From a virus, in the IMG/VR virus record IMGVR_UViG_3300032236_000548, positions 40,656 to 104,655 of that record: a DNA stretch of 64,000 bases. The stretch is one strand, 5' to 3'. The position numbers and the translations under genes were made by a program. Shown piece after piece: positions 1 to 64,000 of this stretch (the stretch's first letter is position 1; every line of letters starts with the position of its first letter). Below the pieces are notes generated by a model. That model searched no databases. It was not told the DNA's origin and worked only from the letters and a program-made list of their open reading frames with translations.

Positions 1-402
1 ACATTTAACGACGGTGATTCTATTGTTTCTTACAGCACTGCCGGTGCTAATGCTAGTTCAAGTTTTGCACTAAGCGTACAGAACAAAGAAATTATCTACG
101 GTGATGGTAATCAGATTAGTATCGGTGATAAGAGTTTACAAGCTAAACCTGTAAAAGTATTTGGCAAACTAAGTGTAGGTATTAATAACCCAGATCCAAC
201 AGTTAATTTTAGCGTAAATGGAGATGTTAGTATCGGCGGTAAACGCTTTACTAGTGCTACAGAAGCACCTACATCTGGTAGCTATCAACTTGGTGACATT
301 TGTTGGAATAGTGCTCCGCATACTAACAGCTATGTTGGCTGGGTGTGTGTAGTTGCCGGCACACCAGGTCAATGGTGTGGCTTTGGACAAATTGCTAGTT
401 AA
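1..402 (+). CDS. 5'-truncated virion/tail-fibre-type protein (C-terminal part)
   Basis: Not in the ORF track. Frame 1 is open from base 1 to TAA at 400-402 and ends ...PTSGSYQLGDICWNSAPHTNSYVGWVCVVAGTPGQWCGFG, a C-terminal motif typical of T4-like/cyanophage fibre proteins. Confidence 0.65.
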   Translation, partial: TFNDGDSIVSYSTAGANASSSFALSVQNKEIIYGDGNQISIGDKSLQAKPVKVFGKLSVGINNPDPTVNFSVNGDVSIGGKRFTSATEAPTSGSYQLGDICWNSAPHTNSYVGWVCVVAGTPGQWCGFGQIAS

Positions 403-433
403 ACTAGTCGTATTTAAATCAACGAAGTCTCAA

Positions 434-439
434 TAAATA
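434..439 (+). promoter_or_regulatory. TAAATA late-type promoter
   Basis: Core of the T4 late promoter TATAAATA; recurs upstream of many genes in this window. Confidence 0.5.
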
Positions 440-462
440 TTTGCTTAAGAGCGAATATTATT

Positions 463-798
463 ATGGGACCTATTACCCGAGAACTATACAAACAAATTAA
501 AGGCTGGAGGATCTACTCTGTTATCGCTCCGGCACTATTTTGTGCGAGTGCGGCTTTATTGTATCTAAAATACGGAACTCCCTTCCAATCAATTTTTTTC
601 ACAGGCTTGATTGTTTTGAGTGTAACTTGTATTAGTTGGTGGCATTGGAGCCTTTCGACTATGGTTACCATGCTTGCCATTATGAAAGATACCGACGACC
701 ACTTTAAAGAAGTTGCTGAAAAATTGGAGCAACTACGTATCCAAAATGGTGGCAGACCTGAATTAAAATTAGTCAAACCCGTTGACAACGATAAGTAA
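463..798 (+). CDS. hypothetical membrane protein (2 predicted TM helices)
   Basis: Two hydrophobic segments and a charged C-terminus; follows a TAAATA motif. Confidence 0.65.
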   Translation: MGPITRELYKQIKGWRIYSVIAPALFCASAALLYLKYGTPFQSIFFTGLIVLSVTCISWWHWSLSTMVTMLAIMKDTDDHFKEVAEKLEQLRIQNGGRPELKLVKPVDNDK

Positions 799-809
799 GA
801 GTATATAAT
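782..809 (+). promoter_or_regulatory. sigma70-type promoter
   Basis: TTGACA (782-787), 16-bp spacer, TATAAT (804-809). Confidence 0.75.
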
Positions 810-815
810 AGTTAT

Positions 816-884
816 ATTGCGGCCTTAGACGCTCATCCCGCATTATAAATTCTGCGTGTCATTGCTAAATCTTAGGAGATAACA
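816..884 (+). ncRNA. candidate structured 5' leader (H-type pseudoknot, riboswitch-like) of queD
   Basis: UGCGG(818-822)/CCGCA(838-842) stem; loop ACGC(829-832) can pair with GCGU(854-857); A/U-rich linker; lies upstream of the AGGAG RBS. Confidence 0.4.
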
Positions 885-1391
885 ATGGCAAATTTACAAC
901 CGGTTGCTTACAAATATCAAAGCACAAAAGAATATGTAGACGCATTTCCATGCGCCTATAGACAGTGGAGGGCAGATAGCCACTGTAATTTGATCCATGG
1001 ATATGCTTTTAGCATGAAGTTCTATTTTGGGACTAACGACTTAGACGTTCGTAATTGGGCGGCTGATTACGGTGGATTAAAAGAACTCAAAAGTATGCTA
1101 GAAGATCAATTTGATCACACTTTATTGGTAAGTGAAGATGATCCAGAATTGGCTACTTACAAACTGCTACAAGAAAAGAAATTGGCTAAACTAACTATCC
1201 TACCTCGTTTAGGATGCGAAGGTTTAGCAGACATGCTGTACAAGTATGTAAACGGTGTTTACATTCCAGACATGTGGGGACAAGGCGAAGCCGATCGCTT
1301 ATGGTGCTACCGTGTGGAAGTTAGAGAAACTCAAAGTAATATGGCATTTAGAGAAGGGCACCGCGAGTGGAATGAGGATCTTCTTTCGTAA
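885..1391 (+). CDS. queD: 6-pyruvoyl-tetrahydropterin synthase / QueD family protein
   Basis: C-x3-HGY motif (HCNLIHGY), DYGGLK, FDHTLL, GCEGLA, VEVRET; AGGAG RBS. Confidence 0.85.
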   Translation: MANLQPVAYKYQSTKEYVDAFPCAYRQWRADSHCNLIHGYAFSMKFYFGTNDLDVRNWAADYGGLKELKSMLEDQFDHTLLVSEDDPELATYKLLQEKKLAKLTILPRLGCEGLADMLYKYVNGVYIPDMWGQGEADRLWCYRVEVRETQSNMAFREGHREWNEDLLS

Positions 1392-1542
1392 ATTTTGGCG
1401 CATTTGGGCCAAAGCGTTAGGTGAAAAAGCAGGCAAAACGGACGAGGAATCGGACCGAATTGCTTGCATTCGAACCCTAATTGTGTTATCATATGTACTT
1501 ACAAACACTTTTATAATCGCAGGCGTCATAAGGCATTGGTAA
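1372..1542 (+). CDS. small phage membrane protein (WRIWAKALGEK type)
   Basis: The ATG at 1372 inside the 1255-1542 ORF is the likely start; C-terminal TM segment; stop overlaps the next ATG. Confidence 0.55.
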   Translation: MRIFFRKFWRIWAKALGEKAGKTDEESDRIACIRTLIVLSYVLTNTFIIAGVIRHW

Positions 1543-2567
1543 TGAAACGTATAGGCTTCGCATGTAAATGGATCGATCATCCACATCAAACAGACGGTAT
1601 TGGCAAAGACGATGATGCCAAACAATACAACACAGGCACAACTACTATTTCTTGGTTAAATAGACAATCGAGAGATATCGCGGAGCAGAAATTATGGGAC
1701 CTAATGGTAGGCAATATCGAAGCAACAAGGAAGTTGGTTGAACGTGTCAGCACACTTGACAGTTCTCTTCGGATGGTTAGGATTAGTAGTGACATTCTGC
1801 CTGCTTATACTCACGCTGACTTTGCTGATTATTGGCGTAAACCTGACGTTGTATCATACGCCGAAACCCACTTTAAGAGAGTGGGTGACATTGCTCGCAA
1901 TAGCAATGTTCGCTTGTCTATGCATCCTGGCCAATTTACTGTGCTGGCAAGTGATAACCCAGGGATTGTCGAACGCTCGATCGCAGAGTTTGAATACCAT
2001 GCTGATATGGCCCGCTGGATGGGATATGGAAAAACATTCCAAGATTTTAAAATCAACGTCCATATCTCCGGCAAACAAGGCCCTGAAGGCATTAGACGTG
2101 CCTACGGAAAACTAACACCCGAAGCCCGTAACTGTATTACTATCGAAAACGAGGAAAACTCTCATGGACTTACTGACTGTCTCACTATTAGTGATATTGT
2201 CCCCATTGTTCTTGACATACATCATCATTGGATACGAGAAGGGGAATATATTCAACCTAACGATGACCGCGTTAAAATGGTTGTTGATAGCTGGCGCGGC
2301 CTCCGTCCCACTTGTCATTATAGTATCAGCCGTGAAGATGTACTTGTGGGGCACTCCGGTAACGTTGCACCGAATCATGCCCAACTTCTTTTAGAAGGTT
2401 ACAAAAAGCAAAAGCTCAGGGCACATTCAGACTTTTACTGGAATACAGCAACGAATGAATGGGCTCTGAGCTTTTTAGATACTCACGATATTATGTGCGA
2501 ATCTAAAGGCAAAAACTTAGCTAGTTTTGCCCTTTACGAACAAGCTAAAAAACTTACTCTGCTTTAG
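1542..2567 (+). CDS. uvsE: UV DNA damage endonuclease (UVDE/UvsE)
   Basis: IGFAC N-terminus, RISSD, RLSMHPGQF, INVH, IENEE, VLDIHHH, HYS, RAHSD, MCESKGK; likely start MKRIG at 1542. Confidence 0.88.
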   Translation: MKRIGFACKWIDHPHQTDGIGKDDDAKQYNTGTTTISWLNRQSRDIAEQKLWDLMVGNIEATRKLVERVSTLDSSLRMVRISSDILPAYTHADFADYWRKPDVVSYAETHFKRVGDIARNSNVRLSMHPGQFTVLASDNPGIVERSIAEFEYHADMARWMGYGKTFQDFKINVHISGKQGPEGIRRAYGKLTPEARNCITIENEENSHGLTDCLTISDIVPIVLDIHHHWIREGEYIQPNDDRVKMVVDSWRGLRPTCHYSISREDVLVGHSGNVAPNHAQLLLEGYKKQKLRAHSDFYWNTATNEWALSFLDTHDIMCESKGKNLASFALYEQAKKLTLL

Positions 2568-2805
2568 GCTTTTTAGGAGCACGTGGCTTTTTAACAGCTG
2601 GTGCTTTCTTAGCCGATGGCTTTTTCTTAGCAGGTTTTGCAGGTGCAATATCAACTTGACCAGCACCTTCTACTACTACAGAAGCTGGTGGCTCGCCAAC
2701 TACGACAGGCACGTCACTGATTGTAGAAACACTAGGTGTTTCAACTTTGTATGGTGCTACTGGCTCGTCTGCTTTTTTAAAGAAACTTTTGAAAAATTTT
2801 AACAT
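2554..2805 (-). CDS. hypothetical protein with Lys/Ala/Pro-rich (histone H1-like) C-terminus
   Basis: GGAGG RBS and TAAATA on the minus strand; tail KPAKKKPSAKKAPAVKKPRAPKKPKAE. Confidence 0.7.
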   Translation of the reverse strand: MLKFFKSFFKKADEPVAPYKVETPSVSTISDVPVVVGEPPASVVVEGAGQVDIAPAKPAKKKPSAKKAPAVKKPRAPKKPKAE

Positions 2806-2824
2806 GGTATTTTATCCTCCAAGA

Positions 2825-2842
2825 TATTTACCTCGATAAATA
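2825..2842. promoter_or_regulatory. back-to-back TAAATA late-type promoters
   Basis: TATTTA (2825-2830, TAAATA on the minus strand) and TAAATA (2837-2842) between divergent genes. Confidence 0.6.
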
Positions 2843-2846
2843 CACT

Positions 2847-3407
2847 ATGTATAATTTTATCAAGCATATTACTTTAAATGAGGGCAAAACACCCAAGACT
2901 TTAACCCAAACAAAATTGCCGTATAGCCGCGATGATTTGGAGCCAAGTATCAGCGAAGATACTATAAACTATCACTATGGTAAACTATACAAAGCATACG
3001 TAGAACGTTTTAATAACGGCGAAGGCGATGCTGATTTTAATGAAGCAGGTGCTTTTTTACACGATTTATTGTTTACACAATACCAGGCACCAAGCAGTAG
3101 TAACACTCCAGACGGTTCTGCGGGCGAACTAATCACTAAACATTTTAAAACTTTTGATAACTTTAAAGAAAAGTTTCAAAAAGAAGCTATGGCAGTGCAA
3201 GGTAGCGGCTGGGTTTACTTGTCACACAGGGGCGAAATTAAAACAATCAAAAACCATGAAATTAAGATGGATATTGTATTGTTAATCGACTGGTGGGAGC
3301 ATGCCTGGGCATTGGACTACCAAGCAGATAAAAAGAAGTACCTAGCTAATCAGTGGAAAATTATCAACTGGAACGTTATTAGTTCTAGAATTGGTCTAGT
3401 GTCTTAA
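2847..3407 (+). CDS. sod: Fe/Mn superoxide dismutase
   Basis: LPYSRDDLEPSIS, YHYGKLY, GAFLH, QGSGWVYL, DWWEHAW (four metal ligands H,H,D,H). Confidence 0.9.
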   Translation: MYNFIKHITLNEGKTPKTLTQTKLPYSRDDLEPSISEDTINYHYGKLYKAYVERFNNGEGDADFNEAGAFLHDLLFTQYQAPSSSNTPDGSAGELITKHFKTFDNFKEKFQKEAMAVQGSGWVYLSHRGEIKTIKNHEIKMDIVLLIDWWEHAWALDYQADKKKYLANQWKIINWNVISSRIGLVS

Positions 3408-3672
3408 GACTACTAACTGGCATATCCCAAACTTTACGCGACTCAACACCCTTTTCCTGTGCAAACTTCTTAGCGTCACAATCTCCGCAAACGTGATAGT
3501 AGTTATTGTTTAACCTATTAGGATCCATTGATCCTTTATCGCGTTTAAAAATTCCCTGGCAACAATCGCAACGAAATATTACCACACGTTTCTTACGAAA
3601 ATATGTGTGGTTGTTCCCACGCTTACTTGTTCGCATGTATTGTGTTTGCTGGTATTCTGTTCCTAAGTACAT
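3385..3672 (-). CDS. small Zn-finger-like protein
   Basis: CDCC and CGDC cysteine pairs; TAAATA 5 nt upstream on the minus strand (3678-3683). Confidence 0.65.
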   Translation of the reverse strand: MYLGTEYQQTQYMRTSKRGNNHTYFRKKRVVIFRCDCCQGIFKRDKGSMDPNRLNNNYYHVCGDCDAKKFAQEKGVESRKVWDMPVSSLKTLDQF

Positions 3673-3742
3673 GATTGTATTTACTAGTTTACATTAAGAT
3701 TATAAAACGCCTTTGATAAATATTATATCGAGGGCTAAAATT

Positions 3743-4066
3743 GTGATCACAATTACTGAATCAGCAAAAACAAAAATTAAAGACATCCTTTATCAAGAAG
3801 GAAACCCAAGTTTAGCACTACGTACTTTTGTCCAAGGAGGTGGCTGTAGCGGTTTTAGTTACGGTTTTACACTAGACGAAGTAGCGAACGAAGACGATTT
3901 TGAAATCCCTGTTGATGAGTTTCGAGTGCTTGTAGACAGCATGAGTATGCAATACATGACAGGTGCAGAAATAGATTATAAAGAAGAGCTAATGGGCAGT
4001 AGTTTCACTATAAAGAATCCTAATGCGACAACACAATGCGGCTGCGGTAGCAGTTTCGGAGTTTAA
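3743..4066 (+). CDS. iscA: A-type Fe-S cluster carrier (IscA/ErpA/HesB family)
   Basis: ITITESA start, [13 protein letters not shown]-x3-CGCGSSF; GTG start at 3743 after a GAGG RBS and TAAATA (3717-3722). Confidence 0.92.
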
Positions 4067-4069
4067 TAA

Positions 4070-7000
4070 ATGACACAACAAATAATTGATATTGGTATAC
4101 AAGGTAATGACGGAACTGGTGATAGTATCCGTACATCGTTTAACAAAGTTAACCAAAACTTTACCGAAATTTATGCAATTTTTGGTGCTGGCGGCAGTAT
4201 TAAATTTGGAAACTTAGCAGATGCTCCAGGTAGTAGTACTTTTACTATCGTTAGTGCTAGCGGCAATGGTACCCAAGCTACATTAAACTTTGCCAATCCT
4301 AACCCAGGTTTAGGACTTCCGTTTAGTATTGGTCAAAATATTGTTATCACTGGCACACTTCCTAGCGGATATAATGGTGCTTATACTGTCACTAACGCAA
4401 CGCCAACTAGTGTTACTTTTGCAAATACTACAACAGCCGCTATTACCCAAACAGGTAAAATTGCAGGAACTGCATATAGCTCTAACCAAGTTATTATGGC
4501 TAGCACTACTGGCAATAGCTTAACTGCTAGAGATATTGTAGGTATTAATGGTATTACCATTGATGCTTCAGATAACAATCAATTGATTATTGGTTCCAAT
4601 TCTGGAGGATTGATCACTGATCCACAGCCAACACTTGGTACACACATGAATGCCGATCAGTTTATTATCGGTAATTTAGCAGATCCTGATCCAAGTCTTG
4701 TAACACAATTTAATGCTGTATTTGCTAGTAAAGGATATACAACAACTATTGGCCAAATGGCTGTTACTGTTAACTACGCTAACAATCATTACTTGCAAGT
4801 TACTAACGGACAGGTAGTAGGTCCATTGCGTGTTCGCGCACAACCAACCGTTGCACAAACAAATGATCCTGATTATGATCCAACATTAAGTGGAAACTAT
4901 GTATCAACAGAAGCCATTCAACGTAAAGATGCTATTTTACGTAGCGGCGACAAGATGGCTGGAACTTTAACCCTAAGTGATCACCCAGGTAGTATGGCCG
5001 GTGCAGGAACACCAAATGGTGCAGATGATTTGCAAGCGGCTACAAAGTTCTATGTTGACAACAACACTCATTATAGTAATGTAAACTTGTATGTTAGTAC
5101 AGGCGGCGATGATACACAAAGAAAAACTCCATTAGGACGCGAAGGTCGTGCTCCTCAGTACGCTTATAAAACTGTCGGTGCGGCTGCTCTACAAGCACAA
5201 AACTTAATTAACTTGTCGTTCACAGAGCCTGGCCCTTACAGACAAACTGTTGCTTACACTATTGGACCATCTCAGTACACAAGTAGTGTTACTAGTGTAA
5301 GTTTCAGTGGAGGAAATAGTGGTATACAGGGTTATTTAGATGCGGCTAGTTTGTTAGAATCAAACAAAACATTTATTCAAAACGAAACATTAGCTTATCT
5401 AAACCAAAAATATGTAAACACATTTACATTTGATAAAACTCGTTATAGCAATATCATATCTGACATTGTCGACGGCGTAGCATATGACTTAGTTTTAGGT
5501 ACAAACTTTAACTCTACTACACAAGCAAGCATCTTATTCAATGCATATAATAGTGATGTTGTTGGAAACTTATCAACCATCATTGCGGCTATTCAAAATG
5601 CTGAGAGCCAAATTTTAAATTATTCATATAATACCGATAACACACGAACATATATCGGTAAAGTAATTAACGCTCTATGCTATGACTTAGAGTTTGGATC
5701 TAACTTCCAAAGTATTCAAGTAGGTTTAGGATTTAAGTATGCAAATACTGGATTGGAAACAACTCCTACCGTTATTAATACTGTTGCTACTGCAACTAGC
5801 GGTACTGCGATCGGTACAGACAGTTCTATTTCTGGAACTACGTTAGTTGTAGGTGGATCAGTTACTGGTACATTTGCCGTAGGAATGACCTTAAGTGGCA
5901 TTGGCATTACTCCCGGAACAACTATCACAGCACTGGGTACTGGTACAGGCGGAGCAGGTTCTTACACAATTAGTACAAGTTACTCTGGTGGTCTTTCGCA
6001 TGTAAGAGTTACAGGTGTTAATAATCGAATTACAGTTAGTAGCACACAAAGTATGGTTGTTGGTTCTGCTATTGTGTTTACTGGAACTAGTTTTGGTAAC
6101 TTAATTGCAGGTAATACATATTACATTAACAGTATTCCCGATAGTGCAAATATTACTATTAGTTCATCGTTTGGTGGATCTGACTACTCTCTAGCAACTG
6201 CTACAGGTAGCATGGTGGCTAATACAACGGCTCCTTCAGAAATTGCAAGTGCGTTGACAAACTTGGCTAATCAAATTACATTGTTGCCTGCCGTTTCATC
6301 AACTCCTTCAATTGTTAATTCTATTAATGCAATTCTTAAAAATATTAGTGATATTATTGTCACTGGAACATTGCCTGCGCCAACTTATCCGCCAGTTACT
6401 ACTGGCACTGGTTTTAGTTATAACTCAGCTAAGTGTGCTCGCGACGTTGGACTTATTGTTAATGCAGTATTAGACGATATTATTTTTAATACAAACTATC
6501 GCTCGTTGACTGCGGCGTTTGCATATTTACGAAGCTATAGTAATGTAGTAACAACTAGTCAAAAAGCACAAACAATTGCCGGTATTAATAATGCTAGAGA
6601 TCAAATCATTGCATTAGTAAGTTCTAATAACGCGGCTGTAACTGCTATTACTGGCAAGTTTGGCATCATCACAACAATTATTAATAATGTCAGTGCTTCT
6701 GGTGCACCGAGTGTATCGTTTACCAATCCAGGAAATACAGCAGTTGGTATCGTTAACGGTGCCGCTGAATTACAATCAAATCGTCAATTCTTAATCGATG
6801 AAACTATTGCATACGTTAAAGCTAATCTTAGCCCAAATAGTATTCCTTTATACGATGAAACAAGTTGCCGTCGTGACACCGGATACATTGTTGATGCATT
6901 AACATTTGACTTATTATACGGTGGCAATAGTGCGACAGTTGTTGCCGCGGATGCTTACTTTAACGGTGTAACTAGTACCATTAGTCAAGAAACTACTGCG

Positions 7001-10000
7001 GTTGCAAGTGCGTTCACACACTTACAAGCTATCATTGGTAACATTATTCAAGCAAATACTTCTTGGACCAAGACTACCGGCAACGTTACAAATCAAAGCA
7101 CAGTAGTAGGAGTTGGTTCTCCAGCTGCCGCATCGACTGTTAGTACATTATTAGGTTATGTTATTGCTATCGTTAACGGAGGAACTTCGGCAGGACCTGC
7201 TGTTATTGCTCCAACATACGCAAACGGTGTAAATTACAGTTCTTATTCTTCTGTACAAACTACTATATTATCTAGTTTAACAAGCATCGAGTCGAACGTT
7301 ATAACATTCCTAAATGAAACTTATGTTTCATCAACAGGTCAAGTAAGTGCTGTTAACTTATTGTTAAACAATATTAATTTTATTCAAGCTGAGATTGTTG
7401 CGTACCTACTAGCAAACTATCCAACAGTAACTTATAACAAGGCCACTTGCCAGCGAGATGTAAAATATATTATCTGGGCATTATGTTATGACATCACTTA
7501 CGGTGGTAACAGCCAAAGTATATACGCCGGTTTACAATACTGGATCAACAATGCATATCAGATTGCTGGATACGAACAAGCGGCTACAGTAAGTGCAATC
7601 GGTTATCTTGGAACTATTGCACAGAATATTGTACAAAATCAAACTCCAGTTAAACTATATCAAACTGGTGTAATTCAATATGCAAATACTACATTAAGTG
7701 GCGGTAGTGTAGCTACTTCTAGCATTAATACTAACATTGGTACAATTCAAAGTATCGTGGCTAGTAGCTCACAACCTAGTGTGTCGGTCACTTACCCAAC
7801 CACAAGTGCCGTTGCATCAACATTGACTACCGCTGTTGCGGCAATTACTGCCGATACAACAACTTTAGAATCGAATGCTATCACTTATATTGATACAAAC
7901 TTCCCAGTATTGAATAATAGTATTCAAAAGACTACTATTACAAATCTATTCAATACTGTAACTAATATTCTAAATGGTGGCATCGGTAGTAGAACACGAC
8001 CTACATACGCAACTACAGGATTTAGTTCAAGTATCGTACAAGCACAGTCTGCAATTTTAGCTAACATTGATTTTATTACAGCTGAAACAAATGCATGGAT
8101 TAATTCTCAATACCCAGGTGTAACATATGATCCTGTTGCATCTGCTAGAGATTTGTCATTTGTTTTAGAAGCGATTGTTTACGACATTACCTACGGTGGT
8201 AGTGCGGCTACGACTCAAGCGGCTAACCAATATTATGCAAACGGTGTTGCACAACTAGTGACTGGATTACCTTCAGTTTGTTCGGCTGCACTTAACCATG
8301 CATTAAACGTAACTCAAAACGTTGTATCAAACAGTTTAGTGACTCCAAGTGCTGGTAATTATATTACTACAACTGGTGCTAGTGGTGACGGTGTCAACGT
8401 TACTATCACATTTGCACCACAAGCAACTCCTCCTTATAGCATTGGCCAAGTAATTGCTATTCAAGGTGTTACTCCAACGGGGTACAATACTAATAATGGT
8501 GCAGGTGTAACTGTTACCAACTGTACTACTACCAGTGTAACTTTTGCAAGTACTGCCAGTGGCGCACAAACTATTGCAGGAAAAATTACAAAACAAGTTT
8601 TAAATTCATCATGGACACAAAGCTATGCTCAAAGTGCCGTTGTTAATACTTTGTTTGGAATTGTAACTGGTGTAATCGGAAGTAACAGTGTAGCTACTCC
8701 TGTATATCCAGTAATCACTAGTTACGATAATGCATTGCAAGCAACATTTGGTATTATTACAAACAATACATACACTATTTCAAATAATGTAGTAACATAC
8801 TTGACTAATACATTTAGTGGTGGATTTAGTTATAACGAAGCAACTTGCTACAGAGACCTTGGTTACATTATCGACGGACAAGTGATTGACTTGTTAACAG
8901 ACGGAACTTATCAAAGTATTACCGCAGGTAAGAGTTATTACAAAAACGTAAGTGCAAAGGCAATTGCGATTGGCTCACAGTACTCTGAAACAGTTGATGG
9001 TATTCAGTTTGCACAACAACTTGCAATTCAAGTTTTAAATCAAACAGTACAAACACGTTATCAAACATTAATATCTCAAGTTACTGATAATACTAAAAAT
9101 GCTACTGTAGGTACAAACGTTGCTACAGGTACATTTGTAAGCAACACAACAACTACATTGACATTAACTAGTATTACAGGAGTTATTGTTCCAGGTATGG
9201 TGATAACTGGTACTGGATTTACAAATAGCACTCCAGTAACTATTACAAGTATTTTAAATTCAAGCACTGTATCAATTAGCGCGGCACCTGCTGGAACTCC
9301 TAGCGGTACTATTACATTAACTGCTACACCAGTTACAACATTAAATGCCAACATGAATACTATTATTAGTATTATCAATGGCGGTGTTGGTGCGGCTCCT
9401 ACACCAAGTTTTGGTAGCGGATACTATACTGTTACATTCAGTAACGGTGGTAATGGTTATGTTGATCAAGGTCAGGCTGGTTCAAATCACATTATTCCAG
9501 GAAAGATTTTAGTAGGAGATACATCTAGCTCATACGGTCAAATTGTTAGTTATGTACCTGGAGTAAGTTCTAACAACGACACAGTTACATTGAACATGAC
9601 TCGCCCAGGGTTCTTTGCATACATTCCAACAACTGCAACTGCAACTGCTGGTAGTACTACACTTACTGTAACTGCAACAAGTTATACAACTGCATTTAAT
9701 AGCACTTCAAACATTGTTGTTGGGTTAGGTGTAACTGGCGTTAATATTCCGTTAGGTGCAACGGTTACTGCTATTATAGGAAATACTGTAACCATTAGCA
9801 CTCCTACACTAGGAATTCTAACTAGCAGTAACGTTGTATTCGGTGAATTACTAGATTTCGGTGAAACTGTTTCAGAACAAAACATTACCATTTATGTTGA
9901 AAGCGGTATCTATTATGAAGATTACCCAATTAAGTTATCAGCCAACGTAACAATTCGCGGTGACGACTTCCGTAGAACAATTATTCGTCCGTTGAATCGT

Positions 10001-13000
10001 ATTAGTCAATCACCATGGCGCAATGTATTCTTCTACCGCGATACTATTATCGACGGTATGCAACTTGGATTGATTAATTTCTCAGGTACAGACTACGCGG
10101 CTGCTACCGGTTCAGGTGCAACTTTAAGTGGAACTACTGGTAACATTACCATTACATTGACTACTGGACAAGCAAGCCCAACATGGATTGGTAAAGTTAT
10201 TGTGGACCAGACTAGCGAAACAGGTATTGCTGGTAAGGCTGTGATTAATACCGTTAGCGGTAACGTAATGAACTGTACTGTAGTGTATCCGTTTGCGGCG
10301 GTAATAACATACCCAAGCGGTTCATGGCACATGTACGACACTATCAACTATGGACGTCACTACTTGACTAACCCATCGTTGCCAGAAAGTCCAAGCAATC
10401 CGGCATTAAACAACAAGTTAATGGACGTATTCTTAACTAACGATGCTAACCGTGTTAAGTTAATTACATGTCAAGGCCACGGCGGATTTATGATGGTACT
10501 CGACCCAGAAGGTCAGATCAAAACTAAATCTCCATATGCTCAAGAATCTGCTAGCTTCTCTGGAAGTATAAACAGAAAACGTTTTGCTGGTGGTCAATTC
10601 ATTGACGGCTTTGCTGGACGTTTATTTGGTACTATCACTGGTGTAAGTAATAGCGGGTATACAATTACTGTAACTGGATCTACTAATAGTGGGTTGGATG
10701 TACGTGCTCCACAAACTCCTTGTGCATTCTATGTACAAGGTAATCGTTATCAAATTAACAATGTGTTGAGCTACAATAATACAACTGCTACTGTTGTATT
10801 AGGTTTAGATACAAGTACACCATTCTACCCAAGTGCTACCTATAGCAACTCATTATTGTATTCAAACATTGCAAGTGTTGTCGATGGCATTAGCTATGAC
10901 ATGGCATTTGGTAGTAACTATCAAAGTATTAAGACTGGTATTACATTCTTGCAACCTGCAAATTCTGTTGTAGGTCTAAGCGAGTCAATTATTACACAAA
11001 GTTTTAGTTATGTTGCCACACAAATTAATGCGTTACCTGGGGTAGATAGTCCTGGTAAGACTGCAATTAATAACAACGTAACTATTATTAATAACATTAT
11101 TAATAACGGTATTTTTGGAAATAGTACTGCCGGTATTCCAACAGTTGTGTTCCCTAACCCAGCTAACGTAACTGCAAACGTTTCTAATGCAAAATTATTG
11201 CTACAAGCTAATAAAGCATTTATACAAGCTGAAGTTGTTGCTCGTGTTTCTGCCAACTATAACGTAGGCGGCTTTGCTGGTTATAGTGCATTAACATTAT
11301 CTAATAACATTGGTTTTGCAATTGATGCTATCACTTATGACTTATTATACGGCGGAACAAGTAGCGTATATGACGTTGCACAATGGATGTACTTCCCAGC
11401 ATTAGCTACTTTATATACTGCGGCTATGGGTTACTTGGGTACAGTTGCTGGACAAATTGTTCAGAAAACTAATGTAACACGAACAAACGGTAATACACTA
11501 TTCCAAGTAACTACAGGATATACTGCGGCTACAAGTACTCAAGCAACTACAATTACTTCGTTATGTGCTGTTCTAGCTGACTATACAACTGATGGCACAT
11601 TTGGCAGTTCAACAAGAACATTGCCAACTGTTTCAAGTACAACAACTACAAGTTCATTAGCTACTGATTTTAATAATATTCAAACAGCAAAATCAACATT
11701 ACAATCTACTACAATTACCTATGCTAACAACGGTTCTGGTATTGTTATTAATATTGAAATGGGCGGTAATAAGTCCATGTTGGCCAACGACTTTACACAG
11801 ATTAACGACTTAGGTTATGGTATTCTATGTACTAACGCTGGTTTAACTGAACAAGTTTCAACATTTACCTACTACTGTTATACAGCTTACTGGGCGTTGA
11901 ATGGTGGACAGATTCGTTCTGTTGCTGGTTCAAACTCAAACGGTGTGTTTGGTTTACGTGGCACTGGTTCAGACGTAACTGAACTACCTAACGCAGTTAA
12001 CCTTGCTTACAACATGGTACAAAGTGCTCGTGTTTACAAACAAGGCGCATACTCTACTGCAATGCAACCGACTTCTACTCAGCAAGCATTAACAGTTTAC
12101 ATCACTAACTGGGAATACTTGCCAGCTGGTACAAGTGAATTAGAAATTGACCACACACTTGCTGGTGGTGGAATTGCACGTTATGAAATCAGTACTGTTG
12201 CACATACTCCAGTTAACGTTAACGGACAAAACGTTCTTAGCTTGACATTGAGTACAAGCGGTAATAACCAAACTAGTGCTAGCGGTTTACAATATGCATT
12301 ATACGATGGACAAATTGTTACAATTCGTGTTCTAAGTAATATTAAGTTTTACAACATTAGTAACGTAAAACCAGTTCGTCCAAGTACAGCGTTACAATAT
12401 AGTAACAACTTGGCCAGCATCTATCGTATTATTGCGTATAACTTAACAGAAGCAACTGGTGAGGCACTACCTGCTCACCAATCATTGCTACAGATGGATA
12501 CTTCGTTTGCTTACTATAAGTTTGTTGTCGATACAACAAATATGTACAACGCTGATCCATCAGTATACATAACATTAGGTACTGTTGCATTAAGCCCTGC
12601 TAGTACAATTGGTACAACATTATATGTTGTAACAAGTAGTCTTACAAATGGTGCACCAGTTGTTGGACAATATGTTGGCGGTTACGGATATCAAAACTGT
12701 GTTGTAACAAACGTTACAACTAGTGGTGCTAACACAGTTATTACTACAAGCACTCCACCAAGTGTAGCGCCAGTAGGAAATGTTTGGTTCTCCACAACCA
12801 CAATGGGTGCTCAAGTTGGCGACAACAAGATTGCTGTATTGCAGATTAGTGATACCGCAACTATTAGCCAATTAAATTCAGGTACTTACGTATTTGGTTG
12901 GGCAGGTCGTACACATCGTGTTATCAGTTATGTTGTTCCACAAACTATTGCATCTGGATCATTTGGTACTGGTAGTACCAGCAGTTATACTCTAGTTGTT

Positions 13001-16000
13001 AACAACGTTGCTGGAACTATTACTCCTGGACAGATTGTTACAGGAAATGGTTTTAACGGTACACAAACTGTTAGCAGTGTATCAACTAGTATCATAACCG
13101 GTACATCTAATATTCAAGCTACTATTACATTAAGTGCATATCCATCAAGTACTCCTAGCGGAACTATTACATTTGGTGGTGCAAACACTAACGGTTACTT
13201 ACAGATTGATCCAAACCCTGTAATCAATATTAGTGCTGTAGGTACCGGTGTAAGTGCCATGACTTATCAGAGCAATACATTAGAGACTGGTAGTACTACA
13301 AGTAAAATTGTTACATTTAACTTGCCATACAATTCATTGTATACATATCCTCCAGTCGACAGCTTCTTAACTGTTACAGGAAATGCCAATGCAAAGTATA
13401 ACGGTTCATATCAAGTAACTAGCTTTACAAATGCTAGCCAGTTAACTGTTGCATCGACAACTAGCTTGCAAGTTGGTATGGTTGTAAGTACCAGCACAAG
13501 CGGTGCGTTTATTGAAAGTTCAGTAACAAATCCAAGTGGTACTACAATTATTCAAAGTATTGATAGTCCGACACAGTTTACAGTTGCTCCAGCTATTTGG
13601 GCTCCTGTAGGAACTACTATCAACGCTATCTTAGTAGCCACTGTTGCAAGTATTACAATTTCCAATGCAGGTAGCGGATATACTAGTGCTCCAACAATTA
13701 TATTCAGCGGTGGTGGTGCGGCTAGCCAAGCACTTGCAACATGTAGTATTGTTAACGGCAGTATTAGCCAAGTTGTTTTAGTAAGTCCAGGTTATGGTTA
13801 TACTAGCGTTCCAACAATTACCTTAAGTGGTAATAGTGGTAGTGTATTCAACACTACAATTGGAACTAACTTGATAACTTTAAACTCAAGTGCTAACTTA
13901 CAAGTTAACCAAGTTATTATATTTGGCGGTAGTGTGTTTGGCGGTATTGTATCTGGTACACAATATTATATTGCTAGTATCAATGGTAACCAAATTACTA
14001 TTAGTGCAAGTACTGGCGGTGTTGGTATTATTACATTAACAACTGCAAGTGGTGCAGGTATGACATGGAGCACTCCAGGTAATGCTGTACTAACTCCAGT
14101 ATTAACAAGTAGTCCAACTGCTGTTGTAACCACACTAGCAGGTTCAGATGTTCTACAATTAAGTTTACTATATCCAACTGATCCAGGTACTAGCGGCAAT
14201 GCTACTGCTACTTCTAACGCAGTTGCTACTTTAAGCACTAGTTCAATTAACAGTAGCGGTGTATTAACAGTTGGAACTGTAAGCGGAACTGTTGCGGCTG
14301 GTATGGTGTTAACTGGTGGTCCTAACACAGGTTCAGGTATTGCTCAAATCAATTCATATGCTACTACTGCCACAAGCGGTAACGGTACTACTGTAACTAT
14401 TTCGTTCTCTGCACAGACATTTGTTCCATATGCAGTTGGCCAGACAATCTTTGTTTCAGGCGTAACTCCAGCTGGATACAACGGAACATATATCGTAACT
14501 GCGGCAACGACTAGCTCGGTTAGCTATACTAATGCAACTACTGGCGCACAAACTATTGCTGGTACTGTTGCAAGTAATGTCTACACTTATATTACTGCTA
14601 ATATTAGCGGTAGTGGTGCAGGTTCTACATGGCAAACTGCTACAAGTCAAGGTACTAACTTTACTGTTGCATCATCGACTATTACTGGCACTAACAACTT
14701 AGTAACACTAAGCTCTAACACTAACGTTAGTGTTGGTAACACGATTACATTTGCAGGAACAGCATTTGGTAATCTTAGCGTAGCTACTGTTAGTGCTGGC
14801 TCATTTGTAGTTGGTCAAACTTATACTATTACTAGTGTAGGTTCTAATACAACTACAACAACTACAACAAACTTTACACTAATTGGTGCTCCTAACAATA
14901 ACGTTGGAACAGTCTTTACTGCGACTGGCGCAGGTAGTGGAAGCGGCCAGGGATTGATAACATACTATATCACTGAAGTTATTGGTTCAAGTGTTGGTAT
15001 CAGTGCTGTCAAAGGCGGTACTAACGTAACCTTAACTGGTGCAACTGGTGCAAGTTTAACATACTACACTCCAGGATATACATTCGGTACAAGCTATACT
15101 GCAACAACATTTGGCAGTGTTTCAGGAACAGGTCCATACTTAGTTACTTTAAACATTCCAACAACAACTGCTCCTACTACAAGCGTATATTATTATGTTA
15201 GTGGTAACAGCAATGCATTGTATAACGGTTACTGGCAAGCAACAAGTAGTACTACAACAAGTATTACATTGAGCTATCCATATAACCCAGGTACTTATGG
15301 TATTAGTAGTATTACTACAGTTACTAGAGAAGCGACATCTGCTACTAGTTCAAGTTTAGGTCTTGCAAGACCATTCAATCCTAACTCAAGTACTACATTA
15401 CGTCTAGGCTACCCAGCAACAGGTGGCGCACAGATTACTGTTCGTATTAGTACTTGCCGTGCTACAGGACATGACTTCTTAGATATTGGTACTGGTGGTT
15501 TCATTACTACTAACTATCCAAACCAGATTTATGGTAACGCGGCTCTTAGTGCTAATGAAAGTAATGACGTTGTTGAAGAAACAACAGGTCGCGTATTCCA
15601 CGTATCAACAGACCAAAACGGTATCTTCCGTGTAGGACGCTTCTTCAAAGTTGACCAAGGTACTGGTACAGTTACATTCAGTGCTAGTATTGCGTTGAGT
15701 AACTTGGACGGTTTAGGATTTAAGCGTGGTGTTGTTGTAAGTGAATTCTCAACAGATCCTTACATGACAGAAAACGCCGCCGACGTTGTACCAGTACAGT
15801 CAGCAGTTCGTAGCTTTATGGACTACAGATTAGGTTTAGACTACGGTGGTAGTCCAGTTCCAACATCTGGTTTAATTGGCCCAGGATTCTTACCACTGAA
15901 CGGTGTGTTAAGTATGAAGGGTAACTTAAACATGGCAAGTTACACAATTGGTAACTTAACAATGCCAGTTAGTAACGTTACACAGTACGATGCGGCTAAC

Positions 16001-18037
16001 AGAGGTTATGTAGATGCTAACGCAACTGCATTGAATAACTTATACAAATTAAACGATGTAGCTACTGGTGCTATTGCAACTTATGTAAGTTTCAGTAGCG
16101 TAGGAAATACTGTAACATTGCAAGGTGTTTATGGTACTATTGTTCCAGGCATGGTTATTAGTGGAACTGGATTTAGTGGTGGACAAGTTGTTTTAAGTGT
16201 AAACATAACACCGGGTGCAACTTCAGCAATTGGTGGTAGCGGTACTGTTACTCTAAACGGTCCATATAACACTACTCCTAACGGTGTATTAACATTTAAT
16301 AATCTTGCAAATGGTAACTTCATTGTTTACGATTCAACATTTAATCAATGGACTAACATTGTTCCGCCAACTGGTACAAGTAATAATAACCAAGTTGCTA
16401 TTACATACACCCATGGAACTCCAGGATATTTGACTGCAACTATTCAACCAGGTGTTATTGTTAACTCAATGGTTAGTACTAGTGCGGCAATTGCACAAAG
16501 CAAGTTAGCATTGCAACCTGCAACTGCACAACCTGCAGGACAAAGTTCTTATGTACAAAGTACATTAGGCCTAAGTAGCTTCAACAATCAAGTGTTTACT
16601 TCAACTAATGGTTGGATTAATTTAGCTCAAGCTAATAGTGTCACTGCTACTTACGTGTCAGGCGGTACTTCAGGTACTACAATGACTGTGTCTAGTACAA
16701 CTAACATTGTACCAGGAATGATTGTAACTGGACTTGGTTTTACAAGTTATACACAAACTGTTGTTAGCGTTCCTAATGGAACTACACTTATTCTAAGTGC
16801 TGTTGCTGACGGAGTTCCAAGTGGTACATTACAATTCTCAAATAGCGGTATTGGTTTAAGTTACTTACAACAAATTGGTACTGGGTACGTGTTAGGTAAC
16901 AGAAGCGGTATTTCTGCAAGCCCACAATTAATTACTCCAGGTAACATTGTTGCTGACGGTGATGGTTTGAAGAATGCATTGTTCAGCATACCAAATACTG
17001 TTAGTTCAAACGTTAACGCAGTAGCAATGCTAGCATTGTATGACGGTGCAACTACTACAAATAACCAATACGGTGTTATCGGTATTACTACTACTGGTGT
17101 TGCTAGTAAGTTAGTTAAGACTGGTTCTGATGGTTCAATTAGTGCGGCATTGATTAACGTAGGTGGCTACAAAGCAATTACATCTAGCGGTAGTACAATT
17201 AGTTTCTACACACCTGGACAGTTCTCATTCATGAGTAGTCAGGACGTTAGTGGTAGTAGTACAACTACTATCAACGGTGTGTTGAATGCGGCTGGTACAT
17301 TAATTACAACTACACTTGAAACTGGTGCTAGTGTTGCTACTACAGGTACAATTACTGGTCAATGGAGTTTAGGTGCGTTAAGCTCAATTAACGCAAGTGC
17401 TGGTACATTACAGTCTAACAACCTAACATCTGGTAGTGCAAGTACAGCTGGTACATTTACTGGTTTGTGGACATTTGCTCAAGCTACTACAATGTCAAGT
17501 AATTTAACTGTTAATGGCACTATTGTAACTCCAACAATCAGCAGTCCAACAATTAGTGGCGCTATTACAACTACTAATATCACAACAGGCGATGCGTATA
17601 CTGCTGGTACTATTACTGGTGCATGGAGCTTAAGTGCTAACAGTACATTACAAGCTACTTACGCTGACTTAGCTGAGTATTACGAAGGCGATGCACAGTA
17701 TGAGCCGGGAACTGTTTTAGTGTTTGGCGGTGACAAAGAAGTCACAACAACTGACATGATTAATGATACACGTTCAGCTGGTGTAGTAACAACAAACCCA
17801 GCGTATGTAATGAACTCAGAACAAACTGGTATTAAAGTTTGTCTAGCACTTGCAGGACGTATTCCATGTAAAGTTGTAGGCCGTGTTAAGAAAGGAGACA
17901 TGTTAACTACAAGTGCTACTCCTGGATATGCTGTTAAAGCATTGACTCCAACACTAGGTGCTATTATTGGTAAGGCATTAGAGGATAAAGACTACGGCGA
18001 GGCCGGAGTAATTCAAATTGCTGTAGGGAGAGCATAA
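4070..18037 (+). CDS. giant (4655 aa) virion structural / tail-fibre-baseplate protein
   Basis: N-terminal IG..GNDGTGDSIRTSFNKVN.NF.E.Y (T4 gp9/gp10-like); T/S/G-rich beta repeats; about 9 helical (C.RD)..YD..YG.N repeats; C-terminal ADLAEYY...GRIPCKV autocleaving chaperone-like domain. Confidence 0.8.
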   Translation: MTQQIIDIGIQGNDGTGDSIRTSFNKVNQNFTEIYAIFGAGGSIKFGNLADAPGSSTFTIVSASGNGTQATLNFANPNPGLGLPFSIGQNIVITGTLPSGYNGAYTVTNATPTSVTFANTTTAAITQTGKIAGTAYSSNQVIMASTTGNSLTARDIVGINGITIDASDNNQLIIGSNSGGLITDPQPTLGTHMNADQFIIGNLADPDPSLVTQFNAVFASKGYTTTIGQMAVTVNYANNHYLQVTNGQVVGPLRVRAQPTVAQTNDPDYDPTLSGNYVSTEAIQRKDAILRSGDKMAGTLTLSDHPGSMAGAGTPNGADDLQAATKFYVDNNTHYSNVNLYVSTGGDDTQRKTPLGREGRAPQYAYKTVGAAALQAQNLINLSFTEPGPYRQTVAYTIGPSQYTSSVTSVSFSGGNSGIQGYLDAASLLESNKTFIQNETLAYLNQKYVNTFTFDKTRYSNIISDIVDGVAYDLVLGTNFNSTTQASILFNAYNSDVVGNLSTIIAAIQNAESQILNYSYNTDNTRTYIGKVINALCYDLEFGSNFQSIQVGLGFKYANTGLETTPTVINTVATATSGTAIGTDSSISGTTLVVGGSVTGTFAVGMTLSGIGITPGTTITALGTGTGGAGSYTISTSYSGGLSHVRVTGVNNRITVSSTQSMVVGSAIVFTGTSFGNLIAGNTYYINSIPDSANITISSSFGGSDYSLATATGSMVANTTAPSEIASALTNLANQITLLPAVSSTPSIVNSINAILKNISDIIVTGTLPAPTYPPVTTGTGFSYNSAKCARDVGLIVNAVLDDIIFNTNYRSLTAAFAYLRSYSNVVTTSQKAQTIAGINNARDQIIALVSSNNAAVTAITGKFGIITTIINNVSASGAPSVSFTNPGNTAVGIVNGAAELQSNRQFLIDETIAYVKANLSPNSIPLYDETSCRRDTGYIVDALTFDLLYGGNSATVVAADAYFNGVTSTISQETTAVASAFTHLQAIIGNIIQANTSWTKTTGNVTNQSTVVGVGSPAAASTVSTLLGYVIAIVNGGTSAGPAVIAPTYANGVNYSSYSSVQTTILSSLTSIESNVITFLNETYVSSTGQVSAVNLLLNNINFIQAEIVAYLLANYPTVTYNKATCQRDVKYIIWALCYDITYGGNSQSIYAGLQYWINNAYQIAGYEQAATVSAIGYLGTIAQNIVQNQTPVKLYQTGVIQYANTTLSGGSVATSSINTNIGTIQSIVASSSQPSVSVTYPTTSAVASTLTTAVAAITADTTTLESNAITYIDTNFPVLNNSIQKTTITNLFNTVTNILNGGIGSRTRPTYATTGFSSSIVQAQSAILANIDFITAETNAWINSQYPGVTYDPVASARDLSFVLEAIVYDITYGGSAATTQAANQYYANGVAQLVTGLPSVCSAALNHALNVTQNVVSNSLVTPSAGNYITTTGASGDGVNVTITFAPQATPPYSIGQVIAIQGVTPTGYNTNNGAGVTVTNCTTTSVTFASTASGAQTIAGKITKQVLNSSWTQSYAQSAVVNTLFGIVTGVIGSNSVATPVYPVITSYDNALQATFGIITNNTYTISNNVVTYLTNTFSGGFSYNEATCYRDLGYIIDGQVIDLLTDGTYQSITAGKSYYKNVSAKAIAIGSQYSETVDGIQFAQQLAIQVLNQTVQTRYQTLISQVTDNTKNATVGTNVATGTFVSNTTTTLTLTSITGVIVPGMVITGTGFTNSTPVTITSILNSSTVSISAAPAGTPSGTITLTATPVTTLNANMNTIISIINGGVGAAPTPSFGSGYYTVTFSNGGNGYVDQGQAGSNHIIPGKILVGDTSSSYGQIVSYVPGVSSNNDTVTLNMTRPGFFAYIPTTATATAGSTTLTVTATSYTTAFNSTSNIVVGLGVTGVNIPLGATVTAIIGNTVTISTPTLGILTSSNVVFGELLDFGETVSEQNITIYVESGIYYEDYPIKLSANVTIRGDDFRRTIIRPLNRISQSPWRNVFFYRDTIIDGMQLGLINFSGTDYAAATGSGATLSGTTGNITITLTTGQASPTWIGKVIVDQTSETGIAGKAVINTVSGNVMNCTVVYPFAAVITYPSGSWHMYDTINYGRHYLTNPSLPESPSNPALNNKLMDVFLTNDANRVKLITCQGHGGFMMVLDPEGQIKTKSPYAQESASFSGSINRKRFAGGQFIDGFAGRLFGTITGVSNSGYTITVTGSTNSGLDVRAPQTPCAFYVQGNRYQINNVLSYNNTTATVVLGLDTSTPFYPSATYSNSLLYSNIASVVDGISYDMAFGSNYQSIKTGITFLQPANSVVGLSESIITQSFSYVATQINALPGVDSPGKTAINNNVTIINNIINNGIFGNSTAGIPTVVFPNPANVTANVSNAKLLLQANKAFIQAEVVARVSANYNVGGFAGYSALTLSNNIGFAIDAITYDLLYGGTSSVYDVAQWMYFPALATLYTAAMGYLGTVAGQIVQKTNVTRTNGNTLFQVTTGYTAATSTQATTITSLCAVLADYTTDGTFGSSTRTLPTVSSTTTTSSLATDFNNIQTAKSTLQSTTITYANNGSGIVINIEMGGNKSMLANDFTQINDLGYGILCTNAGLTEQVSTFTYYCYTAYWALNGGQIRSVAGSNSNGVFGLRGTGSDVTELPNAVNLAYNMVQSARVYKQGAYSTAMQPTSTQQALTVYITNWEYLPAGTSELEIDHTLAGGGIARYEISTVAHTPVNVNGQNVLSLTLSTSGNNQTSASGLQYALYDGQIVTIRVLSNIKFYNISNVKPVRPSTALQYSNNLASIYRIIAYNLTEATGEALPAHQSLLQMDTSFAYYKFVVDTTNMYNADPSVYITLGTVALSPASTIGTTLYVVTSSLTNGAPVVGQYVGGYGYQNCVVTNVTTSGANTVITTSTPPSVAPVGNVWFSTTTMGAQVGDNKIAVLQISDTATISQLNSGTYVFGWAGRTHRVISYVVPQTIASGSFGTGSTSSYTLVVNNVAGTITPGQIVTGNGFNGTQTVSSVSTSIITGTSNIQATITLSAYPSSTPSGTITFGGANTNGYLQIDPNPVINISAVGTGVSAMTYQSNTLETGSTTSKIVTFNLPYNSLYTYPPVDSFLTVTGNANAKYNGSYQVTSFTNASQLTVASTTSLQVGMVVSTSTSGAFIESSVTNPSGTTIIQSIDSPTQFTVAPAIWAPVGTTINAILVATVASITISNAGSGYTSAPTIIFSGGGAASQALATCSIVNGSISQVVLVSPGYGYTSVPTITLSGNSGSVFNTTIGTNLITLNSSANLQVNQVIIFGGSVFGGIVSGTQYYIASINGNQITISASTGGVGIITLTTASGAGMTWSTPGNAVLTPVLTSSPTAVVTTLAGSDVLQLSLLYPTDPGTSGNATATSNAVATLSTSSINSSGVLTVGTVSGTVAAGMVLTGGPNTGSGIAQINSYATTATSGNGTTVTISFSAQTFVPYAVGQTIFVSGVTPAGYNGTYIVTAATTSSVSYTNATTGAQTIAGTVASNVYTYITANISGSGAGSTWQTATSQGTNFTVASSTITGTNNLVTLSSNTNVSVGNTITFAGTAFGNLSVATVSAGSFVVGQTYTITSVGSNTTTTTTTNFTLIGAPNNNVGTVFTATGAGSGSGQGLITYYITEVIGSSVGISAVKGGTNVTLTGATGASLTYYTPGYTFGTSYTATTFGSVSGTGPYLVTLNIPTTTAPTTSVYYYVSGNSNALYNGYWQATSSTTTSITLSYPYNPGTYGISSITTVTREATSATSSSLGLARPFNPNSSTTLRLGYPATGGAQITVRISTCRATGHDFLDIGTGGFITTNYPNQIYGNAALSANESNDVVEETTGRVFHVSTDQNGIFRVGRFFKVDQGTGTVTFSASIALSNLDGLGFKRGVVVSEFSTDPYMTENAADVVPVQSAVRSFMDYRLGLDYGGSPVPTSGLIGPGFLPLNGVLSMKGNLNMASYTIGNLTMPVSNVTQYDAANRGYVDANATALNNLYKLNDVATGAIATYVSFSSVGNTVTLQGVYGTIVPGMVISGTGFSGGQVVLSVNITPGATSAIGGSGTVTLNGPYNTTPNGVLTFNNLANGNFIVYDSTFNQWTNIVPPTGTSNNNQVAITYTHGTPGYLTATIQPGVIVNSMVSTSAAIAQSKLALQPATAQPAGQSSYVQSTLGLSSFNNQVFTSTNGWINLAQANSVTATYVSGGTSGTTMTVSSTTNIVPGMIVTGLGFTSYTQTVVSVPNGTTLILSAVADGVPSGTLQFSNSGIGLSYLQQIGTGYVLGNRSGISASPQLITPGNIVADGDGLKNALFSIPNTVSSNVNAVAMLALYDGATTTNNQYGVIGITTTGVASKLVKTGSDGSISAALINVGGYKAITSSGSTISFYTPGQFSFMSSQDVSGSSTTTINGVLNAAGTLITTTLETGASVATTGTITGQWSLGALSSINASAGTLQSNNLTSGSASTAGTFTGLWTFAQATTMSSNLTVNGTIVTPTISSPTISGAITTTNITTGDAYTAGTITGAWSLSANSTLQATYADLAEYYEGDAQYEPGTVLVFGGDKEVTTTDMINDTRSAGVVTTNPAYVMNSEQTGIKVCLALAGRIPCKVVGRVKKGDMLTTSATPGYAVKALTPTLGAIIGKALEDKDYGEAGVIQIAVGRA

Positions 18038-18525
18038 TGAGTCGACAATCTATAAACATTGGACAGTCTGCAAACGATCGCAACGGAGATCCGTTGCGTA
18101 CAGCATTTAATAAAATAAATGCCAACTTTATTGAGTTATATGGAAACTTAACCACATACTTGCCAAGCCCGACTGGAAATGGTGGGAAGTTTTTAACAAC
18201 AGATGGTAGTTCATTAATTTGGCAAACATTACCGACCCCTGCTCCTAGTTCGGCACCAATTACTGCCAGTGCAACTGCTCCAAATAGTCATCCAGATGGT
18301 ACTCTTTGGTACGACGAAGTCAGTGGCAGATTGTATGTATATTATGATGGCGGATGGGTCGATGCTAGTCCGCGTGGTGTTGGTGTTGCCGCCAGTGTTG
18401 GGTTAGGTACAAAAGCCGCTAACGATACAGGAACTGCTGGGCAGATAAGTTACGATGCAAATTACATATATATTTGTACAGCAACGAACACATGGAAAAG
18501 ATCACCATTGACTGGTGGATATTAA
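18037..18525 (+). CDS. baseplate/fibre-associated structural protein
   Basis: INIGQSANDRNGDPLRTAFNKINANF (gp9/10-like N-terminus), GTLWYD..GRLYVY, GQISYDANYIYIC...W. Confidence 0.75.
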   Translation: MSRQSINIGQSANDRNGDPLRTAFNKINANFIELYGNLTTYLPSPTGNGGKFLTTDGSSLIWQTLPTPAPSSAPITASATAPNSHPDGTLWYDEVSGRLYVYYDGGWVDASPRGVGVAASVGLGTKAANDTGTAGQISYDANYIYICTATNTWKRSPLTGGY

Positions 18526-18540
18526 TTAAGGACACAATCG

Positions 18541-21500
18541 ATGGCAATTTTAAATTTCCCAGATCATCCGCAGACTGGTGATCAATATACAGGTGATAAC
18601 GGTACTACTTATATATTTGATGGTGTTAAATGGTTAGGGACCGCAGGTGCAGGAACTAGTGGCACTAATAGTATTGTTAACAATGGTAATACTGTTCAAA
18701 TAGACAGTACTGGTAAGTTAGTATTACCCGCATACTCATTACCTAACACTACAGGTACAGCAGGGCAAGTATTGGTATGGCCAGGAAGTGGCACAACATT
18801 AACATGGGCTACACAAAGTGGCAGTGGCGGAGGTAGCGGATCTAGTTTAACTAACGGCGGTTACTCGGTATCATTAGGTGTTGACGGTTACTTAAATTTA
18901 CCTAACGGACTAGATACTGCTGGTGCATTGTTACAGAGCGCAAGTCCTATAAGAGTTAACAGCAACGGTCATTTCTGGACATTTGGAGCAGACGGCAAAC
19001 TATCGTTTCCTCCCACAGTAGCTTCTCCAGTAGGTACAACAACTCAAGCGTTTGGTATGGGCAATTTGTTTGCTTGGGAAGACGGCGACAATTGGACTAT
19101 TGCTACTGGTAATCCTAGTACTGGTGCATTTGGAGAAACTGGCATCAGCATCAGTCCAGGTATTGAAAGTAATGCTTATCTAAATCTTCCTTCTGACACA
19201 GATATCGGCAATGGGGCAACAACAACGCTGGCCAACTTTAGCGGCAATGTTGTGATACAGTCCGCCGATGGTAACTGGGTATTTGGTAAAGATAATTCAA
19301 CAATATTCCCTAACAGCACCCTAACCACTGACAAATTATCTATACAAGGTGCTCCATATACTATACAAATCACAGACAGCGGCGGTGTATGGCCTCCTGC
19401 TGTTAATACATACACAAGACTACCTGGGCTTGGAGATCCAAAATGGGTTCCAGCTAATTACAATGCCAGCAGTGACTCTTATATAACATTTTCTAATGGC
19501 CTTTGGGCACTTAGTAGTCCAAGTTTCCCTCATCCTGTTTATGTAAACACAGGAACACTATACGCTCCTTCAGCAACTTGGAATCCTGATACACAATTTG
19601 GTCTTGGATCTGGTAACCCCACAGGTGCTTATACCTACAACACTTGGTTATTTGATTCTAATGGAGATTTAACAGCACCAGGCGATATTGTTGTTGGTGG
19701 CGGCCTCAACGCCGGCGGACAAGAACAACACTTTATCATTGACAGTTCTAACTACTGGACCAGCATCCAGTGGAAAAACTTTGCCAATCCTCAAGATCCT
19801 GGTACTACGCCGTTTGAATGTCAAGCACAGTTGCTAAGAGTATTTGCCAACAATAATACAGTCACTAGTGAGTGTAATGTTCAAAATCCTCGTGAAGAAC
19901 TAGTAGCAGTAACAGTTGTTCGACCTGATAATACAAACTACAATGGTTTGATGATCAGTACCAGCGAAAGAAAAATTCCAGATGCTCCGTACAATGACGG
20001 AACTGGTGCAAGACACGATTTCTTATTTGGTGGTGATGGTTATCTAACTATGGAAAGCCTACACCTACAAGGTCACTTAAAAGGTGTAGATGGTAGCACC
20101 GGTTCAACAGGACAAGTATTAACACGTCAAAGCAATGGAGGCGCGGCTTGGGCAAATGCCACAGGAGGAAGTGGTAGTGTAGTATTCCGCACTGTTAGCT
20201 ATCCAGCAGGTGCAGATGGTGATACACAGGGCACAATCGCTGTTGACAACACTGGTAAAATTTATCTGTGTCTCACAACTTGGGCGGCGTCAAGTACAGT
20301 AACTTATAGCGCAACTAACAACACAGACTATGCTATCAGTCAAAGCGCCGGGCATCTTCTTATGTATCAAATAACTCCGTCAACCTTGCCAGACATACAG
20401 GCATTGTTTGGTACGTTTAACAACTATCAATATAACTATCCAACTCCCGGTGACTTTACACTAGAAGTTCCAGGCATCACTGGTCCTAGAACTGTTACCG
20501 CTTGTGGATATCTTTCAGGTAGCGGCGATATATGGTTTGATATTGCCTATGTGTCAGGAGATCCTACAACAGTTTCAATCGGTGATGCAGTAACAATTCA
20601 CTATACTCCACAACAGCCTGCTATTTGGGAAAAAGTTGGAGCCACCGGTAATATTAAATTTGACGGACAAAATATTAGCACTGACGTTGGCTCAAGCATC
20701 TACATAAAGTCAACCAGCGACTCAACAGATGATACCGAAGTTGACATTGGTACACATTATGTTGACATTTACACCTATAATGACACTTCAGGTAGTTCAG
20801 CAGAACTATACATAAACAATGCTGATCATGCTAATCCCTACGCTTATATCTATACACAAGCACACAACAGTGCCTCTAAACAATGGACATTTAACAAGGA
20901 TGGTAACATTGTATTTCCAGATAACACAGTACAGACCACTGCCTATGTACCTGGATCTACTGATCCATTGATATGGGCAGTACAAGCCGTATCGAATACC
21001 AAAGCAACTTTCATGCAAGCAGTGACTCACGACAGCGTAGGCAACGCTATCGCGCTGATGTGGCAAGGTAACTGGAATGGTCCCGGCGAAGGCAAAGCCA
21101 CTATAGTCAAACTAGACGACCACGGTAACCCAGTATGGGCTATAGACCTAGCCGATGGCAACAGCGTTAACCCTTGGAGTTTATGCTGTGACGCTAACAA
21201 TGATGTATATGTAATTACACAGCGAGTCAATGGCAGTGGCTATTACAACAACGCCGTGGTAAAATTAAGCACTAGTAATGGTGGCATCTTGTGGCAAACT
21301 GATATACAGGATTCACAGAACTCTAATAATATGCAGGCTGTGCCAATGGTGTATAGTTCAGGCGAACTTAGTTTCAATGGCATTGTAATTGCTGGTACTG
21401 CCTATAACGGAACAGACAATGATTTCTTTGTAACATTTATTAACAACGACGGCTCAGTACCTGCTCCATCGGTTTTACTTGGCGATCAATATGAGCAGGC

Positions 21501-22914
21501 GGCATATAGTGTAGCAGTTAATAATACTACAGGTGATATTTTATTTGTGGGTAGAAAACAGAGTAATACTGACGCACACTATTATCTGGAGATGGTTAAA
21601 CTCAACATTGCAAGCCCAAGTCCTGGTTGGCAAAAACAAGTTTCAGTAACTGGTGACAATTATAATGTTCAAGGTACCGACTGCTGTTTACTAGCAGATG
21701 GTAACTGGGCTATACTGGCCACACACGGTCACAGCAGTGGCGCTGGCATTATAACTATGAAGGTCAGTAATACCGATGGTAGTGTTATGTGGAGTAGAGA
21801 AGTTAGTCAAGGCTGTCAGGCAGTTAGCTCTAGTTTAACCACAGGCAGTGATGGAAATATTTACATTTCGGGAATAACTTTCAATGGACAAACTATTCCC
21901 CCATATGGCTTACCGTTAACCAGCAGAGTAGTAGCAGCCTATAACACCAGCGGCACTAGCCTGTGGCAAAAATGGTTTGGAGCACCGGGTAGCAATTCAC
22001 TTGTTGATGGTAACTCCTTTAACAGCATAGGTTTCGCGGGTAAACTTTTATCAATATCTAACGATCACCTACTTCTAGGATCATCTCTTCTTACATTCCC
22101 CGACGGTTCATATCCTTCAACATCAATAGGTGTTGTTGTACAAATTCCAACAGGCAGTGACAATCAAGTAATTGGACCATTTGAACTTACCAACAGTAAT
22201 TTATCGGGTACTAGTGTTGCAATGACTGTGGCAGATACTGAATTTACCTTTAGTCAAGGTAGTCAAACGTTTGGTTCAGGATCAACAATATCTGGTACTA
22301 ACAGTTCAGTATCTTGGACAAAATTTAACTCGGGCGTTAGACCAAATCAGCTAGCCGCTAGCACCAAGACTCTAACACTACAGACAAATGGTTTGCTAGT
22401 TGATGAAAATATCAGAAGCATCACAGGTGAGTTTAACGGCCTTACTGAAAACACTGGTAACTATAGCAACAGCCAAATTTCAATTAGAAATGCTTCGGGT
22501 TACAAACGTATCAACAACTTGGACAGCGCACCGCAGACTTGGTTTAATGTCAGCGATGTGGCCACTCAGTTAGGAGTCAATCAATACTGGATTACCAGTG
22601 TAAGTATGGAATTCCAAGTGACCAGCAGTGGACTTGGTAACAGCGGTGACGTCTGTACAATGGTAGGAACTATTTTAATGGCTCACGACTATAGTTGGGG
22701 CAGAAACAGTGTCACACACACTGAAACAGCTATCTATGGCAACGACGATAACGCAGACGCTTATGTATTTGCTAACTTGGAACTATGGAATGCACCAAAT
22801 GGTAATATGCAATTGAAAACCTACAGAACTGACGGCAACAGTGGACAACAGCTAGACATTATGTGGACAGCTCGAGTCTTTATTAACCCAATGCTGGTAG
22901 AAAGATACTGCTAA
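18541..22914 (+). CDS. tail fibre / adhesin with probable beta-propeller region
   Basis: LNFP..P..GD.Y N-terminus, GQVL..W fibre repeats, W.F..DG.L.FP repeats, propeller-like blades (G...W...) in the C-terminal half. Confidence 0.7.
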   Translation: MAILNFPDHPQTGDQYTGDNGTTYIFDGVKWLGTAGAGTSGTNSIVNNGNTVQIDSTGKLVLPAYSLPNTTGTAGQVLVWPGSGTTLTWATQSGSGGGSGSSLTNGGYSVSLGVDGYLNLPNGLDTAGALLQSASPIRVNSNGHFWTFGADGKLSFPPTVASPVGTTTQAFGMGNLFAWEDGDNWTIATGNPSTGAFGETGISISPGIESNAYLNLPSDTDIGNGATTTLANFSGNVVIQSADGNWVFGKDNSTIFPNSTLTTDKLSIQGAPYTIQITDSGGVWPPAVNTYTRLPGLGDPKWVPANYNASSDSYITFSNGLWALSSPSFPHPVYVNTGTLYAPSATWNPDTQFGLGSGNPTGAYTYNTWLFDSNGDLTAPGDIVVGGGLNAGGQEQHFIIDSSNYWTSIQWKNFANPQDPGTTPFECQAQLLRVFANNNTVTSECNVQNPREELVAVTVVRPDNTNYNGLMISTSERKIPDAPYNDGTGARHDFLFGGDGYLTMESLHLQGHLKGVDGSTGSTGQVLTRQSNGGAAWANATGGSGSVVFRTVSYPAGADGDTQGTIAVDNTGKIYLCLTTWAASSTVTYSATNNTDYAISQSAGHLLMYQITPSTLPDIQALFGTFNNYQYNYPTPGDFTLEVPGITGPRTVTACGYLSGSGDIWFDIAYVSGDPTTVSIGDAVTIHYTPQQPAIWEKVGATGNIKFDGQNISTDVGSSIYIKSTSDSTDDTEVDIGTHYVDIYTYNDTSGSSAELYINNADHANPYAYIYTQAHNSASKQWTFNKDGNIVFPDNTVQTTAYVPGSTDPLIWAVQAVSNTKATFMQAVTHDSVGNAIALMWQGNWNGPGEGKATIVKLDDHGNPVWAIDLADGNSVNPWSLCCDANNDVYVITQRVNGSGYYNNAVVKLSTSNGGILWQTDIQDSQNSNNMQAVPMVYSSGELSFNGIVIAGTAYNGTDNDFFVTFINNDGSVPAPSVLLGDQYEQAAYSVAVNNTTGDILFVGRKQSNTDAHYYLEMVKLNIASPSPGWQKQVSVTGDNYNVQGTDCCLLADGNWAILATHGHSSGAGIITMKVSNTDGSVMWSREVSQGCQAVSSSLTTGSDGNIYISGITFNGQTIPPYGLPLTSRVVAAYNTSGTSLWQKWFGAPGSNSLVDGNSFNSIGFAGKLLSISNDHLLLGSSLLTFPDGSYPSTSIGVVVQIPTGSDNQVIGPFELTNSNLSGTSVAMTVADTEFTFSQGSQTFGSGSTISGTNSSVSWTKFNSGVRPNQLAASTKTLTLQTNGLLVDENIRSITGEFNGLTENTGNYSNSQISIRNASGYKRINNLDSAPQTWFNVSDVATQLGVNQYWITSVSMEFQVTSSGLGNSGDVCTMVGTILMAHDYSWGRNSVTHTETAIYGNDDNADAYVFANLELWNAPNGNMQLKTYRTDGNSGQQLDIMWTARVFINPMLVERYC

Positions 22915-22931
22915 TTAACTGGAAATAAAAA

Positions 22932-23492
22932 ATGACAAGAGCATACTATAGAAGAATAACTGGATCTACAATGCAAGGTGACGGCGGCCAAGTTGCTGAA
23001 AAAGCTGGCACCTTGGTAGTCAATGCAGACGGTACACTACACCTACACGATGGGAGTACATCCGGTGGATTGCCTCTAGTGGTAGACAGTGATTGGGTAA
23101 ATCCCAACGATCATACTTGGAAGATACGTACCTACAACGATGGGGCCGCTGTGAGTTTTGATGGCACTACACCTGTGGTATGGTTTGATGTGGCTAATAG
23201 CCCATCGGGCCTAGATCAGTTCCGCGGTGCTATTATTGAGTATCACGCTTTTACCAGTCAAGGAACAATAGTTGGAACTATTCACATAGCCGACGATTAT
23301 CAACCAGGGGATGCTTTTACGCACACTGAACATATGAGTGGCAGTCCCAATCTACAAACAGTACATCTTTGGGGCCCAGATGTTAGCTTGACTCGCGGGC
23401 GCCTATGTTTCAAGCGCACAGATGGACAAGCTGCCACACTAATGATACAGTGGACCGCTAAGATATTCTACGGCTACGAAGCTGACTGCTAA
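22932..23492 (+). CDS. short tail-fibre-associated protein
   Basis: LHLHDGSTSGG (Mtd N-terminal-like); C-terminal domain paralogous to the C-terminus of 18541-22914. Confidence 0.65.
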   Translation: MTRAYYRRITGSTMQGDGGQVAEKAGTLVVNADGTLHLHDGSTSGGLPLVVDSDWVNPNDHTWKIRTYNDGAAVSFDGTTPVVWFDVANSPSGLDQFRGAIIEYHAFTSQGTIVGTIHIADDYQPGDAFTHTEHMSGSPNLQTVHLWGPDVSLTRGRLCFKRTDGQAATLMIQWTAKIFYGYEADC

Positions 23493-23509
23493 GATTAAGG
23501 AAAAATTAA

Positions 23510-24877
23510 ATGGCACAATTCAAACGATTTAACTCAAGCGAGAATCCTACTAGGTCAGATACTACCGCGGCCTATCCTAATGGTACGTTGACTTGGGATG
23601 ATACTAACGGACTTAGACTACACGACGGTTCGACATTAGGTGGTAACGCTATTGGTAGTGGTGGAGGTGGCGACCATATGACTGTTCGCAATAGTACACT
23701 ACAGTTAGACGGTGCAGGTGTTGCTTGGACTGGTTCGTACGGCGCCGGTGACTATAACTACGGTGGATTTTACTCTGCAGATACTAACAACACATTATTC
23801 ACATTTAGTTCAAACGGTACACCAAGTATGAGTGTACAGTTAGACGGAGCATTGTTTGTAGGTAGTTCAGCTCCTCCTAACTCGGCTGGTGTAAACATTA
23901 CAAACCCAGGATGGATTGTAGCAACAGGTGGTGCTAAGTTTGGTGGAGACATCAATACTGCTGGCGCTATGGGTATTACCGGCGGTATTACTTGGAGTAC
24001 TAGCGGTTCACAAATCTTTGAAGACAGTAGTTTAGTTATGTACAGTCCTAGTGCTGACGTGGTGCTGACAGCAGGTGAAGCCGCTCTATCACTACTACCA
24101 AACGGTGTACTACAAGTTCCTCCTATTTTACAAGGCGGTGGCGGAGATCCTAACGTCTACATACAGGTTCAAGCTAACGGCGGATGGGAAACCTGGACAT
24201 TTGATAACAACGGTGCGTTAACCATTCCTGGTTATCTTAATTTACCCGGCAATGCTAACATTGTAGCATCCACTAACCTAAGTATATACAGCAATAGCAA
24301 TAGCACAGTTGATATTGGTTCAGCTAATGCCAATGTAGTAGTGTATGGTGGTAACGTTGAAATTTTAACTAACAACCAAAACGGACAAGCAAAAGCCTGG
24401 ACTTGGTATCCAAACGGCAACCTTACTTTCCCAGACGGCGGATCTTTACGTGTAGCTAACCCTCCAACACACAGTACAGGTACTCCTGGCGACAAAGCAG
24501 GTATGATAGCCTTTGATAACACAGCTATATATTATTGTACTCAAGATTATTTTTCAATTAGCTTAACAGTAAACAATATTAGAGGCCCATCTCAAGGTGC
24601 TACGTATAGTAATAATGGCGGCGGATTTGGTATTATGGTAGGATTTGATGGACCTATTTCTGGATTAGCCAGTGGTCAAACATTTACCTACAATGGTGTT
24701 CTACGCACAATACAAGACGTTACTAATACATCTGATCAGTATGCTAACATCATATTCACACCATATGTAGACACAAGTGACTTGGCCAGCTTCACAGCCG
24801 GAACACAGTTAAGTATTTCCGCAGGAAGTCCATCAAATATTTGGGTCAAGACTCCGTGGGCAATAACTAGCTGGTAA
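23510..24877 (+). CDS. tail fibre-like protein
   Basis: LRLHDGSTLGG, W.F...G.LTFP repeats, G..GMIAFD...YYC...W module. Confidence 0.68.
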   Translation: MAQFKRFNSSENPTRSDTTAAYPNGTLTWDDTNGLRLHDGSTLGGNAIGSGGGGDHMTVRNSTLQLDGAGVAWTGSYGAGDYNYGGFYSADTNNTLFTFSSNGTPSMSVQLDGALFVGSSAPPNSAGVNITNPGWIVATGGAKFGGDINTAGAMGITGGITWSTSGSQIFEDSSLVMYSPSADVVLTAGEAALSLLPNGVLQVPPILQGGGGDPNVYIQVQANGGWETWTFDNNGALTIPGYLNLPGNANIVASTNLSIYSNSNSTVDIGSANANVVVYGGNVEILTNNQNGQAKAWTWYPNGNLTFPDGGSLRVANPPTHSTGTPGDKAGMIAFDNTAIYYCTQDYFSISLTVNNIRGPSQGATYSNNGGGFGIMVGFDGPISGLASGQTFTYNGVLRTIQDVTNTSDQYANIIFTPYVDTSDLASFTAGTQLSISAGSPSNIWVKTPWAITSW

Positions 24878-24886
24878 AAAAGAAAT

Positions 24887-26899
24887 ATGTCATTAACTAT
24901 TCGTACTACAACTATCAAAGGCGCAATGACCTTACGCACTCAGCCAGATGTCTTATTCTGGATAGATGCTAACAACATAGATAGTTATAACTCTACTCCT
25001 CCCGGTGGTAGTATACACTTTGTAGGCGCATCAAATCAATACTTAACTGTACCAGCAGACTCAAGAGTTACATTAGGTACAAGTGATTTTACTTTAGAGT
25101 TTTGGCTATACCAAACATCACGCGGTGCTTATCCTACAGCATTCTTATACGATAATGCGGCCTCTGGCACAAGTCCAACCAGCTTCTTTATGTCTGTTGG
25201 AGATAGCAGTAGTGTTTTATTATCTGATGGCGGCAATAGCTGGAGTTTAGGGTTAAGTTGGACAGCACCATCTCTAAACCATTGGCACCACTACGCTCTT
25301 GTACGACAGGGTACTACATTTACAATGTATGTAGATGGAAGTAGTGTTGCTACAGGTACAAGTAGTTATGATATACCAGCACAAAACGGATCTTTACAAA
25401 TTGGCGGAGCAAATGATTCTAACGTGGTGCTCGATGGTTACTTGACTAACTTTAGATTGATCCGAGGTTCGGCTATATACCAAAGCAACTTTACACCGCA
25501 GACTACACCTCTAGCTGGTGGATCTAATACAACCTTTTTGTTAAGAGCACACGATGCTGGTACACTCTTAACAGATTCAAGTGGTAAAGATTTTACCACA
25601 ACAAATAATAACGGTGCTACATGGAGTAACAAATCTCCCTTTGGTTCTGGAAGTGTAACGTGGAACGACATTAGCGGTAATGGACATGTTGTAACTCTAC
25701 ACAATGGAGCCGCATACGATACTGACGGTATTAGTTTTGACTATACACAACAACAGTACGGTGACTTTGCTCCAGCTAATATGTTCACAGGCGACTTTAC
25801 TGCCATTACTTGGATCTATCTACGCAGTTATCAATCTTGGAGTCGTGTGTTTGACTTTGGCAACGGAGCCGGTGTAAACAATATTATATTAGCGGCTACT
25901 GGAAGTACTACTGGAGAACCAGTGTACGCTAACATTAACAGTAGCAACCTTCAGGCCAATGTCCAAGTTCCACTAAATCGATGGGTACAATTAGTAGCAG
26001 TACAAGAAGGTAATACTGGCTTAATTTATATGAACGGACAGCTAATAGCTTCAGCGACTAACAACGGTGGAACTACTATAGCAAACCGTATCTATAATTA
26101 TATCGGTCGTAGCAACTGGGAACAGGATGCTTACCTAGATGCTAAGATTGCGTCTATTAAGATTTATAATCGTTCTCTACGTTCTAGTGAAATATTAACA
26201 GACTATCATACCAACGGCCCTTCTACAATCGTTCAAAGCGGCCTACTCTTAAACTTTGATGCCGCAACATACAGCGGCACAGGTGATTGGATTGACGCGG
26301 CCAACGGTGTACACGCTACTCCTTACAATACACCTGCTTGGAGTAGTGACAACGGTGGAATCTTTACCTTAGCATCTAATAACCTACAATATTTCTCAGT
26401 ACCTTGGCCTACATTCCAACCTACATACACTATTGATATATGGTTTAACTATACTGGTGGTCAACCAGGTGGTGCGTGTTTAATCAGTGACGAATTTACC
26501 GGTGCTCCGTTTAATTTTACTATTGCAGCCGCCGGAAGCGGAATAAAAACAGGATGGTATACAACAAACTGGGACGGACAATGGGTTCCCAATAATACCT
26601 ACACAGCATTTCCAAACGACGGATCAACTTGGTATAACATTGTTATGTCTGTAGGTGCTACAGAATATAATGATTATCTCAACGGCACGTTGAGTTACGG
26701 TCCAGGCAGATATGGTATCGAAATCAATGGTGCTCCAAACGGTAGTAGTCCCACACAGAGATTCTTTATTGGACATCGTTGGGATTTACCTGAATCAGTC
26801 AATGCCAAAATTGGTGTAGTCAACATCTACAATCGTGCGCTGACTGCTGAAGAAGTTACTCAAAACTTCAACTACTATCGTTCACGCTACGGACTATGA
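24887..26899 (+). CDS. multi-LamG / concanavalin A-like lectin domain protein (receptor binding)
   Basis: Three LamG-like domains (DFTLEFWLY...WHHYALVR...YVDG; FTAITWIY...WVQLVAV...YMNG; YTIDIWFN...IYNRALTAEEV.QNF). Confidence 0.8.
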   Translation: MSLTIRTTTIKGAMTLRTQPDVLFWIDANNIDSYNSTPPGGSIHFVGASNQYLTVPADSRVTLGTSDFTLEFWLYQTSRGAYPTAFLYDNAASGTSPTSFFMSVGDSSSVLLSDGGNSWSLGLSWTAPSLNHWHHYALVRQGTTFTMYVDGSSVATGTSSYDIPAQNGSLQIGGANDSNVVLDGYLTNFRLIRGSAIYQSNFTPQTTPLAGGSNTTFLLRAHDAGTLLTDSSGKDFTTTNNNGATWSNKSPFGSGSVTWNDISGNGHVVTLHNGAAYDTDGISFDYTQQQYGDFAPANMFTGDFTAITWIYLRSYQSWSRVFDFGNGAGVNNIILAATGSTTGEPVYANINSSNLQANVQVPLNRWVQLVAVQEGNTGLIYMNGQLIASATNNGGTTIANRIYNYIGRSNWEQDAYLDAKIASIKIYNRSLRSSEILTDYHTNGPSTIVQSGLLLNFDAATYSGTGDWIDAANGVHATPYNTPAWSSDNGGIFTLASNNLQYFSVPWPTFQPTYTIDIWFNYTGGQPGGACLISDEFTGAPFNFTIAAAGSGIKTGWYTTNWDGQWVPNNTYTAFPNDGSTWYNIVMSVGATEYNDYLNGTLSYGPGRYGIEINGAPNGSSPTQRFFIGHRWDLPESVNAKIGVVNIYNRALTAEEVTQNFNYYRSRYGL

Positions 26900-27525
26900 A
26901 AATACGTCCTGCTGATACTAGAGGTATGTTGATTACCAACTGGATTGTTAGTCGCAGAACATTTAGCAACAACAGCTACTGGGACCCCAAGTATATGAAT
27001 TGGGGTAATCTCAAAGTTATCAACGATGATATCCAACAGCCGGGTAATATGGTGCCTAATCATCCTCATCGCAACTACGATATATTAGGATATCTAGTAG
27101 AAGGCGAACTGGAGCATACTGACAGTTTAGGTAATGTCAGCAGAGCTCGTCCTGGGCAAGTACAGCACATGTGGTGTGGTAAGGAAATATGGCACACTGA
27201 AGCATCAGTAGGCCAAGTACCTGCACGTTATCTACAGCTATGGATCACTCCCAAAGACGAGTATAGAGATACAGAACCTTACTACGAAATCATAGACAAA
27301 TCACCAGAGTTTGGTCCTATAGCAGTAGACTTAAAACAGGATATGACAGTCAGTGCTGGTATATTAACTGATACTATTACTGTTGGCTCTAGCTATTTGT
27401 ATGTAGTTAAAGGTGCTTGTTTTGTAAATGGTGTAAAATTACGTGAAGGTGATGGTGCAGAGCTGGTTTCAGCTACTCTTAAACCTGTACGTGGCCCACA
27501 TTTGTTATTGTTCGAAAACCGCTAA
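26896..27525 (+). CDS. pirin family protein (YhhW-like cupin)
   Basis: W..SRRTFS..SY.DP..M.WG.LKVINDD, HPHRNYDI..Y..EGELEH.DS.GN, GQVQ.M..G..I.H.E, LQLWI.P. Confidence 0.88.
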   Translation: MKIRPADTRGMLITNWIVSRRTFSNNSYWDPKYMNWGNLKVINDDIQQPGNMVPNHPHRNYDILGYLVEGELEHTDSLGNVSRARPGQVQHMWCGKEIWHTEASVGQVPARYLQLWITPKDEYRDTEPYYEIIDKSPEFGPIAVDLKQDMTVSAGILTDTITVGSSYLYVVKGACFVNGVKLREGDGAELVSATLKPVRGPHLLLFENR

Positions 27526-27546
27526 ATATACTAAAGAGAACGTAAA

Positions 27547-28029
27547 ATGACCCAACAAACAATTTTCTTAGGAACTTACGCAAACGACGGTACAGGCGAT
27601 GATATTCGCACGGCGTTTACTAAAGTTAACTCTAATTTTACTGATTTATATCATTCACTTTCAACGCTGAATGGGCAAAATATTGGTTCAGGGCAAGGTG
27701 TATTTTCATCAGATGTTGCAGGAGTAATGAGTTTTAAGAGTATTACTGGAAGCAACGGTATTGTTGTAACTAGTACAAGTAATACTGTAAACATTGCGGC
27801 TACTACACAACCTACACATTTAGTATCAGATACCTCGCCCAGTCTAGGCGGCAACTTAACATTAAACGGTAATAATATTATTGGCAATGGTGACGTACAA
27901 ACTACAGTATGGGGTATCGACATTCGCACACTTAGCACACAAGTGAACACAGCATTAACTACAGGGTTTGGAGACTTAGGAACATTTAGTGTTCCTTTAG
28001 GAAACCCGTTTGATTTAGGAACCTTTTAA
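27547..28029 (+). CDS. baseplate/fibre structural protein
   Basis: LGTYANDGTGDDIRTAFTKVNSNF (gp9/10-like), DTSPSLGGNLTLNG; TAAATA at 27523-27528. Confidence 0.75.
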   Translation: MTQQTIFLGTYANDGTGDDIRTAFTKVNSNFTDLYHSLSTLNGQNIGSGQGVFSSDVAGVMSFKSITGSNGIVVTSTSNTVNIAATTQPTHLVSDTSPSLGGNLTLNGNNIIGNGDVQTTVWGIDIRTLSTQVNTALTTGFGDLGTFSVPLGNPFDLGTF

Positions 28030-28045
28030 GGTAGGAGAAGAATAA

Positions 28046-29539
28046 ATGGCATTACAAATACGAAGAGGATTAGCGTCTAACAGAACGTCAATTACTCCTG
28101 CACAAGGCGAAGTACTTTATACAACTGACACAAAACTACTTTATGTGGGCGACGGTTCAACTGCTGGTGGAACACCAGTTGCTCCTGTTACTACAGTTAA
28201 CGGTTTAACTGGTAACGTTGCACTAGTAACTGACAACATTGCCGAAGGCGGCAATCCATCAACTAGTAACAAATATTTTACAACAAACAGAGCAAAAGAT
28301 ACCATTGGAACAATGCTAACATCTGGAACTCTGAGCGGGTTAACTATCACTTATGACGCTGGTGCTCATGCAATCACCATTACTAATACTAACGTAATCC
28401 AATCAGGTACTACAAATAGTTTAGCATACTGGGCAAGTAATGGCACTACATTGACCCCAAGTGCAAACTTAACTTGGAACGAAGCTGGAAACGTTTTATC
28501 AAATATTAACGGCGCATTCCAAATTACTGCAAACAATGGTGGTCGTGCAATGTTGACTACTCAAACGTTTAATAATTCTGCAACTGGAAATAACTACCTT
28601 ACATTCCAAAAAGCAAGAGGAACAAACATAACTCCTACTACACTAGTAGCTGGAGATGCTATTCATGCACTTAATTTCTTAGGATACGATGGAACTGGAT
28701 ATGTCAACGCAGTGTCTCTTGTAGGCGCATCTAATGCGGGTAATCCTATTAGTACAGGTATTGTACCTGGATATTTCTACATCAGTTCAATGGACGCAAC
28801 TGGTGTTACCAGTATTCGATTCAGAATTAGTCCAACCGGTACTGCTACATTTGGTCCAGTTGCTACTACTGACACTGGAACAGGCGGTGTAGCTATTACA
28901 CAAACTGTAACTGGATCTACTAGAACTACTTTACGTTTATCTAACTATTTTTCAGATGTTGCCGCTAATAACTTGCAATTTAACAAGTATCGTGGAACTA
29001 TTGCCTCACCAACAGTTGTTGTACAAAATGACGAACTATCGGCAATCTATTCTAGAGGGTACGACGGTGCAGCCGCAGTAAACGCAAGTAGTATAAAAAC
29101 TATTGTAGACGGTGCTGTCACTACTGGTAAAATTCCAGGAGCAATCGTATTCAGCGTTGCAAACACCGCTGGAACATTAGTACAAACAACTAAGATTGGA
29201 AACGATGGAACTTTAACACATAACGGTTCTATGACTACTACTAGTACTCCTGGAACTATATGGAACTACGATTCATCAAGCTCTACTATCAATTTAATTG
29301 TAGGCGGTACTGTAGCATTCCGTAATTTCTCAGGAAGCATTTTAGTCAACTGTTATAATTCAGGAACTGTAACACAATACCTATGCGGTGGCGGAAGTAC
29401 ACCGATTGCAGTTGGTTCTTCGAAGGTAACACCAACTGGCACTATGGCCGCTACTAGCGGAATTAGTGGATATACATTTACTGCTACTGAATTGGGATTA
29501 CATAGTTTCTATGTAATCAGAACACGAAGTGGAGCATAA
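28046..29539 (+). CDS. tail fibre with major-tropism-determinant-like N-terminal domain
   Basis: MALQIRRG...TPAQGEVLYTTDTKLLYVGDG; two F.K.RGT...PT.....D......GYDG repeats. Confidence 0.75.
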   Translation: MALQIRRGLASNRTSITPAQGEVLYTTDTKLLYVGDGSTAGGTPVAPVTTVNGLTGNVALVTDNIAEGGNPSTSNKYFTTNRAKDTIGTMLTSGTLSGLTITYDAGAHAITITNTNVIQSGTTNSLAYWASNGTTLTPSANLTWNEAGNVLSNINGAFQITANNGGRAMLTTQTFNNSATGNNYLTFQKARGTNITPTTLVAGDAIHALNFLGYDGTGYVNAVSLVGASNAGNPISTGIVPGYFYISSMDATGVTSIRFRISPTGTATFGPVATTDTGTGGVAITQTVTGSTRTTLRLSNYFSDVAANNLQFNKYRGTIASPTVVVQNDELSAIYSRGYDGAAAVNASSIKTIVDGAVTTGKIPGAIVFSVANTAGTLVQTTKIGNDGTLTHNGSMTTTSTPGTIWNYDSSSSTINLIVGGTVAFRNFSGSILVNCYNSGTVTQYLCGGGSTPIAVGSSKVTPTGTMAATSGISGYTFTATELGLHSFYVIRTRSGA

Positions 29540-29547
29540 GTTTAATC

Positions 29548-32337
29548 ATGTCCTTAAATATTTGGACTAAAGATTCAGGATTTAATTTTGGAAATTATCC
29601 CGAAGAGCTGTACATTGATATTGCGTTGCCTGTTGCAGGCGATGACGGCGTATCATACAAAGTAATTTCTGGGAAGCTTCCCGGTGGGCTGAGAATCTCT
29701 GGGAATCACATTGTAGGAAATCCTTACATTGTAGCAAATAATACAAGTTTTAATTTTTGTATTAGAGCTACAAAAGGTGTACTTATTAGTGACCGCAGTT
29801 TCTTTATTGTAATTACTGGAAATAATCAACCACACTTTGTTGATTTACCAGGCGATTTACCTATTGGGCCTGCAAAACAATTATATGTACTAGACAGCAC
29901 CCACGTTAGCTATCAGATCGAAGCGTTTGATTTAAACGTTGCGGCTGGACAGACTTTAACATATTTTATCGGAAGCGACGACGGTGCATTGCCTAAAGGT
30001 GTTACACTAAGTCCGTCAGGATTGATAAGTGGGTTTATTGAGCCAACTGTTAAAATTACACCCAAAGATGGTAACGGTACTTACGACAATAGTTACTTTG
30101 ATGCTGTAGTTTATGATTTTGCTACATTACCAACTGACGGGTTTGATAGCTATCAGTATGACGATGTATTTTATGACTTTAACTTAGCGTCAGCACCTCC
30201 CACAACCTTAAACGTAAACTACCAATTCCGTGTTACATTAACAGACGGTGTAAATTACGCTCAACGAATTTTTAAAATATTTGTAGTTGGAACAGATCAG
30301 TTTAGAGCTGACAGTACTACATTTGACAGCATGGTAAACGGGTTTACCAGCGATGTAACATATCTAAGAGCACCAGTTTGGATTACTAATTCAGATTTAG
30401 GAACTCATAGAGCAAACAATTATCTGACTGTTCCTATTGCCCTATATGATAACTTAGATGTTATTTTTAGATTAGAGCCAACAAATAAAGAAGTGTATGC
30501 TGTAAGTTATCAAGTAGAAAGTACAGATAATAATCCAGGTATTACATTTAACGGAACACTTACACAAAATAATGCTATAGTAACTAATGTAACAAATATT
30601 TCATATATTAAAGTTGGTCAAACTATTACTGGATTTAATATTGCAAGAGGTACTGTTGTTAGTAGTAAAACTAACTCAACCATTACCTTATCTATTCCTG
30701 CATTAGGTAATGCAACTTTAGCAACATTAACTGCTGGCGGTGACGAACTTACAGTTACTAATGTTAAGGGAACCATTGAAGTAGGACAGTTCTTAACATT
30801 TGACAACTATTTAGACGGTGCATCTGGAACTATCTATAAAGTTGCTGCCGTAACTCCTCTTGTAAATAGCGCATACAGAATTAAACTATACAGTTTATTA
30901 GAATTAAATATTCCAAACGGAGTGCCGTTTTATCTTGGAACTCTAAGCAAACTGCCTACTGGGGTTGAGTTTGATCCTGGAACTGGTGACATATACGGTC
31001 AGTTGCCGTATCAGCCGGCAATTACCACTAGCTATGAATTTACTATTACTGCTACACGTATCGGTGATAAGATTACCGAATCATTAAATGCTAGTAAGAC
31101 TTTTACTATTAGTGTATTAGGAGATATCGATAGTGTAATTTCGTGGAATACTCCTGCTAACCTAGGAACTATACCAGCAAACTATATTTGCAATCTTGCA
31201 GTTAGCGCATCGACAACTGTTCCAGATGCTGTAGTGCTTTACGAATTGATCGGTGGAAAATTGCCTCCAGGATTAACATTAAACCTTGATGGCGAAATTA
31301 TCGGTACAACAAATCAGTATTATAACACAATTACAAAAGTTTCTGGTCTAACTACTTTTGATAATGGTCACATGACCTTTGATCAAAATACTAGTACTAT
31401 CGACAGAGTGTTTGTTGCCACTATTAAAGCAAGAGATCAATTTAACTTTAGTGCTATAACTAGAGACTTTACAATTACAATAACTACACCAAATGCTGTT
31501 GCATATAGTAATATTGTAACTCGCCCATATTTAAAATTAGATCAAAGAGTGGTATGGAAATCATTTATCAATGATAGTTCTATCTTTACTCCTGGTAGTA
31601 TATATAGAACAAACGACCCAAGTTTTGGTTTGCAGTCAGATTTAAAAATGCTTGTATATGCAGGTGTTCAAACACAAGTGGCGGCCGCATACGTTGGCGC
31701 AATGGGACTAAACTTTAAACGTAAACGTTTTCAATTTGGTAGTGTCGAGAAAGCTATTGCTATCGATCCTAATACTGGAAATAGTGTTTATGAAGTTGTA
31801 TATGTTCAAATGGTAGATCCTAAAGAACCACACGGAAAACATTTGCCGCTTAAGATAACAACTCGATTTGGAACAGAATCTGATAAGATTACTGCTGATA
31901 ATAGTACTAACTACTTTAGACAAGACTTGGAAGATTTAAATGCAAACGCACCAACTAGCGGTCCAGACATTCCAGTATTGACTGTTGATAGTACTGGGTA
32001 TGAAGTAAGCAATCCTAACCCAGATACATACTTTCCAAACAGTATTACTAACTGGCAAACAAGATTAAGCGGCGTAGGGTTATCAGAACGTAACTATTTG
32101 CCGCTCTGGATGCGAAGTGTTCCAGCAGGGCAAAAGCAACAATTAGGTTATACCCTGAGCGTACCGCTTTGTTTCTGTAAGCCCGGAACAGCAGATAAGA
32201 TAATTTTAAACATCAAATACAGTGGTTTTGACTTCAAAGTACTAGACTACGAAATAGACAGATTCATAATAGATAATGTCACCGGTCAACAAGGCGATAA
32301 ATATCTAGTATTCAGAAACGATAGGATAACCGTATGA
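29548..32337 (+). CDS. putative Ig-domain (He_PIG-like) virion protein
   Basis: Repeated G.LP.GL.L...G.I.G motifs followed by F.I.A. Confidence 0.7.
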   Translation: MSLNIWTKDSGFNFGNYPEELYIDIALPVAGDDGVSYKVISGKLPGGLRISGNHIVGNPYIVANNTSFNFCIRATKGVLISDRSFFIVITGNNQPHFVDLPGDLPIGPAKQLYVLDSTHVSYQIEAFDLNVAAGQTLTYFIGSDDGALPKGVTLSPSGLISGFIEPTVKITPKDGNGTYDNSYFDAVVYDFATLPTDGFDSYQYDDVFYDFNLASAPPTTLNVNYQFRVTLTDGVNYAQRIFKIFVVGTDQFRADSTTFDSMVNGFTSDVTYLRAPVWITNSDLGTHRANNYLTVPIALYDNLDVIFRLEPTNKEVYAVSYQVESTDNNPGITFNGTLTQNNAIVTNVTNISYIKVGQTITGFNIARGTVVSSKTNSTITLSIPALGNATLATLTAGGDELTVTNVKGTIEVGQFLTFDNYLDGASGTIYKVAAVTPLVNSAYRIKLYSLLELNIPNGVPFYLGTLSKLPTGVEFDPGTGDIYGQLPYQPAITTSYEFTITATRIGDKITESLNASKTFTISVLGDIDSVISWNTPANLGTIPANYICNLAVSASTTVPDAVVLYELIGGKLPPGLTLNLDGEIIGTTNQYYNTITKVSGLTTFDNGHMTFDQNTSTIDRVFVATIKARDQFNFSAITRDFTITITTPNAVAYSNIVTRPYLKLDQRVVWKSFINDSSIFTPGSIYRTNDPSFGLQSDLKMLVYAGVQTQVAAAYVGAMGLNFKRKRFQFGSVEKAIAIDPNTGNSVYEVVYVQMVDPKEPHGKHLPLKITTRFGTESDKITADNSTNYFRQDLEDLNANAPTSGPDIPVLTVDSTGYEVSNPNPDTYFPNSITNWQTRLSGVGLSERNYLPLWMRSVPAGQKQQLGYTLSVPLCFCKPGTADKIILNIKYSGFDFKVLDYEIDRFIIDNVTGQQGDKYLVFRNDRITV

Positions 32338-32933
32338 CAAGTAATATAAACTATGCCGCAATTAGCACCACTTACCCTGTAGCAGGACAGGATAACGATA
32401 GCCAAGGATTCCGTGATAATTTCACAGCAATTTCAGCTGGGCTTGCTACTGCGAAAAATGAAATTAGTGCATTACAAACTAACAGTTTATTAGCTGTTGA
32501 TTTAGCTACTAGTACAAATCCAGTAGTAAACAATATGTTAGGCAGTACACTTAGAAACGGTTTATATGTTCAATTCAACGGTGTATTTTTTAACGGGGGT
32601 ACAGTTTCCACTAGTGCCGATGTTAACCTAAACAACGGTCCTATACAACAATTTACCGCTAGCGGCAACATCACTTTAACATTTAAAAACTGGCCAACTA
32701 GTGGCCAATATGCTGTTGTCCGTGTTATGCTAATCGGTGATCAGCAAAGTACAAGAACTGTAACACTAGCAACATCTAATGCAGGGTTAATTAAACCAGC
32801 AACAGGTTGGGCAAACGGAAGTAGTCTACCAGCTACTGTAACTTTAGGTACTAATGGCAAGTATGAAGTTATTGAAGCATGGACTGTAGACGCAGGCGCT
32901 CACGTATTCCTTAAAGCAATAGGCGAATACTAA
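32334..32933 (+). CDS. virion structural protein
   Basis: YPVAGQDNDSQGFRDNF motif; TAAATA (32298-32303) lies inside the end of the upstream gene. Confidence 0.6.
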   Translation: MTSNINYAAISTTYPVAGQDNDSQGFRDNFTAISAGLATAKNEISALQTNSLLAVDLATSTNPVVNNMLGSTLRNGLYVQFNGVFFNGGTVSTSADVNLNNGPIQQFTASGNITLTFKNWPTSGQYAVVRVMLIGDQQSTRTVTLATSNAGLIKPATGWANGSSLPATVTLGTNGKYEVIEAWTVDAGAHVFLKAIGEY

Positions 32934-33163
32934 TGCATCCTTTAGCCGGTGATTTGAGTCCGCTCAAAGATTCTGAACTTGAAGAAAAAATCCAGAGTCT
33001 GACTAAAAAGTATTTTATGACTGGCAACTTTGATGTGAAAAATCAAATAGCCGGATTATTAGAAGATTACAACGCAGAATTGAGCAGACGCAGAGCGGCG
33101 GCCTTAAAGAAATTAATGGATAGTCGCGATAAAAGCCTTGACAAACTAATTAAAGTCAACTAA
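32933..33163 (+). CDS. hypothetical coiled-coil protein
   Basis: TAATG coupling to the upstream gene; helical, charged. Confidence 0.65.
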   Translation: MHPLAGDLSPLKDSELEEKIQSLTKKYFMTGNFDVKNQIAGLLEDYNAELSRRRAAALKKLMDSRDKSLDKLIKVN

Positions 33164-33166
33164 AAT
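33138..33166 (+). promoter_or_regulatory. sigma70-type promoter (leaderless mini-dnaE transcript)
   Basis: TTGACA, 17 bp, TAAAAT; ATG 6 nt downstream; -10 flanked by the inverted repeat GTCAAC/GTTGAC. Confidence 0.65.
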
Positions 33167-33172
33167 GTTGAC

Positions 33173-33682
33173 ATGCGACTAGACAAATTCGGTAATCCTA
33201 TTTTTAATTCAATTGATATATTCAAAGCCTTATATACAGGCAAGCTAACCAGCATCAAAGATATCACTGTAGACTATAACGAAGATATTGAAAAGTTAGA
33301 AGAAACTGCTGGTTTTACTTTTCAACGATTCAATGATCAATTAGACTCTATATCTGTCGAAGATTTTGATCAAGCACTTCAGTGCGATTGGTTTATGCCT
33401 CCAGAATACAGAGACTTTGATGTAGAAGAATACTGTATTAGTAGGTGTACTACTGACGAACAAAAACAACGTGTTTTTGACGAAATGGAAGAATACCAAG
33501 CTCGGGGAATGATACCTTTACTTCAATGGACTAAACACTTTGTAGATACTTGCACTGAAAACGGTATTGTCTGGGGTGTAGGACGTGGCTCTAGCGTAGC
33601 AAGTTTTGTACTGTTTTTACTAGGCGTACATCAAATAGATTCAGTCAAATATAATTTAGACTGGCAGGAATTCCTGAGATAA
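33173..33682 (+). CDS. DNA polymerase III alpha (DnaE) fragment, stand-alone
   Basis: GIVWGVGRGSSVASFVLFLLGVHQIDSVKYNLDWQEFLR matches the DnaE G.GRGS.AGS.V.Y.LGIT..DP....L.FERFL segment. Confidence 0.8.
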   Translation: MRLDKFGNPIFNSIDIFKALYTGKLTSIKDITVDYNEDIEKLEETAGFTFQRFNDQLDSISVEDFDQALQCDWFMPPEYRDFDVEEYCISRCTTDEQKQRVFDEMEEYQARGMIPLLQWTKHFVDTCTENGIVWGVGRGSSVASFVLFLLGVHQIDSVKYNLDWQEFLR

Positions 33683-33709
33683 GTAATAGTATAATCCAAG
33701 GAGAGTTAT

Positions 33710-34015
33710 ATGGCTCAAAAAGAACAACAAAGACAAGTTTATCGCAGTGCTCGCGGTAAGGAAGTTGATTTAAATAAATTAATTTCTAAAAATGAGCTTA
33801 CTATTGCTGTAGGCAATATGGGTGTAAATGCTCGCGGAGATAAAATTGGCCCAGGTGGCAAAATTATTCCTAAAGCACAACTTCAAGGTAGCAATCAGGA
33901 CATTCCTAATCAAATTAATGTTCCAGAAGTAGTAGAACCTGTAGCATCTGCTCCAGCTACTCCAGCCCAAAAAGCTAAGAACATTGCAAGCATGGATCCG
34001 GAAGGCAACGAATGA
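33710..34015 (+). CDS. hypothetical protein
   Basis: AAGGAG RBS; motif AVGNMGVNARGD.IG.GG. Confidence 0.7.
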   Translation: MAQKEQQRQVYRSARGKEVDLNKLISKNELTIAVGNMGVNARGDKIGPGGKIIPKAQLQGSNQDIPNQINVPEVVEPVASAPATPAQKAKNIASMDPEGNE

Positions 34016-34407
34016 ACGTAGTACAAGGCAAGATTATTCCAATTCGTGACAATGTATTAGTCACAGATATGAACTTCGATGCACGTACGACAGCAGGAGG
34101 AATTATTCTGCAAAGCGATGACGGCAAAAGCGAAGGTATTCGTCACCGTTGGGGACGAGTATGGGCTATCGGGCCAGCACAGCAAGATGTCAAAGTAGGT
34201 GAATGGATTCTTGTTGAACACGGTCGTTGGACTCGAGGAGTTACTGTAGTAGATGAAAATGGAGACGAAATTGTCATTCGTCGAATTGACCTTAATGCAA
34301 TCTTAATGGTAACCGACGAAGAACCAGGCGATAATACTTACGGCTATCATAGCCAAGTACAACATGCAACATTCGATCCAGGTTCATTTATGCGTCCATC
34401 GTTTTAA
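34012..34407 (+). CDS. groES: GroES-like co-chaperonin (T4 gp31 analogue)
   Basis: PIRDNVLV, TTAGGIIL mobile loop, G.V.AIGP, VKVGE.ILV, D..IL.V. Confidence 0.82.
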   Translation: MNVVQGKIIPIRDNVLVTDMNFDARTTAGGIILQSDDGKSEGIRHRWGRVWAIGPAQQDVKVGEWILVEHGRWTRGVTVVDENGDEIVIRRIDLNAILMVTDEEPGDNTYGYHSQVQHATFDPGSFMRPSF

Positions 34408-34424
34408 ATTTTAATGATTCGAGT

Positions 34425-34451
34425 AACAGGGCTATTGACTAGCCCTGTTTT
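34425..34451 (+). terminator. intrinsic terminator-like hairpin overlapping a -35 box
   Basis: AACAGGGCTA-ttgac-TAGCCCTGTT followed by TT. Confidence 0.6.
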
Positions 34452-34463
34452 CACCTGTACAAT
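34435..34463 (+). promoter_or_regulatory. sigma70-type promoter
   Basis: TTGACT, 17 bp, TACAAT. Confidence 0.7.
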
Positions 34464-34481
34464 AGAGAAAAGGAGAATCAT

Positions 34482-34625
34482 ATGGGCTTTGTCTTAGAAA
34501 TAGTAGTGCTATTAGCTTCGTTGTACTATGCTAAAGAAGAATACGACAATCAACGAATCGGATATGCCATGCTGTGGGCAAGTCTTGTTGGTTGGAACTT
34601 ACACACAATATTAGGAACGCTATGA
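34482..34625 (+). CDS. 47-aa small membrane protein (below the ORF-track cutoff)
   Basis: AAGGAG RBS; MGFVLEIVVLLASLYYAKEEYDNQRIGYAMLWASLVGWNLHTILGTL; ATGA overlap with the clamp-loader gene. Confidence 0.6.
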   Translation: MGFVLEIVVLLASLYYAKEEYDNQRIGYAMLWASLVGWNLHTILGTL

Positions 34626-35536
34626 AAGAATTATGGGTAGAGAAATACAGACCGGCAGAGTTAGACGGTTATGTGTTTAAAGATGAACAACAAAAGAGTC
34701 AAATTGAAAATTGGATCAAAGACGGAATTATTCCTCACTTGTTGTTCAGCGGCAATGCTGGTGTAGGTAAAACTACCCTAGCAAAAATTCTAATTAATAA
34801 ACTGGATGTACAAGAAACCGATGTACTGTATGCAAACGGTTCTAAAGAAGCACGTAAAGTCGAATGGGTAGACAAACTTATCGGTTTTTGCCAAACAATG
34901 CCGTTTGGAGATTTTAAAATTGTCTTAATCGACGAGGCAGACTACATGAACGTAAACTCAGTTCAACCTGCACTACGTAATTTAATGGAAGAATATAGTA
35001 ACAGCGTAAGATTTATTCTAACTTGTAACTATCCTAACAAACTTATTCCAGCTATCCATAGTCGTTGCCAACGTTTACACATTGAAAAAACAGACTTTAC
35101 TGAATTTACTGCTCGTGCGGCCACTGTACTAGTAAGCGAAAATGTAGAATTTGATTTAGATACACTAGACACTTATGTTAAAGGTACATATCCAGACTTG
35201 CGTAAATGTTTGAACAACTTGCAAATGAACAGTATCGATGGCAAGTTGATTAGTCCTGAAACTACCGACTCTAGTACTGACTACAGAGTTGACATGGTGG
35301 ATTTATTCAAGAAGGGTGAGATTAGCAAAGCACGTAAACTAGTTTGTAGCCAAGCACTTCCTGAAGAGATGGAAGAAATTTATCGCTGGTTGTATGAAAA
35401 CGTGAATATTTTCGGCGACGAAGAGAAACAGGATAAGGCAATTCTTATCATTAAACAAGGTCTTGTAGACCATACACTAGTTAGCGACCCGGAGATTAAC
35501 CTGGCCGCTACCCTAATTAGATTAGGACATCTTTAA
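34622..35536 (+). CDS. clamp loader AAA+ subunit (T4 gp44 / RFC small subunit-like)
   Basis: LWVEKYRP, Walker A GNAGVGKTT, Walker B LIDEAD, SRC motif; true start MKELW at 34622. Confidence 0.9.
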   Translation: MKELWVEKYRPAELDGYVFKDEQQKSQIENWIKDGIIPHLLFSGNAGVGKTTLAKILINKLDVQETDVLYANGSKEARKVEWVDKLIGFCQTMPFGDFKIVLIDEADYMNVNSVQPALRNLMEEYSNSVRFILTCNYPNKLIPAIHSRCQRLHIEKTDFTEFTARAATVLVSENVEFDLDTLDTYVKGTYPDLRKCLNNLQMNSIDGKLISPETTDSSTDYRVDMVDLFKKGEISKARKLVCSQALPEEMEEIYRWLYENVNIFGDEEKQDKAILIIKQGLVDHTLVSDPEINLAATLIRLGHL

Positions 35537-35559
35537 AAAGGGCCGCAAGGCCCTTTTTT
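35535..35559. terminator. bidirectional intrinsic terminator
   Basis: AAAAA-GGGCC-GCAA-GGCCC-TTTTTT between convergent genes. Confidence 0.88.
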
Positions 35560-36277
35560 ATTCTCCATATACAGACAACACCTCCTTCACTGCATTATGG
35601 CGTTCGATGTCTTTGGCTTCAAATTGAATGATATCAATATGTTCCAGATATTCTTTTTGTGCGAGTAGGTTACAGAAATCAATCAGACCATTATCGCTCA
35701 ATCGGTCTGCTTGTGCTAAATCACCTGTGACTACCATCTTAGAGCCCTCTCCTAAACGGGTTAGTAGCATCTTCATTTGATTTACTGTTGCGTTTTGCAT
35801 TTCATCTGCAACGATATATGCGTTTTTAAATGTGCGGCCACGCATATAGGCCAATGGGCTTATCTCGATAACACCTTCCTCTAGCATTTTAGCTATTTCT
35901 TTTTGTTGATAATATTCGCCCAAGACATCAAAAATAGGTCTTGTCCAAGGTGCCATCTTTTCATTTAAGTCACCTGGTAAAAATCCTAAATCTTCGTCTA
36001 CGGACACGGCGGGTCTTGTCACAACGATCTTGTCAACTTTCCCTTCCTGAAACATTTTAATTCCGTGTTGTACTGCTAGCATAGTCTTACCCGTGCCTGC
36101 TGGACCAATAGCAAGTACTATGCTAGTGGCTTCCTCATACAATTTCTGGAGATAAAGTTTCTGATTAGCATTACGTGCCTGAATACTGACACGTTGCTTT
36201 TTTGCCGGAAGATACGGCTGAAAGTCAATTATGTTAACTTCTGATGTAAAACGCTTTTTCACTCGTTGTTTACTCAT
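35558..36277 (-). CDS. phoH: PhoH-like ATPase
   Basis: GPAGTGKT, TRPAV, LGFLPGDL.EKM.P, PLAYMRGRTF, DEMQN, TRLGEGSK.VVTGD..Q.D. Confidence 0.93.
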   Translation of the reverse strand: MSKQRVKKRFTSEVNIIDFQPYLPAKKQRVSIQARNANQKLYLQKLYEEATSIVLAIGPAGTGKTMLAVQHGIKMFQEGKVDKIVVTRPAVSVDEDLGFLPGDLNEKMAPWTRPIFDVLGEYYQQKEIAKMLEEGVIEISPLAYMRGRTFKNAYIVADEMQNATVNQMKMLLTRLGEGSKMVVTGDLAQADRLSDNGLIDFCNLLAQKEYLEHIDIIQFEAKDIERHNAVKEVLSVYGE

Positions 36278-36307
36278 CTAGTTGTGCTCCTACTCTACAT
36301 GGTTAAA

Positions 36308-36351
36308 GCAGGACTTGTAGTGACCGCCTTTGATAACTACAGAGGTCCTAC
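36308..36351 (-). ncRNA. candidate structured 5' leader of phoH
   Basis: Minus-strand GUAGGAC-CUC-UGUAGU-(14 nt)-ACUACA-A-GUCCUGC stem-loop immediately after TAAATA (36357-36362, minus). Confidence 0.4.
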
Positions 36352-36441
36352 ACTATTATTTACTGATTTCCTAGAATAATAAAGTGATACGTTATGATTT
36401 TAAACCAGCTAAATAAGTATAGAGGATTCTAGGACATTAAC

Positions 36442-36999
36442 ATGCACCACGACATTTTAGACGTTATTAAAAACATTGAAGATCTATACGAAAACAACAG
36501 TAGTCTAGCTGTTTTAAAGGACTTTGAACGTGTGTTAGACGAAATGGATATGTACGTCTACGAGAACTGGGAAGATGGCGAATTAGCTTATGGCCCAAAA
36601 GTTGACCGTCACTGGATTACTGCTGGATTTATGTGGGACAAAGATAAGATGCCTAACCCAATTGCCGCCAAGCGTTTGACAGAGTTAGGCTGTAAAGTTA
36701 CGTATCAAAAGAGTCATTTACTAGAACCACGCAAGATTCGCACACACGAAGATATTCGTCCTAATAGTAAAAAAGGAAAGTTAGATCGCAAGCCTATATG
36801 GATTGTAGAAATCACTATGCCTAAGAAAGTAGCCTTTGATATGTATAAAGGCTACATGGACAAAATGAAAAACGAAAATAAAGACACTGGTGCACCTACA
36901 GGAGGCGACGGAGCTCCAGCACCAGGAGGAGCAGCCGCACCAGCCGCACCGGCAGCACCAGCAGGCGGTGGAGCAAATCCAGCTGCCGCACCAGCATAA
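36442..36999 (+). CDS. hypothetical protein with Ala/Pro/Gly-rich tail
   Basis: TAAATA at 36410-36415, AGGA RBS, long ORF. Confidence 0.75.
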   Translation: MHHDILDVIKNIEDLYENNSSLAVLKDFERVLDEMDMYVYENWEDGELAYGPKVDRHWITAGFMWDKDKMPNPIAAKRLTELGCKVTYQKSHLLEPRKIRTHEDIRPNSKKGKLDRKPIWIVEITMPKKVAFDMYKGYMDKMKNENKDTGAPTGGDGAPAPGGAAAPAAPAAPAGGGANPAAAPA

Positions 37000-37009
37000 G
37001 GAATATAGC

Positions 37010-37732
37010 ATGAGTTTACGTGCGGATGATTTAAGAGACCTAGTCAAAAAAGTTTTTGAGATAGATAGCTATCAAAGCAAACTAGGCAATGACGCAGATG
37101 TTTGTGTACTAAGTTTCACTGTTGACGAACAAGATCCTGCTAAGGATTTAGAAAACTTTATTGAAATGGGTTATGCATTTGTGCTTGATGCAGATGTGAC
37201 TCCCGGAGAATTAGACGACGGGAAGTATAGAGTCTATGTTGAATTAGAACGCACACGTCACTTACCTGAACAAATTTCTGAAATCATTGAAGGTGTTAAA
37301 AAAGTATCAGGCTTAGAAGATATGCGTTTCAGATATTTTAAAAGTTTCAAAAGCATTCCAGCTACTGAAGAAAATTTAAGATTATCTGTTCCAAAGAATA
37401 AAAACGAATACGAAGAAATTACTCAAAGAAATAAGCTAGACAATTTTAGCAACTTCTTTAGCAATAGTTATGCAGACAGTTTAGATGTAATGGAAGAAAG
37501 CATTACATTTAAAAGACCATACAGTGGTCCTGTCTCATTTAATATCTTAGATAGCGGTAGTAAACGTGATATCTATGATAGCATTAAGGGTCCTATCTTT
37601 TTAGAAAGCAAGGACATGGCCGAAGTAATGTTCCTAACTAAAATTATTGGTAACTATAACATTACTAAAATTGGCAATAAATTTATATTTGAAAACAGCG
37701 GCTGGGCCGTTGCACTTGAAAGGAAAGCATAA
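37010..37732 (+). CDS. hypothetical protein
   Basis: Start MSLRADDL at 37010 after an AAGGA RBS; coupled to the endolysin gene. Confidence 0.72.
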   Translation: MSLRADDLRDLVKKVFEIDSYQSKLGNDADVCVLSFTVDEQDPAKDLENFIEMGYAFVLDADVTPGELDDGKYRVYVELERTRHLPEQISEIIEGVKKVSGLEDMRFRYFKSFKSIPATEENLRLSVPKNKNEYEEITQRNKLDNFSNFFSNSYADSLDVMEESITFKRPYSGPVSFNILDSGSKRDIYDSIKGPIFLESKDMAEVMFLTKIIGNYNITKIGNKFIFENSGWAVALERKA

Positions 37733-38364
37733 TGGCATCGGAATTTACATTTAATTTTACAGCAGACAAGTTAGCGGCTTGTTTACCAGGTAATCAATAC
37801 ATTGAACACTGGCACGAAGCATTATCAAAAATTCTTCCTGATTATGATATCAATACTCCGCAACGTGTTGGTGCATTTCTAGCACAAACAGCACACGAGT
37901 CTGGCGGATACAAAGCTCTTAAAGAGAACTTGAACTATCGTGCAGAAACATTGATGAAAGTTTGGCCACGATATTTCCCTAGCATGGATGTTGCTAATCA
38001 ATACGCACACAATCAAGAAGCTATTGCAAACCGTGCATACGCTAATCGTATGGGCAACGGTGACGAGGCAAGCGGTGACGGTTTCCGTTATTGCGGTCGT
38101 GGACTTATTCAGTTGACTGGTAAGTCTAATTATCAACGTTTTGCAGAAAGTATTGAAACACCAGTAGAAGAAATTCCAGATTTCTTAGCTACATTTGAAG
38201 GTGCAATCCAATCAGCTTGCTGGTTCTGGGAAACAAATAACCTAAATGATTTTGCAGATACCGGAGACATTTTAACAATGACTAAGCGTATCAACGGTGG
38301 CACTTTAGGATTAGCAGAACGTCAACAGCACTATCAACACTTCATGCAAATTCTTCAGAGTTAA
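37732..38364 (+). CDS. endolysin, glycoside hydrolase family 19 (chitinase-like)
   Basis: FLAQTAHESGG, ENLNY, YANRMGNG, RGLIQLTG..NY, TKRINGG. Confidence 0.88.
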   Translation: MASEFTFNFTADKLAACLPGNQYIEHWHEALSKILPDYDINTPQRVGAFLAQTAHESGGYKALKENLNYRAETLMKVWPRYFPSMDVANQYAHNQEAIANRAYANRMGNGDEASGDGFRYCGRGLIQLTGKSNYQRFAESIETPVEEIPDFLATFEGAIQSACWFWETNNLNDFADTGDILTMTKRINGGTLGLAERQQHYQHFMQILQS

Positions 38365-38366
38365 TC

Positions 38367-38837
38367 ATGGGACAGATAGAGTGGATGCTTAGTATAATAC
38401 CTGATGCGGTATTAAACTGGTTTTACTGGGGTGTTATTGCTTTAGGGTTTTCTGGACTTGTAGCCGGATGGTTAGGCAAGTGGATTCCAGTGTACGGAAA
38501 GTATGCTCAGTTTCTAAAACCTATTGGTATTGCATTACTTGTAGTAGGTGTGTGGTTGCGCGGCGGCTACGATACAGAAATGGCATGGAGAGCTAAGGTC
38601 AAAGAGGCGCAAGCCAAAGTAGCCAAGGCAGAAGAAGCCAGCAAAGATGCTAATGCAAAACTAACAGAAGAACGCGGTAAAAAAGCTAAAGTTAGAACAG
38701 AATACATTACTACTGTTAAAGAGCGTATTGTAAAAGATACACAAATTATCGATGCAGAATGTAAGGTTGCTCCTGAAGCAATTAAAGATCTTAACGATGC
38801 CGCAATTAATCCTACTAAAAAGGAGGTTGCAAAATGA
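38367..38837 (+). CDS. probable i-spanin (Rz-like)
   Basis: N-terminal TM segments, then a coiled coil with a late Cys; lies between the endolysin and a lipoprotein. Confidence 0.7.
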   Translation: MGQIEWMLSIIPDAVLNWFYWGVIALGFSGLVAGWLGKWIPVYGKYAQFLKPIGIALLVVGVWLRGGYDTEMAWRAKVKEAQAKVAKAEEASKDANAKLTEERGKKAKVRTEYITTVKERIVKDTQIIDAECKVAPEAIKDLNDAAINPTKKEVAK

Positions 38838-39097
38838 ACCGACTTATATTAATAGGCGTGTTGTTACTGTCAGGGTGTGCATCATCTGTTCCAGTAGCAA
38901 TGAAATTCCCTGAAGTTCCAGCAGACATGCTAGTAGCTTGCCCTGATTTAAAATTAGCGCCGGATACTACTAAATTAAGCGAAGTACTTCCAGTTGTAGC
39001 GGACAACTATGGGCAATATTATAGCTGTAAAGACAACACAGACAGCTGGATAGAATGGTATAATACCCAAAAGAAGATATTTGACAGCGTGAAATAA
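38834..39097 (+). CDS. probable o-spanin lipoprotein (Rz1-like)
   Basis: Lipobox LLSG|C, Pro-rich linker, two further Cys. Confidence 0.75.
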   Translation: MNRLILIGVLLLSGCASSVPVAMKFPEVPADMLVACPDLKLAPDTTKLSEVLPVVADNYGQYYSCKDNTDSWIEWYNTQKKIFDSVK

Positions 39098-39128
39098 ATA
39101 CGTATATAACAGCCAAAAGGAGCGAACT

Positions 39129-39737
39129 ATGGAAAAAGATAGCGATTGGATGCAAAAACTATGGCGTCCAGCAATGGGATGGATGTACATGTTAATCTGT
39201 CTACTAGACATGGCAGTATTCCCAGTACTATGGTCATTGTTACAAGCAATGACACACATGCCGATTACACAATGGAATCCACTAACCTTACAAGGTGCAG
39301 GTTTATTCCATATTGCAATGGGCGCAGTTTTAGGTATTGCGGCTTTTGGTCGTACACAAGAAAAATTAGCAGGTACTGCCGCTAACCCAACTGCTACATC
39401 ACAAATAACAACTACCAATACTAACATGAGCGGTGTTCCAGCTGGCATGTCAGGCGGCTTTGGTGGTGCACCAAGTTTTGGAGGAGCAAGCAATGGCGGA
39501 TTCGGCGGTAACAACTCATCATTCGGCGGGGCTCCAACATTTGGCGCTCCTGCGGCAGGAGGCTTCGGTGCTTCCAGCGGTGGTTTTGGGGCAACAACAT
39601 CTCCAGCACCAGCCGCAAGTGGCTTTGGCGGAAGCGGGTTTGGAGGCGCACCTACAACAGGTTTCGGTTCAACAACGCCAGCAGTAAACGCAAAAGGTCT
39701 AAAGGTTATTCCCCAAGACCCAGATCCAGTTCTATAA
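39129..39737 (+). CDS. holin-like protein (GTA 3TM-type) with FG-repeat tail
   Basis: WRPAMGWMY, TM segments, LG...FGRT.EK; in the lysis cassette with its own TAAATA (39095-39100). Confidence 0.7.
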   Translation: MEKDSDWMQKLWRPAMGWMYMLICLLDMAVFPVLWSLLQAMTHMPITQWNPLTLQGAGLFHIAMGAVLGIAAFGRTQEKLAGTAANPTATSQITTTNTNMSGVPAGMSGGFGGAPSFGGASNGGFGGNNSSFGGAPTFGAPAAGGFGASSGGFGATTSPAPAASGFGGSGFGGAPTTGFGSTTPAVNAKGLKVIPQDPDPVL

Positions 39738-39747
39738 GGAAAATATT

Positions 39748-39942
39748 ATGAAAAAGTTTCTAGTTGCATTAAACATTGTAATTTGGTCAATTGTATGTGT
39801 TGAATTAGCACATGCAGAGCCTGCTAAAAAACCAGTAGCAGAAAAGAAGGCGCCAGCTAAGAAAGAAGTTAAAAAACATCAAAAATTCGAAGGCACAAAA
39901 GTAGAAGGTACTAAACCAGATACTCCAGCTAAGAAGAAGTAA
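39748..39942 (+). CDS. small secreted Lys-rich protein
   Basis: Signal peptide ending in AHA, basic mature part, AAGGA RBS. Confidence 0.65.
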   Translation: MKKFLVALNIVIWSIVCVELAHAEPAKKPVAEKKAPAKKEVKKHQKFEGTKVEGTKPDTPAKKK

Positions 39943-39955
39943 TTAAGTCAAAAAC

Positions 39956-39984
39956 TTGACTGGCTCCTTATAAGATAGTATAAT
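39956..39984 (+). promoter_or_regulatory. sigma70-type promoter for dnaJ-def-clpA
   Basis: TTGACT, 17 bp, TATAAT. Confidence 0.75.
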
Positions 39985-40009
39985 TACTATATTATTTGGA
40001 GCCTTTTTT
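39962..40009 (+). terminator. terminator-like long hairpin overlapping the promoter
   Basis: GGCTCC...ATAGTA-taat-TACTAT...GGAGCC followed by TTTTTT. Confidence 0.5.
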
Positions 40010-40015
40010 ACGACC

Positions 40016-40891
40016 ATGACTGATTATTACCAAACACTAGGTGTTAGCGAAACAGCTAGCCCAGACGAAATTAAAAAAGCCTACAGAAAATTGGCTAATC
40101 AGCATCATCCAGACAAGGGTGGAGACCAAGCCAAATTTAAAGATATTTCTGTAGCATACGATACACTGAGCGATGCTAACAAAAAAGCCGAATACGATCA
40201 ACAACGTATGTATGGCAATAGCACACACTCATTCCATTCGGGAGGCGGATTTGATCCGTTTAGCGGAATGTTCGGTGGCGGTGGAAGTCCGTTCCCGCAA
40301 GGTCATCCTTTCAACGACATCTTTAGAGGTATGGGACGCGGTGCTGGGCAGATGAGAAAGAACAGAGACTTGAATATACAATGTACTATCTCATTTATAG
40401 ATTCTTATCAAGGTAAACAACTAGAAGCAAACTACAGATTACCAAGTGGTAAAAATCAAACTGTAGTTATTAATGTTCCAGCTGGTATATTGCACGGAGA
40501 TACAATTAAGTATCAAGGGTTAGGTGACGATAGTGTTCCTAACATACAGCGTGGTGATCTTAATGTAACTATTCTAGTTCAGCCTGATCCTAAATTTGCC
40601 CGTAACGGGGACGACTTATATACAACTATCTTTATTAATCCAATAGAAGCTATGATTGGTTGTAGGAAAACAATACAAACAATTTCTGGCGGGACAATGG
40701 ATTTAGATATTCGTGCAGGAGTCGAGCATGGTGTCGAGTTTGCTAGCAATGGTAACGGATTTACTAATGTAAACACTGGGCGCAAAGGACGATTTGTTAC
40801 TGTAGTTCATATTAGAACTCCAGCAATTAACGATCCAGCAATAGTAGCAAGACTGAGAGACATTAATGCCGACATTAGTAACCTTCCCTAA
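40016..40891 (+). CDS. dnaJ: DnaJ/CbpA-class J-domain co-chaperone (no Zn finger)
   Basis: DYYQTLGV, HPDK, G/F-rich linker, C-terminal GDL...F.R.GDDLY domain. Confidence 0.92.
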   Translation: MTDYYQTLGVSETASPDEIKKAYRKLANQHHPDKGGDQAKFKDISVAYDTLSDANKKAEYDQQRMYGNSTHSFHSGGGFDPFSGMFGGGGSPFPQGHPFNDIFRGMGRGAGQMRKNRDLNIQCTISFIDSYQGKQLEANYRLPSGKNQTVVINVPAGILHGDTIKYQGLGDDSVPNIQRGDLNVTILVQPDPKFARNGDDLYTTIFINPIEAMIGCRKTIQTISGGTMDLDIRAGVEHGVEFASNGNGFTNVNTGRKGRFVTVVHIRTPAINDPAIVARLRDINADISNLP

Positions 40892-41372
40892 TCAAGTACT
40901 TAAACAACAAGCAGAACCTTTTCAATTTGAAACTGAGCAAGATTTAGAAAATGCTCGTCAACTTGAAATTGATATGGTTAAACTTATGATTGAGAGTAAC
41001 GGAATTGGGCTTGCCGCAAATCAAGTCGGAATACTCAAAAGAGTATTTGCTATACGTTTGCAGGATCAGGTTCCATTTTGTATGTTCAACCCGATAATTG
41101 TTTCACACACAGATGATATTGTAGAAGCAGAAGAAGGATGTTTGAGCTTTCCTAACTTGTGGCTCAAAGTAAAACGTCCTAGTTCAATTACTGCCGAATA
41201 CTTTGACAGACAAGGAAAAAAGTGTATAATAGAATTGAAGGGAATAGATGCTAGATGTTTCCAACATGAATTGGATCATTTGGATGGTGTTTGCTTCACA
41301 GATAAAATTAGTCCATTAAAACTAGCATTAGCTAAAAAGAAATTACAAAAGAGGAAGAAATTCAATGGTTGA
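40866..41372 (+). CDS. def: peptide deformylase
   Basis: GIGLAANQVG, EGCLS, QHELDHLDG. Confidence 0.95.
   Translation: MPTLVTFPNQVLKQQAEPFQFETEQDLENARQLEIDMVKLMIESNGIGLAANQVGILKRVFAIRLQDQVPFCMFNPIIVSHTDDIVEAEEGCLSFPNLWLKVKRPSSITAEYFDRQGKKCIIELKGIDARCFQHELDHLDGVCFTDKISPLKLALAKKKLQKRKKFNG
41203..41230 (+). promoter_or_regulatory. sigma70 consensus promoter inside def, upstream of clpA
   Basis: TTGACA, 16 bp, TATAAT. Confidence 0.6.
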
Positions 41373-43635
41373 ACCTAGTGATAACCTACAAGCGGTATTT
41401 GAAAAAGCAATTGATACTGCTAAGAAACTACATCACGAATACTTAACAATCGAACATTTACTGTTTGCTATGTTAATGGAAGAAGGATTTGCTAATACTG
41501 TACAAGGGTTTGGTGCTAATGCTGATAACTTAAAACAAGAACTAGCAGACTATCTTCAAAACAAATGTGCAGAAATTACCATTGAAGACGTGGTTGTTAA
41601 GCCTAAAAAGACACAAGCCGTTGAACGTGTACTCAATCGTGCATTTACACAAACATTGTTTAATGGACGTCAGCGTATCGAGCCAACAGATGTTTTTCTT
41701 GCTATGATTGGCGAAAAACGTAGTTGGGCAAACTACTATATTCAAAAGGCTAATATTGACAAAGACAAATTTGCCGACTATTTGAATAATACTGTTGAAG
41801 AAGGTGAAGAAGAAGCGCCACAAGACAATCAAGGCGAACGTGCTTTGAAAGCATTTACAACAGACTTGAATGACCAAGTTATTAAGAACAAAGTTGATCC
41901 AGTTATCGGTCGAATTGACGAACTAGAAAACATTGCGTTGGCTTTAGGCCGTCGTAGTAAAAACAACGTAATCCTTGTTGGAGATCCTGGTGTAGGCAAG
42001 ACGGCTATAGCCGAAGGTTTAGCATACAACATAGTTAAGGGCGCAGTCCCAGATTTCCTCAAAGATTACAAAGTATTCAGCTTAGATATTTCAGCTATGC
42101 TTGCTGGTAGTAAATATCGCGGTGACTTTGAAGAACGTTTTAAACACGTTATTAAAGCATTGCAGAAGAAAGGCAAGACTGTGTTGTTTATTGACGAAGC
42201 ACACATGATTAGTGGTGCAGGTTCAGCAAGCAATTCAGCTAACGACCTTGCTAACATGATGAAACCTGCGTTGTCTAAAGGTAATATTAAAGTTATTGCC
42301 TCAACTACTTGGGAAGAATATCGTAAACACTTTGAAAAGGATCGTGCGTTGATGCGCCGTTTCCAACGCATTACTGTCGACGAGCCTACACAAGAAATGA
42401 CTGTTAGCATTTTGCAAGGTATTAAGAAATACTACGAACAATACCATAATGTCAAAATTCGTAATGATGCTATCCAAGCGGCTGTTAAGCTGTCTGTTAA
42501 GTATCAAACAGATAAGAAGCTTCCAGATAAGGCAATTGACTTAATTGACGTAGCATGTTCACGCTTTAATTTGAAACTTGCCGATGAACGTATTATCGGC
42601 GAACATGAGATTCAATACGAACTTGCTAAAATGATTCAAATGCCAGAAGAAAAGATTATGGAAACTGAGTCTAGCAACCTTGCCAGCTTACAAGACAACT
42701 TGCAAGCAGAAGTATACGGACAAGATCTTGCTCTTACAGAAATTGTAGACAAGATTATGGTTGCACAAGCTGGTTTGAAATCAGAAAACAAGCCAATTGG
42801 TAGTTTTGTATTCATGGGGCCAACTGGTACAGGTAAAACTGAAACTGCTAAAGCCCTTGCTAAACACTTGGGTACTAAGTTGCTACGCTTTGATATGAGT
42901 GAATATCAAGAAAAGCATAGTATCTCTAAGCTAATTGGTAGCCCTCCTGGTTATGTTGGCTTTGAAGAGAACGCTGGATTGTTAATTACACAGATTCAAG
43001 AGAACCCAAATGCTGTTCTGTTGTTTGACGAAGTAGAAAAGTCACATCCAGATGTAACAACTGTATTGTTACAAATGATGGATAATGGATTTATTACTGG
43101 TTCGAATGGTAAGAAAGCTGATTGCCGTAACTTAATCCTTATTCTAACCACTAACGCTGGCGCACAAGATGCTGAGAAGAACGTTATCGGCTTTGGCACA
43201 CAGGAAAAAGAGTACAGCGATAAAGACTTGAAGAAGTTCTTTACACCAGAGTTCCGCAATCGTTTAGATGGCATCATGACATTTAACAAGTTGGGCAAAG
43301 AAACTATGGTTAAGATTGTTGGTAAGTTTATCGACGAACTACGTGCTCAAGTTAAAGAGAAAGGTGTTAAAGTCAAGCTAGATAAGGAAAGTACTAACTG
43401 GCTGATTGCTAAAGGCTTTGATCCTAAGATGGGCGCTCGTCCGTTACAACGTGTTATTGACAAGGAAATTAAACGTCCGTTGGCAAAGGCTATGTTGTTT
43501 GGGGACTTGAAAGCTGGAGGTACTGCGTCAATTACTGTTGAAAACGATCAACTAGTACTTGTATCAACTCCTAAAGAAGTTAAAGTAGCTTTATTAACAG
43601 TAGATGCTACTAAAGAGGAGTCGAATGCTGTATAA
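41365..43635 (+). CDS. clpA: ATP-dependent Clp protease ATP-binding subunit ClpA
   Basis: Clp-N (HEYLTIEHLL), two AAA+ modules (GDPGVGKT; GPTGTGKT), no ClpB M-domain, IGF ClpP-docking loop, GARPL. Confidence 0.93.
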   Translation: MVEPSDNLQAVFEKAIDTAKKLHHEYLTIEHLLFAMLMEEGFANTVQGFGANADNLKQELADYLQNKCAEITIEDVVVKPKKTQAVERVLNRAFTQTLFNGRQRIEPTDVFLAMIGEKRSWANYYIQKANIDKDKFADYLNNTVEEGEEEAPQDNQGERALKAFTTDLNDQVIKNKVDPVIGRIDELENIALALGRRSKNNVILVGDPGVGKTAIAEGLAYNIVKGAVPDFLKDYKVFSLDISAMLAGSKYRGDFEERFKHVIKALQKKGKTVLFIDEAHMISGAGSASNSANDLANMMKPALSKGNIKVIASTTWEEYRKHFEKDRALMRRFQRITVDEPTQEMTVSILQGIKKYYEQYHNVKIRNDAIQAAVKLSVKYQTDKKLPDKAIDLIDVACSRFNLKLADERIIGEHEIQYELAKMIQMPEEKIMETESSNLASLQDNLQAEVYGQDLALTEIVDKIMVAQAGLKSENKPIGSFVFMGPTGTGKTETAKALAKHLGTKLLRFDMSEYQEKHSISKLIGSPPGYVGFEENAGLLITQIQENPNAVLLFDEVEKSHPDVTTVLLQMMDNGFITGSNGKKADCRNLILILTTNAGAQDAEKNVIGFGTQEKEYSDKDLKKFFTPEFRNRLDGIMTFNKLGKETMVKIVGKFIDELRAQVKEKGVKVKLDKESTNWLIAKGFDPKMGARPLQRVIDKEIKRPLAKAMLFGDLKAGGTASITVENDQLVLVSTPKEVKVALLTVDATKEESNAV

Positions 43636-44263
43636 AACCACTAAGCGTCTGTTTAGAGGAATTTATCAGTATAAGATTGTACTGACATGTGCAGGCGCCG
43701 GCTATTTTAGAAATGCAGACTTAGACAATGTTGCATTACAATTAGTCGACGCCGAAGCAATGTTAAAGGATACACGTAAAACTCCTTCGTACAAACTTCA
43801 GCACATAAAAACATTAGAAGATCTTGAGTATGCACAAGGGCTACACCTGGCCCTTGTCAAGATGCAGGACATGGAAATCCGTGTAGAAAGTCCATGGATT
43901 ACCATTTACTCTAATAATAAAAAAGATATAGATACACTAGCTAAAATAGATAAATCTAAAGTAAAATATATCAGCCAACCTGAAGCAAATACAGCATTAG
44001 CCGCTGGGACTATAGTAATGCCCAAGATGGACTACGATTATCGTGTTACAATGGGTAAAACTAACCAGCCAAACCCTAGTTTCATTGCTTGGGCACAAAC
44101 AAATAAAAAATGCAAATTAACTAAAAGTTGCATTAGAGATTTAGAGAAATCGCGTAGTTGGGGCGGCACACATTTTTATATCACGGGTGATAATAACTTA
44201 CTCTTAGCTAAGATGCATCTGGGCGGTTGCATAGCTAAAGTAGAGCGCATCGTTAAAAACTAA
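43625..44263 (+). CDS. hypothetical protein
   Basis: GAGGAG RBS before the ATG at 43625. Confidence 0.72.
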   Translation: MLYKTTKRLFRGIYQYKIVLTCAGAGYFRNADLDNVALQLVDAEAMLKDTRKTPSYKLQHIKTLEDLEYAQGLHLALVKMQDMEIRVESPWITIYSNNKKDIDTLAKIDKSKVKYISQPEANTALAAGTIVMPKMDYDYRVTMGKTNQPNPSFIAWAQTNKKCKLTKSCIRDLEKSRSWGGTHFYITGDNNLLLAKMHLGGCIAKVERIVKN

Positions 44264-44332
44264 AGCCTTTGCAAAAGCGATAAATACTCTAACCGCAGAG
44301 ATTTCTGCTGAACAGTAAAAACGGGCTTAAAA

Positions 44333-44704
44333 ATGCGTATAAAAGAACTATTAGAGGGCAAATATTTTGACGATATGAAGTTTGTCAAGCAAGAAGGCGA
44401 CAAACGCGATATCGACTTTGATTTACCCGATGATCTTATACATTTCATGCACAACGATGACGATGTTTATCGCCGCCATCTTTTTCCTAAAATAGCACAT
44501 TGTATCGATCAAGTTAAAGTTAAAAAACCTACAGATTTAGAAATTTTCAAACCAGCTGTTCAACACAGCTACAAACTATACATTAAAAAGTTTCCTATTC
44601 GCGAATTACCTACCGAGCTAGGTGACAAGATGATGGAACGTATTTGTGGTAAGTTGCACGATGATACCCTTCAAGATATCAAAGACGGTGTTTACAAGGA
44701 TTAA
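44333..44704 (+). CDS. hypothetical protein, probable internal head protein
   Basis: TAAATA at 44281-44286; N-terminus MRIKELLE. Confidence 0.65.
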   Translation: MRIKELLEGKYFDDMKFVKQEGDKRDIDFDLPDDLIHFMHNDDDVYRRHLFPKIAHCIDQVKVKKPTDLEIFKPAVQHSYKLYIKKFPIRELPTELGDKMMERICGKLHDDTLQDIKDGVYKD

Positions 44705-44706
44705 TC

Positions 44707-45948
44707 GTGTTACTAAGAGAACTATTCATTAGAGAAAATGTTAAACCTGCTGAAACTAAAAAGAAACAAGTAGGCAGAGCATTCAACCACCCTGAAGATT
44801 TAACATTCATGAATGGTAGTAAAGGTGCTATTAAAGCACTCGAGCACATTAAAAAGATCGGAACAGATTCTAGCGCAGTTCGTTTAAAGTGGGACGGTGC
44901 TCCTCAAGTATACTGGGGTTGGAATTGGAATGAACAAACTGGTCAACACGAATTTGTAACCGCTAACCATAATGGTTGGTTACGTGGAGGCGGTGGCACT
45001 AGTGATGTTAGTGAGTTTACTAACCAACATGGCATTTTTAATTTTATTGCTAACCGTAGCGGTAGTGCTAAAACTCCTGAAGAACAACAACAACGTGAAA
45101 TATTTGCCAAAGAGTTTAGCTTCTTACATCCTGTTTTAGAAAAAGCAACAAAGCGTCCTAAGAAAGGTAAGAGTTTATTCTTCTATGCTGATGGATTATT
45201 CTTACAGCCTCCAAGAGTGGATGCTAACGGTGTTTATAACTTACATCCTAATCCAAAAGGTAATACAGTTTATCATATTGCACAAGATACTGAATTAGGT
45301 CAGCGTATTAGCAGTGCCAGAGCAATGATGGTAGGTCATGGAATGTTTACACACTTTGGTGCTCCAGACGAAGCACAACAGGCAGTAGAAGATTTTAGTC
45401 CATACATTGACGATAATGTTTCCGATGTTATTATCCTTGGACCATACTATACACAAATTCAACCACAAGTAGATGTTGAAGCAATCAATCAAGTAGAACA
45501 AGATATTGCATCACACGGTGCAGAAATTGACAGTTTCCTTGCTCCGCTTGCTGGTGTAAGTGGATTTAAAAATATAATCTATCGTTATGTAAACACTATG
45601 GCTAAAGAAAGTAATTTACATAATGTAGCACATAACTTTATGACATGGGCGCAGGCAAACCCTACAGTTGTAAGTGCTAATCAATATCAAAAAATACAAG
45701 AACGTTTACAACAATTCCCAGGCGGCTTAACTGCCATGTTTAATCTGTTTAGCAGTATTATGCAATTAAAGAATCATATACTTGCACAGTTAGATGCAGA
45801 CCCCGGTGAGATTAAAGTAAGTAATCCAGAAGGTTGGGTACACTACGACAAGAAAGGTGACGACCACATTAAGATGGTGCCGCGTCACGATATAGAAACT
45901 CCACATGGAACAACTATTCCAGCGTGGGTACCAGGAATGCCAAAATGA
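44707..45948 (+). CDS. ligase-fold (KxDG) nucleotidyltransferase-like protein (DUF6267-like)
   Basis: H.ED, KWDGAP, EGWV, IKMV.R motifs; GTG start; leader LLRELFIRE. Confidence 0.6.
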   Translation: MLLRELFIRENVKPAETKKKQVGRAFNHPEDLTFMNGSKGAIKALEHIKKIGTDSSAVRLKWDGAPQVYWGWNWNEQTGQHEFVTANHNGWLRGGGGTSDVSEFTNQHGIFNFIANRSGSAKTPEEQQQREIFAKEFSFLHPVLEKATKRPKKGKSLFFYADGLFLQPPRVDANGVYNLHPNPKGNTVYHIAQDTELGQRISSARAMMVGHGMFTHFGAPDEAQQAVEDFSPYIDDNVSDVIILGPYYTQIQPQVDVEAINQVEQDIASHGAEIDSFLAPLAGVSGFKNIIYRYVNTMAKESNLHNVAHNFMTWAQANPTVVSANQYQKIQERLQQFPGGLTAMFNLFSSIMQLKNHILAQLDADPGEIKVSNPEGWVHYDKKGDDHIKMVPRHDIETPHGTTIPAWVPGMPK

Positions 45949-46985
45949 GATTAAGACAATTATTTGAATCAGGTCATGCTAAAGCAGATGCGGCATTTTG
46001 CTTTGGACGTTTTAATCCTCCGCATCAAGGTCATGCAGAAGTTTGGTCAGCAGTTAAAAACTCTGCACATAAATGGTATATTGGCACAAACCCAACTACT
46101 ATCGGACCTAACGATCCGTTAGCTTTTAATACTAAGACAGCATGGATGACTGCCATCGATCCTGAAATTGAAGGACATATATTAGGCGAAACAAGCGTAC
46201 TTACACTAGCCGCTAGAATTTTTAGCCACTTAGGCGAAGGTGTAACTATTGGTTACGTTACAGACGAAACAGACTGGGCGTGGGCCGGTAAGCTATTACA
46301 TCAGTACAACGGACAAAAGAGTTTACACGGATATTTTAATTTTAAAGGTATTATTCATATTCCTAGCCCACGAGTTATGAGTGCTACGAAATTACGTGAA
46401 GCCGCTCGTGCAGGCAATGAGGAGCTGTTTTATCAATTAGCTGGCGTAGATCCAGAACTAAAAGTACATGGAAAATCATTCTTTGAAACCGTAGCAGAAG
46501 CATGTGGACAACATCCTATTAAAGCTAAAAAAGTTAAGAAAGAAAAGGCTGTAGTACAAGAATTAAATTCGATTAAATATGCTAATAAGGTATTAAGAGA
46601 AATGAAATTAAGAGAATTGTTCAGAGAAGGCAAAGTTACAGATGTACATCCAGATCATGATGCTGTACATCAAGGCGGAGTAAGTAGAAGCCGTGACGTT
46701 GGAGGGTACGATCGTGTTTACCACATGAATCGTTTGATGATGGCTATGGCTATGGCTAACGGTAAAGATACCAAAGCTGTTGATAGCCCAGAATCAACTT
46801 GGGTTGAAAAATTTAACACACACCATCCTTATACCAAAGAAGAACATAATATGATTCATTCGGCATTTAAAACTGTGCCAACTGACAAAGAAGAAATTTC
46901 TCCGTGGGAGAAAAGCGAAGAACCTAAAGATACAAACATAGTAAGCCCTGTGGCTAAATCTAAAAAGAACAAATACGGAATCTAA
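45945..46985 (+). CDS. cytidyltransferase-like (HIGH-motif) protein with extra C-terminal domain
   Basis: FGRFNPPHQGH, DPL...K, MSATKLR; start MRLRQLFE at 45945. Confidence 0.75.
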   Translation: MRLRQLFESGHAKADAAFCFGRFNPPHQGHAEVWSAVKNSAHKWYIGTNPTTIGPNDPLAFNTKTAWMTAIDPEIEGHILGETSVLTLAARIFSHLGEGVTIGYVTDETDWAWAGKLLHQYNGQKSLHGYFNFKGIIHIPSPRVMSATKLREAARAGNEELFYQLAGVDPELKVHGKSFFETVAEACGQHPIKAKKVKKEKAVVQELNSIKYANKVLREMKLRELFREGKVTDVHPDHDAVHQGGVSRSRDVGGYDRVYHMNRLMMAMAMANGKDTKAVDSPESTWVEKFNTHHPYTKEEHNMIHSAFKTVPTDKEEISPWEKSEEPKDTNIVSPVAKSKKNKYGI

Positions 46986-46986
46986 C

Positions 46987-47427
46987 ATGGAACACGATAA
47001 GTATCATCTAGCACTTAAGACAGCGTTTGCTAGTGAATATGCCTTTGCTATCAAGGCACAAAACTTTCATTGGAATTGTGAAGGTCCATTATTTTATCAA
47101 TTGCATTTGTTATTTGAACGTGTTTACGAAGAAGTATATGGTAGCATCGATACGTTTGCTGAACAAATTCGTGCATTACAAGTATACACTCCAGCAAGTT
47201 TGGAAAAGTTTAGTATGCTATCAGCAGTCAAAGATGAAAACGAAATACTAGATTTTGAAAGTATGCTCCGTGAACTACTAGCAGACAGCGATAAAATGGC
47301 TGAGATTTTCCGTATTACGTTCGATATGGCTGAACATCACGGAGATCATGGACTAAGTAATTTTTTAGCTGATAGACAAGATGCACACAAGAAGCACAGT
47401 TGGATGTTAAGAGCGAGCTTGAAGTAA
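46987..47427 (+). CDS. dps: Dps / mini-ferritin
   Basis: K.QNFHWN..G..FYQLHLLFE..Y, D..AE.IR.L, H.K..WML. Confidence 0.9.
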   Translation: MEHDKYHLALKTAFASEYAFAIKAQNFHWNCEGPLFYQLHLLFERVYEEVYGSIDTFAEQIRALQVYTPASLEKFSMLSAVKDENEILDFESMLRELLADSDKMAEIFRITFDMAEHHGDHGLSNFLADRQDAHKKHSWMLRASLK

Positions 47428-47639
47428 TGGATGATTTAGCACGTCTTAAGAAGTTAGCCGGTGTTAATGAATTTAAAGGCCTGCAACCTTACGAGCTAGA
47501 TGGAATAAACATAAGCATTACTGGAACTGAAAAAGCCAAGTTGATGCGTGAAAATAATATTAAACCGGGGACACCCGAATGGTTTCAACTATGGTTTAGT
47601 AAGCCTTACTTAACTGGTGAGAAACCTGTAGGAAAATAA
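47427..47639 (+). CDS. small hypothetical protein, probable internal head protein
   Basis: Start MDDLARLKKLAG at 47427; IKPGTPEWFQLWF motif. Confidence 0.65.
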   Translation: MDDLARLKKLAGVNEFKGLQPYELDGINISITGTEKAKLMRENNIKPGTPEWFQLWFSKPYLTGEKPVGK

Positions 47640-47641
47640 TT

Positions 47642-48436
47642 ATGAAAATTGAACATTTAATCGGTCTAACTAAAGAGCAATTATTAGAAATGGACAAGAG
47701 CCAGAAAGGTGCTCCAGGTTGGAATATTAGTGACGATGAGCCAGGCGGCAAGGAACATTACGTTAAAGCAGTTAAAGCTAAAGATGTTGTTAAAAGCGCA
47801 CACAAAGAGCTTAACAAGGCATTTAAAGGTGTGGATAGAAATAAAGTCGAAAAGCATAGTTATAAAAAGAATGAATTTGATATGAAAGAAAATCATAGAG
47901 ATGCTTACGAACGTGACTACGATAGTAGCGTGAGTGGATTCGGCCGTTCAGCTAGAGATTGGGACGAAGGTGATCAAGAACCACCAAACAATTTTGCTAT
48001 CTACATTAACGGTAAGAAGTGGAAGGTATTCCCTGGAGAAGGGTATCACGCAGACGATCATCGCGAGCGCATTCAGCACCAACGACTACGAGATATGTGT
48101 GCTAAAAAAACAGCACAATCAGGTAAGAAATGGTCAGTTCATGCTACTGGTGAAAATCCAACTTCTGAAAGTGTATCTGAATCAGCTACAGCAGGCGCTA
48201 CTAGTGCCGCTAACATTGGAACAGTTGATGCACCTCAGTTAAGTCCAGGTAAAGCACGTGGTAAAAAGAGCTACACAGGTAGTATGTCTAGTGGCTCAGG
48301 TACTAAAGCACCTCCACAACCAGTAGTAAAACAACCTAAAAACAAGGATGGAACAGCTAAAAATGGCCTGGATATTAAAGGCACAAGTCTGTTCGGCGGG
48401 CCCGCTAACGAGGGCGCAGTAATCAAAAGACGCTAA
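47642..48436 (+). CDS. hypothetical protein, probable internal head protein
   Basis: Charged low-complexity ORF with ESATAGATSA.NI motif and several [LIVM]xE sites. Confidence 0.65.
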   Translation: MKIEHLIGLTKEQLLEMDKSQKGAPGWNISDDEPGGKEHYVKAVKAKDVVKSAHKELNKAFKGVDRNKVEKHSYKKNEFDMKENHRDAYERDYDSSVSGFGRSARDWDEGDQEPPNNFAIYINGKKWKVFPGEGYHADDHRERIQHQRLRDMCAKKTAQSGKKWSVHATGENPTSESVSESATAGATSAANIGTVDAPQLSPGKARGKKSYTGSMSSGSGTKAPPQPVVKQPKNKDGTAKNGLDIKGTSLFGGPANEGAVIKRR

Positions 48437-48465
48437 ATATATAAAGAGAATAACGGAGTATACTC

Positions 48466-49950
48466 ATGCCACCAGAATTAGATAATCAAGACCCAGAACT
48501 AGACGCACCAGAGATGGGCGCAGAAGATCCAGCAATGGGCGAGCCAGACGCTGAGCCAGAAATGGCTGAACCAACCGGTGATTCCGAAGTAATCGGACTA
48601 CACGGTGATGAAGGCGACCGCGAAGGTGCAATGGCTAAAGCTGATTTGTTTAAATTAGCTAACTATTCACACAAATTGTACCAACAATTGAATGACGAAG
48701 ATCAATTAGAGTCATGGGTACAAGCAAAGATTACTAAAGCGGCTGACTACATTGCGTCAGTATATCACTATTTAGAATATGAAATGAAGTTCAGCGAATA
48801 TGGACATCATTTAGATAACAGCGACACATTGAGCGAATCACAAAAACGTGCTCTTAAAAATCGCTTAATGGAGGCTAAAATGAGAATTAAAGAATTGAAA
48901 CAAGCACAAGCAGAAAAAGTTACTATCGCAGAAGGTATTTTACGTGGCGGTGAACATGAGTGTGCTGAATGCGGTGGTACTGGTATTGTTCATATGCCTG
49001 GTATTGAGCCAAGCGAAAAAGCAAAACGTCTAGCTAAAAAGCATGACACTTCTACTCGCGCACACTTTGCGGCTATGAAGCGTTTGCAAGCTGAAGGCGA
49101 TGACGAAATGGAAGAAGGCTTTGAAGCAGGTGCTAAGGCTGGTTCAGAATTCAAAACAAAGACTGGTGTTGCTACAAAAACTCCAACAGGTTTAAAGCAC
49201 ACAAATACAAGTCATAGTGATGAAGAGCATGGCGAGCCACCAAGCAAAGTTAAAGCTCGTTCAGCGGCTGACAAAGCAGGCGAGAAAGCTCAAGACAAAG
49301 CTGACGAGAAAGAATCTAAAGCATGGGGCAAAGCTAATCCAGGTAAGCAACACATCTACAAAGATGGTAAGAAAGTTAACGAAGCCAAACTAAAAGGCAA
49401 GCAGACTAAGTTAGATGTTGATAAAGATGGCGACATTGAAGCAGACGACCTAGCTGACTTACGTGCTGGCAAGAAGGCTAAGAAAGTTTCTGAGGCTGCT
49501 AAACCAAGTGCTGGTTTAAGCAAAGAGAAAAAATCTGCTGTAGTTAAGAAAGCCAAAGCTGGTGGAGACATTGGTAAGCCAGGTAAGAGCTTTGACAAAG
49601 TAGCTAAGGCTGCTGGTGGTGGTAAGAAAGGCGAGAAGATTGCCGCTGCCGCTATGTGGAAGAACATTAAAGAAACTACTGCATACCTAGCTGAAAAGAA
49701 AAAGAAAGAAAAAATGACTGATGAGAATTTAACAGTTGTTCCAAATCCATCAGGTGCTAAGGATGCTGAAGAAGCTAAGAAATTAGGTGCCGCAATGCCT
49801 AAGCCAGCAGGTTCAGCAAAAGATCCAATCAGCGAATCAGCACGTTTACGTGAATTAACTGGACGTTTGAACCGTGCTGAAAGACCAGCATTAGTTGAAA
49901 ATCGTGAAGTTGATCAAATCCGTGCATTGACACAACGTCTATTGGGATAA
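48466..49950 (+). CDS. large K/E-rich probable internal head protein
   Basis: TAAATA at 48434-48439; LESWVQAKITKAADY, CAECGGTG, DVDKDGD, many [LIV]xE sites. Confidence 0.65.
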   Translation: MPPELDNQDPELDAPEMGAEDPAMGEPDAEPEMAEPTGDSEVIGLHGDEGDREGAMAKADLFKLANYSHKLYQQLNDEDQLESWVQAKITKAADYIASVYHYLEYEMKFSEYGHHLDNSDTLSESQKRALKNRLMEAKMRIKELKQAQAEKVTIAEGILRGGEHECAECGGTGIVHMPGIEPSEKAKRLAKKHDTSTRAHFAAMKRLQAEGDDEMEEGFEAGAKAGSEFKTKTGVATKTPTGLKHTNTSHSDEEHGEPPSKVKARSAADKAGEKAQDKADEKESKAWGKANPGKQHIYKDGKKVNEAKLKGKQTKLDVDKDGDIEADDLADLRAGKKAKKVSEAAKPSAGLSKEKKSAVVKKAKAGGDIGKPGKSFDKVAKAAGGGKKGEKIAAAAMWKNIKETTAYLAEKKKKEKMTDENLTVVPNPSGAKDAEEAKKLGAAMPKPAGSAKDPISESARLRELTGRLNRAERPALVENREVDQIRALTQRLLG

Positions 49951-49957
49951 TATTCCG

Positions 49958-51304
49958 ATGGACATGAAGCGCATACTACAGGCGATGGATGGTGTTGCTA
50001 CAAAGCCTGTAGCAGGTGCTAATGACATGGCACGATTCTTACGTGCTGTTACAGAAGCCGATATCAATCAAGAAGTCGTTGAAGACGAAGTAATTGACAA
50101 TGGAGATGGTTCTACTAGAACTAATCATCCAGACGGGACATATACTATATCCGACGGTGGCGGTATCACAACATACGATGCCCAAGGAACTGTTATTAAA
50201 CATAACAGTCCTAGCTTTGCTGGATATTCGCAATCAACAGATAGTAAAGGTCAAGTTACAAAAAACTTTAACCAAGGGCCTATGAGTATACAGCAAGGTC
50301 CACAAGGAACTACTGCTAACTATCAATTAGGAGATAAGAATTTACAAACAACTGTTAAAGAAGACAGTTTAAGTAAATTCCTGTCAATTATCGATAAAAA
50401 TAATGTTAGTATTCTTAACGAAGGTGCTAACCCGCATAAAGTCAGTTTGCCAGTACAAATGGCAATGCAACATTATCAAAAGCCACAAGAGCCTATTAAA
50501 ACTGTAGGACGTAACAATACGTTTGGCAAATACTTCCACAAAGTAGAACAAGAAGTTAACGAAGCTGTTGCAGAAGAACAAGCACAAAAACGTCAACTAA
50601 TTAATCAGTATGCTAGTGTTATTGCTGAACGTGTCTTAATGAAAGAAGCCGCTAATCCAGCACAACAGGCTGCTATTGCTATTTCTAAAAAGAAAGAACA
50701 ACAAGCAGACGAAAGCCTTAAGTCAGACAATCCATGCTGGAAGGGATATCATCCTGTAGGTACTAAGAAGAAGGGCGGGCGTACTGTTCCTAACTGTGTA
50801 CCAACTAACGAAAATGAAATTCCAGGACATAGTATGGGATTTACCGGTGGAGTTGGTCCAGGCATTCAGAGTAGTGTTGCTGAAACTCCGTTAGAATTAG
50901 ATCGCGATAATCCAATGGCTAGTATGGTACATAGTCATCAAGGTGCTAATCCTGGCAGTATTGAATATCGTATTATGCGAGCACGTCGTCAATTACAAGA
51001 TTTGGCTAAACAAGCTGAAAGCGATAGTCCGCTAGTATGGCAACACATTGCTAGATTATTTCCAGAACTAGCAATGAACATTGAGCAAATTAATCACGGA
51101 CTTGGTGAATTAAAGAACATCCGTAGCAAAGGCGGAAAGAATAGCAAAAATATTCCTGCCTTAGAATCCGTATTGCCAACAATTAAACCAAAAACAATTA
51201 AACCAAAAGCAAAGACAAGCGTATGTAAAGCTGGTCAAGTGCAAACTGGAATGCAAACAAAGGATGGTAAATCTGTGCCCAAGTGCTCAGTAACTAAGAA
51301 ATAA
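49958..51304 (+). CDS. probable internal head protein with CWKGY-type Cys modules
   Basis: MDMKRIL..MD leader; PCWKGY..VGTK.K.GR.VPNCVP and a second degenerate copy at the C-terminus. Confidence 0.62.
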   Translation: MDMKRILQAMDGVATKPVAGANDMARFLRAVTEADINQEVVEDEVIDNGDGSTRTNHPDGTYTISDGGGITTYDAQGTVIKHNSPSFAGYSQSTDSKGQVTKNFNQGPMSIQQGPQGTTANYQLGDKNLQTTVKEDSLSKFLSIIDKNNVSILNEGANPHKVSLPVQMAMQHYQKPQEPIKTVGRNNTFGKYFHKVEQEVNEAVAEEQAQKRQLINQYASVIAERVLMKEAANPAQQAAIAISKKKEQQADESLKSDNPCWKGYHPVGTKKKGGRTVPNCVPTNENEIPGHSMGFTGGVGPGIQSSVAETPLELDRDNPMASMVHSHQGANPGSIEYRIMRARRQLQDLAKQAESDSPLVWQHIARLFPELAMNIEQINHGLGELKNIRSKGGKNSKNIPALESVLPTIKPKTIKPKAKTSVCKAGQVQTGMQTKDGKSVPKCSVTKK

Positions 51305-51316
51305 CAGGAAGATGAT

Positions 51317-53923
51317 ATGAACTTAAGAGACTTAATGACTAAACTTGATACAATTTCAGAAGCAGATTCTACTGGCCGTATCGATTATAAAGCCAATCAA
51401 GCCCAAGATGCTAAAGAGAAGGCAATTGCCGATGTTAAACAAATGGCAAGTACACCGTTGAATAGCATTCCTCGTTTTGGTGTTGCTATTGATCCAAAAA
51501 CTGGACAAATTTTCTACGGTGATGCTGGCGGAGAAACTGGTAACCCATCACCAAAAGGTTATCCATACAAGTGGATGCAACCAAACGGTCCAGCCGAAAG
51601 TGTTAGAGATGGCAATCGTATTCGTGCATCAGGTTTAGAAATTGTAGAAAAGAATGGTTATGCTTATGTCGATCCTACTAAACTTGCAACAATTGGTGAC
51701 GGTGGTGGTGGCAAACCTGATAACAAACCAGTAGGTCCACAAGGTAAAGATACAAGTGCAGACGATGCCGCAAAGTTAGAAGCATTGACAAATCAATTAG
51801 ATGCACTATTGCAAGGCGGTGGCGGTGGACAGCCTGTAACTCCACATCCTCATATTCCTCCAAAGATCGATCCTAAGACTGGAAAACCATTTAATTGGAA
51901 GGAACTTGCGGCCGCTGGTGCAGTAAGTGCGATGCCAGGAGCAATGGTTGGCGGACTACCAGGTGCGGCTCTTACTGGTGCAACTGGCGCCGGTGTCGAT
52001 GCATATCATCAACTACATAAAGAAGGTAAAGAATATAGTATTGCTCAAGCATTAGTTGAAAGTTTTGATTATCAATTAAATGAAAAGCAATCCTGGATGG
52101 GAGATATTCCAGGCGCTAACTATGATGCATCATTTGGTGTTAAACAACCTGAAGCTCCTGTATACGATCCTAATCAAAAATATAGAGATGCATTAGCAAA
52201 TCAAGATAAAGTAGCGGCTGAAAAGAAAGCCGCATCTGATGCTAGATTAAAATCAATGATGCCCGAACCAACAGCACCTGCTACAACAGCTCCGGCTAAG
52301 ACAGCTCCTAATTTTGGTGGCGGTCAAATGCAAGGTAACGTATCTAGTGTCAAATACGACGCACCAAACTTAACAAAAGTTGCACCGTCTAGTGCTGCCG
52401 CAGGTGCAGAAACAAAGATTGCTACCAGTTTAGAAAAAGCTGGTGTGCCAATTGCTAAAAATGCCGAACAAGCTGCCGCAACTGTTGCCGCTAAAGCTGG
52501 TACTAAAGCCGGTGGAAAGATTTTAAGTAAACTAATTCCTGGTGTTGGATTAGTTGTAGGTACTATCGATGCCGTTAAACGTGCTCAAGAAGGCGACTGG
52601 ACTGGGGCCGCAATGGCAGGTGCTAGTGGTTTATTGAGTTTAGTACCAGGTGTAGGTGGTGCAGTTGCTATGGGATTAGATGCCGCTAACATTGCACGTG
52701 ACTACAAAGCTGGCAAATTTAGTTCCGACGGCGGCGCTGGTGGTGGTGGCGCACACGGTGGTTCTACTACCGGCGGTGATGCAAAACTAGTTCAATTACA
52801 AAAAATAATTGGAGCTAAACCAGATGGGTTGATGGGGCCGGAAACTAGCGAAAAGCTAAAAGCATGGCAACAAAAGAATGGTATTAAAGTAGACGGTCAA
52901 CCAGGCCCAGAAACTTATGGCAAAGCTGGTATTAAAGAAGAACAAGTTACTGTTGCAGAAAGTATCCGCAACATGCAACAACGTCTACAGTTAATTGAAA
53001 CTAAAGCACAGATTAAACAAAAACTAGAACAACGCTATCACTTAGACGAGTACTGCTACATGTACAATAGTCGTGGTGAGCAAATTACAGACTTAGTTGA
53101 AATTGCTGTTATTAACGAAGCATATGCAAACGGTGAAGTTGATATCGACGAAGGTGTTTGGAGTGACTTGTTTAAGGGCGGAATGGAATACGGCGGTAAA
53201 GCTCTAAAAGGTATTAAAGACTTTACAGGTGCCGCAGTTAAAGGCGGCGCAAGTCCAGCGGCAGCAGAAAGATTAGCAGGACAGGCTGGTATTACTGGTG
53301 CTAAGAAAGCTGGTTTGAAAACTGGTGCGGCTATTGCTAAAAATCCAATTAAAGCAGCCTTAGGTGCTACAGCATTAGGCGCAGGTGCCGGTTTAGCATT
53401 AGGCGGCGGCAAACCTACAACTACTACAGACACCGGAGGTGGTGGCGGTGGTGGAGGTGGTGGCGGTGGTGGTGGAGGTGGTGGTTCACAAACCGGCACA
53501 ACTGATACTCCAGCAACTCCTACTGATCCAAAGATCCAAGAGATTATCAAGCAAATGAAAGAGTTAATGATGTCGCACGGTGATGAACCAAACCCAGCAC
53601 CAATTTGGGTACAAGCAACATCACATGCTCAAGCAGTTATTGATAAAGCTGAACATGCTAGCAAAGAACAAACTGCTTCCGATGCCAAAGCTTCTCAAGC
53701 AGACAAGACTGCGGTAGCAGGTGCTACTCCAACAACTACTCCAGATAGTGGTCAAGCTGGTAGCCCAGCTGGAACAACTGGTACTCCAAAATCAAATGCA
53801 GTTAATGTTAGTGGAGCGGCAGATATTCCAGGAGTCAAAAGCGATAAACAAGATTCAACAGTGAAAGTTTATAAAGAAGATGATGAACTAGCTCGTTGGT
53901 TAAGAATCGCCCGCGGACAGTAA
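51317..53923 (+). CDS. large protein with peptidoglycan-binding domain and Gly/Ala-rich hydrophobic segments (probable ejection protein)
   Basis: VQLQK.IG.KPDG.MGPET...LKAWQ.KNG.KVDG..GPET (PG_binding_1-like); poly-Gly linker; leader MNLRDLMTKLDTISE. Confidence 0.65.
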   Translation: MNLRDLMTKLDTISEADSTGRIDYKANQAQDAKEKAIADVKQMASTPLNSIPRFGVAIDPKTGQIFYGDAGGETGNPSPKGYPYKWMQPNGPAESVRDGNRIRASGLEIVEKNGYAYVDPTKLATIGDGGGGKPDNKPVGPQGKDTSADDAAKLEALTNQLDALLQGGGGGQPVTPHPHIPPKIDPKTGKPFNWKELAAAGAVSAMPGAMVGGLPGAALTGATGAGVDAYHQLHKEGKEYSIAQALVESFDYQLNEKQSWMGDIPGANYDASFGVKQPEAPVYDPNQKYRDALANQDKVAAEKKAASDARLKSMMPEPTAPATTAPAKTAPNFGGGQMQGNVSSVKYDAPNLTKVAPSSAAAGAETKIATSLEKAGVPIAKNAEQAAATVAAKAGTKAGGKILSKLIPGVGLVVGTIDAVKRAQEGDWTGAAMAGASGLLSLVPGVGGAVAMGLDAANIARDYKAGKFSSDGGAGGGGAHGGSTTGGDAKLVQLQKIIGAKPDGLMGPETSEKLKAWQQKNGIKVDGQPGPETYGKAGIKEEQVTVAESIRNMQQRLQLIETKAQIKQKLEQRYHLDEYCYMYNSRGEQITDLVEIAVINEAYANGEVDIDEGVWSDLFKGGMEYGGKALKGIKDFTGAAVKGGASPAAAERLAGQAGITGAKKAGLKTGAAIAKNPIKAALGATALGAGAGLALGGGKPTTTTDTGGGGGGGGGGGGGGGGGSQTGTTDTPATPTDPKIQEIIKQMKELMMSHGDEPNPAPIWVQATSHAQAVIDKAEHASKEQTASDAKASQADKTAVAGATPTTTPDSGQAGSPAGTTGTPKSNAVNVSGAADIPGVKSDKQDSTVKVYKEDDELARWLRIARGQ

Positions 53924-53926
53924 AAT

Positions 53927-53952
53927 AAATGGCAGACTAGTTCTGCCATTTT
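53927..53952 (+). terminator. intrinsic terminator
   Basis: AAATGGCAGA-ctagt-TCTGCCATTTT. Confidence 0.75.
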
Positions 53953-53974
53953 CACCTCTAAAATTTCTTAAAGG

Positions 53975-54003
53975 TTGATTTTGTAAGATAAGTAGTTTAT
54001 AAT
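53975..54003 (+). promoter_or_regulatory. sigma70-type promoter
   Basis: TTGATT, 17 bp, TATAAT; AAGGAG RBS downstream. Confidence 0.6.
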
Positions 54004-54025
54004 AGGCAAATAAAGGAGAATTAAT

Positions 54026-54283
54026 ATGGCAGGTCGTTCATACGGTGCAGAAGAAAAGGCAAAATTAGAGCGTTTGATTTCGGAAGGTAGTACAGTACTA
54101 CGTGAAATTGAAGACTTATCAGAAGGCTTAAAAGAAACTGTTAAAGCAGTTGCAGAAGAACTACAGGTAAAACCTAGTGTTATTAATCGTGCTATTAAGA
54201 TTGCTCATAAAGGCGATTGGAGTTCGCATAACGAAGACTGGGAAGAAATTGAAGCAATTTTGGATATCACCAAGCGTATCTAA
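54026..54283 (+). CDS. small dsDNA-binding protein (T4 DsbA / GapR-like)
   Basis: Helical 85 aa, E..DL.E.LKE.VK...EE....PS.IN...K pattern; immediately upstream of the DNA polymerase gene. Confidence 0.55.
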   Translation: MAGRSYGAEEKAKLERLISEGSTVLREIEDLSEGLKETVKAVAEELQVKPSVINRAIKIAHKGDWSSHNEDWEEIEAILDITKRI

Positions 54284-54365
54284 TAAGTATTGCTAGGAAA
54301 GGTCGGCGGACCATAATCCGCACAAAGGGTATTTGCAAGCCTAAAATTGCAATGGAGAAGAAACT

Positions 54366-57035
54366 ATGTCTTATGTAGACGCATGGTTTGACCGCGAGAA
54401 CGACATCGTTAAAGTGGTTGAACGCAACAAGAAAGGCGATAGGGAATTTAGAGACATTCCTGTACGCCATACATTTTATGTAAAAGACCCACGCGGCAAA
54501 TTTCAATCAATCTATGGAGATGCACTAACACGCATTGTCTGTAAGAACACAAAAGAACTACGCAAAGAACAAGCCATTAACAGTGGCAAGGAAATGTTTG
54601 AATCAGACATTAATCCAATCTTTGTAACATTAAGTGAAAACTATCTTAATCAAGATGCTCCAAAATTAAATGTAGCATTTTTCGATATTGAGGTAGATTT
54701 CGATCCAGAGCGAGGCTATGCTAGTCCAGACGATGCATTTATGCCAATTACTGCGATTGCAATCTACCTACAATGGTTAGAGACTATGGTATGTTTAGCA
54801 ATTCCGCCTAAAGGTTTAAAGATGGAAAATGCTAAGGAAATGGTTAAAGAATTTCCTAATACTATGTTGTTTGATAACGAAGCAGATTTACTAGATACGT
54901 TTTTAGATTTAATTAAAGACGCAGATATTATTAGTGGTTGGAATAGCGAAGGCTTCGATATCCCGTATACTACTAACCGCGTTACAAAAGTTTTAAGCAA
55001 AGAAGATACTAGACGTTTTTGTTTGTTTGATCAGTTTCCAAAAAAACGTGAATACGAAAAGTTTGGTCGTCAAAGTACAACATACGATTATATCGGTCGT
55101 GTACACTTAGACTATCTAGAGCTATATCGTAAGTACACATATGAAGAACGCCATAGCTATCGACTAGATGCTATTGCCGAATATGAACTAGGCAAACGTA
55201 AAACACAATACGAAGGCACTTTGGATCAGTTATACAACAATGACTTTAAAACATTTGTTGAATACAACATCAATGACTGTAAACTGCTTGACGATTTAGA
55301 CAAGAAGTTAAAGTTTATGGATCTTGCCAATACGCTGGCTCATGAAAATACAGTATTGCTCCAAACAACTATGGGCGCAGTTGCGGTTACTGAACAAGCT
55401 ATTATTAACGAATCTCATCGCCGAGGTTTTCAAGTTCCTAATAGAACTAAAATGAGCGAGCGTGAAGAAAATACTGCGGCCGCTGGTGCGTATGTTGCAT
55501 ATCCTAAAGAAGGCATACACGACTGGATTGGATCTTTAGATATTAACTCACTGTATCCATCAGCTATTCGTGCGTTAAACATGGGTCCTGAAACTATTAT
55601 CGGTCAGCTTCGTCAAACAATGACGGAAGAGTTTATTGAAGCACAGATGGCAAAGGGCAAATCATTTGCGGCTGCATGGGAAGGTATCTTTGGATCATTA
55701 GAATACACAGCAGTAATGGAACAAGAAATTGGAACTGACATTACTATTGACTGGGAAGATGGTTCTAGTGATATTCTAAGTGCCGCAGAAGTATACAGAC
55801 TTATTTTTGAAAGTAACCAGCCTTGGGTACTCAGTGCGAACGGAACAATCTTTACTTACGAGAAAGAAGGTATTATTCCTGGACTATTAAAACGTTGGTA
55901 TGCTGAACGTAAAGAGATGCAGGCCAAATTAAAAGAAGCAATCAAAGCTGGTAATAAGATTGAAGAAGAATACTGGGATAAACGACAACTAGTTAAGAAG
56001 ATTAATTTGAACAGTTTGTATGGTGCTATTCTTAACAGCGGCTGTCGCTTCTTTGATAAACGTATTGGTCAAAGTACGACACTTACTGGTCGACAAATTG
56101 TTCGTCATATGGCAGGTAAAGTAAATGAAATCATTGCTGGCGAATATGATTATCGCGGTAAGGCAGTTATATATGGCGATACGGACTCTTGTTACTTTAC
56201 AGCCTATACTACTTTGAAGAAAGATATCGACAAAGGACTTATTCCTTGGACTAAAGAAACTGTTATCCAACTATACGATACTATCGGAGAAGAAGTTAAT
56301 ACTACGTTCCCACAATTTATGTTGGATACATTCCATGTACCTAAAAGCCGCGGTGAAGTTATTAAAGCAGGACGTGAAATTGTCGGTAGTAAGAGTTTGT
56401 TTATTACTAAAAAACGTTATGCTGTTCTTTATTACGATAAAGAAGGCAAGCGTACTGACGTTGATGGCAAACCAGGCAAGATTAAAGCCATGGGCTTGGA
56501 TCTAAAACGTTCAGACACTCCTGAATTTATTCAAGACTTCTTAAGTGAAGTGTTGGAAATGGTACTTATGGGTAAACCTGAACAAGAAGTGTTGGATCAT
56601 ATTAGCGAGTTTCGTATGAGATTCAAGGGAAGACCAGGTTGGGAAAAAGGTTCGCCTAAACGTGCTAATAAAATTACCGAGTATAACGGTAAAGAAGTCA
56701 AGTCCGGCAAGACTAACATGCCTGGACACGTTCGTGCAAGTATTAACTGGAACACACTAAAGCGTATTTTCGACGACAAATACTCTATGAGTATTACTGA
56801 CGGTGCTAAAGTTATTGTTTGCAAGCTCAAACCTAACCCACTAGGCTTTACTAGTGTAGCATATCCAGTGGATGAGCTACGTTTACCACAGTGGTTTAAG
56901 GATCTACCGTTCGATCATGCAGAAATGGAACAGACAATTATCGATAATAAGTTAGAAAACTTAATCGGTGTATTGAAATGGGACATTGCTAGTACTGAAG
57001 AGAAGAACACATTTAACAGTTTATTCGAGTTCTAA
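54366..57035 (+). CDS. family B DNA polymerase (T4 gp43-like)
   Basis: ExoI FDIEV, ExoII GWNSEGFDIPY, ExoIII YNIND, DINSLYPS, KINLNSLYG, YGDTDS, KKRY. Confidence 0.96.
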   Translation: MSYVDAWFDRENDIVKVVERNKKGDREFRDIPVRHTFYVKDPRGKFQSIYGDALTRIVCKNTKELRKEQAINSGKEMFESDINPIFVTLSENYLNQDAPKLNVAFFDIEVDFDPERGYASPDDAFMPITAIAIYLQWLETMVCLAIPPKGLKMENAKEMVKEFPNTMLFDNEADLLDTFLDLIKDADIISGWNSEGFDIPYTTNRVTKVLSKEDTRRFCLFDQFPKKREYEKFGRQSTTYDYIGRVHLDYLELYRKYTYEERHSYRLDAIAEYELGKRKTQYEGTLDQLYNNDFKTFVEYNINDCKLLDDLDKKLKFMDLANTLAHENTVLLQTTMGAVAVTEQAIINESHRRGFQVPNRTKMSEREENTAAAGAYVAYPKEGIHDWIGSLDINSLYPSAIRALNMGPETIIGQLRQTMTEEFIEAQMAKGKSFAAAWEGIFGSLEYTAVMEQEIGTDITIDWEDGSSDILSAAEVYRLIFESNQPWVLSANGTIFTYEKEGIIPGLLKRWYAERKEMQAKLKEAIKAGNKIEEEYWDKRQLVKKINLNSLYGAILNSGCRFFDKRIGQSTTLTGRQIVRHMAGKVNEIIAGEYDYRGKAVIYGDTDSCYFTAYTTLKKDIDKGLIPWTKETVIQLYDTIGEEVNTTFPQFMLDTFHVPKSRGEVIKAGREIVGSKSLFITKKRYAVLYYDKEGKRTDVDGKPGKIKAMGLDLKRSDTPEFIQDFLSEVLEMVLMGKPEQEVLDHISEFRMRFKGRPGWEKGSPKRANKITEYNGKEVKSGKTNMPGHVRASINWNTLKRIFDDKYSMSITDGAKVIVCKLKPNPLGFTSVAYPVDELRLPQWFKDLPFDHAEMEQTIIDNKLENLIGVLKWDIASTEEKNTFNSLFEF

Positions 57036-57036
57036 T

Positions 57037-57813
57037 ATGGAAATTATAATTGCAGGATACGGATTTGTCGGCAAAGCAGTAAGCGAGGGTATTAAACATG
57101 CTCATACTACTTGCATTGTTGATCCAAAATATACTACAGCCGAAATAAAACACTTTCCAATGGCTGATGGCATTGTCATTTGCGTAGGAACGCCTAGCGA
57201 TCCTACAGGCGATTGCGATGTTAGTCAAATTTATAGTGTTTTAGACGATACACCTATACATATACCAGTACTAATCAAGTCGACTGTTCCTCCAGATTAC
57301 TTGGAAAAGATTATGACAACATACAAAGATCATAGTATTTGTTATAGTCCTGAGTTTTTACGTGCGGCTACTGCTAATGAAGACTTTGCAAATCAAACAT
57401 ACATGGTGTTAGGTGGTGACGATCCAGAAGGCTTTTGGCATTCTGTGTTTCAATCCGCATTGCCTAACTGTAAAGTAATCTTTAATACTAGTATCACCGA
57501 AGCTAGTATGATCAAATATGCTACTAATTGCTTCTTAAGTGTTAAAGTAACCTTTTTTAATCAGCTATACGATACATGTAAGCAAAATGGTGCAGATTTT
57601 AACCTTGTAAGACAAGTACTACTACACGATAAACGTATTGGTAACAGTCATACTATGGTGCCTGGTACAGATGGAACACGTGGTTTTGGCGGCGCTTGCT
57701 TTCCAAAAGACACAAACGCATACATGTTATATTCAGATCGAGTAAATCAATCGCATACATTGGTCGAATCGGCAATAAAATATAACAAGAAAATAAGAAA
57801 AACATTGACATAG
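57037..57813 (+). CDS. UDP-glucose/GDP-mannose dehydrogenase family protein (lacking C-terminal domain)
   Basis: IAGYGFVG, ICVGTP, IKSTVPP, SPEFLR, KYATN.FL..KV.FFN, GFGGACFPKD; start at 57037. Confidence 0.85.
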   Translation: MEIIIAGYGFVGKAVSEGIKHAHTTCIVDPKYTTAEIKHFPMADGIVICVGTPSDPTGDCDVSQIYSVLDDTPIHIPVLIKSTVPPDYLEKIMTTYKDHSICYSPEFLRAATANEDFANQTYMVLGGDDPEGFWHSVFQSALPNCKVIFNTSITEASMIKYATNCFLSVKVTFFNQLYDTCKQNGADFNLVRQVLLHDKRIGNSHTMVPGTDGTRGFGGACFPKDTNAYMLYSDRVNQSHTLVESAIKYNKKIRKTLT

Positions 57814-57832
57814 TCACAAAAACCTATATAAT
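57805..57832 (+). promoter_or_regulatory. sigma70-type promoter
   Basis: TTGACA, 16 bp, TATAAT. Confidence 0.72.
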
Positions 57833-57852
57833 AAGAAAACATGGAGAATCAT

Positions 57853-58584
57853 ATGAAAGACTTTTTACAAGATTTAGTATCACATACACACAGCCTGGGC
57901 TTTTTGCCTTTGGTAAAGATTTCGGCAAGCGAAAAAGAAACCGCTATCGAATCAATGGCTGAAGACCGTAGTGTTATTCTAAATGCAAAAACACACAATC
58001 CAGTAGATGCATTGGAAGGAACATTTGGTATGCCTAACTTAAACAAGCTAGACATCCATTTGAAGTGTCCAGAATACAAAGAGAACGCAACTATTAATGT
58101 TGTTAAGCAACAGCGCAATGGTGAAGATGTTCTTACTGGCTTACACTTTGCTAATAACACAGGCGACTTTGAAAACGACTATCGTTTTATGAGTTTGGAA
58201 GTTATTAACGACAAACTTAAGACTGTAAAATTCAAAGGTGCTAAGTGGGATATTGAATTTAGCCCAAGTGTTGCTAGTATTCAAAAATTAAAATTCCAGG
58301 CGGCTGCTCATAGCGAAGAACAAACATTCCAAGTTAGTACAGAAGACAATAACTTGGTATTCAGCTTCGGTGATGCTAGTACACATGCAGGTAGTTTTGT
58401 ATTCCATAGCGGAGTAAATGGCAAATTGCGTCAAACTTGGAGTTGGCCAGTTGCACAAGTTCAATCTATTTTGAACTTGCCCGGTGATGTTACAATGCGT
58501 ATTGCAGATGTAGGTGCATTAAACATTACTGTAGATAGCGGCATTGCAGTTTACGACTACATTTTGCCAGCACAATCTAAATAA
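57853..58584 (+). CDS. probable sliding clamp (gp45/PCNA-like)
   Basis: About 243 aa, two-domain alpha/beta pattern ending ...G.L.I.....A.Y.YILPA; near PolB, with a clamp loader in the window. Fold inferred, not proven. Confidence 0.55.
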   Translation: MKDFLQDLVSHTHSLGFLPLVKISASEKETAIESMAEDRSVILNAKTHNPVDALEGTFGMPNLNKLDIHLKCPEYKENATINVVKQQRNGEDVLTGLHFANNTGDFENDYRFMSLEVINDKLKTVKFKGAKWDIEFSPSVASIQKLKFQAAAHSEEQTFQVSTEDNNLVFSFGDASTHAGSFVFHSGVNGKLRQTWSWPVAQVQSILNLPGDVTMRIADVGALNITVDSGIAVYDYILPAQSK

Positions 58585-58937
58585 TGAACATTGAACAGAT
58601 AGCTTACGCCACCATAGCATGGATGGTGCTCACATTTATAACATATACTCATTGTAGATGGAGTAACATAAAATCATGCTATGGCATGTGGTTTACAAAG
58701 GAGTACTGGACCAGTTATAATATTGTAGATGCGTTAAGCTGGTTAGCAAAAGCAATGATTATTATTCCAGGGTTAATCTTTGGAGTACAAATATGGCAAC
58801 TATATTGGATTGCGTTAATCACATCTGTTGCACTTATATGGGCAAGCTATAAAAGATTTAGTCCAACCGTAGTTGGCTTTAATACAATATGGTGTTGGAT
58901 TAGTTGCATGGTGCTAGCACAACATTTGGTAAAATAA
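58584..58937 (+). CDS. hypothetical multi-pass membrane protein
   Basis: About 4 hydrophobic, Trp-rich helices; translationally coupled on both sides. Confidence 0.65.
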   Translation: MNIEQIAYATIAWMVLTFITYTHCRWSNIKSCYGMWFTKEYWTSYNIVDALSWLAKAMIIIPGLIFGVQIWQLYWIALITSVALIWASYKRFSPTVVGFNTIWCWISCMVLAQHLVK

Positions 58938-60643
58938 TGAATAAGAATTTAACAGCAACTCAAAACGATTATGCGTATTTCCTTCCAGCAACGTCTGGTT
59001 TCTTTAGTACATATATAGGAAAACAACGCTATAGCAACTACGTAGATCCTGCTCGCATTCCTGCGAGCTTTGGACATATGGGCATAGAAGCTATGAACTA
59101 CTTGAATCCTAATGCGGCATTTTACTTTGACCACTGTTTGTATTCAGCAGGTCATGCTAACTTAGATTTAACTAAACCTGATCCTAGTGAAGATATGTTT
59201 CGTAACAGAGACCGTTCAACTAGTTGGGTTTTAGGTGATTCAGGTGGATTCCAGATTGGTAAAGGTGTGTGGGCAGGTGAATGGAGAGATCCAACCGGGC
59301 CAGAAGTCGCGGCTAAATGGAAAGAAGTACGTGCTAAAGGTGTTGAACTTGTTCCACAATTAGATGCTACAGGCAATCCTAAGCTAGATAAGAATGGTAA
59401 TCCTAAAATGACTAAGATTGACCATGTTAAAAACTATCAAGCACAATTAGATGCGGCACAAAAGAAACGTGAGCAAGTGCTTGCGTGGATGGACGCACTA
59501 ATGGACTATGGCATGGTGTTAGATATTCCAGCTTGGGTCGAACGTAGTCCTGCCGGACGTGCGGCAACAGGTATCGAATCGTATCAACAAGCTGTCAATG
59601 CTACAAAATACAATAACGAATACTTTATTAAACATCGCACAGGTGCTTGTAAGTTCTTAAATGTGTTACAAGGCGAGAATCACGCACAAGCAGAAGATTG
59701 GTATCAGCAAATGAAAGACTTCTGCGACCCAACAAAGTATGATAATCCATTTAACGGTTGGGCAATGGGTGGACAAAATATGTGTGACGTGGATCTAGTA
59801 TTACGTAGATTAGTCGCATTAAAGTTTGACGGATTGCTAGAACAAGGTCATCAAGACTGGATGCACTTCTTGGGCACTAGTAAATTAGAATGGGCATTGT
59901 TGCTAACAGACTTACAACGTGCTATTCGCAAGTATCATAATCCAAACTTTACAATCAGTTTTGACTGTGCTAGTCCATTCCTAGCAACTGCTAATGGACA
60001 AATTTACGTTCAAACAGAAATTAAAGACAGAGAAAAATGGTTGTACAGAATGTTACCTAGTTTAGATAACAAGAAGTATAGTCAAGATACACGTCTATTC
60101 AAAGATGTTGTAGTACAAGATAAACACTTTACTAACTTTGAATCAAGTCCAATTATGGATGGTGTAGAAGTTAATAAAATTTGTATCTATGGACCTAACG
60201 ACCTAAATAAGATTGGTAAAGTTGGCAAGACTAGTTGGGATAGTTTTACGTATGCTATTATGATGGGTCATAATGTTTGGTTGCATTTGAATAGTGTACA
60301 AGAAGCCAATCGTCAATATGATGCCGGCCTATGCCCAGCTATGTTGGTAGATGAAAAGTTTGAACGTGTGTACTTCAAAGATGTAGTAGATGCTATCTTT
60401 AGTGCTCCAGACCGTGCAACTGCTAATGCCATTATCGATCATTATGACAAATTTTGGCAAGCTATTCCTGGAACACGTGGTGCTACAGGTAAGAAAACAG
60501 TTAATGCTAGTACAATGTTCTCCACATTGTTTGACGAAGAAGGTGCAGATACTGTACAATCAGAAGACGAACAAGAATTTGGCGAAGATGTTTCCGATAA
60601 ATTAGACGAACTAGAAGCAAGCGTACATGACATTACCCGATGA
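58937..60643 (+). CDS. tRNA-guanine transglycosylase (TGT)/DpdA-like protein
   Basis: LGDSGGFQ, MVLDIP, NVLQG, GWAMGG, HFLG, SFDCASP, HN: the TGT-barrel catalytic motifs in order; start at 58937. Confidence 0.8.
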   Translation: MNKNLTATQNDYAYFLPATSGFFSTYIGKQRYSNYVDPARIPASFGHMGIEAMNYLNPNAAFYFDHCLYSAGHANLDLTKPDPSEDMFRNRDRSTSWVLGDSGGFQIGKGVWAGEWRDPTGPEVAAKWKEVRAKGVELVPQLDATGNPKLDKNGNPKMTKIDHVKNYQAQLDAAQKKREQVLAWMDALMDYGMVLDIPAWVERSPAGRAATGIESYQQAVNATKYNNEYFIKHRTGACKFLNVLQGENHAQAEDWYQQMKDFCDPTKYDNPFNGWAMGGQNMCDVDLVLRRLVALKFDGLLEQGHQDWMHFLGTSKLEWALLLTDLQRAIRKYHNPNFTISFDCASPFLATANGQIYVQTEIKDREKWLYRMLPSLDNKKYSQDTRLFKDVVVQDKHFTNFESSPIMDGVEVNKICIYGPNDLNKIGKVGKTSWDSFTYAIMMGHNVWLHLNSVQEANRQYDAGLCPAMLVDEKFERVYFKDVVDAIFSAPDRATANAIIDHYDKFWQAIPGTRGATGKKTVNASTMFSTLFDEEGADTVQSEDEQEFGEDVSDKLDELEASVHDITR

Positions 60644-60887
60644 AAGATACCGTGCTGTAATGGCGGCAAAAGAATTGCTAGTGGATTTAACTGATCCAAA
60701 AGCAACTCCTAGGATTCCACAAATGATTCGGCTACGTGCTGGACATTGTTTGCGACACTTTCCTAGCGAGTGGGATATGGATCTTGCTAGTCGTGTTGCG
60801 CCTGAAGTGTTTGCTAAACGCATGGAAGATGTAACTCGTATGTTTATGAAATACGAACAATCAAAGGCAGAAAAAGATGAAAACTAG
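60627..60887 (+). CDS. hypothetical protein
   Basis: MTLPDERYRA...TPRIP...R..A..CLRHFP motif; overlaps both neighbours. Confidence 0.7.
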   Translation: MTLPDERYRAVMAAKELLVDLTDPKATPRIPQMIRLRAGHCLRHFPSEWDMDLASRVAPEVFAKRMEDVTRMFMKYEQSKAEKDEN

Positions 60888-61764
60888 TCTTATTGTAGGA
60901 ATGGGTATTGGCAATTTATATGCTACTGTACTAGATAATCTTGGACATGGTATTATTACAGTCGATGCTGATCCTAGCAAAGGTGCAGATTTTACAAGTG
61001 TAGATGATGCTATTAAAGAAATTCGATTATTTGATACAGCGCATATATGTACACCAAATTTTACACACGAAGAAATTGCACGTAAACTCGCACCTGTAAC
61101 TAAAATTGTATTCATCGAAAAGCCAGGTGTTATAAATTCCACAGCCTGGCAACAACTAGTAGAAGATTTCAAATACACACGCTTTATGATGGTTAAGAAC
61201 AATCAATGGCGTAGTAACTTTGCAGATGTTAAAAGTATGTCAGATCGTGCAAAGACTGTTAACTTGCGATGGGTTAATAAAGATCGCGTTCCTAATCCAG
61301 GTAGCTGGTTTACTACAAAAGCATTATCATATGGCGGTGTTAGTAGAGATTTAATGCCACATTTATTGAGCTGGATGACTAAACTAGATACCAATTATAA
61401 ACATACAGAATGTGTTTTAAAAACACACCATCAACGTTGGAAGTTAGAAGATTTACTCACTACTGATTACGGTACTGTAAATCCTAATGGTACATACGAT
61501 GTTGATGATTTTTATTACCTCGAATATAAAAACAATGATAAACGTTGGTTGTTAACTGCCGACTGGCGTGGATTAGGAGATGAAAGAATACACATTCAAT
61601 TTATCTACCCAGATGACACATATGATATAGTCGAGCTTGGACTATGCCCCGAAGATGCTTATCAAAGTATGATTCAAGATGCTGTTGATCATGTTAACGA
61701 TCCTGCATTCTGGCTTAACCAATTAGAACAAGATTTGTGGATACACGAAAATATAACACTATGA
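60877..61764 (+). CDS. Gfo/Idh/MocA family oxidoreductase
   Basis: IVGMGIG, ICTPNFTH, FIEKP, GG...DL.PH. Confidence 0.85.
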   Translation: MKTSLIVGMGIGNLYATVLDNLGHGIITVDADPSKGADFTSVDDAIKEIRLFDTAHICTPNFTHEEIARKLAPVTKIVFIEKPGVINSTAWQQLVEDFKYTRFMMVKNNQWRSNFADVKSMSDRAKTVNLRWVNKDRVPNPGSWFTTKALSYGGVSRDLMPHLLSWMTKLDTNYKHTECVLKTHHQRWKLEDLLTTDYGTVNPNGTYDVDDFYYLEYKNNDKRWLLTADWRGLGDERIHIQFIYPDDTYDIVELGLCPEDAYQSMIQDAVDHVNDPAFWLNQLEQDLWIHENITL

Positions 61765-62666
61765 AAGTAAAATGTTTACAGACAACAGGTCAAGGCTACT
61801 TTGAAGAAGTTGAATACGACAAACCTGATCCTGCTCCGCATCAAATAGAAGTGCGGGCAATTATGACCGGTGTTTGTCGCAGTGATGTTGATATGATGAT
61901 GGGCGAGTTTGGTCCGTTACCTTTGCACATGCAAGGCCACGAAGGCATTGGGCAAGTAACTCGTTTGGGGTCAGATGTAGTAACAACTAAAATCGGTGCG
62001 TATGTAGCAACACGCGGTGAACCAGCGTATGCAGATTATTACAATGTTCAAATGGATGAATATGTAGAAATTCCCGAAGCTGATCCTAAGTATATTTTAG
62101 AGCCAGTTGCTTGCGGTATTAACTTAATTAATCAAGCCAAAGATCAAATTGAACATAGACAAGGCAGAAATGAAAACACTAGAATGCTAATTATTGGCAG
62201 TGGGTTTCTTGCGTGGGTCGCTTACCATACTATGCGCCTAAATGGTTTTATCTATCATGTAGATGTACTAGGTCATAGCAATAAAGAGCTTTGGGGAGAT
62301 AAGCTAATTTCAAGTACTATTGAAAATTATGATGTGGTGGTAGATCTTAGTGGAAACTATGAGTTGGGTTTACAGATTAACCTAAATAATAACGCATTGA
62401 TTATCGATGGTGTTGGCAAAGCAGTTAGTAAACAAGAGGCCCAAGCTCAATTATGGAAAGCTGTTACCACTATCAAACCTAGTCCACGCAATCCAAAATT
62501 TATCGATTGTATGCACATGGCCAAATATTGGATTAAAAACGGTTATCTAGAGGTTGATTCGTTCTGGACAAAGTGTTACAATCGTAGTACAGAATGGGAA
62601 CAAGCGTTTGCGGACGGCGTTAATCGTCCGAAGGGTTATAGCAGAGGTTATATTAAATGGGGTTGA
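61761..62666 (+). CDS. Zn-dependent medium-chain dehydrogenase (sugar/threonine DH-like)
   Basis: GVCRSD, GHEGIG.V, LEPVACG, IIGSGFLA; start at 61761. Confidence 0.85.
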   Translation: MKVKCLQTTGQGYFEEVEYDKPDPAPHQIEVRAIMTGVCRSDVDMMMGEFGPLPLHMQGHEGIGQVTRLGSDVVTTKIGAYVATRGEPAYADYYNVQMDEYVEIPEADPKYILEPVACGINLINQAKDQIEHRQGRNENTRMLIIGSGFLAWVAYHTMRLNGFIYHVDVLGHSNKELWGDKLISSTIENYDVVVDLSGNYELGLQINLNNNALIIDGVGKAVSKQEAQAQLWKAVTTIKPSPRNPKFIDCMHMAKYWIKNGYLEVDSFWTKCYNRSTEWEQAFADGVNRPKGYSRGYIKWG

Positions 62667-63172
62667 ACACTGACGAAAGACAGAACATTGTCTACTTTAC
62701 AGGGTACGAAGTTGAACATACTATTTGTCACGGTATGAAAACATTGTTTGTTGTAGGCACTCCCGATTTAGAAGACATTATATACAAAGCCAGACAAACC
62801 GAATGTAAGCATATTTACTTTGGTACAAGTCAGAGTTTTAATCCTAAATCAATATCGCAAGAAGAATATAAACCGTGGGATGATGTTATCCTAGGTTGTT
62901 TAAAGAATGACTACTGGGTGACTTTAGACTTTGGTGTAGAGCACACAGAAGGTGTCATCGAATCTGGTTATTCAGAATACCAGAAATTCGTTCCGATGAT
63001 TAGTGTAAAATTACCATACATTAATCAATTTAATTACAACGCCACACTTAAACTAGATGATCGCACTTGGGGTGCTACTAATCCAGGTGTGTGGACCCAT
63101 CAACTACATGATCTAATGAGTAAAGACAAATATACTTACTGGGATCAATATACACAAGATACACCAACATGA
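62657..63172 (+). CDS. hypothetical protein in the DNA-modification cluster
   Basis: Overlaps both neighbours; G.EVE.T...G..TLFV, HIYFG..SF. Confidence 0.7.
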   Translation: MGLNTDERQNIVYFTGYEVEHTICHGMKTLFVVGTPDLEDIIYKARQTECKHIYFGTSQSFNPKSISQEEYKPWDDVILGCLKNDYWVTLDFGVEHTEGVIESGYSEYQKFVPMISVKLPYINQFNYNATLKLDDRTWGATNPGVWTHQLHDLMSKDKYTYWDQYTQDTPT

Positions 63173-63564
63173 TTATTAAACAAGACATTCGCCCTAACAA
63201 GATGATTTGGGTTACCTTTCAGAAAGAAGGTATTCACTGCTATCCAGCGGCCGCAACAGATCCTAACCTAGCAACCGGAGATTATTATGACGTATCGTTT
63301 CTTGGCACTCCTCATCGCCATATCTTTCACTTTAGGGTTTGGCTTGGCGTTACCCACAATGACCGAGATGTGGAGTTCATTCAATTCAAGCGGTGGCTTG
63401 AAAGGTTGTATTCTAGCGAACAAGGTGTACTGTCGCTAGATTATAAAAGTTGCGAGATGATGAGCGATGATTTATATGCTCAAATCTCAGCAAAGTATCC
63501 AGACCGCGAGGTTTGGATTGAGGTCTCCGAAGACGGAGAAAATGGTTCATTTATCAAATATTAA
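63169..63564 (+). CDS. second QueD/PTPS-like T-fold protein
   Basis: GIH.Y, HRHIFHFRV, DVEF...K, SCEM....LY, IEVSEDGENG: H-x-H, S-x-E and terminal V-x-E pattern of 6-PTPS/QueD. Confidence 0.6.
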   Translation: MIIKQDIRPNKMIWVTFQKEGIHCYPAAATDPNLATGDYYDVSFLGTPHRHIFHFRVWLGVTHNDRDVEFIQFKRWLERLYSSEQGVLSLDYKSCEMMSDDLYAQISAKYPDREVWIEVSEDGENGSFIKY

Positions 63565-63577
63565 AACAAGAGGCTAT

Positions 63578-63838
63578 ATGGCTAAAAATTACAAAGATTA
63601 TTCTTATTTCGAAAACCGTCCGGATGTCGTTAAGATTTTTGACGACTTAGAAGCGTTCCATGATTGGTGTCGTTTAGAGATGGCTCCGTTTGACGAAAGT
63701 CATTTGTACAATCGTGAAAGCTGGGCATGGCGCAATTTCGAAAAGAGTCGTCGTCCTAAGAAACCATTCAACGGCGAACGTAAACCTTACTTAGGTAAGA
63801 ACCCACGCTATAATAACAATGACCGTATTTCTAATTGA
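63578..63838 (+). CDS. hypothetical protein
   Basis: GAGG RBS before the ATG at 63578; VVKIFDDLE..HDWCR motif. Confidence 0.65.
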   Translation: MAKNYKDYSYFENRPDVVKIFDDLEAFHDWCRLEMAPFDESHLYNRESWAWRNFEKSRRPKKPFNGERKPYLGKNPRYNNNDRISN

Positions 63839-64000
63839 TCTAGAAGCTGTCGAGACAAGGTACACGGGCCAGTGGAAGGCTCATGTACCTCACCTCTTAC
63901 GAAAGGCAGGACACGATGTTCAAGTTATATGTGGGCCTACGGATATTCCTACAGCCACTACTCCTGGTGCTTTTCTTAATTTTGGTGGCACCAATATATA
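63819..64000 (+). CDS. 3'-truncated probable glycosyltransferase (GT-B N-terminus)
   Basis: Not in the ORF track. ATG at 63819 reads MTVFLIDLEAVETRYTGQWKAHVPHLLRKAGHDVQVICGP...GAFLNFGGTNI, open to the window end; the L.K.GHDV.V pattern is typical of GT-B N-domains. Confidence 0.5.
   Translation, partial: MTVFLIDLEAVETRYTGQWKAHVPHLLRKAGHDVQVICGPTDIPTATTPGAFLNFGGTNI

Follow-up and report, generated by a model that had tools for sequence, protein, structure and literature searches.

A probable jumbo-phage holin with an FG-repeat tail and a conserved end peptide that may tune lysis timing

The gene at positions 39129 to 39737 of the window (the whole 64,000-nt stretch of viral DNA analysed here) probably encodes the holin in the lysis cassette of a freshwater jumbo phage, as judged from its sequence. 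Its product joins a small membrane core to a 123-residue tail, which contains ten FG dipeptides and closes with a conserved peptide. The best explanation of these features as a whole, to which we give a probability of about one half, is a holin whose FG tail and end peptide tune when lysis fires. Three observations are new: the conserved end peptide itself, the presence of the same tail and peptide on an unrelated membrane protein family (hereafter famB) that occupies the same slot, and the contrast in FG number between famB and the core protein.

Table 1. Features of the lysis region and subdivisions of the holin-type gene (window coordinates)
Feature	Position	Strand	Basis
Soluble endolysin, glycoside hydrolase 19 (GH19)	37732..38364	+	PF00182 6.6e-10; phrog_181 endolysin 3.9e-78
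i-spanin (Rz-like)	38367..38837	+	phrog_1327 and phrog_312 (Rz-like spanin), match starting at residue 49
o-spanin lipoprotein, lipobox LLSGC	38834..39097	+	PF23793 LysC 27.4 bits (cutoff 27); phrog_456
TAAATA motif, possible late-promoter element	39095..39100	+	34 nt upstream of holin ATG
Shine-Dalgarno AAGGAG	39117..39122	+	6 nt before holin ATG; read directly from sequence
Holin-type gene	39129..39737	+	202 aa plus stop; PF11351 26.6 bits (gathering cutoff 24.8); phrog_3427 holin
Membrane core, residues 1-79	39129..39365	+	hydropathy; AF2; K+R counts; dN/dS 0.09
Charge-free T/N/S/A-rich spacer, residues 80-105	39366..39443	+	composition; AF2 pLDDT <50
FG-repeat array, residues 106-186, 10 FG	39444..39686	+	composition, conservation; predicted disordered
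Conserved C-terminal peptide N-A-K-G-L-K-V-I-P-Q-D-P-D-P-V-L-COOH	39687..39734	+	homologue alignment
Small protein, signal-peptide-like start (..AHA/EP), Lys/Ala/Pro-rich body	39748..39942	+	sequence
Sigma-70-type promoter TTGACT-17-TATAAT before dnaJ	39956..39984	+	near-consensus, 11/12 positions

The FG tail and its end peptide

The hydrophilic C-terminus is unusual in its lack of charge: residues 80-188, i.e. 109 consecutive residues, contain no D, E, K or R, whereas the C-termini of holins are usually charged. The only charges in this part of the protein lie in the GRTQEK motif that follows the second transmembrane helix and in the last 14 residues. Residues 106-186 (81 aa) have the composition G28 A13 S11 F10 P7 T7 N3 M1 V1, and all ten Phe precede a Gly; none of 100,000 shuffles of the tail reached 10 FG or 7 GFG. 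The F-F spacing ranges from 5 to 13 residues, with a CV that was as low in just 18 of 20,000 shuffles (more regular than 99.9%). Composition and shuffles thus bear out the earlier note, which had described an uncharged FG-rich tail with ten FG behind a membrane domain.

The reading frame of the tail is real, because more than 100 homologues, whose tails differ in length, keep the C-terminal peptide in frame. Since this in-frame peptide is conserved, the alternative-frame ORFs that overlap the tail (39433-39687 on the + strand, 39421-39651 and 38975-39514 on the - strand) are read as by-products of composition. Six different codon pairs encode the ten FG pairs and Tandem Repeats Finder detected no tandem DNA repeat in the array, which led us to reject a DNA-repeat origin. 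We also rejected a lambda-like dual start at M1/M8: M8 is conserved, but as part of a WMQK.WRP motif and without a ribosome-binding site of its own. The window contains no other FG-rich ORF and no other ORF ending in the peptide motif.

Hundreds of relatives keep the FG tail. All 120 close homologues have 6-13 FG and almost no Y or W; conservation is highest for F (0.85) and G (0.79), as compared to 0.37 for S and 0.44 for A. Within the family tails, F is followed by G in 465 of 551 cases and the median FG spacing is 8. The earlier note had stated that a tail absent from close homologues, or present without conserved Phe, would count against its proposal, which these comparisons leave standing. 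In the wider family, many tails are S/T/P-rich, Y-rich or charged rather than FG-rich, and yet the end peptide persists, which indicates that FG is optional for the general function.

The end peptide reads G-K-x-x-P...P-x-[L/I]-COOH, with P195 and P200 invariant among 66 homologues. Its family pattern, [GS][KR]-x1-4-P-x1-7-P-x-[LIVM]-COOH, closes 28 of the 78 tail-bearing 50%-identity clusters whatever the composition of the linker, and AF2 confidence, below 50 in the spacer, climbs to a pLDDT of 66-71 at the peptide. Searched with the FG region alone, a set of 5.8 billion proteins yielded no hits outside this family; in the ESM Atlas the tail matched nothing but unrelated disordered models, at TM values below 0.4; and the literature on FG-repeat or low-complexity holin tails yielded nothing relevant.

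The tail can be set beside several known systems. The cytoplasmic C-terminal tail of lambda S105 tunes lysis timing; the regulatory tails known so far are highly charged and measure just ~10-20 aa, whereas the present one spans 123 aa and is uncharged up to its last 14 residues. Like the cohesive FG nucleoporins (Nup98/Nup100/Nup116; Nup62/54/58), it is predicted to be disordered, is nearly charge-free, has many FG dipeptides set in G/S/T/A/P/N spacers, and conserves F strongly while the spacers drift. It differs from them in the number of repeats (~10 versus ~40-50), their spacing (~8 versus ~12 or more) and its GFG/SFG/TFG motifs devoid of Leu, has no Nucleoporin_FG (PF13634) match, and belongs to a phage protein that would anchor it to the inner membrane of a bacterium, where it has no transport receptors. 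The resemblance to nucleoporins is, on this sequence comparison, one of convergent composition and not of homology. Evenly spaced aromatics in Gly/Ser-rich spacers and GGFGG units also recall hnRNPA1-type glycine-rich low-complexity domains and abductin, but here the aromatic is only Phe (Tyr is essentially absent), and the array, tethered to the membrane and closed by a conserved peptide, is much shorter. In its overall plan the protein resembles SSB and FtsZ, where a folded or anchoring domain is joined through a low-complexity linker, variable in length and composition, to a short conserved peptide at the C-terminus; the peptide (G-K-x-x-P...P-x-L) and the anchor (a membrane hairpin) are different.

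The same tail on other proteins

The module is found in other arrangements. In a sister clade, the FG array is located at the N-terminus (median 5 FG) and the C-terminal peptide is absent. A T4-like phage encodes an 82%-identical core with an FG tail that has abductin-like GGMGGGFGGQQ repeats and with a different end peptide. FamB is an unrelated two-TM family (phrog_25359, no Pfam, no PF11351 match), in which 117 of 120 members carry the FG tail with the same end peptide; in a BLASTP comparison of P0303 with P0304, which served as the famB/core homology test, only the C-terminal peptide aligned and no homology of the membrane domains was found. The gene order at the famB loci is endolysin, spanins, famB, (core), DnaJ, so that famB sits in the same slot as the core gene. 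Neither the window nor the 104.6-kb record to which it belongs contains a famB gene. The earlier note had missed both the conserved end peptide and the tail common to this unrelated membrane family.

Where famB and the core occur in tandem, both proteins keep the end peptide and only one keeps FG. The core then has a short tail, and the number of FG averages 3.6 in famB and 0.4 in the core, as compared to 6.6 in cores without famB, a contrast that may partly reflect shared ancestry. These tandems resemble the pairs formed by T4 holin T with antiholins RI/RIII and by ICP1 TeaA with ArrA, in which soluble domains of the holin bind regulators, in that the holin gene has a neighbour encoding another small membrane protein; unlike those pairs, they display no homology to T, RI, RIII or ArrA. 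We know of no holin/antiholin pair described as having a tail module in common, as the two membrane proteins have here.

A tree of the core (73 columns, 142 representatives) is unresolved and FG status needs 12 changes on it; the well-supported branches force no more than one origin, and multiple independent gains of FG were therefore not retained as a conclusion from the tree. The placement of the array at either terminus, together with famB, is better evidence. The FG array and the end peptide probably constitute a portable cytoplasmic module under selection, which most likely tunes holin assembly or timing. That both tail and peptide are shared with famB points to a tethered docking or regulatory module rather than to a pore filter.

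A module of this kind need not self-associate. The tail could be mainly a flexible, perhaps elastic, tether that keeps the end peptide away from the membrane. The peptide would then be the functional part, onto which a regulator, a host factor or the endolysin docks, and FG would be just one of several acceptable linker compositions. The disordered linker followed by a C-terminal peptide is an established design in SSB and FtsZ. The persistence of the peptide behind varied linkers, on famB and on both proteins of the tandem loci, the rise of AF2 confidence at the peptide only, and the abductin-like repeats of the T4-like variant all agree with a tether. So does the thermodynamics of Nup98, whose free 26-repeat chains saturate at ~300 uM and whose repeats contribute only ~0.2 kJ/mol each (PMC9579204). 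Ten GFG-type repeats without Leu are weak stickers, and by the Nup98 rules they seem too few for free phase separation; they would act only if concentrated at the membrane or multiplied by oligomers. A pure spacer, however, requires neither conserved F nor an even spacing, and in this tail conservation peaks at F and the G behind it, which recur at even intervals. Moreover, FG arrays persist with a different end peptide (T4-like phage) and at the N-terminus without any C-terminal peptide, and the docking partner is itself putative. We consequently consider a simple tether doubtful, while keeping it in mind.

Membrane core and lysis cassette

The core is predicted to start with a cytoplasmic N-terminal end (WMQKLWRP), followed by TM1 (~15-38), a short periplasmic loop holding the invariant TQWNPLTLQ, TM2 (~56-73) and GRTQEK. 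AF2 places the helices at residues 5-42 and 58-80 (pLDDT ~80). The mean number of K+R before, between and after the helices is 3.4, 0.46 and 2.8, respectively (128 representatives), which, according to the positive-inside rule, indicates an N-in/C-in topology. The core is 80-93% identical among relatives, with D27 and H61 invariant, and is unusually conserved for a holin; its dN/dS of 0.09 compares with 0.45 in the tail.

The earlier note's designation of the protein as holin-like is well supported by the PF11351 (GTA_holin_3TM) match, the lysis cassette and the tail-less homologues found in holin position. The PF11351 score, with an E-value of 9.6e-6, barely exceeds the cutoff, and 71 of 78 aligned family members match the profile individually (E <= 0.001). 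The alignment is restricted to the C-terminal half of the profile, residues 4-75 covering positions 62-122 of 123: the full-length architecture (~123 positions, nominally three TM) is not found, two helices being predicted, and the N-terminal half is absent here. In many relatives it is replaced by N-terminal extensions of 60-150 aa that contain no TM segment.

The nearest known systems are the PF11351 members, i.e. the RcGTA holin rcc00556, the TCDB GTA-holin family and, remotely, ICP1 TeaA. The protein shares with them its small size, a WRP..GW motif, two C-terminal helices ending with G-R-x-x-E-K and a gene beside the endolysin; it lacks their usual N-terminal soluble or helical part and, unlike the described members, bears a 123-aa FG tail with its end peptide. 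A two-helix hairpin with both ends predicted to be cytoplasmic is also found in class II holins such as S21 68. There is no sequence relation, and S21 68 is a pinholin whose partner endolysin is of the SAR type, unlike the soluble one found here. TeaA, assigned to PF11351 by remote homology, has holin activity (PMC7182436), and in SAR11 phages PF11351 proteins adjoin a lysozyme or an M15 peptidase (10.1101/672428). TeaA was nevertheless rejected as a direct homology anchor: hhalign detected no similarity between the core alignment and ICP1 ORF135-139, including the TeaA-like ORF137, none of these ORFs has a Pfam match, and TeaA itself misses the PF11351 model.

The gene stands beside a peptidoglycan hydrolase in a lysis cassette. 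The GH19 endolysin has neither a signal nor a SAR sequence and its N-terminus is not hydrophobic; it therefore requires a hole-forming holin. The i-spanin displays two N-terminal hydrophobic segments and then a coiled coil, and the holin-type gene begins 32 nt past the o-spanin stop. The window's cassette encodes no further candidate membrane protein. Endolysin and/or spanin genes lie directly upstream in 65 of 80 related IMG/VR loci, even with a rearranged order. The tail-less homologues are in the holin position of unrelated cassettes: the gene order is GH25 endolysin, a 99-aa core, Rz-like spanin and lipoprotein in a prophage of Bradyrhizobium sp. dw_78, and M15-like peptidase, core, a TM/coiled-coil protein and lipoprotein in an Oligoflexia MAG.

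Upstream, TAAATA is possibly a late-promoter element: 9 of its 19 + strand occurrences fall within 60 nt upstream of an ORF start, versus 1.1 expected at random positions, mostly at a distance of 24-36 nt. Downstream, the product of 39748..39942 has no Pfam or PHROG match; a small protein of this type is encoded behind the holin gene in ~20 of the 80 related loci and is possibly lysis-associated. The near-consensus promoter beyond it sets the lysis genes apart from a DnaJ-Def-ClpA unit.

An alternative is that the protein does not form holes. It could be an antiholin or otherwise regulate lysis, or it could be an inner-membrane protein made late for another purpose (assembly or virion anchoring) and merely encoded beside the lysis genes. 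Several relatives have positions that suit this view. The tail-less homologue of PA5oct, whose gene has structural and adhesin genes around it, bears the annotation of a virion 'structural protein' and was detected in virions by mass spectrometry (ESI-MS/MS); the homologue of Atu_ph07 lies near a tail-fibre gene; and in the T4-like phage the gene is flanked by tail-tube-like and baseplate-hub genes. The N-terminal-FG clade has no lysis genes next to it, and there the gene follows a virion structural gene at least 10 kb from the endolysin (~10 kb in four of five complete genomes, 42 kb in the fifth). The unusual conservation of the core points in the same direction, and the extra membrane proteins of other loci (famB, DUF4337) could be the true holin. 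However, membrane proteins frequently contaminate virion preparations, and a position in a late structural module is also normal for holin genes, T4 t being an example of a late holin gene. The window's cassette offers no alternative for the release of the soluble endolysin, the core lies beside the endolysin in three independent cassettes (GH19, GH25, M15-like), and the protein belongs to a holin family in both Pfam and PHROG. We therefore hold it improbable that the protein is something other than the hole-former.

How the tail may act on lysis

Another way to couple the tail to timing would be through protein quality control, the FG tail serving as a client or recruitment region for the phage DnaJ (with its G/F region) and ClpA, which would control holin stability. 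J-domain proteins handle FG domains in eukaryotes (DNAJB6 with FG-Nups), and dnaJ-(def)-clpA is located directly downstream in the C-terminal-FG and N-terminal-FG clades and at famB loci. This gene order may, however, be simple inherited synteny; dnaJ has its own promoter and hence forms a separate transcription unit, and T4-like loci have FG tails with neither dnaJ nor clpA next to them. A complex prediction with the DnaJ C-terminal domain (residues 105-291) and the end of the tail (150-202) scored 0.00, which gives no answer either way. Such a role strikes us as highly improbable.

To our knowledge, holin lesions are terminal and non-selective in all systems studied. The earlier note's idea of a selective plug, with FG tails lining or filling the lesion and gating passage as nucleoporins do, is for us next to negligible: beyond the uncharged, cohesive-type composition of the array and the denser, tighter FG phases that shorter spacers give in vitro (PMC9918544), nothing supports it, the tail has no Nucleoporin_FG match in Pfam even at E <= 10, no transport-receptor analogue is present, the tails are predicted on the cytoplasmic face and not in the lumen, tail-less homologues occupy complete lysis cassettes, and the core of tandem loci does without FG altogether.

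Tuning of lysis by a tailed holin could proceed as follows. The protein, a small PF11351 inner-membrane hairpin with both ends predicted in the cytoplasm, would accumulate in the membrane late in infection. Its C-terminal 123 residues would form a disordered module composed of the charge-free spacer, the array of about ten evenly spaced FG 'stickers' in G/S/A/T/P spacers, and the end peptide. Through weak, multivalent FG-FG contacts the tails would hold on to their neighbours or to the tails of a partner membrane protein, and the two-dimensional clustering that triggers hole formation would become more cooperative. The end peptide would dock a putative cytoplasmic factor; the two together would tune lysis timing. 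FG domains depleted of charge are cohesive, and their Csat falls 3-5-fold when the spacer loses one residue (PMC9918544); clustering by tail cohesion is plausible.

A bolder version, in our opinion unlikely, is that the membrane-tethered tails condense sharply in two dimensions once concentrated enough, alone or mixed with famB tails, and thereby set the holin density that is critical for triggering. Lysis time would then evolve through changes in repeat number and spacer length, and a regulator or the endolysin would be drawn into the condensate by the end peptide. If true, this would make phase separation a viral timer, convergent with nuclear-pore FG chemistry.

What tells a holin that the time to fire has come is an old question. 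The models now in use rely on a critical two-dimensional concentration, and we know of no sequence element that has been found to set it. The present family is a natural, abundant and modular candidate for such a timing element, with thousands of sequences in freshwater viromes, countable repeats, arrays at either end of one core and a second, unrelated core in the same slot. A countable and portable tail lends itself to direct tests by changes in repeat number, F-to-S substitutions and tail swaps, and the partner of the putative docking peptide may be a new lysis regulator. Should the tail be only a tether, the family would still illustrate neatly how modules are shuffled among lysis proteins. 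Cohesive low-complexity chemistry of the FG type, until now a hallmark of the eukaryotic nuclear pore, would extend to bacteriophage membrane proteins.

The holin-type gene and its lysis cassette

The open reading frame encoding the holin-type protein is real; it starts 32 nt after the o-spanin stop codon, and its product is the sole further membrane protein of the window cassette that could let the soluble endolysin out (see the table). The IMG/VR fragment containing the window measures 104.6 kb and is estimated at 28% of the genome, which puts the whole at some 370 kb and makes this a jumbo phage. An endolysin and/or spanins lie ≤4 kb upstream in 65 of 80 related IMG/VR loci, including loci in the order spanins–endolysin; five of the remaining 15 end too near upstream to judge.

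Features of the window cassette and related genes at compared loci (L-numbers; coordinates after the colon are within the locus)
Feature	Position	Strand	Remarks
GH19 endolysin, soluble	37732-38364		lysis gene upstream of holin-type gene
i-spanin, Rz-like	38367-38837		lysis gene upstream of holin-type gene
o-spanin, LysC/Rz1-like lipoprotein	38834-39097		directly upstream of holin-type gene
TAAATA element	34 nt 5' of holin-type ATG
AAGGAG	six bases 5' of holin-type ATG		read from sequence
Holin-type ORF	39129-39737	+	202 aa
64-aa protein	39748-39942		just downstream of holin gene; signal-peptide-like start, cleavage-like AHA/EP
Sigma-70-type promoter, near-consensus	39956-39984		between lysis genes and dnaJ-def-clpA
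famB (second membrane family), examples	L174:1453-2031 (P0303); L186:4001-4579 (P0318)		80 loci L186-L265; between o-spanin and dnaJ
DUF4337 protein	L012:3391-3951; L073:3360-3941; many of L004-L083		no assigned function

The first 79 residues (the core) match Pfam PF11351 (GTA_holin_3TM; 26.6 bits against the curated 24.8) and PHROG 3427 'holin', and 71 of 78 aligned relatives match PF11351 individually. The match covers the C-terminal half of the profile only, and it is through that half that the sequence places the protein in PF11351. Hydropathy and an AlphaFold2 model (78 sequences) indicate two helices, at residues 5–42 and 58–80 (pLDDT ~80); the tail is disordered in the model (pLDDT <50 over 82–179) and pLDDT climbs to 66–71 across the last 20 residues. 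Since Lys+Arg residues average 3.4, 0.46 and 2.8 before, between and after the helices (128 representative relatives), and since no transmembrane segment occurs in the long N-terminal extensions that many relatives carry, both termini, hence the tail, are predicted to be cytoplasmic.

Independent support for a lysis role comes from a search through prokaryotic genomes, one per species, which turned up tail-less homologues in classic cassettes built around other enzymes. The isolate Bradyrhizobium sp. dw_78 has a GH25 endolysin gene and, next to it, a 99-aa core homologue (46% identity, PF11351 23.6 bits, phrog_3427), after which come an Rz-like spanin and, overlapping, a lipoprotein; two Oligoflexia MAG contigs share the order M15-like peptidase, core, TM/coiled-coil protein and lipoprotein. 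PF11351 proteins adjoin lysozyme or M15 peptidase in SAR11 phages (preprint 10.1101/672428), and ICP1 TeaA, placed in PF11351 by remote homology, has holin activity (PMC7182436); aligning the core alignment with ICP1 ORF135-139 (hhalign) revealed no direct link to TeaA.

Some observations call for caution. In a sister clade whose FG array is N-terminal, the gene is flanked by a virion structural gene upstream and dnaJ-clpA downstream, with lysis genes not adjacent (in five complete 335–525-kb genomes, the endolysin is ~10 kb off in four and 42 kb in one); a T4-like phage has an 82%-identical core with tail-tube-like genes on one side and baseplate-hub genes on the other; mass spectrometry underlies the annotation of a tail-less PA5oct homologue as a virion protein; and cassettes of other loci hold further membrane proteins, namely famB and a DUF4337 protein. 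All considered, we estimate at about 0.8 the probability that the protein is a holin, or at least of the holin/antiholin class, and the 'holin-like' label of the earlier note is well supported by the PF11351 and PHROG 3427 matches, the cassette position and the tail-less cassette homologues.

Other features of these loci deserve mention. The i-spanin has two N-terminal hydrophobic segments (~17–37 and ~50–64) before its Rz-like coiled coil, its PHROG match beginning only at residue 49, and a Bradyrhizobium prophage spanin (L180:4268-4747) has the same layout. TAAATA occurs on the + strand of the window 24–36 nt before several ORF starts (e.g. 36410, 39095, 48434), 9 of 19 occurrences falling within 60 nt of an ORF start versus 1.1 expected; the motif would fit a late promoter core of the T4 type, which is no more than a hint of late transcription. 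The 64-aa protein, which has no family match, has a body rich in Lys/Ala/Pro/Glu, is kept in about one quarter of related loci and could be a secreted cationic lysis accessory. The DUF4337 (PF14235) membrane protein (187–196 aa) is encoded inside the cassette, directly upstream of the holin-type gene, a placement that suggests a lysis role. The closest homologues in binned genomes (L171-L176) are mostly in freshwater Bacteroidota MAGs (Haliscomenobacter twice, Lishizhenia, Crocinitomicaceae, Chitinophagales, Bacteroidales), a weak lead to a Bacteroidota host given that phage contigs are often mis-binned.

Conservation of the FG tail

Downstream of the hydrophobic N-terminal third, residues 80–188 contain no D, E, K or R, and residues 106–186 comprise G28 A13 S11 F10 P7 T7 N3. 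Each of the ten tail Phe residues is followed by Gly (GGFGG, SFGG, TFGA, GFGA, GFGS); ten FG never arose in 100,000 tail shuffles, and 99.9% of shuffles space their F less evenly than the tail does (F–F distance 5–13 residues). Composition and shuffles thus confirm the charge-free, G/S/A/T/P-rich tail with ten FG initially described. Because no DNA-level tandem repeat was found in the array and six different codon pairs encode the ten FG pairs, the pattern is kept at the protein level.

Comparing tail presence and F spacing across homologues showed that the tail and its Phe residues are conserved in close relatives. Indeed, all 120 closest 90%-identity clusters carry 6–13 FG, essentially no Tyr or Trp, and 1–6 charged tail residues, nearly all at the very end. 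In the tails of 66 distinct viral-contig homologues, conservation is highest for F (0.85) and G (0.79), S, A and T drift (0.37–0.44), Gly follows 465 of 551 tail Phe residues versus a Gly content of 24%, and the median FG-to-FG distance is 8. The core has a rough dN/dS of 0.09, the tail one of 0.45. The core alone matched 916 clusters (phmmer, 1.84 billion representatives), which bear FG-rich, Tyr-rich or charged tails, S/T/P-rich ones with scattered F, or none; FG richness is thus selected for in certain lineages rather than across the PF11351-type core family.

The array is N-terminal in 6 of 150 representative clusters, plus a large jumbo phage clade; in these proteins (39 distinct, median 5 FG), a conserved N-terminal motif is followed by the array and the same hairpin. 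In this clade (L084-L163, e.g. L084:4001-4684), the N-terminal motif (~45 residues) reads MATLLAKKSGPQDNAIATDDEHHEALA.DP.VSAFPQGS.FG and a conserved pre-membrane motif GGAM.EG...V..D.DATDWINKKWRP; both may be counterparts of the C-terminal docking peptide. The T4-like myophage gene with the 82%-identical core (L057:3995-4702, on a 46,972-bp IMG/VR contig with gp48, gp4 and gp2 homologues nearby) encodes a tail whose GGMGGGFGGQQ repeats recall abductin and whose end peptide differs (..HPSDPQTRNTRNDL), and looks like a horizontal transfer between unrelated phage types. In the cultured, 469-kb Sinorhizobium phage Phosso (L001:2968-3492), a Gln/Tyr/Pro-rich prion-like tail replaces FG.

The end peptide and a second membrane family

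The tail closes with a conserved end peptide, KGLKVIPQDPDPVL, whose P195 and P200 are invariant among close relatives. The pattern [GS][KR]-x1-4-P-x1-7-P-x-[LIVM]-COOH ends 28 of 78 tail-bearing representative clusters, with any linker composition. It also terminates 117 of 120 members of famB, a very large family whose two-helix membrane domain is, as judged by sequence, unrelated to the core; phrog_25359 (function not assigned) matches the membrane part only, and famB has no Pfam match. At locus L174, the famB protein P0303, with seven FG and the same end peptide, is encoded just upstream of the core gene, and BLASTP aligns the two products over the end peptide only. Gly follows 517 of 739 Phe residues in famB tails.

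famB takes the slot of the core gene, in the order endolysin, spanins, famB, (core), dnaJ, alone or in tandem with the core. At tandem loci, the FG array is on famB (mean 3.6 FG), the core tail is short and poor in FG (mean 0.4), and the end peptide is retained on both proteins; where famB is missing, the core averages 6.6 FG, a contrast that shared ancestry may inflate. The window and its 104.6-kb record have no famB gene. famB may be an alternative holin or antiholin.

Possible action of the tail

The sequence data fit a cytoplasmic module, portable between different membrane anchors of lysis cassettes, in which a docking peptide would follow a spacer and an FG array; the putative docking partner of the end peptide is most likely a cytoplasmic factor. 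Cohesion between tails is plausible in principle, by analogy: charge-depleted FG domains are cohesive, and shortening the spacer by one residue lowers the saturation concentration 3–5-fold (PMC9918544). Nup98-type repeats are worth ~0.2 kJ/mol each, and demixing of 26 repeats requires ~300 uM (PMC9579204). Given these values, free chains of ten repeats lacking Leu would not demix. On the lambda-based figure of a few thousand holins, we estimate that a ~10-nm sub-membrane layer would hold tens of micromolar tails and near-millimolar FG motifs. TM-driven oligomers would raise FG valence further, and weak cohesion at such membrane density would suit a sharp critical-density switch. The earlier interpretation is partly supported: a holin class is probable and the FG tail is conserved in close homologues; its nucleoporin-like selective plug is without support, since the tail alone has no Nucleoporin_FG match (Pfam, E ≤ 10), there is no transport receptor, and tail-less and FG-less cores occur in working-looking cassettes.

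Functionally closest are two-helix (class II) holins and holins whose cytoplasmic domains are regulatory (lambda S tail, T4 T/RIII), from which the protein differs by its long uncharged repeat tail. Cohesive FG domains of nucleoporins and sticker-spacer domains of the glycine/aromatic kind are like this tail in composition only, and its layout recalls the linker plus terminal peptide of SSB and FtsZ. The literature searched describes neither FG nor low-complexity tails on holins. We read the protein as a probable holin whose tail is a portable module of FG repeats and end peptide. The Phosso homologue is a possible laboratory model for low-complexity tails on the core, and the question of holin timing becomes directly testable with simple constructs.

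Follow-up and report, generated by a model that had tools for sequence, protein, structure and literature searches.

A candidate QueC-less 7-deazaguanine gene set and a virus-specific glycosyltransferase in a replication-coupled operon of an uncultured giant phage

Results

A 7-deazaguanine gene set within a replication operon

The window (the whole stretch of DNA analyzed, 64,000 nt) contains the first two-thirds of a replication-coupled operon of ~13 kb from an uncultured giant phage. Its gene set is well supported as the known QueC-less, DpdL/DpdA3-type pathway already described for phage phiST, with a long DpdA relative that is invisible to Pfam, and goes beyond the phiST pathway in encoding a virus-specific GT4-like glycosyltransferase. 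The first-pass annotation had proposed a sugar-decorated 7-deazaguanine in phage DNA; its deazaguanine half is well supported and can be specified further than proposed, as the QueC-less DpdL/DpdA3 route. It is very probable that 7-deazaguanine is present in the phage DNA. As an overall explanation, we tentatively suggest that the operon makes 7-deazaguanine and inserts it into phage DNA, and that the glycosyltransferase most likely adds a sugar to this DNA or to a precursor. The genes concerned are listed below, with the evidence in parentheses.

885..1391, +, QueD-like protein of the PTPS family (CPH4 synthase step), 53 kb upstream of the block
54366..57035, +, family B DNA polymerase (PolB), the operon's first large gene (Pfam DNA_pol_B, phrog_262)
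57037..57813, +, mini-UGDH, truncated UDP-glucose/GDP-mannose dehydrogenase-family protein, 258 aa (PF00984, PF03721, phrog_9148)
57841..58584, +, putative clamp-like protein, 247 aa (phrog_12062)
58584..58937, +, hydrophobic membrane-like protein, 117 aa (translation)
58937..60643, +, long-form DpdA3-like guanine transglycosylase with TGT fold, 568 aa, candidate DNA base-exchange enzyme (AF2, Foldseek, hhalign)
60627..60887, +, small BPSL0761-family protein (NCBIfam NF041728)
60877..61764, +, Gfo/Idh/MocA-type oxidoreductase (PF01408, EKP motif)
61737..62666, +, MDR (zinc alcohol dehydrogenase)-type oxidoreductase, likely start ATG 61761 (PF08240, GHE motif)
62657..63172, +, p171, alpha/beta protein travelling with the cassette (PA5oct and ACP17 homology)
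63169..63564, +, DpdL, proposed 7-carboxy-7-deazaguanine decarboxylase, QueD paralogue (motif, homology, phrog_17812)
63467..63838, +, small ORF, likely start ~63578 (ORF list and translation)
63819..64000, +, virus-specific GT4-like glycosyltransferase, first 60 aa, cut at the contig end (PA5oct and ACP17 homology)

According to the ORF list and translations, all of these genes are on the + strand and translationally coupled. PolB stops at 57035 and the next ATG is at 57037, one-base overlaps occur at 58584 and at 58937, and the other overlapping junctions are 60627/60643, 60877/60887, 61761/61764, 62657/62666, 63169/63172 and 63819/63838. Each of 80 related contigs has the order DsbA-PolB-[UGDH]-clamp-TGT-BPSL-Gfo-ADH-p171-DpdL-GT-...-FolE over the part that it covers. 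PolB matches Pfam DNA_pol_B (2e-37) and phrog_262 (6e-197) and shares 48-50% identity with PolB of PA5oct and Phosso. The BPSL0761-family gene (NF041728, 1.8e-14) keeps its position in all relatives, and the 117-aa hydrophobic protein had no family match in Pfam, PHROG or NCBIfam. The clamp-like protein belongs to a family of unknown function (phrog_12062, 7e-38) and had no match in a PDB sequence search; its homologues adjoin the transglycosylase in PA5oct and Phosso. Their annotations differ, from sliding clamp (one Phosso copy) to virion protein (PA5oct).

A long transglycosylase related to DpdA3

The 568-aa ORF at 58937-60643 had no match among Pfam, PHROG, NCBIfam and PDB sequences. Its AlphaFold (AF2) model is confident (pLDDT 90.5), the top 50 Foldseek matches to this model are all TGT, and VIA structure comparison with TGT gave Z 17-18.5 over ~300 residues; all agree with the earlier assignment to the TGT fold and predict a tRNA-guanine transglycosylase barrel. 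Profile comparison by hhalign aligned it with DpdA3 at 96.2% probability (E 2.5e-9), with profile-level DpdA3 homologues in ACP17, X1 and phiST. Two catalytic-type Asp motifs, D101 (DSGGFQ) and D343 (SFDCASP), do not vary among 50 homologues, and the alignment with these homologues shows no conservation of the TGT zinc site (CxCxxC...H). Compared with phiST DpdA3, the protein carries an insertion of ~55 residues and is extended at the C-terminus. It constitutes a separate family (943 cluster representatives, E up to 0.001); the PA5oct member shows 30% identity at 98% coverage. Long-form transglycosylase and short DpdA3 occupy the same module and are mutually exclusive, and the long-form gene is the only TGT-superfamily gene in PA5oct, Phosso and the two complete relatives of this phage (G001 and G002; 383 and 356 kb).

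The comparison with DpdA and tRNA TGT, which the first-pass annotation had suggested, also bears on the substrate. All of the nearest solved structures are tRNA-guanine transglycosylases, as would be expected if the enzyme put 7-deazaguanine into host or phage tRNA and left DNA untouched. This is highly improbable, since the enzyme has neither a Pfam TGT match nor the zinc site, shares homology with the DpdA3 group, which is associated with DNA, and is encoded between polymerase, clamp-like and primase genes, and since G-containing sites in PA5oct virion DNA are resistant. In the preferred reading, this long DpdA3 relative would exchange 7-deazaguanine for guanine in DNA.

Precursor synthesis without QueC

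The second QueD-like T-fold protein of the earlier annotation exists and is more exactly DpdL, encoded at 63169-63564 rather than 62657-63172. Its LGTPHRHIF fits the DpdL motif LxxxHRHxF (PMC10516641), it matches phrog_17812 (2.5e-32), and its identity is 54.5% to ACP17 DpdL and 33% to phiST DpdL. The gene at 885-1391, previously called a canonical QueD, is a PTPS-family member (Pfam, 1.5e-14) with 52.8% identity to ACP17 QueD and a CxxxHGY motif common to QueD of phiST, ACP17, RHph_I1_18 and BUCT-ZZ01, but it falls below the QueD equivalog cut-off TIGR03367.

Neither FolE nor QueE was found within the window. In G001 and G002, where the first-pass annotation had advised looking for the precursor genes, FolE and QueE lie 8-10 kb downstream and QueD elsewhere, which would place FolE and QueE shortly past the contig end in the present phage; PA5oct also has all three. 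QueC, QueF and PF01702 (canonical TGT) were not found in G001, G002 or PA5oct. With FolE, QueE and QueD present, QueC, QueF and canonical TGT absent and DpdL encoded, the gene set points to the QueC-less DpdL-type pathway. These gene identities, folds, motifs, synteny and the completeness of the pathway in relatives are established, and from them we infer the enzymatic steps, the DNA target and the sugar acceptor. FolE, QueD and QueE would convert GTP to 7-carboxy-7-deazaguanine, which DpdL, in the absence of QueC, would decarboxylate to 7-deazaguanine.

In the Cellulophaga phage phiST, FolE, QueD, QueE, DpdL and DpdA3 yield 2'-deoxy-7-deazaguanosine (dDG), which replaces all G (Cui, Hutinet et al. 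2023, PMC10516641), and attempts to reconstitute DpdL plus DpdA3 failed (PMC10516641). The present locus resembles that of phiST in its QueC-less gene set, DpdL motif, profile-level transglycosylase homology and location beside the replicative polymerase. It differs in the length of the transglycosylase (568 aa versus 259 aa) and in having a GT4-like glycosyltransferase, p171, two oxidoreductases and mini-UGDH, whereas phiST has MazG and a small ATPase instead. In the Campylobacter phage CP220, also QueC-less and of DpdA3 type, all G is replaced by 7-amido-7-deazaguanine (PMC10516641). CP220 shares a homologous mini-UGDH, two genes after QueE, but its final base is an amide, and a search of 18.7 kb of its sequence detected neither a DpdL nor a GT4 homologue. 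The locus EST35_0311-0322 of PA5oct, a Pseudomonas jumbo phage (Wroclawvirus), shares the gene order from PolB through the clamp-like gene, a small ORF, the long transglycosylase, the glycosyltransferase and DpdL and, further on, QueE, although PolB is split there by a homing endonuclease. Experiments have shown that PA5oct DNA contains a modified G; the DNA resists cleavage at restriction sites with G, and nucleases sensing hypermodified DNA target it (PMC12191111).

Complete G replacement in DpdA3-type phages (PMC10516641) is hard to achieve purely after replication, and the genes here sit in a PolB/clamp operon. Free deazaguanine, possibly sugar-modified, might instead be converted to a deoxynucleotide used by the adjacent PolB, with the TGT-fold enzyme acting on nucleotides or only patching residual G. 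The annotated xanthine-guanine phosphoribosyltransferase in the BUCT-ZZ01 module and the MazG-type dNTP pyrophosphatase in that of phiST would fit such a route. However, phosphoribosyltransferase, kinase and dGTPase were not recognised in the present block, and every lineage retains the one enzyme that has a base-exchange fold, making pre-replicative incorporation improbable compared with exchange in DNA.

A glycosyltransferase associated with the module

The partial ORF at 63819-64000 is homologous to PA5oct EST35_0317 and ACP17 ASD50404; 60 aa lie in the window and the remainder past the contig end, and a full-length relative is found at L043:15096-16196. Glycos_transf_1 was found in five of the ten family members (best 8e-12), and the family is annotated as glycosyltransferase in Phosso, PAC2 and by JGI. 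What had been read as the start of a probable GT-B glycosyltransferase is, by family homology, the N-terminus of a GT4-like protein. Its expected co-occurrence with the transglycosylase holds in seven lineages with differing gene orders (PA5oct, Phosso, ACP17, X1/BUDD, BCSR5, BUCT-ZZ01 and the present group), in which it lies within ~3 kb of DpdL, usually adjoining DpdL or the transglycosylase. Several of these lineages have related PolB genes, and part of the co-occurrence may reflect shared ancestry.

The glycosyltransferase probably acts in the same pathway as the deazaguanine genes, and its presence in the module across lineages makes a sugar-related step plausible; it would most likely glycosylate the modified DNA or the base precursor. 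That the sugar sits on deazaguanine itself, as first proposed, is doubtful: the gene does belong to the module, but C7 of plain 7-deazaguanine bears neither a hydroxyl nor an amine, and the base offers no obvious handle for a sugar. A sugar-bearing purine in this phage's DNA is possible, and a literature search found no report of a sugar step on deazaguanine in phage DNA.

Two known systems offer partial parallels. In T4, alpha- and beta-glucosyltransferases of GT-B type glucosylate hydroxymethylcytosine and thereby evade restriction. Here, too, a phage enzyme of GT-B type whose gene lies among replication genes would decorate a non-canonical base, but base, acceptor chemistry and enzyme family differ, and no ThyA-family enzyme (hydroxymethylase) was found in G001 or G002, so that they have no hydroxymethyl-pyrimidine acceptor. 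Animal tRNA contains mannosyl- and galactosyl-queuosine, formed on the cyclopentenediol of queuosine, one of the transferases being GT4-like. This resembles the proposed scheme in placing a sugar on a 7-deazaguanine derivative after TGT base exchange, but it acts on tRNA, and the present phage, which lacks QueC, QueF, QueA and QueG, cannot make the cyclopentenediol.

It is also conceivable, though rather unlikely, that the DNA contains plain dDG, and that the glycosyltransferase and the oxidoreductases have another target, such as glycans of the virion or host envelope, a further metabolite or a different DNA base, sharing only early/middle expression with the replication genes. phiST, which encodes DpdL but no such glycosyltransferase, makes plain dDG and thus shows that the pathway can run without this enzyme; RHph_I1_18 and Ahp1 likewise have DpdL with no such gene nearby. 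In addition, the closest outgroup glycosyltransferases (Xanthomonas phages) occur with GlmS and a deacetylase and no deazaguanine genes. On the other hand, the gene stays at DpdL/DpdA through several independent rearrangements in seven lineages and three transglycosylase subfamilies, and G001 and G002 lack a ThyA-type enzyme that could create another acceptor base. A sugar-adding role within the deazaguanine pathway is preferred.

Lineage-specific accessory genes

Mini-UGDH (57037-57813), which had been called a UDP-sugar dehydrogenase, is a real gene of that family (PF00984, 2e-20; PF03721, 2e-11; phrog_9148, 1e-40) in which the NAD domain, the central domain and a Cys motif (GGACFPKD) are present. 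However, it is truncated, without the C-terminal UDP-binding domain, and scores 147.8 against the TIGR03026 cut-off of 189.8. Its position varies within the block in relatives (after PolB or adjoining FolE), and no homologue was found in PA5oct. Many phages have UGDH genes, truncated or full, next to epimerases or glycosyltransferases and without Que genes, which is in line with plain dDG.

The two other predicted dehydrogenases are present as annotated. The Gfo/Idh/MocA N-domain (PF01408) scores 6e-7 and 30.6 bits (cut-off 24), with an EKP motif and 32% identity to PA5oct EST35_0362, and ADH_N (PF08240) in 61737-62666 scores 1.4e-9 and 38.6 bits (cut-off 23.5), with a GHE motif and 36% identity to EST35_0363. 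Their expected co-occurrence with the transglycosylase is confined to certain lineages: ACP17, X1, BCSR5 and Phosso lack them, and PA5oct alone shares the Gfo/Idh/MocA-ADH-p171 cassette, there unlinked and 25 kb from the deazaguanine genes, which fits the plain-dDG reading. Absent from most glycosyltransferase-bearing lineages and unlinked in PA5oct, the dehydrogenases are lineage-specific and weakly tied to the deazaguanine pathway, and their membership in it is not established. Together with p171 and mini-UGDH, they may be accessories that make or tailor the sugar. The AF2 model of p171 (pLDDT 68) gave no fold match. By sequence, p171 (62657-63172) is 42% identical to PA5oct EST35_0364 and 31% identical to ACP17 ASD50402, the latter encoded directly upstream of ACP17 DpdA3.

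Gene content of the replication block

The source record is linear, with a length of 104,655 bp, of which the window is the final 64 kb; its CheckV completeness is 28%, so that the full phage genome would be about 370 kb. Two relatives, G001 (383 kb, 100% complete) and G002 (356 kb, 96%), were used as complete genomes for comparison. Megablast found nothing similar to the block region among phage genomes, and the 80 related IMG/VR loci are close relatives (82-90% identity) that were counted as one lineage. The first-pass annotation had described PolB and a probable clamp interleaved with sugar-modifying enzymes, a TGT-fold protein, a second QueD-like protein and the start of a glycosyltransferase. 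This arrangement was confirmed: the listed genes are present on the + strand and overlap or abut in an operon-like manner, and several identities could be refined. The features discussed here are as follows.

885-1391: QueD-like protein, outside the block
57037-57813, + strand: truncated UDP-sugar dehydrogenase (mini-UGDH)
58584-58937, + strand: membrane-like ORF
58937-60643, + strand: 568-aa ORF, putative long-form transglycosylase with a predicted TGT fold
62657-63172, + strand: p171
63169-63564, + strand: DpdL
from 63819 to the window end, + strand: start of a GT4-like glycosyltransferase (GT)

The PolB assignment is certain. The probable clamp is indeed present as a 247-aa ORF (phrog_12062), but its sliding-clamp label comes only from the annotation of a homologue in Sinorhizobium phage Phosso, and PDB sequences gave no match. 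Phosso (L006, L093) has two clamp-like copies, one after PolB beside DpdL, GT and FolE, and the other 170 kb away beside the long transglycosylase, a primase and a helicase.

A predicted DpdL-type deazaguanine pathway

The second QueD-like protein (63169-63564) reads LGTPHRHIF at the position of the CxxxHGH motif of QueD, and is 54.5% identical to DpdL of phage ACP17 and 33% identical to DpdL of Cellulophaga phage phiST, over more than 90% of its length. DpdL is a QueD paralogue with the signature LxxxHRHxF, proposed to decarboxylate 7-carboxy-7-deazaguanine (Cui, Hutinet et al.; PMC10516641), where attempts at reconstitution are reported to have failed; our literature search found no further relevant paper on it. 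phiST uses a QueC-less, DpdL-type route, and all of its G is replaced by 2'-deoxy-7-deazaguanosine (PMC10516641).

The remaining pathway genes were sought in the window's record and in its relatives. FolE and QueE are absent from the record itself, which ends 3.3 kb past the transglycosylase. In every related contig long enough to show it, the block runs on through GT, p129, p159, p161 and FolE, and QueE comes after FolE in G001-G004. QueD is encoded elsewhere in the genome. Neither QueC nor QueF was found in the complete relatives, which makes preQ0 or preQ1 products unlikely; PF01702 is absent from them as well. FolE, QueD and QueE without QueC, beside the replicative polymerase, match the context expected of DpdA3. 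Judged by gene content, the predicted pathway is the QueC-less DpdL-type route, as in phiST. The first-pass reading of a deazaguanine system was right, the system being of a known kind.

The QueD-like ORF at 885-1391, previously called canonical, matches the PTPS domain at 1.5e-14, with a TIGR03367 score of 31.6 (cut-off 89.25). Its motif is CxxxHGY, and not the canonical zinc motif CxxxHGH, a feature shared by QueD of ACP17, RHph_I1_18, BUCT-ZZ01 and phiST, the last being a proven dDG phage. A preQ1-type riboswitch upstream of queD (600-1000) was rejected, with no Rfam match at E up to 1, and the whole window gave no Rfam match at gathering thresholds. Upstream of the window, the same record carries an operon with several PP-loop paralogues (G000:C1:12423-21310), one of which (C1:19282-19476) has a weak PP-loop/QueC match (E 4.6e-5) below the cut-off; no QueC-like match was found in G001. 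In Synechococcus phage BUCT-ZZ01 (ON615601.1, L102, 2611-9545), the module comprises QueE, an annotated xanthine-guanine phosphoribosyltransferase, one gene, QueD and FolE, followed by a 447-aa protein, DpdA3, DpdL and GT. The presence of the phosphoribosyltransferase suggests that the pathway may have a branch at the nucleotide level.

A putative long-form transglycosylase family

The 568-aa ORF could be identified only by structure and profile-profile comparison. Searches against Pfam, PHROGs, NCBIfam and PDB (by phmmer and, for PDB, also with a 50-sequence profile) returned nothing relevant, and PF01702 at E up to 1 had no match in the window's record or its relatives. An AlphaFold2 model built from 50 homologues was confident (pLDDT 90.5). 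All of its top 50 Foldseek matches in PDB are tRNA-guanine transglycosylases (E about 1e-7), and VIA-align superposed about 300 residues with Z of 17-18.5 and rmsd of 4.2-4.8 on bacterial, archaeal and human enzymes alike. The TIM-barrel catalytic fold of TGT is thus present in the model. D101 (DSGGFQ) and D343 (SFDCASP), which lie in the superfamily Asp motifs DSGG(F/Y)Q and (M/S)FD(C/S) and which we take to be equivalent to Z. mobilis D102 and D280, are invariant in the 50 homologues, whose identity is 28-90%. For the zinc site (CxCxxC...H), no conserved Cys cluster was detected, and only C416 (80%) and H445 (86%) are conserved.

Comparison by hhalign with DpdA3 of ACP17, X1 and phiST (CGPG_00065) gave a probability of 96.2% (E 2.5e-9, 189 columns), with the barrel motifs in register and the Asp motifs of the two families aligned. 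The HMM (A1) matched a 424-aa protein of ACP17 at 2.9e-9 and phiST gp042 at 8e-5, both E-values being from a small database. No relatedness to DpdA3 was found by tblastn, and the kinship is distant. No other TGT-superfamily gene was found in G001, G002, Pseudomonas jumbo phage PA5oct or Phosso. ACP17 has the short DpdA3 and lacks the long form. On the basis of its fold, motifs, DpdA3 profile match and position as the sole transglycosylase of these genomes, we read the 568-aa protein as a probable long-form relative of DpdA3 that would fill the same pathway slot. Its description as a TGT-fold protein is upheld by the predicted barrel; a zinc site and a PF01702 match are absent.

Metagenomic homologues are abundant, with more than 7,500 at E up to 0.001 and 943 representatives in a search of 50%-identity clusters. 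Together with these homologues the protein forms a large DpdA-like family, missed by standard annotation and without a Pfam or PHROG model, and in jumbo phages resembling PA5oct or Phosso it is the sole candidate for a transglycosylase. These results hold independently of the question of a sugar.

A glycosyltransferase embedded in the module

The window ends with 60 codons that encode the start of a 366-aa protein, a whole copy of which is found in a related locus (L043:15096-16196). PF00534 (Glycos_transf_1) matches five of ten family members (best 8e-12), and PF13692 and PF20706 match two each, these other matches being to Glyco_trans_1_4 and the "GT4 in conflict systems" family. The Glycos_transf_1-type C-terminal domain was seen in family members, the window itself holding the N-terminal 60 aa. 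The domain match is weak in the ACP17 and PA5oct copies. Several sources annotate the family as glycosyltransferase, the only PDB sequence to match it, putative glycosyltransferase 8xsg, does so weakly (E 0.057), and it falls in virus-only clusters of the ESM Atlas.

In isolated phages, GT lies within about 3 kb of DpdL and adjoins DpdL or the transglycosylase in varying order. DpdL is present without GT in phiST, RHph_I1_18 and Ahp1.

Gene order around GT in isolated phages
PA5oct: DpdA-long, GT, DpdL
ACP17: DpdA3, GT, DpdL, QueE
X1: GT, DpdA, DpdL, QueE
Phosso: DpdL, GT, one gene, FolE
BCSR5: DpdL, four genes, GT, then DSGGFQ protein
BUCT-ZZ01: DpdA3, DpdL, GT

Glycosylation of hmC or hmU is an unlikely role for GT, since G001 and G002 have no ThyA-family hydroxymethylase and hence no source of a pyrimidine acceptor. 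More distantly related GT proteins in Xanthomonas phages are encoded with GlmS and a deacetylase, as fits a true sugar transferase. In Xanthomonas phage PhiXhv-15 (L103, 5669-8903) the neighbours are GlmS and a GlcNAc-deacetylase-like gene; this locus looks like an amino-sugar module and has no deazaguanine genes.

Dehydrogenases and p171

The mini-UGDH keeps the NAD-binding and central domains (PF03721, 2e-11; PF00984, 2e-20) and the GGACFPKD Cys motif. Its C-terminal UDP/GDP-binding domain is missing, the protein ending about 35 aa past the Cys, and its TIGR03026 score of 147.8, from a match to profile positions 67-298 of 413, falls short of the cut-off of 189.8. The Gfo/Idh/MocA protein (PF01408, 30.6 bits against a cut-off of 24; IEKPG present) and the zinc-dependent MDR-type dehydrogenase (PF08240, 38.6 bits against 23.5; Cys/His zinc ligands in a GVCRSD...GHEG pattern) exceed the Pfam cut-offs in the N-terminal domain alone; the C-terminal domain of the former is below cut-off, and for the latter no cofactor domain was detected and no specific equivalog cut-off was reached.

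These enzymes had been proposed to remodel a sugar within the pathway. The genes are all present, but a pathway role is only suggested by position in one lineage, because the Gfo-ADH-p171 cassette, although kept in the same order in PA5oct, lies there 25 kb from the deazaguanine genes, the two oxidoreductases have no homologues in isolate genomes other than PA5oct (so that Phosso, ACP17, X1 and BCSR5 lack both), and the mini-UGDH is widespread. In relatives of the window, the mini-UGDH has two alternative places in the block, one following PolB and one preceding FolE; elsewhere, many phages have members of its family next to epimerase or glycosyltransferase genes and with no Que genes.

An echo of the block (membrane-like ORF and mini-UGDH) was observed in the 7-amido-7-deazaguanine Campylobacter phage CP220 (NC_027997.1, L097, 7931-9765), where QueE is followed by a 2-TM membrane protein and then, two genes after QueE, by a truncated UDP-glucose dehydrogenase homologue. 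It was rejected as a GT/DpdA3 module, neither gene being within 18.7 kb of its mini-UGDH.

For p171, no Pfam, PHROG or NCBIfam match was found; its AlphaFold2 model is only partly confident (pLDDT 68) and had no Foldseek match in PDB at E up to 0.001. A glycoside-hydrolase-like assignment was discarded, as ESM Atlas fragments scored at most 0.84, which is at chance level. An additional relative lies just upstream of DpdA3 in ACP17.

A possible sugar on the deazaguanine

A sugar on the deazaguanine itself, as first proposed, is a reasonable inference, though less likely than not. The chief chemical objection is that 7-deazaguanine offers GT no handle. Two genes after GT, past the window end, L043:16505-16984 encodes a 159-aa protein matching phrog_4786 "cysteine dioxygenase" (cupin, 9e-37), which was found only in the freshwater group. 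This cupin dioxygenase-like gene could supply a hydroxyl handle, and in the freshwater giant phages the mini-UGDH and the Gfo/Idh/MocA and ADH-type enzymes might carry out further redox steps on the sugar. It is possible, though in our view rather improbable, that the conserved GT4-like enzyme works together with the DpdL/DpdA module to produce a glycosylated 7-deazapurine in DNA. Its carriers might then include, with the same reserve, the culturable phages PA5oct, ACP17, Phosso, X1/BUDD, BCSR5 and BUCT-ZZ01. With several carriers in culture, the question is directly testable.

To our knowledge, all eight 7-deazaguanine derivatives known in DNA carry small C7 substituents, and our literature search turned up no report of deazaguanine glycosylation in DNA. 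Replacement of G by 7-deazaguanines is a major means of phage escape from restriction and CRISPR; a sugar-bearing 7-deazapurine, if true, would be the first case of a purine with an attached sugar in DNA of any kind, and with it a new chemical class of base. It would also account for the uncharacterised "modified G" in the DNA of PA5oct, a phage that has been tried in models of airway infection. According to a 2025 preprint, PA5oct DNA resists cleavage at restriction sites containing G, and the phage is restricted by nucleases sensing hypermodified DNA and encodes QueE and a PTPS; its authors deduce that G is modified, in a structure they leave open, and do not name a transglycosylase (PMC12191111). 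What goes beyond the literature here is the long DpdA-like family and the glycosyltransferase embedded in the module.

Other genes in the window

Directly after queD, 1464-4066 encodes in a row a UvdE UV-endonuclease, an Fe/Mn superoxide dismutase and an IscA-type Fe-S assembly protein. The following region, 4070-18037, is a single giant ORF of 4,655 aa, probably virion-associated, and is followed by a 1,457-aa ORF at 18541-22914.
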